Of a stretch of DNA of 33,689 bases, positions 1-33,689 are shown in pieces. Position 1 is the first letter of the stretch. Each line of letters opens with the position of its first letter. The notes beneath the pieces were generated by a model. That model was not told where the DNA came from and ran no database searches. It saw only the letters and a program-made list of their open reading frames with translations. Position numbers and translations under genes: made by a program. This stretch comes from an uncultured Bacteroidales bacterium (GTDB taxonomy: Bacteria > Bacteroidota > Bacteroidia > Bacteroidales > UBA10428): the NCBI GenBank assembly GCA_964633185.1, contig CAZWFM010000001.1:1-33689 (forward strand). The letters run 5' to 3'.

Positions 1-3000
1 AAAGGGATGGGCCATTAATAATGATGGGAACCGTAAAATTGGATTTGCAGCTCCCAGTATCGAAGGACAGGAGCAAGTAATCAGGAAAGCTCAGGACATG
101 GCAGGAATGCATCCGGAACAGATCAGCTATATAGAAACACATGGTACAGCAACCAAATTGGGAGATCCAATTGAATTTCAGGCTCTGGTCAATACATTCC
201 GTGAAAGAACCAGGAAAAATCAGTTTTGCGGGATTGGCACGGTAAAAAGCAATATCGGTCATTTGGATGTTGTAGCAGGAGCAGTTGGCTTGATTAAAAT
301 TGCACTGTCATCCTATTACAAAAAGATACCGCCTACTTTATATTGTACAAAACCAAATCCATTATTAGATATAGAGAACAGTCCTTTTTATATTGCAGAT
401 AAGGTAGTTGAAAAGAAAAATGATTTGCCACTTACTATGGGTGTGAGTTCTTTCGGAGTTGGCGGTACAAATGCTCATGTGATTGTTCAGGAATATTTGG
501 ATGAAAGGCAAAAAAAAGAATCAGGAAATGCCCCTCAGCTAATACCTCTGAGTGCAAAATCAAATTCTTCACTAAGTAAACTTGAAAAAAATATTGTTGA
601 GTACCTGAACAGAAATCCGGAGAATATTGAGGATGCTGCTTATACACTTCAATTTGGCAGGACACATATGCCCTATCGTTCTTATGTGATTGTTGAGCCA
701 GGTAAAAAAACTCATATTGATGAATTCAAAAAAGGTATTCGTAATGAGCATCAGCCAAAACTTGTGTTTGCATTTCCGGGAGGAGGGGCACAATTTGTTG
801 GAATGGGTAAAGAATTGTATAAAATAGAATCTGTCTTTAAAGAAGAAATAGATAAATGTTTTGCGATCTATAATTCAGTTACAGGTAAAGATCTAAAACA
901 TATGATTTTTAGTGATAAAGGGAATGTTAAAGCTGCTGAACAACTTACTGAAATTGAATATACTCAACCGGCTATGTTTTGTATTGAGTATGGTCTGTCA
1001 AAACTTTATATGCATTATGGAATGCATCCTGATTATCTGATCGGTCATAGTACGGGTGAATATATTGCAGCCTGTCTGGCTGATGTTTATGATGTGGAAA
1101 CGGGATTGAAGATCATTATCAAACGTGGTGAGTTGATGCAAACAATGCCACCCGGCAATATGATGGCTGTGCGAGCCAGTGAAAAAGAATTAATAGAATT
1201 TAATGAAGGTTTATTTGATATTAGTGCAATAAACGCCCCAAAAGCTTCAACAATCTCGTTTAAACCCGAAAGAGCCGGTGAGATAATAACCCTGTTGGAG
1301 AAAAAAAAGATTGACTTTATTGAATTAAATACGAATAAAGCATTTCATTCGTCCGATTGTGATCCATTTTTAAATGAGTTTGCGGCTTTTGTTGATTCCT
1401 TCAAAAAGAATACACCCAGGTTACCTGTAATCTCCTCATATACAGGTACTTTTCTTTCCGATGAAGAAGCTGTGTCAGGCGATTATTGGGCAAGACAATC
1501 ACGTGGAACAGTCAGGTTCAATCATGGTATCAAGGCATTAACGGAAGTAGGAGAGATGCTGTTTTTTGAAGTTGGTCCAAGCACACACCTTTCCTCTATG
1601 CTGCTTCAAAATGATAATATTGTTGATAAAACAACAATTATCAGCTCGATTGGGAAACCTGATGATGAGAGTGAATATATGAACTTTTTCAAATCCATTG
1701 GAAATCTATGGATTAAAGGAGTCAGGCCTGCATTTGATAAATTTCATACGGTCAATGCAACGGGTATAATAACTCTTCCGGCTTATCCATTTGAGAAGAA
1801 AAGGTATTGGATTGATGTGGTTAAAAAATATAGTGATACATGTGCACAAGAAGATCGATATGATCTTTCGCATGTTGAAGTATCTGATGAGGAAGAGATC
1901 ATTGCAGGCAGTGATCATGAGGATTTAAGCAATCCACTACAAAATAAATTGAAAACTATATGGCAGGAATTCCTGGGTATTGATAATATTAGTATTCGTG
2001 ATAATTTCTTCGAAATGGGAGGACATTCGCTTTTGGCATTGCAAATTTTATCGCGTGTGAAAGAAATCTTCAGTGTCGAGATAACCCTAAAAGCATTTTT
2101 AAGTGATCCAACCATACAATATGTCGAAGGGATAATTAAGGGTGCAGCCTCAAATATTGAGCATCAAATCAATTATGATGATTTGATACATAATTCAGAA
2201 AAGGGGCATTTGCCACTTTATTCTGAGCAAAAAAGACTATGGATTACAGCAAAATTGGACAGGGAGAATCCTGCATACAACATACCTACTACTTATCGGT
2301 TTGAAGGTCAAATCGACTATGAATTATTTCAAAAAAGCATTGAGCTATTATTTGAGCGTCATCATATTATATTTTGTGTTTTTAATGACATTGATGGAGA
2401 ACCTTATTGCGAGATAAAAAAGCCCGCGAATATCAAAATACAAAGAACAGATATTTCCGGTTTAAGCGGGGATGAAAAGGCGAAAAAACTCACACAGGTT
2501 ATTGCCGATGATTCAAGACAGATATTTGATCTGGAAAATGGTCCTTTATACAGGCTGATGCTTATCAAAACAAATAAGGATGAATTTTATTTCCATTCTA
2601 CAATCCATCATTTGGTTTTTGATGGTTTGTCATGGGAGGTCTTGGTTAAGGATCTCAGTCAGATCTATAACAGTCTTTTGCATGGAAAGGAACCAAATTT
2701 GGACAGGTTAGAGATTCAGGCATATGATTATGCTTTTTGGCAAGCCAAACATGATATTCAAAAAAATGAGGATGAACTTAAAGATTTTTGGAAAAAACAG
2801 CTCAAAGATGTCTCTCCGATATTGAATTTCCCTTATGACAGGCCGAGAACCAGTCCGCCCACCGGTCATGGCAGTAAAGTATATATGCAAGTTCCTGAAG
2901 AGGATGCAATGAAACTTAGAAAGTTCAGTAGAACTGAAAATAGTACGCTTTTTATGACTATGCTTTCAATATTTAGTATGCTTATTCAGCGATATTCCGG

Positions 3001-6000
3001 TGAATCTGATTTTTGCATAGGAACTCCGGTTTCAAACAGGCCAAACAGTAAACTTGAGAAGATCTTCGGAATGTTTGTAAATACAATTGTTCTTCGTCAA
3101 CAATTTGAGGGAATTAAAACCTTTAAAGACCTGGTCAATTTCACGAAAAGAACAGTTCTTGATGCCATTGCACATCAGGATTTACCTTTTGAGAAAATTG
3201 TAGAAAGCATACAACCTGAAAGATCTCTGATGTATAATCCAATATTTCAGATTGCATTTGCGTGGCAGAACAATGCCGGCAGTTCAATACATTTCGAGAA
3301 AGCAACCGGGGAAAGAGTTGCAATGACAGAAGGAATATCACCTTTTGATATAACGGTGTATATGTGGCAACATGGAGATATTATTGAAGCAGAAATTGAA
3401 TATAACATTAGTCTGCTTGAGAGAAATACTATTTTACAATTTAAGGAAAATTTTCTCAGACTGATTAGAAATATAACCGATAATTTTGAGGCTTCACTTG
3501 CTGAAATTTCTCTGGTTACCGACGAGAATATCAAAATATTAAAAGGTTTAAGTGGGCAGACTACTGTATATCCTCGTGATTCTTCCATTATTCAATTGTT
3601 TAAAGAACAGGTTCATTTGCGGTCTGATGAAATTGCGGTCCAGTACAAGAATAAGAATCTTTCTTATTCGGAATTGGACAAAAAGTCAGATAAGTTGGCG
3701 GCTCAATTAAGCAAGATAGGAGTTCATCCTGAAGATGCTATAGGTTTGTTTTGCACTAAGTCTTCGGATTTAATAGTTGGTATGCTGGCTATTCTGAAGG
3801 TCGGTGGAGCCTATCTTCCTTTGGATCCGGACTATCCGGTTGAAAGGATTGACTATATGATTCAGGATGCAAAATGCAGGGTAATACTAACACAGAAGCA
3901 TCTCCACAACATTCCTCTTGATTGCCCAAAAGTACTGTTAATCGATGATCCTGATATGTATAAGTCTGATGCCCCAATACCATCAGTTTCCATAGGTGCT
4001 ACTAATCTTGCTTATATCATGTATACTTCGGGAACAACGGGGAAACCCAAAGGTAGCATGATTGAACACAGAAGTGTAATTCGTTTGGTAAGAAATACCA
4101 ATTACATAGAATTAACTGAAAAGGATAATATATTGCTCACAGGGGCCATAGGATTTGATGCTACTACCTTTGAGATTTGGGGAGCACTTCTTAATGGAGG
4201 AAAACTATTTATTGTAGACAAAGAGGTAATACTTACACCTGCAAAGCTGGAGCAGGACTTGAAAGAAAATAAAATTACAACGCTTTGGCTTACGTCCTCC
4301 CTTTTTACACAGATTGCAGAAATTAATTCCGGACTATTCAAAGGTCTTCGATCACTTCTTGTCGGAGGGGATATTCTTTCCGTTGAGCACATTAAGAAAG
4401 TTCGGCATAAAGCTCCTGATCTTACAGTTATAAACGGTTATGGTCCGACTGAAAATACCACGTTTTCTACCTGCCATGTAATTGATAAAGACTATGATGG
4501 AAGTATACCAATTGGGAAACCCATTAGTAACTCAACAGCCTATATATTTGACAAGTATATGAATTACTGTCCTGTTGGCATAATTGGTGAACTTTATGTT
4601 GGAGGTGATGGTCTCTCAAGGGCATATCTTAATGATGAGGAATTGAACAAGGAAAAATTCATTGAACATCCATATATTCCGCGAGAAAGACTTTTTAAAA
4701 CAGGTGACCGGGTAAGGTGGTTGGATGATGGCACAATTGAATTTCATGGAAGAATCGATAGTCAATTGAAGATCATGGGTTTTCGGGTTGAGCCTCTGGA
4801 AATAGAAGCTGTACTGAATGATGTGGAAGGAATTATCGAATCGGTAATTAAACCTGTGGCCGTAAATAAAGGAGTCATTCAACTCTATGCTTTTCTGAAT
4901 GTCCCAAAGGATTTTTCCATGAAGGAAGAAGAACTAATCGGGATTATTAAAGAAAAACTTCCTGTTTATATGATCCCTGCAGGATTTTGCTTTATGCATG
5001 GTTTTCCAAAAAACATTAACGGGAAGATCGATAGAAATGCATTAGTAGTTGATACTTCATTCTTCGAGAAAAAAACGACTGGTTACAAAGAGAGTTTATC
5101 AGCATCGGAAAAGGAGATCATGCCTATTTTTTCTTCTGTCCTGAAACATGATAATTTTACCAGTACGGATAATTTCTTTGATATCGGGGGTAGTTCATTG
5201 CTAGCTCTTACATTGATTTCAAAGATTGAAAAACACTTTGGATTTATAATTGCCTTTCGTGATTTTATGGCGGAATACAATACAATTAAGAAACTGGCTG
5301 AATTACTTGACGAAAATAGACTGTCTGAATCAAGAAAACAGGAAAAACAAAAGCTTGAAAAGGGTAAGTTTAACCATTTATACTGTATCCAGCCAAAAGG
5401 TGATCTGCCGCCACTTTTCAGCATTTATGGAGAACGTGCTCTATCCGGTGATAGTGACCTGGGATCTTCACGTCCCATATATGCCTTTGTATGGCCGGGT
5501 ACTGATGCAGAAGATTTTGTGATGGATTCCGTAGAAGAAGTTGCGGCAGCCTACCTGAGACAGGTAAAAGAGATTAATCCTAATGGCCCTTATTTCTTCA
5601 TTGGATTTTCGTTTGGAGGATTGGTAGCCATGCAGATGGCTTCTCAATTGCAGCATGAGGGATATTCAGTACCTTTATTGGCATTGTTAGATTGTATACA
5701 CCCAAATGAAAGTGTCAGAAAACTTCAAAAGTACAGGCATCTTGCTAAAAATCATGGTATTGGATACATGCTGTATGACAGATTATTTCGCGGTGCACCC
5801 CGATTGATCAGAAGGAAGACTGAGGAACTGCTGGTTACTGTTTTATGCCGAAGCAATAAAAAATTACCTGCCTATTTAAGAAGGCGAAAAATTCTGCTGA
5901 ATAGTATGAAAATCTATGGTAAATACAAACCCGGAATATATGATGGCACCTTGCTTTTATTTAAAGTTAAAGATAATTCCATTAAGGATGAATACCTGGG

Positions 6001-6151
6001 CTGGGGTCCTCACGCTTCAGCAATCAAAGCCATCATGCTGGAAGGTGTGCATCTGGATGCAATTGATTTACCGGAGAATAAGGAGATTGTGACAAGAGAA
6101 ATCACGAATTACCTGGTCAATGAACCCATATTGACCGATGTACGATCCTGA
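1..6151 (+). CDS. Hybrid type I PKS-NRPS megasynthase, C-terminal ~2050 aa (5' end off-window): KS(partial)-AT-ACP-C-A-PCP-TE
   Basis: ORF 98..6151. The same frame stays open back to nt 2 (KGWAINNDGNRKIGFAAPSIEGQEQVIRKAQD, ketosynthase core), so the listed Met is internal. Motifs in order: HGTATKLGDP, GHLDVVAG, GGTNAHVIVQE (KS); GHSTGEY and KAFHS (AT); FFEMGGHSLLA (carrier); HHLVFDGLS (condensation HHxxxDG); YTSGTTGKPKG, NGYGPTE, GELYVGGDGLSRAY, KTGDRVRW, GRIDSQLKIMGFRVE, NGKIDR (adenylation); FFDIGGSSLLA (PCP); GFSFGG (thioesterase GxSxG). Confidence 0.95.
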   Translation, partial: KGWAINNDGNRKIGFAAPSIEGQEQVIRKAQDMAGMHPEQISYIETHGTATKLGDPIEFQALVNTFRERTRKNQFCGIGTVKSNIGHLDVVAGAVGLIKIALSSYYKKIPPTLYCTKPNPLLDIENSPFYIADKVVEKKNDLPLTMGVSSFGVGGTNAHVIVQEYLDERQKKESGNAPQLIPLSAKSNSSLSKLEKNIVEYLNRNPENIEDAAYTLQFGRTHMPYRSYVIVEPGKKTHIDEFKKGIRNEHQPKLVFAFPGGGAQFVGMGKELYKIESVFKEEIDKCFAIYNSVTGKDLKHMIFSDKGNVKAAEQLTEIEYTQPAMFCIEYGLSKLYMHYGMHPDYLIGHSTGEYIAACLADVYDVETGLKIIIKRGELMQTMPPGNMMAVRASEKELIEFNEGLFDISAINAPKASTISFKPERAGEIITLLEKKKIDFIELNTNKAFHSSDCDPFLNEFAAFVDSFKKNTPRLPVISSYTGTFLSDEEAVSGDYWARQSRGTVRFNHGIKALTEVGEMLFFEVGPSTHLSSMLLQNDNIVDKTTIISSIGKPDDESEYMNFFKSIGNLWIKGVRPAFDKFHTVNATGIITLPAYPFEKKRYWIDVVKKYSDTCAQEDRYDLSHVEVSDEEEIIAGSDHEDLSNPLQNKLKTIWQEFLGIDNISIRDNFFEMGGHSLLALQILSRVKEIFSVEITLKAFLSDPTIQYVEGIIKGAASNIEHQINYDDLIHNSEKGHLPLYSEQKRLWITAKLDRENPAYNIPTTYRFEGQIDYELFQKSIELLFERHHIIFCVFNDIDGEPYCEIKKPANIKIQRTDISGLSGDEKAKKLTQVIADDSRQIFDLENGPLYRLMLIKTNKDEFYFHSTIHHLVFDGLSWEVLVKDLSQIYNSLLHGKEPNLDRLEIQAYDYAFWQAKHDIQKNEDELKDFWKKQLKDVSPILNFPYDRPRTSPPTGHGSKVYMQVPEEDAMKLRKFSRTENSTLFMTMLSIFSMLIQRYSGESDFCIGTPVSNRPNSKLEKIFGMFVNTIVLRQQFEGIKTFKDLVNFTKRTVLDAIAHQDLPFEKIVESIQPERSLMYNPIFQIAFAWQNNAGSSIHFEKATGERVAMTEGISPFDITVYMWQHGDIIEAEIEYNISLLERNTILQFKENFLRLIRNITDNFEASLAEISLVTDENIKILKGLSGQTTVYPRDSSIIQLFKEQVHLRSDEIAVQYKNKNLSYSELDKKSDKLAAQLSKIGVHPEDAIGLFCTKSSDLIVGMLAILKVGGAYLPLDPDYPVERIDYMIQDAKCRVILTQKHLHNIPLDCPKVLLIDDPDMYKSDAPIPSVSIGATNLAYIMYTSGTTGKPKGSMIEHRSVIRLVRNTNYIELTEKDNILLTGAIGFDATTFEIWGALLNGGKLFIVDKEVILTPAKLEQDLKENKITTLWLTSSLFTQIAEINSGLFKGLRSLLVGGDILSVEHIKKVRHKAPDLTVINGYGPTENTTFSTCHVIDKDYDGSIPIGKPISNSTAYIFDKYMNYCPVGIIGELYVGGDGLSRAYLNDEELNKEKFIEHPYIPRERLFKTGDRVRWLDDGTIEFHGRIDSQLKIMGFRVEPLEIEAVLNDVEGIIESVIKPVAVNKGVIQLYAFLNVPKDFSMKEEELIGIIKEKLPVYMIPAGFCFMHGFPKNINGKIDRNALVVDTSFFEKKTTGYKESLSASEKEIMPIFSSVLKHDNFTSTDNFFDIGGSSLLALTLISKIEKHFGFIIAFRDFMAEYNTIKKLAELLDENRLSESRKQEKQKLEKGKFNHLYCIQPKGDLPPLFSIYGERALSGDSDLGSSRPIYAFVWPGTDAEDFVMDSVEEVAAAYLRQVKEINPNGPYFFIGFSFGGLVAMQMASQLQHEGYSVPLLALLDCIHPNESVRKLQKYRHLAKNHGIGYMLYDRLFRGAPRLIRRKTEELLVTVLCRSNKKLPAYLRRRKILLNSMKIYGKYKPGIYDGTLLLFKVKDNSIKDEYLGWGPHASAIKAIMLEGVHLDAIDLPENKEIVTREITNYLVNEPILTDVRS
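2..496 (+). other. Ketosynthase domain, C-terminal part
   Basis: INNDG..APS..GQ, ETHGTATKLGDPIE, KSNIGHLDVVAG, GGTNAHVIVQE. The N-terminal half with the active-site Cys lies outside the window. Confidence 0.9.
758..1810 (+). other. Acyltransferase domain plus post-AT linker, malonyl-type by motif
   Basis: FAFPGGGAQFVGMGKELY, EYTQPAMFCIEYGL, GHSTGEY (active Ser), KAFHS (xAFH rather than YASH), ends at YPFEKKRYWI. Confidence 0.85.
1934..2140 (+). other. Acyl carrier protein domain (phosphopantetheine Ser at about 2027-2029)
   Basis: LQNKLKTIWQEFLGIDNISIRDNFFEMGGHSLLALQILSRV. Only about 40 acidic linker residues separate it from the AT linker, which leaves no room for KR, DH or ER. Confidence 0.85.
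2210..3517 (+). other. NRPS condensation domain
   Basis: LPLYSEQKRLW, HHLVFDGLSW (HHxxxDG), MFVNTIVLR, the expected length of about 435 aa. Confidence 0.85.
3584..5047 (+). other. NRPS adenylation domain with a Val-like specificity code
   Basis: A3 LAYIMYTSGTTGKPKG, A4 FDATTFEIW, A5 NGYGPTENTTFST, A7 GELYVGGDGLSRAYL, A8 GRIDSQLKIMGFRVEPLEIE, A10 PKNINGKIDR. Hand alignment to the GrsA-PheA numbering gives the ten residues D-A-F-W-L-G-G-T-F-K. Confidence 0.8.
5099..5311 (+). other. Peptidyl carrier protein domain (Ser at about 5192-5194)
   Basis: EKEIMPIFSSVLKHDNFTSTDNFFDIGGSSLLALTLISKIE. Confidence 0.85.
5375..6127 (+). other. Type I thioesterase domain (alpha/beta hydrolase)
   Basis: PPLFSIYG, GFSFGGLVAMQMA (GxSxG nucleophile elbow), candidate catalytic His in EGVHLDAI near the C-terminus. 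It is the last domain before the stop codon. Confidence 0.8.
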
Positions 6152-6167
6152 AAACGTTTCTTTCAGG
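6147..6167. terminator. Weak 7-bp hairpin (CCTGAAA-N7-TTTCAGG) between convergent genes, overlapping the PKS-NRPS stop codon
   Basis: Inverted repeat read directly from the sequence. There is no clear U-tract on either strand. Confidence 0.25.
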
Positions 6168-6333
6168 AAAGTATAAGTATTCATAAACCAAGCGGCAATC
6201 TTTACGTCTATTCATAAGCTAATTTCATTCCTTGTAATATAGGTTTTAAAACTTAAAGAATGGGTAAGATGCCTTAAAAAAGCAGACAAAACAGAATGAA
6301 AAGCAAATAATAAAGAAACAATCAGGAAAGATC

Positions 6334-8319
6334 TTACTCTTTTACGAAAATATAACTATTTGTTGATGAGCCTGTACTTGCTGTAAGAAAATAGATCCCT
6401 GTGAATAAATTTGAGACATTAAAATACATCATATCGTTTTCCAAGACCGGATGGGAGAGAGCCTCTATAATTTCTCCCTGAAGATTGGTTATTCTAAAGT
6501 TAATTTTTCCCTGATCCGTATTCGTATCCCTGACAAATACATACCACAGGTCTCCGCTAGTCGGATTAGGAAAGATGAGGCCGGTATTAATTTCAGCTGA
6601 GTCCAATTCGGTTATATTGAGCAATGTAATTTCATAATCGCCATAGATGCCTGATCCATCATTCGCTGTTGCTCTTGCGGTGACCTTTCCGGGGTTCTCT
6701 GACGTAATCAAACCGGTAGAATTAATTGTTGCTTCTCCGGTATCTTCGATAACAGACCAGGATACCGTTTTATTTGTTGCATTTGCTGGCAGAACAGTTG
6801 CTGTTAATTGCAATGATTCACTTGGTCTGCTTATCATTGCGGAGCCACCCGAGGCTGAAATAATAATATCGGTTGCACTGACAGGAATATATGCATATGC
6901 ACCAATGTCATAATGGCCAGGAATTCTGGGATTGCCTTCAATATCGGTTTCTACTTCCGGAATGGTTGCACCTGCGTTCACAGCACCTGAGTTAAACGCC
7001 AGGTGATAATCATGATTTTCATAGTCAACGAAATCAGCCGGACTGGCAATGTACACAGTATTATCCACAACACCATTCAATTCAGGAGGCATTGAATCAA
7101 CAAAGATTGTATTTCGCATATCGAAATTATCTTCATTGAAACTCACCCTGGCATCAAAATAGGAAGGTGCCCGTTCATGAATCCCCGGCCACATTATGGT
7201 ATCTATACTATTATCAAAGGTACAATTCCATATTTTTATGTTCTCAATATCATCTTCAGGCCATAATGAACACCAATACGTATCGTATGTGACACAGTTA
7301 CACATAGTAACAAGAGGTGGTCCGGACATTGTTCCTGTCTGGGCTATGATATCAGGACCCATCAATCTGAAACCTATAGCGCTTTCATACACTATCGTGT
7401 TCTTAATGGTAGCATCTACTGACATATTAATAGCTACAGCCGGCCAGTCATATTTACCATTAAACCCGTGCAATACATTGTTGTCAATATATATATATGC
7501 CTTCCAGTCCGGATTCGGACTGTTTGCAATCTCGGCACTATCAGGTGTCTTTGTATCAATACCATTTTCACTCCAGTAGGTATTTGCCGGAAGGGTATTA
7601 ACCTCTTTGTCTACTAATCCGGACCATAAATGGTTATTTGTAATAAACAGAGAATCCCATGTCGGGAAAGTTAAGGAGCTTCCCGATTGTATACAGTCTC
7701 CGCTATTATGATGAATGTTGCAGTTGTTGATAATCATGTGGTTTCCACTTCTAAACATAATACCATGAGCATCTTTCCTTTCGCCTTCAGCATCATGATG
7801 TACACAATAGTAAATTTCACAATTATCAACAATGGTATGATCAGATTCAGTCACGGTCAGCCCATCCGTATGAGATTTGTACCACTTACAATTATAGAAT
7901 GTTAAGTGATCTGAATTTTGCCTCATGTCAATCAATGGATAAGCCCCATTTAAAAAGTCTCCGTCCATATCAAAGCCTTCCCATCGATAATATTCGACAT
8001 CAGCCGTTCGAATAGCATTTGTTTCAGTAGTTATCTTAAAGACAGGTCTGTTACTAAGATCATGAGCTTTAACAGTTATCCATTCTGAAGCATTCCCGGA
8101 ATGTACAGGAAGAATATAAGTAGTCAGATAATATGTTCCGGGCATAATCCTTAAAGTATCCCCGGGGGTTAATGCGTCCATTGCATCCGGCCAGGAATTA
8201 AATGGTTCGGATTGACTACCGTCACCATTACTTCCGCCATTATGAATATACCAGTTTTTTTGTCCAAATGACCAGAATACTGCGTTACACAATAGCAATA
8301 TTAAAACTGTTTTTTTCAT
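6334..8319 (-). CDS. Secreted right-handed beta-helix (DUF1565/pectate-lyase-fold) protein, paralogue 1: signal peptide, beta-helix, one Big_2 module, T9SS C-terminal sorting domain
   Basis: Signal peptide MKKTVLILLLCNAVFWSFG|Q. N-terminal cap WYIHNGGSNGDGS..PFNSW...A...L.PGDTLRIMPGTY. PbH1-like turns (NCNIHHNSGDCIQSG, ITNNHLWSG, IDNNVLHGF, IKNTIVYES). C-terminal cap DYHLAFNSGAVNAG...DIEGNPR...YDIGAY. Ig module SLQLTATVLPANATNKTVSWSV..ATINSTGLITS..VTARATANDGSG. Tail IFPNPTSGDLW...TGIYFLTASTG..YIFVKE. Confidence 0.85.
   Translation of the reverse strand: MKKTVLILLLCNAVFWSFGQKNWYIHNGGSNGDGSQSEPFNSWPDAMDALTPGDTLRIMPGTYYLTTYILPVHSGNASEWITVKAHDLSNRPVFKITTETNAIRTADVEYYRWEGFDMDGDFLNGAYPLIDMRQNSDHLTFYNCKWYKSHTDGLTVTESDHTIVDNCEIYYCVHHDAEGERKDAHGIMFRSGNHMIINNCNIHHNSGDCIQSGSSLTFPTWDSLFITNNHLWSGLVDKEVNTLPANTYWSENGIDTKTPDSAEIANSPNPDWKAYIYIDNNVLHGFNGKYDWPAVAINMSVDATIKNTIVYESAIGFRLMGPDIIAQTGTMSGPPLVTMCNCVTYDTYWCSLWPEDDIENIKIWNCTFDNSIDTIMWPGIHERAPSYFDARVSFNEDNFDMRNTIFVDSMPPELNGVVDNTVYIASPADFVDYENHDYHLAFNSGAVNAGATIPEVETDIEGNPRIPGHYDIGAYAYIPVSATDIIISASGGSAMISRPSESLQLTATVLPANATNKTVSWSVIEDTGEATINSTGLITSENPGKVTARATANDGSGIYGDYEITLLNITELDSAEINTGLIFPNPTSGDLWYVFVRDTNTDQGKINFRITNLQGEIIEALSHPVLENDMMYFNVSNLFTGIYFLTASTGSSTNSYIFVKE
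6337..6588 (-). other. T9SS (Por) C-terminal sorting domain of paralogue 1
   Basis: FPNPTSGDLWYV...INFRITNLQGEII...GIYFLTASTGSSTNSYIFVKE. The pattern is typical of type-A CTDs. Confidence 0.75.
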
Positions 8320-8453
8320 GATGCAAGGATTTTGGTAGTATGATAATCATTACAGTTTATATACATAGGCATTATGAAATAGTCAGAGTTGATTAGCTGA
8401 ACTGTTTACCCTGACTTTAATTCAATTCAAATGATTTTTGCTTACTGTACAAC

Positions 8454-8461
8454 AAAATTAT
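8454..8461 (-). promoter_or_regulatory. Candidate Bacteroidota -7 box (TAATTTTG, consensus TAnnTTTG) upstream of paralogue 1
   Basis: Exact 8-mer match 135 nt upstream of the ATG at 8319 and downstream of the strong terminator at 8603-8642. No clear -33 element was seen. Confidence 0.3.
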
Positions 8462-8602
8462 TCTTATTTAACATGAATTGCACTTGACTGAATACCTAAA
8501 ATGTCTCGTTAAAAATTAACTTTGAATTGATATGGTAGTGTTTTCATTATTTTACCTGATCATTCTTAGAAAATTATATTTACGAATTATACAATAAAAT
8601 CA

Positions 8603-8642
8603 AAGAAAAAACTGGAATACAATAAAGAATATTGTATTCCAG
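8603..8642 (-). terminator. Rho-independent terminator after paralogue 2
   Basis: Perfect 13-bp stem CTGGAATACAATA / TATTGTATTCCAG with a 5-nt loop (8612-8642). On the minus-strand transcript it is followed by UUUUUUCUU. It lies 70 nt past the stop at 8712. Confidence 0.8.
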
Positions 8643-8711
8643 TTCCATTTCTTGTTTTTGTATATCTAAATTTTGCTTAATCTTACCATTCTTGTATGTT
8701 TGCATTTCATC

Positions 8712-11513
8712 TTAGTAAATAGCAATTTTAGCAATTTTTCTGTTCATTTCTCCTCTTATTTCAAGAAAATACAGTCCCGGTTGAAAACCTGATACTTCGT
8801 ATTCAAAGTAATCTGAGTGAAGTTCTTGTTTAAAGAGCAATACACCATTTGTATTATACAAAGAAATATATTGATAATATTCATGTGGATTTTCAAACCG
8901 AACACTGAGATAAGGATATGAATAATTGATCATAATACCAGAATCCCAATTGTCAGAACCCGGATCAGTCAGTGAATTTGGATTTAATACTGTCAACATA
9001 AGATAGTCATACTCCGCAGTACCATCGTTGGCCATAACAACAGCTGTAACAGTTCCGACAGTTTCACCGGTTACAAGACCATTGACATCAACCGAAGCTT
9101 CTCCTGAATGTTCCTTTATTGACCAGGTGACAGATTGATCTGTTGCATTGGCAGGATAAATTTCTGCCTGGAGCTGCAGGGTTTGTCCAACTGAAACTTC
9201 AGGTTCCAATCCTTCTGCAACAGATAAATAGATGCTCTCAATTGAAACGACTTCATCATGGATTGTAATCATGAAATCATCATAAATGCCGGATCCGTCA
9301 TTGGCCTTTGCCCTTGCAGTTACAATTCCTGCAGAAATTGCAGTAACCAGTCCTGAAGAGTTAATTGCAGCTTCCCCGCTTTCGTTCATGATTAACCATG
9401 TTACACTCTGATTGGTAGCATTTACCGGTTGGACGTTAGCAATCAATTGTAATGTTTCGCCGGGAGAATCTATGGTAGATGATCCATTGGCTGATGTAAC
9501 ATTGATACTGGCAACCGCGAATTGTGGAGTTAAAATGTTAATGGAATAGTTTCCATAAATACCGGATCCATCATTTGCTGTTGCCCTTGCAATTACCGTT
9601 CCGGAAGAAATAGCAGTGACAAGTCCGGATGGATTAATGGTAGCTTCTCCGCTATCATTTAGAATTGACCAGGTAACAGTTTTATTTGTTGCATTTGATG
9701 GAAGTACTGATGCTGTTAGTTGCAATGACTCGCCTGGCAGGTCAATTGATGTAACACCACCTGGAGCTGTAATAATTATTTCTGATACCAAAACCGGTGA
9801 GTTTTGCAAAGTGATATCAAAATGATCGTATATACCTGACCCATCGTTCGCTGTTGCTCTTGCAGTAACCATTCCGGGGGCAACTGATGTAACCAGACCT
9901 GAAGTGTTGATTGTAGCTTCTCCGCTACCATTGATAACTGACCAGGTGACTGTTTTAAGGGTGGCATTTGTTGGTAACACAGACGCTGTTAATTGTAAGG
10001 TCTCACCTGGTCTTTCTATGGTTGCAGAACCATTCTGAGAAGTAATATTTATATCGGTAACATATACGGGAGGACCAGAAAAATCGGCTTCATAGGCACC
10101 GATGTCATAATGGTCAGGAATCCTGGGATTGCCTTCAATATCTGTTTCAACTTCAGGAATATTAACACCTGTGTTCACAGCTCCTGAGTTAAATGCCAGA
10201 TGATAATCATGATTTTCATAATCTGCAAAATCTGCAGGACCGGCAATGTATACATTGTTATCCACAAGACCATTCAATTCAGGAGGCATTGAATCTACGA
10301 AAATGCAATTTCGCATATCAAAGTTATCTCCAATATTTGTTCTGGCTTCAAAATAAGAAGGTGCTCGTTCGTGAATTCCAGGCCACCACAAGGTATCTAT
10401 ACTGTTATCAAAAGTGCAGTTCCAAATTTTCACATCATCCAAATCATCTTCAACCCATATTGAAGACCAATACGTATCGTATGTCATACAGTTCCACATG
10501 GTAACCAGAGGTGGTCCGGACATTGTTCCGGTCTGTGCGATAATATCAGCTCCCATCAATCTGAAACCTATAGCGCTTTCATATACTATTGTGTTCTTTA
10601 TAGTGGCATTGACTGACATATTAATGGCTACAGCCGGCCAGTCATGTTTGCCGTTAAATCCATGCAATACATTGTTGTCTATGTAAATATACGCCTTCCA
10701 GTCTGGGTTTGGACTGTTTGCAATCTCGTTAGCATCGGGAGTTTTTGTGTCAATACCATTTTCACTCCAGAAGGTATTTGCCGGAAGAGTATTAACCTCT
10801 GTGTCTAACATTCCGGACCATAAATGATTATTTGTAATAAACAAAGAATCCCATGTTGGGAAAGTTAAAGAACTTCCTGATTGTATACAATCTCCTGTAT
10901 TGTGGTGAATATTACAATTGTTAATAATCATATGATTACCGCTCCTGAACATGATACCATGAGCATCTCTTCTAATTCCTTCAGCTTCATGATTAACGCA
11001 GTAATAGACTTCACAACTGTCAATGACAGTATGATCCGATTCCGTTACCGTTAAACCATCTGTATGAGATTCATACCATTTACAATTGTAGAAAGTCCAA
11101 TAATCTGAACCAATTCTCAATTGTATTAAAGGATTTGCCCCATTGTTAAAATCACCATCCATATCAATTCCTTCCCATGTATAATGCGTGGCACTACTTG
11201 CAGCTCTGATTATATTGGTACCTGTCGATTTCAAAACAGGCCTATCGTTCAAATCATGAGCCTTAATAGTTATTCGTTCTGAATTGTTGCCGGAATTCGT
11301 GGGATTGATATACGTTGTAAGATTGTAAGTGCCAGGCATTACCCTGAGTGTATCTCCTGCACTTAATGCGTTCATAGCGCCTGACCAGGAATTAAACGGA
11401 TTGCTAAAACTTCCATCACCGTTACTTCCTCCATTGTGGATATACCAAGTGTTTTGTCCAAACGCCCAAGTTGTTGTGATCAATAAAATTGAAAATAGTC
11501 CTGTACACTTCAT
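8712..11513 (-). CDS. Secreted right-handed beta-helix protein, paralogue 2: signal peptide, beta-helix, four Big_2 modules, divergent T9SS-type C-terminal domain
   Basis: Signal peptide ...TTTWAFG|Q. The first ~475 aa align with paralogues 1 and 3 and are near-identical to paralogue 1 over residues ~183-340. Four Ig-like repeats follow, then a tail YPYLSVRFENP..ISLYNTNGVLLF..QPGLYFLEIRGE..KIAKIAIY. Confidence 0.85.
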   Translation of the reverse strand: MKCTGLFSILLITTTWAFGQNTWYIHNGGSNGDGSFSNPFNSWSGAMNALSAGDTLRVMPGTYNLTTYINPTNSGNNSERITIKAHDLNDRPVLKSTGTNIIRAASSATHYTWEGIDMDGDFNNGANPLIQLRIGSDYWTFYNCKWYESHTDGLTVTESDHTVIDSCEVYYCVNHEAEGIRRDAHGIMFRSGNHMIINNCNIHHNTGDCIQSGSSLTFPTWDSLFITNNHLWSGMLDTEVNTLPANTFWSENGIDTKTPDANEIANSPNPDWKAYIYIDNNVLHGFNGKHDWPAVAINMSVNATIKNTIVYESAIGFRLMGADIIAQTGTMSGPPLVTMWNCMTYDTYWSSIWVEDDLDDVKIWNCTFDNSIDTLWWPGIHERAPSYFEARTNIGDNFDMRNCIFVDSMPPELNGLVDNNVYIAGPADFADYENHDYHLAFNSGAVNTGVNIPEVETDIEGNPRIPDHYDIGAYEADFSGPPVYVTDINITSQNGSATIERPGETLQLTASVLPTNATLKTVTWSVINGSGEATINTSGLVTSVAPGMVTARATANDGSGIYDHFDITLQNSPVLVSEIIITAPGGVTSIDLPGESLQLTASVLPSNATNKTVTWSILNDSGEATINPSGLVTAISSGTVIARATANDGSGIYGNYSINILTPQFAVASINVTSANGSSTIDSPGETLQLIANVQPVNATNQSVTWLIMNESGEAAINSSGLVTAISAGIVTARAKANDGSGIYDDFMITIHDEVVSIESIYLSVAEGLEPEVSVGQTLQLQAEIYPANATDQSVTWSIKEHSGEASVDVNGLVTGETVGTVTAVVMANDGTAEYDYLMLTVLNPNSLTDPGSDNWDSGIMINYSYPYLSVRFENPHEYYQYISLYNTNGVLLFKQELHSDYFEYEVSGFQPGLYFLEIRGEMNRKIAKIAIY
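8715..8942 (-). other. T9SS-like C-terminal sorting domain of paralogue 2 (lacks the PNP motif)
   Basis: Beta-sandwich-like pattern: ISLYNTNGVLLFKQEL, GLYFLEIRG, terminal KIAKIAIY. Confidence 0.55.
8982..10064 (-). repeat. Four tandem in-frame Big_2-type Ig-like repeats (88-92 codons each, about 270 nt period)
   Basis: A repeated core appears four times: G(E/Q)(T/S)LQL(T/I/Q)A...P.NAT...V(T/S)W(S/L)(V/I)...SGEA..(I/V)...GLVT......V(T/I)A(R/V)....NDG(S/T). Residues ~484-844 of the 933-aa protein. Confidence 0.85.
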
Positions 11514-11657
11514 TATTAGTTCTTTAGTAGTTTTGTAATAAATTGATTTTCAATTAACTCGCCCAAGTTAATCTTTGCGGTATGTATAGCATATCGCTTG
11601 ATTTAAATACGTAAATAATTCAAAAATGTTGCTTTTTTTTGATTAATGTGATTCGGG

Positions 11658-13100
11658 TCAACGGTCACTTTGTATTTCAAATGCACCAATGTCATATTCA
11701 CCTGCTATTCTGGGATTGCAGTCAAAATCATCTGTAACTTCAGGAATAGTAACACCACTGTTAACAGCTCCTGAGGTTTCAACCAAATGATAATCATGAT
11801 TTTTATAATCTACAAAATCAGCCGGACTGGCTATGTATATATTGTTATCCACAACACCGACCAATTCAGGGGGCATTGAATTGACAAAAATTGTATTTCG
11901 CATATCGAAATTCTGTTTGTTGAAACTCACTCTGTCATCAAAATACGAAGGAGCCCGAACATGAATTCCCGGCCACCATAAAGTATCTATGCTATTATCA
12001 AAAGTACAATTCCAAATTCTTAATGAATCAACATTCGTTTGAGGCCATAAAGCTGACCAATACGTATCGTATGAAATACAATTGATCATTTTCACGATCG
12101 GACCTTTCGACATTGTTCCAATTTGTGCAGCGATACTTGGCCCCATCAAACGATATGCTATTGCACTTTCATATACTACAGTATTCTTAATAGTAGCATC
12201 CACAGACATGTTAATAGCTATTGCAGGCCAGTCATAATCACCATTAAATCCATGCAATACATTGTTGTCAATATAGACATAAGCCCTCCATCCTGGATCT
12301 TTGGATCGAGCAATAGTAGTACTATCTGGTGTCTTTGTATCAATACCGTTTTCACCCCAGAATGTATGTGCTGGCATGGAATTTACCACAGTGTCTACCA
12401 TTCCGGACCATAAATGGTTGTTTGTGATAATCAGTGAGTCCCATGTCGGAAAAGCTAACGAAGTTCCGGATTGAATGCAATCTCCTGAATTATGGTGAAT
12501 ATTGCAATTGTTGATAATTAGCTTATTACCGCTCCTGAACATGATCCCATGAGCATCTTTCCTCTCACCTTTTGCTTTATGATGCACACAATAATATATT
12601 TCACAACTATCAATCTTTACATGTTCGGTTCCTTCGATAACCAATCCGTCGGTATGTGATTCATACCATTTACAATTGTAAAAAGTAAAATGGTGTGTAC
12701 CTGCCCGTAAGTTAATTAATGGATATACTCCATTCAAAAAGTCTCCATCTATATCGATACCTTCCCATCTATAATATCCGACATTGAGTGTTCGAATAGC
12801 GTTTGTTACAGTAGTCGTTTTCAGTACAGGTCTGTCACTGAGATCATGAGCTTTTACAGTTATCCATTTTGAAGCATTCCCTGAATTTACCGGGAATATA
12901 TACGTTGTGAGATTATAAATGCCAGGCATTACCCTTAGTGTATCCCCTGCACTTAATGCATTCATTGCACTTTGCCAGGAATTAAACGGATCGTCAAAAC
13001 TGCCATCACCATTATTTCCACTATTATGAATATACCTTGTATTCTGGCTACATACCGTTATAAAATGCATAAGCATTAATGAAAAAAATAATTTTTTCAT
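11658..13100 (-). CDS. Secreted right-handed beta-helix protein, paralogue 3: signal peptide (possibly lipoprotein) plus the beta-helix domain only
   Basis: MKKLFFSLMLMHFITVCS|Q, then the same cap, turn and cap motifs as paralogues 1 and 2. It ends 5 residues after DIGAFE, with no Ig module and no sorting domain. Confidence 0.85.
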   Translation of the reverse strand: MKKLFFSLMLMHFITVCSQNTRYIHNSGNNGDGSFDDPFNSWQSAMNALSAGDTLRVMPGIYNLTTYIFPVNSGNASKWITVKAHDLSDRPVLKTTTVTNAIRTLNVGYYRWEGIDIDGDFLNGVYPLINLRAGTHHFTFYNCKWYESHTDGLVIEGTEHVKIDSCEIYYCVHHKAKGERKDAHGIMFRSGNKLIINNCNIHHNSGDCIQSGTSLAFPTWDSLIITNNHLWSGMVDTVVNSMPAHTFWGENGIDTKTPDSTTIARSKDPGWRAYVYIDNNVLHGFNGDYDWPAIAINMSVDATIKNTVVYESAIAYRLMGPSIAAQIGTMSKGPIVKMINCISYDTYWSALWPQTNVDSLRIWNCTFDNSIDTLWWPGIHVRAPSYFDDRVSFNKQNFDMRNTIFVNSMPPELVGVVDNNIYIASPADFVDYKNHDYHLVETSGAVNSGVTIPEVTDDFDCNPRIAGEYDIGAFEIQSDR

Positions 13101-13364
13101 AGAAAAATTCTCGTAAACTCAGTGTAAGATAGTTAATAATAGATAAGTAAAACAAGGGGATATCAGAATATTAAAAAAATCTCAATGACAATTATTAAAA
13201 CAATTTTCAGAGGTAAATAATGAATAAGTGTATAACTTCACAGACTGAGATTTTGTTCTCTTTATAATCATGTCTTACTCCTGAAAATCAACCAATCTAC
13301 AATTAAAGCTTGTCACGCATTTTATAAACTTACTGAATTCAAGAAGATTCAACTTTAAAGTACT

Positions 13365-14669
13365 CTACCAGCAGATACCTTCGTAATTCATAAGTGTCTC
13401 ATCTTTTGTGACTTTAACCAGATCCACAAATATTTTTTCGGAATATTTGGCGATAAGGTTTTCAAATTCATCTTCTCTATAAGTAATTACCAATACTTCA
13501 TTCTCCTCAACAACTTTCTTCAGGTTATCAGTTATTAAAGTTGATAAATGTGGGAGATGTTCGTCGATGTATGCTTTATTTGTTCCGGTAATATTAGAAA
13601 GATTTACATTTTTATCATATATCGAGACATTGTATCCCTTGCCGATAAGTTTTTCAACAAGATCAACTGCAGGACTATATCTGAGGTCATCGGTTCCTTT
13701 CTTGAAACTCAATCCTAATACACCAATGTTCCGCTTTTTGTATTTCGTTACAAGATGGAAAGCAATTTTTTTCTGGTATTCATTCGATTCGTGTATAGAA
13801 CTTAACAAGGGTGTTTTTAAGTAAGCATCATGAGCAATTGTACTTAGTCCTTGCAGATCCTTCGGCAAACAAGATCCACCATAAGCAAATCCCGGTTTAA
13901 AATAAGCTGTGGAAATATTCAATTTATTATCTGTACCGAATACCCTCATCACTTCATGAGAGTCGATCTTCAATGATTTACAAATGTTTCCAACCTCATT
14001 GGCAAAAGTAATTTTCAGGGCATGAAATGAATTGTTTATATACTTGATTATTTCTGCAACCTCGATAGTTGTTTCCAAAACAGATGAATTGATAAACGAA
14101 TAGAGCTCGTTCATAATTTTTAAAGCTTTCGGACTATCACTTCCCAGAACAGTAATGGCGGGATTATAATAGTCGGCCACAGCTGAACCTTCACGCAAGA
14201 ATTCAGGATTTGAAACCACGGCAAAATCTTCATTGCGTTTTTTTCCACTTTTCTCCTGGATAATTTCGGCGACTTTCTTATTTGTTCCAGGTATCACTGT
14301 GCTGCGTATTACAACAACATGAAAACTGTTCTTTTTTTTGATACCCTGACTAATATCTGCAGCAATTTGAATTATACTGTTCAAATTCAAGTGACCAGTT
14401 GAAGATGAGGGGGTTCCGGCACAAACAATTGAAATATCAGTGTCAAGTACAGCCTGGCATGAATCTGTAGTGGCCTTTATTAAACCGTTTTTTGAGCCTT
14501 TTGAGATCAATTCGTCAATTCCGGCTTCAATGATTGTTGGTTTGCCTTTATTAATGAGGTTGACTTTGTGTTTATTAATGTCAACACCAATTATTTTATG
14601 AGAGTTAGCTGCAAGACAACCAATACTAACACAACCTACATAACCCAATCCGAAGATAGAAATATTCAT
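13365..14669 (-). CDS. GDP-mannose 6-dehydrogenase (AlgD-like nucleotide-sugar dehydrogenase)
   Basis: MNISIFGLGYVGCVSIGCLA..H.IIGVDIN..KV.LIN.GK..I.E.G closely follows my recollection of the P. aeruginosa AlgD N-terminus. Also NPEFLREGSAV, VAEIIKY, GFAYGGSCLPKD, LGLSFKKGTDDLR.SP, and the AlgD-type C-terminus YEGICW. I place the start at the ATG at 14669 (Rossmann GxGxxG near the N-terminus, 16 nt after the upstream stop) rather than at 14720. Confidence 0.85.
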   Translation of the reverse strand: MNISIFGLGYVGCVSIGCLAANSHKIIGVDINKHKVNLINKGKPTIIEAGIDELISKGSKNGLIKATTDSCQAVLDTDISIVCAGTPSSSTGHLNLNSIIQIAADISQGIKKKNSFHVVVIRSTVIPGTNKKVAEIIQEKSGKKRNEDFAVVSNPEFLREGSAVADYYNPAITVLGSDSPKALKIMNELYSFINSSVLETTIEVAEIIKYINNSFHALKITFANEVGNICKSLKIDSHEVMRVFGTDNKLNISTAYFKPGFAYGGSCLPKDLQGLSTIAHDAYLKTPLLSSIHESNEYQKKIAFHLVTKYKKRNIGVLGLSFKKGTDDLRYSPAVDLVEKLIGKGYNVSIYDKNVNLSNITGTNKAYIDEHLPHLSTLITDNLKKVVEENEVLVITYREDEFENLIAKYSEKIFVDLVKVTKDETLMNYEGICW

Positions 14670-14685
14670 AACTAACAATTTTATT

Positions 14686-15708
14686 TTAGATTTGCTTTGT
14701 ATACATGTTAATTTTATCAATCAGGAAATTTGTAACATCTTCCCAGTCCTTTTCAAGCGTTGTCCTGAATTCATCCTGTTCCATGAATTGTTTGCCATTG
14801 ATCAAAATTTCCCTGCAAAAATCAATCAATTTTTCAGGTAATACTTTTGTGAGCATACCTTTCTCAATTAAGACATGATTGGCAGGCATTTCTCTTTCAC
14901 CACAGTATATACTGTGAACACCCAGCATACTCCCTTCACGGGCCATACTATCACCACTGGAGATGACAAGCTTGCTGTAGTACATAATAGAATGAATATC
15001 GGAAACCGGTTCTTCCAGTATGATCCAGTCAGTTGGATAAAGTGACTTATTTTTTTTCTTTTCAAGCGATAACACGATTTTTTGCGGGAACTCGCTAAAT
15101 TTTTCTGCTTGCCGCAAAATGATGTCTTTGTCCTGTGAAAGATAATTGCTTGTGCTGGTATCAACCTCTCTGATAAATACATAATTTTTTGACTTTAAGG
15201 TATAAGTTTGTAAAACTTCAGGATCGGGCTTAAAGTATTTTGGAGCCAGGTATGCCCATTCTTTAAGAGCATTAATTTTTTTGGTTTTTGGGATATCATT
15301 ACTAAAACATGGAATGTAAAGCTCGTTCGTTGAGAATTTATCAATATCAAAGGCTATTTTACGCGGATCATCAATAAATGCTATATTCGGAACCCTGTTC
15401 AATTTAGCAGCCAGATTTGCCTGGTAATGTGCTGTAATCACAAAATCATATTTGTTTCGGTGAATTAGTCTGTAAAGAGCATATACACGAGGGATCATTA
15501 TTCTGAACAACATTGAAAACCGACCTTTATTGTGTTTATAATCACCAAATACAATCAAATTGTACCCGGGACATTCCTTTTGAATTATTTTTACTATACG
15601 ACCTCGATTGATACAGCAAAGATCAACTTCATCTTTGTCAAGACTCAGTATTGTATTCTTGAAAAAGTTGAACTGTGGAATATGATAGAGGTCTATTAGA
15701 ATTTTCAT
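14686..15708 (-). CDS. DUF354-family protein (GT-B/2-epimerase-like fold, function unassigned)
   Basis: About 340 aa. The N-terminus MKILIDLYHIPQFNFFKNTILSL resembles the MKIWIDI.H.P.V.FFK..I..L signature I recall for DUF354. No TM segment or signal peptide. Confidence 0.5.
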   Translation of the reverse strand: MKILIDLYHIPQFNFFKNTILSLDKDEVDLCCINRGRIVKIIQKECPGYNLIVFGDYKHNKGRFSMLFRIMIPRVYALYRLIHRNKYDFVITAHYQANLAAKLNRVPNIAFIDDPRKIAFDIDKFSTNELYIPCFSNDIPKTKKINALKEWAYLAPKYFKPDPEVLQTYTLKSKNYVFIREVDTSTSNYLSQDKDIILRQAEKFSEFPQKIVLSLEKKKNKSLYPTDWIILEEPVSDIHSIMYYSKLVISSGDSMAREGSMLGVHSIYCGEREMPANHVLIEKGMLTKVLPEKLIDFCREILINGKQFMEQDEFRTTLEKDWEDVTNFLIDKINMYTKQI

Positions 15709-15732
15709 ATCTGATATGGATTTTTTTAGGTA

Positions 15733-17676
15733 TTAGGCAATGATCAGTATTTCAGTGTTAATAACAATTGGTTTGGATGATTCAAATTTAGAATAAATCA
15801 CAGTCGTATCCTGAATTGAGTAGAATCCTGATGAATAATATCCCAGAATCGGATTCCTCTGACCTTTTATCAATTCAATGCGAAGTTTCTTATCGGTTTT
15901 TATTTCGGTAGTGCGGGCAGGGGAACATTTTAATAAGAATACATTATTATTTTTTCTTTCGATTGTAACTTCAGGAGAAAGATGATGACATAACTCAAAC
16001 TGATGAAGTTTACCATCCGATATATCCAGGGTATCTTGTATTAAAAATCTGTTTTCAGTTTTATTGAATACAATACTGCGCGTATGTATGACCCCATTTT
16101 TCACATAACCATCATGGCTTGCCCTGATCTCTTCTGTTAATTCATTCTGGTTACAACGAAGGACTTTCGATCGATAATGGTCATTCCAGAGAGATGGACC
16201 TTTGTATAATGCCTGATCATGGTTATCAACTCTGATAGTATTATGGGCCAGTGTCCCTTTAAAATATTTTCGAAAGTCCTGCTGAGTATGTATGGTATAT
16301 GTTCCGCAATCAACAATTATTGGAATGCCATCGACATGGAGAACATACGATAATGCATCGGCATGACCATGAGCTGCAATCGAAAGATATCCAAGCGGAG
16401 CCGCATTGAAATGCAATAGTATTTCCTTATATGCTGAAGATTTTCTAAAAAAGAAATGGCCTTCATCCGGATAAAATTTTGATTTGACATTTTCAGGGAA
16501 AAAGGTATCCACATCTTTAAATTCTGTTTGATATGTATTCCCGAAAAATAGTTGATTTCGGCAATCGTATCCGGAACATTTACTTTTAAAATCCGGTTCA
16601 CGAAACAAAATTGATCCGGTGGTAAGCAAGGATCTGAAATTATACAAATGATCATCATTTTCGAAAAACAAAGCATGTCCGTCATCTGCGTCACCATATC
16701 GTATTAAATTTCCTCTACTATCAATAAGTTGAAAGATATAGTTAAACATTTCATGTAAACGCTCATTGTATTGATTTGGAAAACTGTTTTCTGTTCGTCC
16801 TGCATAAAACCAGGAAAGGAGAAATAGATCCGTAATATATTGAATATAGCCGGAAGTTTCTTCACGGTTTATTCCATTTTTGGAATGTTGTTTGATTATT
16901 TCTTTTTCTAATTCGGATTTGCTGAATTTTTTCCACTTCCCGGATTCCTTAAAATTCCAGAAGCTGGAAGCAATAAATAATCCGGCTAATTCTGCAATAA
17001 GATGATTGTTGGCAGATGAAAAACGTGAGAGTGAAGAGCGAATTCGTTTGCAGTGCGCATATATAACAGGGACCCATTTTTGAGTTATAAAATGGTCAAG
17101 GTTTTTCGATTTTTTTGTTATTGATTGAATATCAAGGATATCCCAGGTAATAGCCCAGTTAATGAGTCTTAATCCCAGTTCGATATTGCTATACCAGTTA
17201 ATTCCGATCATATAGGGATTGTCGTCTATCCATGATAATATCAGGTCCTTTATCAGGTTAAGATATTTTTCATCGCCTGATACCCGATACTTGAGTGCAA
17301 TCTGTGGCAGGAATTGCATCCTGTTCAGTTCCCATACATGCTTTGCGCTCATATTATTAAATCCGCGGGTATTGATTTTTTTTGAAAAAACCTTTGGGAA
17401 TTCAAGTTTGGAATAAGGATCGAAGTGCCAGTTGTATTTGTTCTTTAATGGTATTTGCTGATCAAATAGTTTGATACTGCTTATATCTTGATCATAATTG
17501 ATGTGATCCGTATTGAATATTGTATTGTAACCTGCATAGTAACAATTTTTGAAATCCTTGCCTTTCTTAGATTCAGCCAGCTTATTCACTAAGGCAATTC
17601 TCAGTCTGTAAATAAATTCCTGTGAAGACATTGATCCGATACGCGCCAGATACCATTTTATGCTTATATTCATCAT
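15733..17676 (-). CDS. Heparinase II/III-like protein, predicted cytoplasmic
   Basis: 647 aa. NWYSNIELGLRLINW and SSANNHLIAELAGL fit an N-terminal alpha/alpha toroid. AAHGHADALSYVLHVDGIPIIVDCGTYTI and GTLAHNTIRVDN are typical of the Hepar_II_III C-terminal domain. The N-terminus MMNISIKWYLARIGSMSSQEF has no hydrophobic signal. Confidence 0.75.
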   Translation of the reverse strand: MMNISIKWYLARIGSMSSQEFIYRLRIALVNKLAESKKGKDFKNCYYAGYNTIFNTDHINYDQDISSIKLFDQQIPLKNKYNWHFDPYSKLEFPKVFSKKINTRGFNNMSAKHVWELNRMQFLPQIALKYRVSGDEKYLNLIKDLILSWIDDNPYMIGINWYSNIELGLRLINWAITWDILDIQSITKKSKNLDHFITQKWVPVIYAHCKRIRSSLSRFSSANNHLIAELAGLFIASSFWNFKESGKWKKFSKSELEKEIIKQHSKNGINREETSGYIQYITDLFLLSWFYAGRTENSFPNQYNERLHEMFNYIFQLIDSRGNLIRYGDADDGHALFFENDDHLYNFRSLLTTGSILFREPDFKSKCSGYDCRNQLFFGNTYQTEFKDVDTFFPENVKSKFYPDEGHFFFRKSSAYKEILLHFNAAPLGYLSIAAHGHADALSYVLHVDGIPIIVDCGTYTIHTQQDFRKYFKGTLAHNTIRVDNHDQALYKGPSLWNDHYRSKVLRCNQNELTEEIRASHDGYVKNGVIHTRSIVFNKTENRFLIQDTLDISDGKLHQFELCHHLSPEVTIERKNNNVFLLKCSPARTTEIKTDKKLRIELIKGQRNPILGYYSSGFYSIQDTTVIYSKFESSKPIVINTEILIIA

Positions 17677-18121
17677 TCAGACGTTAACTTTGAGCAGATA
17701 CAATTACAATATTAAATCTTACATCTAACATATCTGTTAATGGGTTATTGATTTAAGGTGAAATACTTACTTTTAATTATGGTTGAAAATTCATTCAGGC
17801 AGACAGACAGAGTTAGTACTGTAAAATTATATCCATGAGTTCTTTATAACAACTTGTTTGTCAAATTGATCCTTATGTTTATCAACTTTATTAACACATC
17901 CGGTATATTCGTATGGTCATGCCTTCCAAATCAGCTCCCGTAATGAATATTCCGATGAAAAGAGAAACAGTTAAATCTGGTTGCCACTAAGGATATCTAC
18001 ATTCTTTTTTTTGGCAGTTTAGTCACTATTATTCAGAACGAATAAAAATCAGCTTAGAATTTTTTTATCACAGGCAAAAACTTCGCTCCTTCGGATAAAT
18101 CAAAAAAAGTACTTTGATACA

Positions 18122-19141
18122 TCACTTCATAAAATATTTTACATACAGGTATGTAAAGAATTCTTTATATACTTCTTCGATCGTATTTTGTTTTTTCCAG
18201 TAGTAAACGGAATAAAAATCAGGATCTATTGGAGATATAATGCCCACGTCAAATGATGGGCCCATTACTTTTTTATAGGTAAGCCATGATCGTCTTGCAT
18301 GAATTCCCAATGAAATTATATTGAAATTTTCATCCGTAAGATGATGATCAGCCCAGTTTTTAAATTCTTCAACCGATCCAAGTGTCTTATTATGTGAGTT
18401 TTTATTGTATGCTAAAGCAATCATGTTTTCTGAAGATAACCCGAGTTCTTTCAAATAATTCAGAGTAGCAAATGCAGATGACTGTAATATCGCATGTTGA
18501 GGAAAAGGGAATTCCTGTTTTGTGTTTATTAAACCACTTGAATATATGGGCATATATTGATTGTTAACAGAAATTCCATGAATTATCATATTTCTGTCCT
18601 TTTCTCTGATAAAAATATCATTATCATAAAATATGACGAGATTGGCATTTTCTGCATTGTACAAATTAACGTGAAAAACAGATTCGGTAATCTTTTGATT
18701 AACAAAACAGCCTCCCAGTATTAAGCTATCAAGAAACAGTACGTAATGAGGTTCGGTATCCGTTATACTATCAGTGGATGCGTAAATTGAAATCGTAGTT
18801 ATTGTTTCTTCACGATTTGATATCGGTACAATCAGAATACTTTTTTTGATTAATAATGCAGGATGTATAGTATCTGTTTGCTTTCTTTGATCATAAACAA
18901 AAGTCTTATTATAAGGAGGTTTTCGAACTCCTGTGATAATGATATGATCAAAGTTGTCAGGATTCAGGGTGTCTGCTAAACCTTCCAGTGCCAAAGGAGA
19001 TATCCATCCTTCGATTACCAGGGTTCTTGAATTAACAGGTTTATTTACTGACAGGAAGTGGCAAATAAATAAAGTGAACAGAAAAAAAGAAGCCAGCAAG
19101 ATTAAGATAGCTGAAGCAACATATTTTAAAAGCCTGAACAT
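18122..19141 (-). CDS. Membrane-anchored protein, probably DUF218 (YdcF/ElyC/SanA-like), split by a ~145-aa insertion
   Basis: N-terminal TM segment VASAILILLASFFLFTLFICHFL. LVIEGW....L.......FDHIIITGV and SSAFATLNYLKELGLSSENMIAL...S.NK.T.....F.......NFNIISLGIHARRSWLTYKKV resemble the two halves of DUF218 (VTS.YHM.R-like IS.GIHARRS). Confidence 0.4.
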   Translation of the reverse strand: MFRLLKYVASAILILLASFFLFTLFICHFLSVNKPVNSRTLVIEGWISPLALEGLADTLNPDNFDHIIITGVRKPPYNKTFVYDQRKQTDTIHPALLIKKSILIVPISNREETITTISIYASTDSITDTEPHYVLFLDSLILGGCFVNQKITESVFHVNLYNAENANLVIFYDNDIFIREKDRNMIIHGISVNNQYMPIYSSGLINTKQEFPFPQHAILQSSAFATLNYLKELGLSSENMIALAYNKNSHNKTLGSVEEFKNWADHHLTDENFNIISLGIHARRSWLTYKKVMGPSFDVGIISPIDPDFYSVYYWKKQNTIEEVYKEFFTYLYVKYFMK

Positions 19142-19179
19142 GATCTTCTTTGATAAATGGATATACCGGATTTTTTATG

Positions 19180-21033
19180 TCAATTCATCGTATCAATAAT
19201 CTTGATGTTACTATTATCGATATAAGTCCGGAACCAAAACTCGAGGTTGATCCACTTCCAGATATCCTTTGTTATATCCGTTTTCAAATTCTTATGCGAT
19301 TCAAATTTTCTTATACAATCTTCTGCGTTAAAATACCCCCTTGTCCTGAATGATTCCGAATTCAATAGATCATCTATATAGGTTACAAATTTATCACTTC
19401 TAAACCATTCATCAGCAGGAGTTGTAAATCCTTTTTTATCTCTTCTTTGATAAATTTTCTGAGGAAGAATGTCCTTTACTGATTCTCTCAAAATATGCTT
19501 GGTGTCTGCCTTATAGATTTTTCTTTCCGGGGGAGTAGATAAGGTTTTTTCAACCAGGTTATGATCCAGAAATGGCACTCTTGATTCAATGGAAAATGCA
19601 AGAGAATTATGATCATCCCATTTCAGCAAATGCTCCAGTTTATGTTCGAAATGCTGTAATAACGATTCATTCAAAGTGTTCGGATTGTACAAATCCTCAT
19701 CGATTGTTGACGAAGAATTTAACCGATTGAAGAAATCTTTGTTTACACATCCAAACAGTTTGCTCCCAATATTCTTTTTATATTTTACCGGGAGCAGATA
19801 AAAAGCCAAATATTTAAAAGCATAGAACGATTTGTGTTTCTTTAAGTAATAGGATGCTTCTGAAAGAAAACGCAACAGCTGTCTGGTACTCAGTAATTCT
19901 TTAAAATATCCACCAAAGAAATAATGATAACCTCCCAATTGTTCGTCTGCACCTTGTCCGTCAAGTGTTACAACAACATTCCCGTGAGCCAGTTCCATGA
20001 CTTTATATTGTGCATACGGACCTATTGCAGCTACAGGTTCATTTTGTGCAATAAGAAATTTTTGAAAATCATTGAAAAACGTATCTGCATCAATCTTTGT
20101 AAAGAACATATTCTTTAATTCAGAATTGTATTCGTCGATGAAGTTACTTTCATCAGCCCATTTATCTTTACCATAAACAGCTGAAAACGACTTAATTTCA
20201 TGAAGGCCAAAATCATGATAAAGAACACTGGTCACTGCAGATGAATCTATTCCACCGCTTAAACTGATGCCTACAGGAACATCACTACGTAACCGCAGTT
20301 TTGAAGCAGACCGTAATTCTTCCCTGTATTCTTCCGGGGACAGGTCTAATGGATGGATCTTATCAGTCAGTTTATACCATTGATGTATAGAAAATTTATT
20401 GTTCTTAATTTTAAAATAATGTCCATGATCAAGTTTAACTATCCCATCAAAGAATGTTTCCAGGGATTGATCGGTTCTGTTATAAATAAGGTATTCAAAA
20501 ATAAGTTTCTCATTGGGAGTTTTTGTTTTCAATAAAGGAACAATTGCTTTTAATTCTGAAGCGAATATAAAATGTTCTTTGTCTTTAAAATAATAGAAGG
20601 GTTTTATTCCATACCTGTCCCTGACACCAACAAATTCCTTTTCTATATTATCATAAATCACAAAAGCAAAATCTCCGTTAAACCGGTTAAGACAAGCTAT
20701 TCCCCATTGCCGGTATGCTGCCAGGATCACTTCGGTATCCGTTCTGGTTTTAAAAATATATTTTCCTTTAAGTTCTTCTTTTAATTCAATGTAATTATAA
20801 ATTTCTCCGTTGAAAACGATACAATACCTGCCATCTTCGGTGAACATAGGTTGATGACCGGCCGATGAGAGGTCAAGGATGCTTAAGCGAACATGTCCCA
20901 GCCCAAAATTATTCTTGATATGAATTCCTTCATCATCCGGCCCCCGATGTTTAAGCTTATTCATCATAAATTGAACTTTTTCTTGTTCAACCGGCTTATT
21001 ATTGAAGTTTATTATGCCTGCTATTCCGCACAT
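19180..21033 (-). CDS. asnB: Asparagine synthase (glutamine-hydrolysing) family amidotransferase
   Basis: MCGIAGI (N-terminal Cys nucleophile), HRGPDDEG, FNGEIYNY, GISLSGGIDSS (PP-loop), 617 aa. Confidence 0.9.
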   Translation of the reverse strand: MCGIAGIINFNNKPVEQEKVQFMMNKLKHRGPDDEGIHIKNNFGLGHVRLSILDLSSAGHQPMFTEDGRYCIVFNGEIYNYIELKEELKGKYIFKTRTDTEVILAAYRQWGIACLNRFNGDFAFVIYDNIEKEFVGVRDRYGIKPFYYFKDKEHFIFASELKAIVPLLKTKTPNEKLIFEYLIYNRTDQSLETFFDGIVKLDHGHYFKIKNNKFSIHQWYKLTDKIHPLDLSPEEYREELRSASKLRLRSDVPVGISLSGGIDSSAVTSVLYHDFGLHEIKSFSAVYGKDKWADESNFIDEYNSELKNMFFTKIDADTFFNDFQKFLIAQNEPVAAIGPYAQYKVMELAHGNVVVTLDGQGADEQLGGYHYFFGGYFKELLSTRQLLRFLSEASYYLKKHKSFYAFKYLAFYLLPVKYKKNIGSKLFGCVNKDFFNRLNSSSTIDEDLYNPNTLNESLLQHFEHKLEHLLKWDDHNSLAFSIESRVPFLDHNLVEKTLSTPPERKIYKADTKHILRESVKDILPQKIYQRRDKKGFTTPADEWFRSDKFVTYIDDLLNSESFRTRGYFNAEDCIRKFESHKNLKTDITKDIWKWINLEFWFRTYIDNSNIKIIDTMN

Positions 21034-21197
21034 ACCTATTTATTTTCGCACTTTCAAATTAGTAATAAATAATAAAACATACGGTATTTGATTGAGTAGA
21101 CTTTTTTAGCCGTTTTGACAGGCGTTTTTCTGTTCCAACTTTATTATATTTTGTTTTTATCAAAATCTTATTGTTTTATGTTTTCGCTGAGTAAAGA

Positions 21198-22451
21198 TTA
21201 CTTTTGATCGAGCTGCATTCTTGGGTGCTCAATTCCACGCTCATAAAATCTACTGAAAACACCCAGAATGGCACCGAAATAAATAAAGATCATTGCCCTG
21301 AATGTTACCGTAAACATCCCTCCTTGTGTCGAGATGAACAAACTAACAATGATCAGTGTTATAAATGTGTTTCTCATTTCTTTATAATATCTTCGGTCAG
21401 GAAGGTATTTGCTAAATCTGACCAATTTCACAATCATGTCGGCATAAATAGCCAAATAGAGTAACATACCGATCAAACCTGCTCCCCATAATATTTTGTT
21501 ATAATCAACGTGTAATGGACGTCTTCCAAATACACCACCTGCATATTTTTCTGAAGAATTAAATAGTTCAGATCCTAAAAGTGTTCTCGACCAGGGTACG
21601 TCATCCAACCATCTTTCGTTAACCATCGCCAGGGTTTCCAGCCACCTAAGTTCTTCTTCAACATTATACTCGCTTCCAAAAACACTTTCACGGGCATTTA
21701 ACTGATCCATTAAAATCTCCTGATAGAAGGGGAAGGTGAGAGCCAGAATTGTTGCCGTGATCAGGAATATACTTGCAATTTGCTTCTTATAACTTGTGAA
21801 GAAAAAATAGATAAAATAGCCTATAACAGGTATTCCCATAGCTGTTCGGCGCATCGACAATACAAGAAAAACGAATACCAAAACGGACACTACATAGAGT
21901 ATAATTTTAGGAACCGGCTTTTTAATATATGGCAGTAATAAGGGTAAAAGCAACAAACCGATGGATCCTGAATATAAAACGCTATATACAAAGGCTCCCA
22001 TCTTCAAAGCCCCACCATACGGATTTTCACCAATTCCGACCGTGGATGTTACCAAAGCATTTGCTGCAAAAAGAATTAATACCCAGAATATGCTTTTATT
22101 TAACAAACGGAACTGATTCATATCCCTGATATATGCATATCCCAGAGGAAGCATGGATAGACTAATAATTATCCAGGACAGATTGCGATAGGTTCGTTCG
22201 TGATGAGAGGTGTAAGGACTCAATATAAGCAGATAGGCAAAGAAAAGATAAACCCATGGATTAAAATTCAATGCTTTTCGAAAGGCTTTAACAGTTAATG
22301 TTATTGTATAAACAAGAAAAAGAATCATTTCCGAAGTTCCTACACCCTGAGAAGAAAAACTGCGTAATACGTCAAATCCGATCATTATTGCCGGCACCAA
22401 ATACAGGCCATAAATCATTGCTTTTTTATATGTATATTCTTGTGACAGCAT
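21198..22451 (-). CDS. wzy: O-antigen/EPS polymerase (Wzy/O-antigen-ligase-like polytopic membrane protein)
   Basis: About 10 hydrophobic segments and a large loop (ESVFGSEYNVEEELRWLE...RRPLHVDYNKILWGAGLIG). It sits next to wzx with a 3-nt gap. Confidence 0.6.
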   Translation of the reverse strand: MLSQEYTYKKAMIYGLYLVPAIMIGFDVLRSFSSQGVGTSEMILFLVYTITLTVKAFRKALNFNPWVYLFFAYLLILSPYTSHHERTYRNLSWIIISLSMLPLGYAYIRDMNQFRLLNKSIFWVLILFAANALVTSTVGIGENPYGGALKMGAFVYSVLYSGSIGLLLLPLLLPYIKKPVPKIILYVVSVLVFVFLVLSMRRTAMGIPVIGYFIYFFFTSYKKQIASIFLITATILALTFPFYQEILMDQLNARESVFGSEYNVEEELRWLETLAMVNERWLDDVPWSRTLLGSELFNSSEKYAGGVFGRRPLHVDYNKILWGAGLIGMLLYLAIYADMIVKLVRFSKYLPDRRYYKEMRNTFITLIIVSLFISTQGGMFTVTFRAMIFIYFGAILGVFSRFYERGIEHPRMQLDQK

Positions 22452-22454
22452 GGA

Positions 22455-24005
22455 TTATTTCAGTCCAAGTTTAATCAGCAAATTACTTTTTATTTTTTCC
22501 AAAGCTTCAATAACATCACGGTTTAAATTCAATAGATAAGTCAAAGTAAGAAGAATTATTCCGTACAAACCGCAACAGGCTATTAATTTTACTAAAACGT
22601 GCGGAAATTGAATAAATTTACTGAACAAATATATTCCAAATCCGATCAGAACATTTATTGTTAAAAGAGAAAAAAATTTCAGAATGATTTTTTTGTATTC
22701 AATATAAGGAAAATATAAATTCATGATGATAAAGCAATAGAATAAATTCAGGAAGTCCGAAGTATTGATGGCTGCCGGAAATCCTATTCCACCAAAACGT
22801 TTTACACCGAGATATATTAACAATGTGAGTAAGCTATTTTTAGTAATAAGATACCAAAAATATTTTTTCATTTTCTGCGCTTTTTGAAAAACTTCAGAGA
22901 CCATTAGATTAATTGAAACCAATGACAGGCTGATACCAAATTGTCGCATATAGGATGAAACCATGAGTGTAGATCCGGAATCAAATGCTCCACGTTGGAA
23001 TAGCACTGCAATAATCTCGTCACTAAAAATAAAGAATAGTGTACTAATGGGTATAAGGACAAAATTAAGAAAACTGGTTGTTCTAATAAAAAGCTTATTA
23101 ATTCCATCATAATTTTTTTGAGCAAACAATTCACCAAGTTTAATACCAACAACAGGTCCGGTTTGAAGTGTGACAACTTCGTTGGCGATACCAGCAACCC
23201 GGTTTCCAAAATTCATAGCAGCAATTACACCTAATCCCAATCCACTTAATAAGTAATTGCCAAAAAAATTTGAAAAAATCTTGGAGGAATGACCTAAAAA
23301 GGATAAAATCCCATCCCTTATGATCCTTATTGGCAATTTATATGCATGATATGTAAAGCTCCAATTGCATTGTTTGATCAACATCCTGACAAGGATTACA
23401 AGGTTTATTAAAAATCCCAGTAACAAACCGATCAGTATACTGTTTACAGAGAGTATTTTATGAAATAGAATCAGGAATATAAGAGCAAAGCTATTGTTTA
23501 TGATTCTTACCAGCTGAGGCATGGTAAAGAATTTATACAGGGTCAGAATGGATACAAAAAACTGGTTTATTACCATCAAAAGGAATAGCGGGATGGTCAG
23601 GTAAATAATTAATGTGTTTTTTTCAAGTAATTCGGTATTAAACTTAGATATCAGTGTATAGGTATGAACCGGGTAAAAAGCCACAACTACTGCAAAAATG
23701 ATACCTATTCCCAAATAAATGTATAACCATTTGTTAAGGAAGTACATAGATTGTTTTTCACCTTCCCGTGCTCTTAGTCTTATGGCTTCCGGGACTATTA
23801 TTGTGTAATTTAGAAGGGAAATAGAGGTAAACAATAAAGAAATTATTCCAAAACAATAGAAATATATATCTACCTGGCTGTTAATTGTTCCAAAGAAAAA
23901 AGCTATAGCAATAGTCTGAAGAAAGTTAAGTGCTTTTGCAAACACACTAAAAAGAGATGATAAGACTATTCCCCGCTTATAGGTTTCTCTTTGAAATAGT
24001 TTCAT
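22455..24005 (-). CDS. wzx: MOP-superfamily polysaccharide flippase (Wzx-like)
   Basis: 516 aa with about 12-14 TM segments, in the typical position between wzc and wzy. The assignment rests on topology and context, not on a specific motif. Confidence 0.65.
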   Translation of the reverse strand: MKLFQRETYKRGIVLSSLFSVFAKALNFLQTIAIAFFFGTINSQVDIYFYCFGIISLLFTSISLLNYTIIVPEAIRLRAREGEKQSMYFLNKWLYIYLGIGIIFAVVVAFYPVHTYTLISKFNTELLEKNTLIIYLTIPLFLLMVINQFFVSILTLYKFFTMPQLVRIINNSFALIFLILFHKILSVNSILIGLLLGFLINLVILVRMLIKQCNWSFTYHAYKLPIRIIRDGILSFLGHSSKIFSNFFGNYLLSGLGLGVIAAMNFGNRVAGIANEVVTLQTGPVVGIKLGELFAQKNYDGINKLFIRTTSFLNFVLIPISTLFFIFSDEIIAVLFQRGAFDSGSTLMVSSYMRQFGISLSLVSINLMVSEVFQKAQKMKKYFWYLITKNSLLTLLIYLGVKRFGGIGFPAAINTSDFLNLFYCFIIMNLYFPYIEYKKIILKFFSLLTINVLIGFGIYLFSKFIQFPHVLVKLIACCGLYGIILLTLTYLLNLNRDVIEALEKIKSNLLIKLGLK

Positions 24006-24196
24006 ACTTTTGAATAAATCCTGTTTTTCCAGTACTTTCTTAGATAACCTCCTGCTCTGATTGAATTGCCTTCAGGTCCTCTGTTTGAGATTATCTTTGC
24101 TGGAATTCGACGATTATTTGTATATGGCTTGTCCATCGATTTGATCACAACGGCACACGCACCTTTAACTCGTTCATATGATTGTGATGAGATCAT
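24002..24196 (-). pseudogene. Short ORF (64 aa) resembling the C-terminal end of a hexapeptide-repeat (LbH) acyltransferase; probable gene relic
   Basis: KGACAVVIKSMDKPYTNNRRIPAKIISN resembles the usual LbH ending (I)GAGAVV(T)KD(V)P......G.PAK.I... No hexapeptide repeats can lie upstream because wzc stops at 24235. Its stop overlaps the wzx start (ATGA at 24002-24005). Confidence 0.35.
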
Positions 24197-24234
24197 TTTT
24201 CTATTTCAATGGGATTGGGTATGAAGATACTGCC

Positions 24235-26652
24235 TTAAACAGATACTGAATTTTTATGATGCTTCTTCCTTTTCTTTTTTGATTTTTGATAATAACCATA
24301 TTTATAGCCATAACTTTTTCGGTGGATGCTAAAATCATTCATAACAAGAGCTAAATTGCTGATTTGTTTATTTTCAATTTCCTCCATGATCTGACTGAAC
24401 ATGCTTCGTGGTGTGATATTTTGCCGAACAAGGAACAGATTAATATCTGAATGATTCATGAGCATGTATGTATCAGAGACCAAACCCAGGGGAGCCGTAT
24501 CGACAATAATATAATCATACATTTCACGCAGAAGGTCAAACAACACTTTTGTTTCCGGAGAGTGGATTAACTCAGAAGGATTTGGAGGGAGATCACCCGA
24601 AGCAATGTAATGAAGATTGGCGTGCTGGGTTTCCACAATGATATCATCCAGGGTAGCCGCATTGATCAGGAAAGTGCTAACCCCAAGGGCAGAATTAATT
24701 TTGAGGTAATCGTTTAACATTGGTTTACGTAAGTCAAACCCAACGAGCAGGGTTTTATAGTCATTCATTGTATAAGATAAAGCAAGACTTGCAGAAACCA
24801 TTGATTTACCTTCCTGTCCAATTGAAGAGGTAACAAGTATAACCTGACTTTTGTTTGTTCTGCCGTAATATTGGAGATTGGTCCGAATTGATCTGATGGA
24901 TTCAGCCATGGCAGATTTTGGAAATTCTGACATAGCAAGAGTACTTTTGGTATCGTTACGTAAAACCGTACCAATAATCGAAAAATCAGTATAATCAGAA
25001 ATTTCGGATACATCAACAATTTTATCCTCATTAGCCTCTTTGTACAGTATAATTCCTATAGGAATAATGAAGCCCAAAAATAAGCCTATTACCAGGTTTG
25101 CTTTCCTTTTCGGAAAAACGGGGGAATCACCTATCATTCTGGCTTTCTCAATTACTGAATTATCGGGAAGATTAGAAGCCTTGGCAATCTGTGCTTCGGC
25201 ATGACGCTGAAGCAAATTCGTATAAACGGCGTCACTCAAATTATAAAGTCGCCTGATATCAGCCAATTCACGTTCATTCGCCGGCAACTGTCTTATTTCC
25301 CTTGTAATTCTCTGTATTCGATCCTCCAGGTCCTGTATGGACAATTTAGAAGTGTTTAAACTATATTTTACATTCTCAATAATGGTTTTCTTAATGTTTT
25401 CAATTCTTGATTCAATCGTATTAAGGTAAGGATTGAGTTCCTGGTTGTTATCAATAAGGCTCTTTTTTTCGGCGTTAAGTGTTGCCAGCTCCTGAATCAG
25501 ATTATTTAGTAACGATTCTTCAATTCCCATCGATGATGGGGCAACCAGATCTGTTATATCCTTATTCTTATTGGTAAGGTATTCATTGATGTACTCATAA
25601 TACTTGTGTTTAATTTCTGCATCAGCCTTTTGTCCTTTTAAGGTTTGAAGTTGCTGGGTCAGACTTCCTGCTTTTGTTGGAATATCAATGACCTGATACC
25701 GCGCCTGGTAATCCTGCATTCTTTTTGCTGTGTAGGATAATGTATCGGAAATCTGACCAATCTGACTTTCTATATATTCCAGGGTGATATTTGCATAGTG
25801 ATTTTTCTTCTCAAGATTTTCTTTCATGTATTGATCCATCAATTCATTTAAGAAGTCGATACCTTTATCTATATTTTTCGACTTCATGTCAATTACAAGT
25901 ACTGATGCAAACTGGTGTGTCGTAGATGTTGTGAGAGAATTGCCATATTCATAAACCAGATCAGGCATTGAGTTGAAAGAAAAGAAGAATTTTCTGTTGG
26001 TCAGTTCTTCCTGACTATAGCCATTGTTAAGAAGAACCTTGAAACTACAGTAATTCGTTTTGATATCCTGTCCGATTTTAACTTTAACATCAAATGAGAG
26101 TTTGTCCATGGAATAGAGTGTCTTTTCATCCTTGAATCTGTAGATTTCAACATCCTTTTCATTAATCTTTAATATAAACGTATTTTTATCCAGAAACTTC
26201 AGTGTAAATTTCACATCTACCGGTTGTGGATACGAGGGATCAAATACTACCACAAAGGGAGGATCTTTATACAATTCCCTGGTGATAAGATCTTTCCTGG
26301 AATAATAAGAAACATTTAAGTTCAGGTTTAGAATGGACTTTTCAACCAATTCAGCCGATTGCACTACGTGCATCTCATTATAAGCACTGTAAGTTTGTTC
26401 AATTGAATTTATTGCATTAAAATCTCTTCTGCCGCCACCAGATGTAGACATTCCGGCTCTGCCTTCCTGTTTTATCAAAAGTTTTGCTCCAATTCTATAG
26501 ACTGGGGTAACCAGTTTGTTAAACAATACGATTCCGGCCAAACAAATTGCTAGTGATATAGCAAATACATGCCATTTTTTTATGGCTTTTCTTATGAAAG
26601 CAATATATTCTTTTTCTTTTGGTTTTCGAGAAACTTTGACATTATGTCCCAT
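24235..26652 (-). CDS. wzc: Polysaccharide co-polymerase / tyrosine autokinase (Wzc, PCP-2a type)
   Basis: TM1 WHVFAISLAICLAGIVLF, a long coiled periplasmic region, TM2 LVIGLFLGFIIPIGIILY, a P-loop domain VILVTSSIGQEGKS (Walker A), IIVDTAPLG (Walker B), and a Tyr-rich tail SYGYKYGYYQKS. Confidence 0.9.
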   Translation of the reverse strand: MGHNVKVSRKPKEKEYIAFIRKAIKKWHVFAISLAICLAGIVLFNKLVTPVYRIGAKLLIKQEGRAGMSTSGGGRRDFNAINSIEQTYSAYNEMHVVQSAELVEKSILNLNLNVSYYSRKDLITRELYKDPPFVVVFDPSYPQPVDVKFTLKFLDKNTFILKINEKDVEIYRFKDEKTLYSMDKLSFDVKVKIGQDIKTNYCSFKVLLNNGYSQEELTNRKFFFSFNSMPDLVYEYGNSLTTSTTHQFASVLVIDMKSKNIDKGIDFLNELMDQYMKENLEKKNHYANITLEYIESQIGQISDTLSYTAKRMQDYQARYQVIDIPTKAGSLTQQLQTLKGQKADAEIKHKYYEYINEYLTNKNKDITDLVAPSSMGIEESLLNNLIQELATLNAEKKSLIDNNQELNPYLNTIESRIENIKKTIIENVKYSLNTSKLSIQDLEDRIQRITREIRQLPANERELADIRRLYNLSDAVYTNLLQRHAEAQIAKASNLPDNSVIEKARMIGDSPVFPKRKANLVIGLFLGFIIPIGIILYKEANEDKIVDVSEISDYTDFSIIGTVLRNDTKSTLAMSEFPKSAMAESIRSIRTNLQYYGRTNKSQVILVTSSIGQEGKSMVSASLALSYTMNDYKTLLVGFDLRKPMLNDYLKINSALGVSTFLINAATLDDIIVETQHANLHYIASGDLPPNPSELIHSPETKVLFDLLREMYDYIIVDTAPLGLVSDTYMLMNHSDINLFLVRQNITPRSMFSQIMEEIENKQISNLALVMNDFSIHRKSYGYKYGYYQKSKKKRKKHHKNSVSV

Positions 26653-26680
26653 GGAAAATATTGTTTTTTCTGTGCACTTA

Positions 26681-27454
26681 TTAATTGTTTATAAAAGATA
26701 AAAGCAAAATAAGTGTACTGACACTGGTTAAAACCAATGAAAGAGGTTGATAAATTAAATTAAAACGTTTGGCACCCAAAGGTTTAACATAAAGGATATC
26801 ATTTTCCTGTAACAAATAATCTTCAGAAGATACAAAATTCGGATCGCGAAGGTTGAGTCTTTTCTTAATTATATCATTACCGTCCTGACGTATTAAAAAA
26901 ACACTCTTTCGATTACCAAAATCGGTAATATCACCTGCTAAACTCAAGGCGTCAAAAACATTAAGATGTTCTTTTGTATATATATATGTTCCAGGCACTT
27001 GTACTTCTCCGATCACAACAATTCGTTGATTCACAAATTTAACTTTTACCACCGGTTGATTCAGATATCCCTCCATCGATTTCTGCAATTTAATTGCTGC
27101 TTCACTCAAAGTTAAGCCACCTACATGTATGACCCCGATTACCGGAATATGAATATAACCGTCAGCATCGACCGTATAAGCGACCAGTGCCATTCCTATT
27201 TCGGAGATGACGGCCAGGTCAATACTACTTGTTTGCATAAAATTGCTGTTCGTCTGATCAGTGTTTACAGCCTGAATGGATAACAGATCGTAAGGTTCGA
27301 TAAGCTTTGGTTTTATTTCAGTACCCTTATATCGGTAAACATCCTGCTTATCTTTTTCGCTAAGATATTCCATTTTTTTAACCGGTACACAGCTTGACAG
27401 GATGGATAACAGAATAATCAAGCGAAAAACTGATATAAAATACATTTTTTTCAT
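26681..27454 (-). CDS. wza: Polysaccharide export outer-membrane lipoprotein (Wza-like, Poly_export + SLBB)
   Basis: Lipobox LSILSS|C. EPYDLLSIQ (export motif region). VVIGEVQVPGTYIY....LNVFDALSLAGDITDFGNRKSVFLIR (SLBB). C-terminal hydrophobic helix LSLVLTSVSTLILLL. Confidence 0.85.
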   Translation of the reverse strand: MKKMYFISVFRLIILLSILSSCVPVKKMEYLSEKDKQDVYRYKGTEIKPKLIEPYDLLSIQAVNTDQTNSNFMQTSSIDLAVISEIGMALVAYTVDADGYIHIPVIGVIHVGGLTLSEAAIKLQKSMEGYLNQPVVKVKFVNQRIVVIGEVQVPGTYIYTKEHLNVFDALSLAGDITDFGNRKSVFLIRQDGNDIIKKRLNLRDPNFVSSEDYLLQENDILYVKPLGAKRFNLIYQPLSLVLTSVSTLILLLSFINN

Positions 27455-27601
27455 TTTGTAGAGATCTTATTGGTTTTTACTATTTCGATAGACAGTTTTT
27501 ATACTATAATTAAAATAAAAATCCGACAATTATTATATCAAAATAAATGATCTAATAATTCATTAAATTAATAGATCAAATTCACTGATTGTTTTATGCG
27601 T

Positions 27602-27609
27602 CAAATGTA
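27602..27609 (-). promoter_or_regulatory. Candidate -7 box (TACATTTG) for the wza-wzc-wzx-wzy block
   Basis: Exact TAnnTTTG match in the 402-nt AT-rich gap, 148 nt upstream of the wza ATG. No clear -33 element. Confidence 0.25.
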
Positions 27610-27856
27610 CAACCTTATTGAAATTATACATGAATCATAAATCAATTTTTGATAGAAGACTGATATAGTTAAAGGAAACCATATTTTTCTATGTCAAACG
27701 CTTTGGCAATTAATTCATTAAATACAAACTGATTGATAGTATGCTGATATACTGTATAAAACTTCAGGTGCATTTTTTCATATTGTCAGTGAATCTCAGA
27801 ACATCTTGTTCAAACAATTCACAGAGCAGGCATTGTTCATAAATACCGGATAAACA

Positions 27857-28930
27857 TTAATTTGCAGCGACTTGCTTTATAATTCTGTCAGCAGCTTTAA
27901 TAGCCTCTGTCATTCTAAACCGATTGCGTGATTTAAGCACTTCTCTTTTATATTGATCATAGTTGTTTTTGTTGAGGAGGAACTCAATGGCATTTGCAAT
28001 TTCCTGTGGGCATCCAACAGGAACGAGAAAACCATTTTTCCCGTTTTCGATTATATCTTCCTCCGATCCGGCTATGGTAGAAACAGGCACTAATCCGGCA
28101 GCCATTGCTTCCACGAGACTTATTGATAATCCTTCCTGGCGTGAAGCCTGAACATAGATATTCGATTTTTTCAGATAGTTCACAACATCTTTATTATAAC
28201 CGGCAAAATGTATATTTTCTTCCAGTTTCAAGCGCTTTGTTAATTCCTTCAGACTATTCATTAACGGACCATCTCCTACAATGCAGAATCGAATCCTATG
28301 GTTTTTTTGCTTTAGAATATATACACTTTGAATAATATCTTCAACTCTCTTTCGTTCAATGAGTTCGCATGTTGTGATAATATCGTACTCTATTTGTATG
28401 TTATCATCTGTTTCAAACCAGTCATCTTTTATGCAATGCGGATAAATGCCTGTTCGGTTGCTTTGAATTCCAATTGATTCCAGATACGGCCTCATGGCAT
28501 TCCCTGTGATTGTTACATAATCTGATCTTCGGAGGATGAATCGCAGAAATTTCTTATACCATGATTTTTTTAATCCAACATCAAAATCTTTTCCGATCAA
28601 ACCGATCGAGACGGGGATGGAAAACTGTTTAGACAATATCCATGCAACAATTCCCCAGGGATAAGGATTAAATGTAACAATATAGTTGATCTTATTCCTT
28701 TTAATCACTTTCCGGCCACACCAATATAGTTTTAAAAACTCAGTACATGAATTGGCAGCTTTGTAATGATAAAACTGAGAATTTGGTACTTCATAGAAAG
28801 GCAGGTCATACCTCACAACATGAAGTAGTCTGGTATTATTTGCTAATGCAAAGGGATAAATATGATACCATGAATTAGCCTGGCTTAGTTTACCAATCCA
28901 TAGTCCGGTAAGAGCTTTATTATTTTCCAT
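27857..28930 (-). CDS. GT4-family (GT-B, retaining) glycosyltransferase
   Basis: C-terminal half RFCIVGDGP....L......L...I.F.GY, SRQEGLSISLVEAMAAGLVPVST (E-x7-E), GFLVP. Confidence 0.8.
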   Translation of the reverse strand: MENNKALTGLWIGKLSQANSWYHIYPFALANNTRLLHVVRYDLPFYEVPNSQFYHYKAANSCTEFLKLYWCGRKVIKRNKINYIVTFNPYPWGIVAWILSKQFSIPVSIGLIGKDFDVGLKKSWYKKFLRFILRRSDYVTITGNAMRPYLESIGIQSNRTGIYPHCIKDDWFETDDNIQIEYDIITTCELIERKRVEDIIQSVYILKQKNHRIRFCIVGDGPLMNSLKELTKRLKLEENIHFAGYNKDVVNYLKKSNIYVQASRQEGLSISLVEAMAAGLVPVSTIAGSEEDIIENGKNGFLVPVGCPQEIANAIEFLLNKNNYDQYKREVLKSRNRFRMTEAIKAADRIIKQVAAN

Positions 28931-30029
28931 ATTGAAGAAGTTGCTTATAACAATTGTAAGTTTCTGTAACCATTTCCTCTATATTAAACATGTTTTTAAT
29001 CCTGTCCTGTCCGGTTTTACCAAATTGTTGTATCAATGTTGGAGTATCAATAAGCTTAAGGATTAACTGTGCTAAAGTTCTGTCATCGAATGGCTTTATT
29101 AAATACCCGGTTTGGTTCTCAACAATTATTTCATTGGTTCCTCCTCCTGCTGAAGCGATCACAGGCTTGCCCTGAGCCATAAACTCCATGATGGAATTGG
29201 AAATGCCTTCAAGATATTTTTTTGCATTGGTTGTCAATACTCCAATATCACACAATTGAATAACGGGTTCAACGTTATGAACCTGTCCCAGGAAAAATAC
29301 CTGTTCAGGATATGGATTAACTTCCTTGTTCAATAGCTTTATATTTTCTAACAGGATTCCATCACCAACGCACAGAAAGGATATATCCTTACGTTGTTTC
29401 AGGATATGACTTGCAGCCAGTATAAATGTTTTGTAGTCTTTGCGGATGAGAAAAGCTCCGACCATACCAACAATATATTTGGTATGAACCCCAATATTTT
29501 TTCTTAACTGTTCAGAATCCGAAGCCTTGTTTCTTTTAAAATTGTATCCGTTATATATTACTTTGGCTTTATTCCTGGGGACTTTAAAAGCTTTGAGTCC
29601 TGCATATGAATTGCATAATACCATGGAAGAAAAGGGCATAGTCAATCGTGATCTGATGTACTCATTCGATAAGAACCTCACTTTTGCGGTGGATACTATA
29701 CTATTAACAAACCTGATTTTAAGCAGAAAACAAGCAGGTGCAGCTACAACAGGAGCAAACAATCCCCAGGTATGGACAATATCCGGCTTTTCCTTTTTCA
29801 TGAACCGGTAAAATGCCGAGAATACCCTGAGGTCTTTACGGCTTTTCCTTGGGATAATTTTAATGACAATATTTTTTATTCCCCTTATTTCAGGGTATTC
29901 AACTATGTCCTGTAATAATGTTAATACAATAGAAACCGTTTCTACTTCGTTCAGGTATTTTATTAACTCAACTAACCTGCGTTCTGTTCCTCCTTTGTGC
30001 AGACTGTCAATAAGAAAGACAATTTTCAT
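28920..30029 (-). CDS. GT4-family glycosyltransferase
   Basis: MKIVFLIDSLHKGGTERRLVEL (N-terminal GG loop), FLCVGDG, EGISNSIMEFMAQGKPVIAS (E-x7-E), TGYLIKP. The listed ORF starts at a TTG at 30038; the first ATG is at 30029. There is an 11-nt overlap with the downstream GT4. Confidence 0.85.
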   Translation of the reverse strand: MKIVFLIDSLHKGGTERRLVELIKYLNEVETVSIVLTLLQDIVEYPEIRGIKNIVIKIIPRKSRKDLRVFSAFYRFMKKEKPDIVHTWGLFAPVVAAPACFLLKIRFVNSIVSTAKVRFLSNEYIRSRLTMPFSSMVLCNSYAGLKAFKVPRNKAKVIYNGYNFKRNKASDSEQLRKNIGVHTKYIVGMVGAFLIRKDYKTFILAASHILKQRKDISFLCVGDGILLENIKLLNKEVNPYPEQVFFLGQVHNVEPVIQLCDIGVLTTNAKKYLEGISNSIMEFMAQGKPVIASAGGGTNEIIVENQTGYLIKPFDDRTLAQLILKLIDTPTLIQQFGKTGQDRIKNMFNIEEMVTETYNCYKQLLQYGK

Positions 30030-30396
30030 GTGTATCAATCTTTGTATTGAACTATTGGTTTTCTGTTATTTGGTTATTTAATTTGCATGGTGGTACAAGT
30101 CGCCTCACATTGAATCAAATGTTCAATGATGAGGGATTCATTTGAAATTTTTTTATTTCAAATAGTGTATTGAAGCTAAACTATTATTAAAAGAATCAGG
30201 AATATTCATAAGGATAGGGTTTTTATAAGAATGATTTTCAGGTTATACATTACTTTTTTAACAGTACAAAAGTAATTTAATACAATGAACTCCCTAAGTT
30301 GTAATGTTGCTTTTTGATAGATAACCGAATTTGGCCAGTAAGCTGTTCATTCTACAGGCCAAATGAAATAAGGAATTGTTGTTTTAAGCTTTGCAT

Positions 30397-30425
30397 AAAA
30401 AAAAGCTACCCCAAGGCAGCTTTTT
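30397..30425 (-). terminator. Rho-independent terminator after the bTHX-fusion gene
   Basis: The minus-strand transcript reads AGCUGCC-UUGG-GGUAGCU (one mismatch) followed by U8. It lies 22 nt past the stop at 30448. Confidence 0.7.
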
Positions 30426-30447
30426 GTAAATAATAATATGATAGGTT

Positions 30448-30999
30448 TTATTTTTTCTCTTCCTTCTTCTCTTTCGGTTTTTCATCAGTTTTTGCCTTCG
30501 CTTTTACTTTGGCAGAAGGTTTTTTCCCTGGTTCCTTATTTTCCTCAGCTTTTTTTGGTTTCTTTGGTGCTTCAGACTTCTCTTTTGGTTTTTCTACTTT
30601 TTCTTCTGGCTTTGTTTTTTCTTTCTTATCCGGATCTTTTTCTGTTTTTGCTTGCTTCTCAGGCTTTTCTTCCTTTGCCTTTTCTTTAATTTCAGCCTTT
30701 GATTTGGGTTCTTTTGTTAATGGAGTTTCCTCCACAGGTGCAGCTTCCTGCTTCTGTTCAGCTCCTTTATCCTGTATTATTGCTTCCTGTTTAACTACTT
30801 CTTCCTGAATTATGGGCTCTTCTACAACAACTTCCTCTTTCTTAGGTATCGTTTTCTTTGGAGTAACTTTTTTCCGAGATACTTTATCTGAAGAAATTAA
30901 TGCTGACTTTTTTGTTTTTGCCTTTTTCCTTCTTCTTCTAACCCCGTAAGAACCATTAATGATTTTACCTCTTTTTGTTTTTTTATCGCCTTTACCCAT
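30448..30999 (-). CDS. Ribosomal protein bTHX homologue fused to a ~155-aa Lys/Glu/Pro-rich low-complexity tail
   Basis: The N-terminus MGKGDKKTKRGKIINGSYGVRRRRKK aligns with my recollection of Thermus Thx ([26 protein letters not shown]). The frame then stays open through KPKEK/EEKPEK-like repeats to 30448. A -7 box lies upstream and a terminator lies just after the distal stop. Confidence 0.7.
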   Translation of the reverse strand: MGKGDKKTKRGKIINGSYGVRRRRKKAKTKKSALISSDKVSRKKVTPKKTIPKKEEVVVEEPIIQEEVVKQEAIIQDKGAEQKQEAAPVEETPLTKEPKSKAEIKEKAKEEKPEKQAKTEKDPDKKEKTKPEEKVEKPKEKSEAPKKPKKAEENKEPGKKPSAKVKAKAKTDEKPKEKKEEKK

Positions 31000-31025
31000 A
31001 TACTATTTTTTTTATTTCAGGAGGC

Positions 31026-31033
31026 CAAATGTA
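31026..31033 (-). promoter_or_regulatory. Candidate -7 box (TACATTTG) for the bTHX-fusion gene
   Basis: Exact TAnnTTTG match 27 nt upstream of the ATG at 30999. Confidence 0.35.
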
Positions 31034-31574
31034 ATACAATTTTTCTTTTGAAGAAAACTTAAATCATAAATGGGTCATTAACAATAAGTTTTGAATTTGC
31101 CAAATAGAGCATTCTAGACACTGGAGCTTTGCTAATTTCATTACAAACCTGCTTACGGACCTAATTGCATATTCGTTTCTTCCCAAAAAACCTTCAATCA
31201 ATCTGGAAATAATTGATAATAAAGCATTAACAAGATAATATTATTTCGACACACGTTATATAAGATATTTTCCCTCAAGCCGGGAGGGTTCTTACTTTTT
31301 ATTCAACCTATGTTTATTTTATTTTGTGTTCATGAACTCACTTCGTTCGGTTCCATTGATGAAAAAGTAAGCAAACCTGCCTGCCGTGCGCAGTCAGACA
31401 GAAAATCCAAAAAAAATAAGCTTGACCACATTCCATAGCAATCTTATCACATGTAGCACGCATTTTTTTCAACGCTCACTCAGTTCTTTTTCTCTTTATG
31501 ATTAACCAATTCATTCTATTTACTACTATAGTTTGTTCAGGCATGTGCGGTAGGCGAAAAACCTGCGATATCGG

Positions 31575-31612
31575 GTCGGCCGTAGCTTGTGGGCTGACTA
31601 GGTTTTTCTTTC
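31575..31612 (+). terminator. Terminator-like hairpin plus T-run immediately upstream of the GH5 start (terminator of an unannotated transcript, or an attenuator)
   Basis: GUCGGCC-N10-GGCUGAC (7 bp including one G-U pair) followed by UAGGUUUUUCUUUC. It ends about 20 nt before the GTG at 31631. Confidence 0.35.
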
Positions 31613-31630
31613 AGTTCCTGTAATCAACCT

Positions 31631-32443
31631 GTGAATAGCATGACTGAATATTCTAAATACCGGGGATTTAATCTTCTTGCTAAATTTAGTGGTTTAGGCC
31701 CCAGAAAACAATTTCAGGAAGAAGATTTTGAGATTATGGCTGAGTTGGGATTTGATTTTGCACGAATACCGATGTCCTATTGGAATTGGGCGAAAGTTGA
31801 TGATTGGTATACAATCGATGAAGAAATATTCAAAGATATTGATGAGGTTATTGAGCTTGGGAGACAGTATAAAATACACATTAATTTAAATATGCACAGA
31901 GTTCCCGGGTACTGCATCAACCGGGGAGATTTGGAACCATTTGATCTATTTCATGATAGTGAGGAAAATATGCAAAAAGCTCTGGACGCAGTTGTTCACC
32001 ATTGGAAACTTTTTGCCGAAAGATACAAAGGGATCTCAAGTGAACAATTAAGTTTTGATTTGATCAATGAACCTCCTCATCTGGAAGAAGAAACCCGCTA
32101 TATTGAAGTAGTCAAAGCACTTGTTGAGGGTATTCGCGAGAAAGATCCCGAACGATTAATTGTTGCCGATGGCAAAGATGTGGGAAGACCTCCTGTTTAT
32201 GGTATTGTTGATTTAAATGTTGTACAAAGCGCAAGGGGATATGATCCGATGAGTGTAAGTCATTATACTGCCAAATGGGTACCTGAGAATGCATTTCAAA
32301 CATTTGATGTTCCTACCTGGCCTCTTAAAGGAGACTTTGGTATAATGAACAGCAATCGTCCGGATGTAAAATATGAAAATTACAAAGGCCATAAGCTGGA
32401 TCGAAAGATGCTTGAGTTACTGAAAAAATATATGACAGACTGA
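31631..32443 (+). CDS. Glycoside hydrolase family 5 (cellulase-fold) protein, apparently missing the catalytic nucleophile segment; no signal peptide
   Basis: YRGFNL, FDFARIPMSYW, HINLNMHR, FDLINEPP (acid/base NEP), SVSHYTA (H-Y). Only 17 residues after KWV it runs straight into a C-terminal-type sequence, GDFGIMNS...KGHKLDRKMLELL. The start is the GTG at 31631 or the ATG at 31640. Confidence 0.7.
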   Translation: MNSMTEYSKYRGFNLLAKFSGLGPRKQFQEEDFEIMAELGFDFARIPMSYWNWAKVDDWYTIDEEIFKDIDEVIELGRQYKIHINLNMHRVPGYCINRGDLEPFDLFHDSEENMQKALDAVVHHWKLFAERYKGISSEQLSFDLINEPPHLEEETRYIEVVKALVEGIREKDPERLIVADGKDVGRPPVYGIVDLNVVQSARGYDPMSVSHYTAKWVPENAFQTFDVPTWPLKGDFGIMNSNRPDVKYENYKGHKLDRKMLELLKKYMTD

Positions 32444-32513
32444 TAAATCCATAAAAATACTATTCAGTCCGGCATTCAGATTTGCATTAACAAACAGTAT
32501 GAAAAAGAACAAT

Positions 32514-33689
32514 TTACAGGTATTTTTGGATTAGTTTCAGTAAGGTGTCTTTGTTGATAGGTTTTGCAATGTAGTCATCGCAGCCGGCATCCAGTGATTT
32601 TTGCATATCACGTGGAGATGCAAAAGCTGTTTGCGCTATTACTGGCATTTGAGGCTTCAATTCTTTGATTTTTTTCGTGGCATCAAAACCATTCATAAGG
32701 GGCATTTTAATATCCATCAATACGAGATCAATTTTCATGTTTTGTCTGACGATATCAATAGCCTGTTCTCCATCACTGGCAACAAGGGTATGTATACCTA
32801 ATTGTTTCATTACTTCTTTTATAAAAAATAGACTTGTTTGATCATCCTCGGCAATTAATATCGTATTTCCCTTAAGTGATCCTGATGCGGGGAATTCTTC
32901 CTTTTCTTTTGTTTCAGATCCTTCAGTTGATTTGTTATAAGGTAAAGTAAAATAGAAAGCCGAACCTTTTCCGGCTTCTGAATTGGCCCATATTTTTCCT
33001 TTCAACATTTCAACATAGGATTTTGAAATCGACAATCCCAAACCGGCACCTTCGTATGGTCTTGTATCAGATGAATCGGCTTGTCTGAAACGTTCAAATA
33101 TCTTGTTGAGCATATCCGGACTGATTCCGATTCCCGTATCTTTAACATAGAATTCCAGGTATTTCTCTCTGATTGAGTAACCAAAGCTTATCTGACCCTC
33201 ATCTGTATATTTCACAGAGTTTTTGATAAGATTAGACAGTATTTGTGTCAGTTTAGTTTTATCTGTAGTAATTGTAATTTCCTCAACCGATAGATTTTGT
33301 TCGAATGCAAAGTTTAATTTTTTGCTTTTTGTCTCAGGGAGAAAAAAGGTATACAGGCTGTTAAGCAATTCATTCAGATTTGTTTTTGCCAGTCTTATTT
33401 CCGTTTGACCGGCTTCAATCTTTGAGATCTCGATCAGATCGTTAATGATACTCAACATCCGATCGCCACTTTGTTGAATCACATCAATAAACTTTTGTTG
33501 CTCAGATTTAGTAAGTTCGGGATTCCTCAACAATTCGGAAAAACCGATAATGCCATTCATAGGAGTTCGGATCTCATGGCTCATATTTGCGAGGAATGCA
33601 GTTTTTAAATGATCACTTTCTTCGGCTTTCTCTTTTGCTTCTTCCAGTTCAATATTGATCTTGTTTATTCTTTCAAGACTTTCAATCAG
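32514..33689 (-). CDS. Hybrid sensor histidine kinase / response regulator (HisKA-HATPase_c-REC), N-terminus off-window
   Basis: The frame is open from the window edge (LIESLERINKINIELEEAKEKAEESDHLKTAFLANMSHEIRTPMNGIIG, coiled coil plus H-box). N-box LSNLIKNSVKYT, G1 VKDTGIGI, G2 GAGLGLSISK. Receiver domain: ILIAEDD, DLVLMDIKMPLMNGF, PVIAQTAFA, DDYIAKP. Confidence 0.9.
   Translation of the reverse strand: MIESLERINKINIELEEAKEKAEESDHLKTAFLANMSHEIRTPMNGIIGFSELLRNPELTKSEQQKFIDVIQQSGDRMLSIINDLIEISKIEAGQTEIRLAKTNLNELLNSLYTFFLPETKSKKLNFAFEQNLSVEEITITTDKTKLTQILSNLIKNSVKYTDEGQISFGYSIREKYLEFYVKDTGIGISPDMLNKIFERFRQADSSDTRPYEGAGLGLSISKSYVEMLKGKIWANSEAGKGSAFYFTLPYNKSTEGSETKEKEEFPASGSLKGNTILIAEDDQTSLFFIKEVMKQLGIHTLVASDGEQAIDIVRQNMKIDLVLMDIKMPLMNGFDATKKIKELKPQMPVIAQTAFASPRDMQKSLDAGCDDYIAKPINKDTLLKLIQKYL

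Follow-up and report, generated by a model that had tools for sequence, protein, structure and literature searches.

Three tandem secreted β-helix paralogues, remotely related to polysaccharide lyase family PL9, beside a Wzx/Wzy-type polysaccharide locus of an uncultured Bacteroidales bacterium

VexL is a periplasmic lyase of the Vi antigen encoded in the capsule loci of Burkholderiales (PMC6003464), and WceF from Pantoea stewartii is a secreted β-helix enzyme of a Wzx/Wzy/Wzc EPS cluster, which cleaves the EPS of its own cluster and the loss of which results in longer chains (PMC7949094). As far as the lyases of the family PL9 are concerned, their Ca site spans two coils and the lysine base is positioned on the following coil (PMC6627557). 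The locus compared here with these systems is found in the window, i.e. the whole stretch of 33,689 nucleotides analysed (contig CAZWFM010000001.1).

Three paralogous genes and their C-terminal parts

Three consecutive open reading frames occupy the minus strand: paralogue 3 (P3; 480 aa) at 11658–13100, paralogue 2 (P2; 933 aa) at 8712–11513 and paralogue 1 (P1; 661 aa) at 6334–8319. As the sequence-only reading of this DNA had described, they are tandem, co-oriented and share a β-helix core. This core measures ~475 aa (about residues 1–476), and its pairwise identity is 69–80%. Because of this identity and the synonymous divergence between the copies (dS = 1.2–1.4), they are old paralogues and neither chance similarity nor assembly duplicates. 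The triplication is genuine also in that the same triple, with identical lengths and order, is present in the independently assembled sister MAG GCA_016935615.1, where the arrangement as a whole is conserved alongside the operon, down to the gene order and the tails. Since the triple recurs in this way and dN/dS is 0.09–0.15 across P1, P2 and P3, indicating purifying selection, both an assembly artefact and decaying copies were excluded. The biosynthetic genes of the adjoining locus are similar in this respect (dN/dS 0.05–0.24). Compared with its orthologue in the sister MAG, P3 is 82% identical at equal length (dN/dS 0.15), and the cores of P2 and P1 are 92% (0.066) and 95% (0.059) identical to their counterparts.

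By inspection, the N-termini of the three proteins resemble signals for signal peptidase I (with the ends ..FG↓Q, ..FG↓Q and ..CS↓Q). P3 consists of a predicted signal peptide of ~18 residues and the core, and ends 5 residues past the helix, just as the earlier description of a copy lacking any C-terminal appendage had it; it is predicted to be periplasmic. Its ancestor probably had a tail that has since been lost, because in the tree P3 groups with single-copy genes of 580 aa bearing a T9SS tail. In P2, the signal peptide and core (residues 1–476; 10086–11513, minus strand) are followed by the expected four tandem Big_2 Ig-like modules (residues 483–848; 8970–10067, minus strand; Pfam Big_2, 142 bits), which have a period of 91 aa and are 40–62% identical to one another and 41–67% identical to the single module of P1. 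The C-terminal domain of P2, similar to a T9SS type A sorting domain (residues 849–933 plus stop; 8712–8969, minus strand), had been called divergent, a fair label since it scores 24.2 bits with Por_Secre_tail (PF18962; cutoff 27); it is also below the threshold of TIGR04183 (16.8 bits; cutoff 23), retaining ..YNxxG.., GLYFL and the C-terminal K-I-A-K-I-A-I-Y with the PNP motif absent. Concerning P1, its signal peptide and core (residues 1–476; 6892–8319), one Big_2 module (residues 479–572; 6604–6885; Pfam Big_2, 42.5 bits) and a canonical T9SS type A sorting domain (residues 573–661 plus stop; 6334–6603), all on the minus strand, were recovered as anticipated, the last of them passing the thresholds of both PF18962 (35.2 bits; cutoff 27) and TIGR04183 (26.5 bits; cutoff 23).

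Fold, family placement and conserved residues of the core

The Pfam Beta_helix model matches P1, P2 and P3 at 30–38 bits (P3 at 38.2), and the AF2 model of P3 (pLDDT 91.4, pTM 0.91) is an all-β helix of 12–13 rungs; the Pfam domains and the model together bear out secreted right-handed β-helix proteins with differing targeting. The core fits no curated family other than the generic Beta_helix. The label DUF1565 once attached to it had to be dropped, PF07602 finding no window protein (for P3 none even at E ≤ 10); PF22842 matches no window protein either, and the PelN model is not passed (20 bits; cutoff 740). The impression that a characterised catalytic signature is missing was correct in that the curated catalytic families do not claim P1–P3.

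When the family profile was compared with the PDB, the closest solved structures proved to be uronate-polysaccharide lyases of the families PL9 and PL6, i.e. Pel9A (1RU4; E 3.6e-36, 128 bits), 7DMK (PL6; E 1.3e-22, 83 bits) and 5OLQ (PL9; E 7e-22), GH28 reaching only 20 bits. An HMM built from the narrow family alone matched Pel9A at 8e-14, and hhalign of the 22-sequence narrow family alignment with Pel9A gave a probability of 98.2% over residues 19–228. By profile, the core thus belongs to a small, uncharacterised family, remotely related to the PL9 pectate and rhamnogalacturonan lyases; the earlier suggestion of a functionally new family is fair at the family level, but the family is not an orphan.

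The kinship with polysaccharide lyases is also seen by Foldseek, with PL9 and PL6 among the top matches; the first match is, however, a GH136 glycosidase, which has to be counted against a lyase. The best matches include the GH136 lacto-N-biosidases 7V6M (3e-12), 7V6I and 5GQC, whereas GH110, GH28 and GH87 rank lower. P1–P3 might therefore be glycoside hydrolases with the same EPS- or glycan-depolymerising role, acting by acid/base hydrolysis via D182, D207, E250 and D254, an unlikely explanation that is also favoured by the hydrolase nature of WceF (PMC7949094), functionally the nearest precedent from a Wzy-type locus, and by a PL9 Ca site that is only half conserved with the Lys base out of register. 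The profile similarity is, nevertheless, far higher to PL9 and PL6 than to GH28; the GH136 profile matches are limited to the C-terminal rungs (5GQC, 24MR) or fall mainly on the N-terminal cap and first rungs (7V6M, 6KQS); and the invariant Lys/Arg together with the association with uronic-acid loci suit β-elimination.

The strict family signature comprises DAHG, GDCxQ, PGENAxDTK and AFRLRG. Residue conservation was scored in 150 representatives (≤50% identity), and it concerns D182 (133/143), H184 (142/143), D207 (141/147), Q210 (139/146), E250 (138/144), D254 (138/145), K256 (137/145) and R317 (138/146); the residues of the proposed site share the same strand position in six successive rungs. 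The Ca ligands D209 and D234 of Pel9A align with the invariant D182 and D207, whereas the other two of the four are substituted (D233 by G206, D237 by Q210). K256 lies one rung on, as does the Lys base of PL9 relative to the Ca site; the HMM alignments pair Lys273 of Pel9A with R317, three rungs from D207, which implies two extra rungs, and the PL9 active-site geometry is therefore only putative here. It should be noted that two further points count against the preferred lyase reading: the Asp/Glu/His/Lys/Arg set would equally suit an inverting glycosidase, and K297 and R319, kept by the wider family, are lost in the window clade.

The loss of these two basic residues would also fit non-catalytic surface or matrix proteins, i.e. 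β-helix adhesins or EPS-binding lectins on Ig stalks; stalks of Big_2 modules and anchoring via T9SS are features typical of adhesins, and WceF aggregates lectin-like with its own polymer (PMC7949094). Such a role is hardly to be expected: the near-invariant charged set on one helix face persists at ≤50% identity and is retained by the window copies, dN/dS is lower in the cores of P1 and P2 (0.06–0.07) than in the tails (0.17–0.19), and a tail-less periplasmic copy has no obvious function as an adhesin.

The adjoining polysaccharide locus and the neighbourhoods of homologues

P3 is preceded by an AlgD-like gene (13365–14720, minus strand; likely start Met 18, nt 14669), the product of which aligns end-to-end with the GDP-mannose 6-dehydrogenase from P. 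aeruginosa (1MFZ; E 2e-128, 432 bits) and contains all three dehydrogenase domains (Pfam); the best UDP-glucose dehydrogenase scores 229 bits, so that the original identification of this neighbour holds. The Wzx/Wzy-type polysaccharide locus (14686–30038, minus strand) encodes, in order along the window, DUF354, a cytoplasmic heparinase II/III-like protein, a membrane protein with a weak CBM60 match, an AsnB-type amidotransferase, a Wzy-like polymerase, a Wzx flippase, Wzc, Wza and two GT4 glycosyltransferases; from Wzx to the dehydrogenase, it shows synteny with the sister MAG. Neither an Alg8/Alg44 synthase nor SusC/SusD or sugar-catabolic genes were found within the window.

The dehydrogenase neighbour and the β-helix, which is the fold of such enzymes, had suggested mannuronan C5-epimerases that, like AlgG or AlgE, act at the level of the polymer and would turn mannuronate into guluronate in the exported chains; the invariant D182-A-H184-G is similar to the motif DPH(D/E), and there are weak profile matches to AlgE4 (2e-14) and AlgG (1.5e-3). 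The match to AlgE4, however, falls on the non-catalytic rungs 236–354, and hhalign with the AlgE4 A-module yields a probability of 28%, aligning 296–436 with 177–292 and leaving the YGFDPHE site outside. With the locus of the Wzx/Wzy rather than the Alg8/Alg44 type, and with relatives that occur in loci for ManNAcA and GlcA, in one for utilisation and on a phage, nothing specific links the core to AlgE, and the epimerase option appears very improbable.

The genes had been placed at the distal end of an EPS operon, and their position, after the dehydrogenase and at the end of the locus, agrees with that. The intergenic gaps are, however, 264, 144 and 392 bp (dehydrogenase–P3, P3–P2 and P2–P1), which counts against the preferred reading, and a terminator-like hairpin (8608–8646, minus strand; a stem of 17 bp, then a T run) lies 66 nt past the stop of P2; co-transcription with the operon is therefore only putative. 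Because of this hairpin and of a TAnnTTTG (−7) box (TAATTTTG; 8453–8460) 134 nt 5′ of the P1 start, P1 may be transcribed separately instead of being the final gene of the operon. Ahead of the tail-less P3, the copy nearest to the biosynthetic genes, neither a terminator nor a −7 box was found.

The family comprises 254 clusters at E ≤ 1e-10. Its general linkage to EPS loci was not confirmed: such linkage is seen exceptionally, at 4 of the 41 species-level loci (with a nucleotide-sugar 6-dehydrogenase adjoining in three of these), and none of the 155 Pfam families matched among the ±2-gene neighbours of 40 loci is enriched. The closest relatives beyond the two MAGs (L003, L004, L006 and L007) are single, T9SS-tailed genes, 66–73% identical to P3, which adjoin housekeeping genes or GH51/GH114, with no polysaccharide-synthesis gene in the annotated flanks of L003, L004 and L006. 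A homologue from Mariniphaga sediminis (34% identity) directly follows SusC/SusD, accompanied by an esterase and by a pair of ECF sigma and anti-sigma factors. Given the missing enrichment, the unlinked closest relatives and the one relative in a SusC/SusD locus, the homologues are, for the family overall, largely unlinked to EPS loci.

All this would suit foraging enzymes that degrade acidic polysaccharides of exogenous origin, be it to feed or to compete, with their own promoters and an accidental adjacency to the EPS genes, as would the gaps, the hairpin after P2, the box before P1 and the often catabolic nature of T9SS cargo in Bacteroidota. This explanation, doubtful rather than implausible, has to face the window without SusC/SusD or sugar-catabolic genes, the fact that the sister MAG shares both the operon and the arrangement with its order and tails, and the tail-less P3 lying nearest to the biosynthetic genes without a terminator or −7 box ahead. 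Moreover, independent members from two further lineages are found in polysaccharide loci that make uronic acids: a tail-less one from Carboxylicivirga taeanensis (L020) between WecB/WecC and an AsnB that is 53% identical to the AsnB of the window, and another (L040) adjoining Wzx, GT4 and UDP-glucose dehydrogenase. A 54% identical copy is phage-borne, with a phage portal gene at a distance of 1.2 kb; phage-borne β-helix enzymes of such type are commonly capsule or EPS depolymerases.

Proposed role and comparison with known systems

The explanation preferred here, which we put forward tentatively as having somewhat less than an even chance in its entirety, sees P1–P3 as secreted, catalytically competent polysaccharide-cleaving enzymes of a PL9-remote family acting on the locus's own uronic-acid polymer. 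They probably cut or trim the polymer of the neighbouring locus and, as depolymerases, are probably lyases. The enzymes would have been recruited, in this lineage, to a Wzx/Wzy locus, the product of which would be a mannuronate-containing polymer, possibly amidated. The most likely chemistry would be β-elimination at a uronic-acid residue, the carboxylate being neutralised by a metal or a basic site of D182, D207, Q210, E250 and D254, and the C5 proton being abstracted by K256 or R317, possibly assisted by H184. As in the earlier picture of enzymes at different distances from the cell, which derives from the tails, three locations may be envisaged: P3, having a signal peptide but lacking a tail, would work in the periplasm while the polymer is exported, as VexL or AlgL do, while P1, with a canonical T9SS tail, and P2, with four Ig modules and a divergent tail, would use the type IX system for export and would trim or release the polymer at the cell surface or beyond, similarly to WceF.

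Of the known systems, PL9 (Pel9A/PelL of Dickeya, 1RU4; the rhamnogalacturonan lyase BT4170, 5OLQ) shares with the window family the right-handed β-helix, the N-terminal cap, the C-terminal end ‘..DY.L...S.aid.G......D..G..R......D.GA.E’, the Ca-site pair Asp209/Asp234 as D182/D207 and basic residues on subsequent rungs. It differs by an identity of only ~16%, with the PF22842 and PelN models not passed, by D233 and D237 of Pel9A being replaced, by the two implied extra rungs bearing PGENAxDTK and AAFNxK, motifs peculiar to the family, and by the invariant H184, absent in Pel9A; pectin is an unlikely substrate of P1–P3. AlgG, AlgL and AlgE are likewise polymer-level enzymes tied to the GDP-mannuronate pathway, AlgG and AlgE being β-helices, but the window is without the Alg8/Alg44 synthase, the epimerase motif is unmatched and the fold of AlgL differs.

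VexL, a pectate-lyase-fold β-helix inside a uronic-acid polysaccharide locus that cleaves the polymer of its own cell in the periplasm, although metal-independent, single-copy and part of an ABC-transporter system (PMC6003464), is the best analogue for the tail-less P3 and the Carboxylicivirga member; the likeness is by analogy, VexL being absent from the PDB matches listed for the family profile and Foldseek, with no specific sequence relationship detected. WceF, finally, resembles phage depolymerases, just as the window clade has its phage-borne, 54% identical copy. It occurs, however, as a single copy, a tailspike-like hydrolase that is trimeric and carries a Tat signal (PMC7949094), whereas P1–P3 have Sec-type signals and, in P1 and P2, T9SS tails and are probably monomeric PL9-like helices, present as three differently targeted copies.

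Architecture and history of the three paralogues

The three minus-strand genes P1 (6334-8319, 661 aa), P2 (8712-11513, 933 aa) and P3 (11658-13100, 480 aa) have in common a core of about 476 residues in the three-way alignment, the paralogues being 69-80% identical and separated by a dS of 1.2-1.4. All of them are matched by the generic Pfam model Beta_helix with 30-38 bits, and the DUF1565 label given to the core in the sequence-only reading is to be dropped, that Pfam model giving no match. Their N-termini resemble Sec signals, ending in FG, FG and CS before a Q. Anchoring of P3 as a lipoprotein via Cys17 was considered unlikely because that cysteine is absent from its orthologue in the sister MAG (GCA_016935615.1), with all copies ending in G or S before the Q.

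As had been proposed before any database search, it is the C-terminal parts that distinguish the paralogues. P1 carries one Big_2 module (Pfam) and a T9SS sorting domain passing both cutoffs (PF18962, 35.2 bits against 27; TIGR04183, 26.5 against 23), P2 carries four Big_2 modules—with a period of 91 aa and a mutual identity of 40-62%—and a C-terminal domain that stays under the same two cutoffs (24.2 and 16.8 bits, respectively), and P3 ends with the helix, Pfam having found no T9SS sorting domain in it. The NCBIfam choice-of-anchor Q model (NF041518; cutoff 25 bits) spans residues 437-477 in each paralogue, scoring above the cutoff in P2 (27.5), at it in P1 (25.0) and below it in P3 (21.4).

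In the sister MAG, a Bacteroidales genome, contig JAFGQO010000188 likewise carries this operon, with the 480/933/661-aa triple and the PKS/NRPS gene coming after it, the core orthologues being identical by 95% (P1), 92% (P2) and 82% (P3). Since these orthologous cores exceed the identity seen between paralogues (65-80%), the triplication predates the split of the two genomes; its recurrence in an independent assembly, together with the dS between copies, excludes an assembly artefact, so that the triplication noticed in the sequence is real. Comparison of the window with the sister MAG revealed purifying selection, with dN/dS values of 0.09, 0.12 and 0.15 for P1, P2 and P3, respectively, 0.06-0.07 for the cores of P1 and P2, 0.17-0.19 for their tails and 0.05-0.24 for the operon genes. 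P3 as a pseudogene or decaying copy was rejected on its dN/dS, the retention of all signature residues and the equal length of its sister orthologue.

The neighbour-joining tree positions P1 and P2 as sisters and P3 with the 580-aa, single-copy, T9SS-tailed genes of other genomes; because of this clustering, P3 has most likely lost its tail. With regard to mosaicism, the identity between P1 and P2 rises from 74% over the N-terminal half to 84% over the C-terminal one, which is a hint of it, and a single-copy gene from the loci L004 and L006 (P0005 in L004) has a P3-like N-terminal and a P2-like C-terminal half. Recombination or gene conversion may have occurred.

Fold, remote homology and the putative groove

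The AlphaFold2 model of P3 is a right-handed beta-helix (pLDDT 91.4, pTM 0.91) when predicted with a 55-sequence alignment, the single-sequence prediction being unusable (pLDDT 31). Homology to PDB entries had to be sought with a family profile instead of a single sequence: phmmer with P3 returned only spurious actinohivin matches from PDB, and the profile matched the PL9 pectate lyase Pel9A (1RU4; E 3.6e-36, 128 bits), the PL6 alginate lyase 7DMK (E 1.3e-22, 83.5 bits) and the PL9 rhamnogalacturonan lyase 5OLQ (E 7e-22, 81 bits), with weaker and partial matches to GH136, GH120 and AlgE4. A narrower profile of 22 sequences aligned with Pel9A in hhalign at a probability of 98.2% (residues 19-228), and the HMM made from those 22 sequences alone matches it at 8e-14. 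Concerning the curated models, PF22842 (Pel9A-like_beta_helix) did not match P3 at E<=10, nor any of P1, P2 and P3 at E<=0.1; P0008, a 34%-identical relative, reached 17.7 bits with it against a cutoff of 25.2, and that in the N-terminal 50 residues only, and the NCBIfam PL9 lyase model PelN showed a faint N-terminal likeness (20 bits, the cutoff being 740). Since the profiles match Pel9A and the curated cutoffs are not reached, the family is, as judged from sequence comparison, a remote relative of PL9 unclaimed by any curated model.

Foldseek against PDB retrieved GH136 lacto-N-biosidases, PL9 and PL6 (TM 0.5-0.66, identity 13-16%), including 1RU4 at 2.1e-11 (TM 0.50/0.58) and the PL6 structure 8BWK at 2e-8. 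GH136, the top Foldseek match, was set aside since the profile covers the query in parts, namely the C-terminal rungs with 5GQC/24MR and chiefly the cap at the N-terminus plus the first rungs with 7V6M/6KQS. Concerning the GH28 polygalacturonases, which are recognised by the motifs NTD, DD, GHG and RIK in this order, PF00295 is absent from the window proteins according to Pfam and the profile reaches 3JUR with an E of only 1.5e-3. It is very improbable that P1-P3 are C5-epimerases: beside the partial profile match to AlgE4, hhalign against its epimerase module gives 28%, which is not significant, over a region omitting residues 149-155, and in this comparison with AlgE4 the epimerase motif YG(F/I)DPH(D/E) is not in register, the family carrying DAHG.

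The Ca-1 ligands of Pel9A, which we take to be D209, D233, D234 and D237 on two adjacent coils (Jenkins et al. 2004), were located in 1RU4 by adding 25 to the chain index, which agrees with the literature numbering. D209 aligns with D182 of the core (motif DAHG) and D234 with D207 (GDCIQ), both invariant in the family, D233 and D237 aligning with G206 and Q210, respectively. In PL9 the calcium site lies on coils 5 and 6 and the lysine base on coil 7 (PMC6627557). HMM alignments pair this base, K273 of Pel9A, with the invariant R317 (AFRLxG), three rungs past D207, so that the family would have two additional rungs; going by how the strands follow one another in the model, E250, N251, D254 and K256 are on the rung that comes next after GDCIQ, D254 and K256 being invariant. 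K256 and R317 are both candidates for the equivalent of the Pel9A lysine base. With PL6, a family of alginate and dermatan-sulfate lyases, the NGGExxR motif was aligned with SGDCIQ in the profile comparison, and E250 to K256 with K297/R317 resemble the Asn/Glu/Glu calcium site, lysine base and arginine acid that PL6 has on successive rungs, the register of this alignment being tentative and the window clade (members at least 54% identical) having N297.

Among 150 representatives of at most 50% mutual identity, the signature residues are conserved as follows: D182 in 133/143, H184 in 142/143, D207 in 141/147, Q210 in 139/146, E250 in 138/144, D254 in 138/145, K256 in 137/145 and R317 in 138/146. 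They share one strand position over six consecutive rungs, a line that in the model looks like a substrate groove. A row combining carboxylates with Lys and Arg suits a metal-assisted beta-elimination on a uronate and, equally, an inverting glycosidase whose substrate is an acidic glycan; hydrolase instead of lyase chemistry, the biology of which would overlap that of our main reading, is considered rather unlikely. That P1-P3 are non-catalytic adhesins, despite a groove conserved in this way, has next to no probability.

N297 and M319 are unique to the window clade, the wider family having Lys (134/145) and Arg there; about 92% of the 150 representatives keep Lys297 (AAFNxK) and Arg319 (AFRLRG). 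Both residues (in P3 at 12210-12212 and 12144-12146, respectively) are changed in all three paralogues, and a change in substrate charge is one possible reason why this clade alone has given up two basic residues of the groove.

The polysaccharide locus and the surroundings of relatives

The gene just upstream of the paralogues matches AlgD of P. aeruginosa (1MFZ) over the full length with 432 bits (residues 18-451), the best UDP-glucose dehydrogenase match being 3VTF with 229 bits, and its designation as a GDP-mannose 6-dehydrogenase in the sequence-only reading therefore stands, NCBIfam placing it at a generic subfamily cutoff only. On the same minus strand, the operon includes a DUF354 protein (14686-15708) adjoining a heparinase II/III-like gene (15733-17676), a membrane-anchored protein of 339 aa (18122-19141) with a CBM60 match below threshold, and an AsnB-type amidotransferase (19180-21033); further upstream, a Wzy-like polymerase, a Wzx flippase, Wzc, Wza and two GT4 transferases are found. 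The heparinase II/III-like protein has no signal peptide and is thus cytoplasmic, which ruled it out as the extracellular lyase of the locus. The gene for the 339-aa membrane protein evolves faster than any other in the operon (dN/dS 0.24). On the other side, a hybrid PKS/NRPS (KS-AT ... C-A-T-TE; 98-6151, plus strand), of which the window holds the C-terminal 2017 aa and which is 88% identical in the sister MAG, converges on P1. Beyond the glycosyltransferases there are a GH5 (Cellulase) fragment-like ORF (31631-32443, plus strand) and a hybrid histidine kinase/receiver (32514-33584, minus strand).

The intergenic gaps measure 264 bp before P3, 144 bp before P2 and 392 bp before P1. A perfect-looking hairpin with a 17-bp stem, followed by a T run (8608-8646, minus strand), lies 66 nt past the P2 stop, and a TAATTTTG box (TAnnTTTG, Bacteroidota-type -7; 8453-8460) is located 134 nt before P1, being the sole case in the three gaps, of a motif that occurs at chance frequency window-wide. 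A sigma-70 promoter scan of the window was uninformative (38 found, 39.5 expected). It is reasonable to suppose that the operon runs on through P3 and P2, with P1 as a separate transcription unit.

A word-indexed search yielded only 42 relatives, and with an exhaustive HMMER scan of 1.84 billion cluster representatives their number was 1209, 254 and 49 at E<=1e-3, E<=1e-10 and E<=1e-30, respectively. The GTDB species representatives contribute 41 loci, which come mostly from Calditrichota and in a few cases from Bacteroidota and Desulfobacterota, with short forms in Planctomycetota. It should be noted that P0014-P0029, from Planctomycetota and Saccharimonadia MAGs, have 313-352 aa and consist of the central rungs only (DAHG to AFRVRG), the cap at the N-terminus and the choice-of-anchor Q part at the C-terminus being absent.

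When probed with the operon proteins of the window, 4 of the 41 loci have polysaccharide-synthesis neighbours—the sister MAG, L020, L040 and, weakly, L038—and the Pfam families of two flanking genes on each side at 40 loci (155 families) exhibited no enrichment, the top one being Peptidase_S13 with 6/138 proteins. Outside the two MAGs, the nearest relatives share 66-73% identity with P3 and occur as single genes with a T9SS tail; at loci with annotated flanks, the neighbours are housekeeping genes (L003) or GH51/GH114 (L004), and the member from Mariniphaga sediminis directly follows SusC/SusD. On the whole, this is therefore not a family of exopolysaccharide (EPS) loci, and the expected linkage of homologues to such loci fails for most relatives; a metagenome scan for members of the close clade added only six loci, none newly EPS-linked. 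Such surroundings speak for the reading that P1-P3 are foraging enzymes standing beside the EPS locus by accident, an unlikely, albeit appreciable, possibility to be weighed against the synthesis-locus cases.

L020 (Carboxylicivirga taeanensis) has a member that carries a signal peptide, lacks a tail and ends in GAYE as P3 does; it is flanked by WecB/WecC (both over the NCBIfam cutoffs, giving ManNAcA) and AsnB, followed by a GT4. That AsnB (11588-13426) is 53% identical to the one in the window, a hint that the uronic acids of the two polymers are amidated. In L040, a member of 1678 aa is placed ahead of Wzx, a GT4 and a UDP-glucose dehydrogenase. A nucleotide-sugar 6-dehydrogenase is present in all three independent synthesis-locus cases, and an export signal combined with a position within or at the end of the synthesis locus is seen in the window as well as in L020 and L040.

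One 54%-identical member, P0047 (867 aa; L047 419-3022), carries N297, and its gene precedes by 1.2 kb a phage portal gene (phrog_146, E 9e-63; L047 4197-5423) and a DUF5675/phrog_1501 gene. This phage-linked protein still has a signal-peptide-like N-terminus. A scan of IMG/VR with two motif patterns found no viral copy further to the metagenomic P0047, and the best Foldseek match among viral models is an uncharacterised phage beta-helix (1e-15, TM 0.68). Membership in a phage-tailspike family was rejected, with the core having no PHROG matches and the two patterns no IMG/VR relatives.

Proposed role and comparison with known systems

The reading we prefer, while giving it slightly less than an even chance, is that P1-P3 depolymerise the uronic-acid polymer of the adjacent locus, most likely as lyases, P3 being periplasmic and P1 and P2 exported by T9SS. 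The data show the fold, the remote kinship with PL9, the conservation of the groove residues, the purifying selection, the retained synteny, the recurrence beside uronic-acid loci and the phage-linked copy; the chemistry, substrate and cellular locations are what we infer here. P3 would act in the periplasm during polymer export in the manner of VexL, its analogue for such a role (PMC6003464). P1 and P2 would leave via T9SS and trim or release the polymer at the cell surface in the manner of WceF, the loss of which leads to longer stewartan chains (PMC7949094). The idea that the locus encodes its own set of polymer-modifying enzymes, central to the sequence-only reading, is plausible.

It is rather doubtful, in addition, that the family represents a new PL family apart from PL9 with an active site of its own (DAHG / GDCxQ / PGENAxDTK / AFRLRG), triplicated here as a spatially ordered set—periplasm, surface and Ig-stalk—for a mannuronate or mannuronamide Wzy-dependent polymer, the loss of K297/R319 being an adaptation to a less acidic substrate and a phage carrying this enzyme in order to break through that polymer. 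The pair of host and phage homologues offers a handle on the exchange of capsule depolymerases, and the practical value is modest, consisting in a candidate enzyme that would act on uronans of the mannuronate type or on amidated ones.

Loci encoding their own beta-helix depolymerase are already known, as exemplified by WceF, VexL and the alginate enzymes. What is new here is an uncharacterised enzyme family, the T9SS tails and a conserved triplication in which each copy has its own architecture for targeting. Should the activity be confirmed, there would be a new CAZy-type family of about 250 clusters at E<=1e-10, mostly from Calditrichota, Bacteroidota and Planctomycetota and none of them characterised, as well as a rare Bacteroidota EPS locus that supplies depolymerases for its polymer, some of them to the periplasm and some to type IX secretion. 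Such a confirmation would also widen the principle known from WceF, VexL and AlgL, i.e. that producers of a matrix encode the trimmers of their own polymer.
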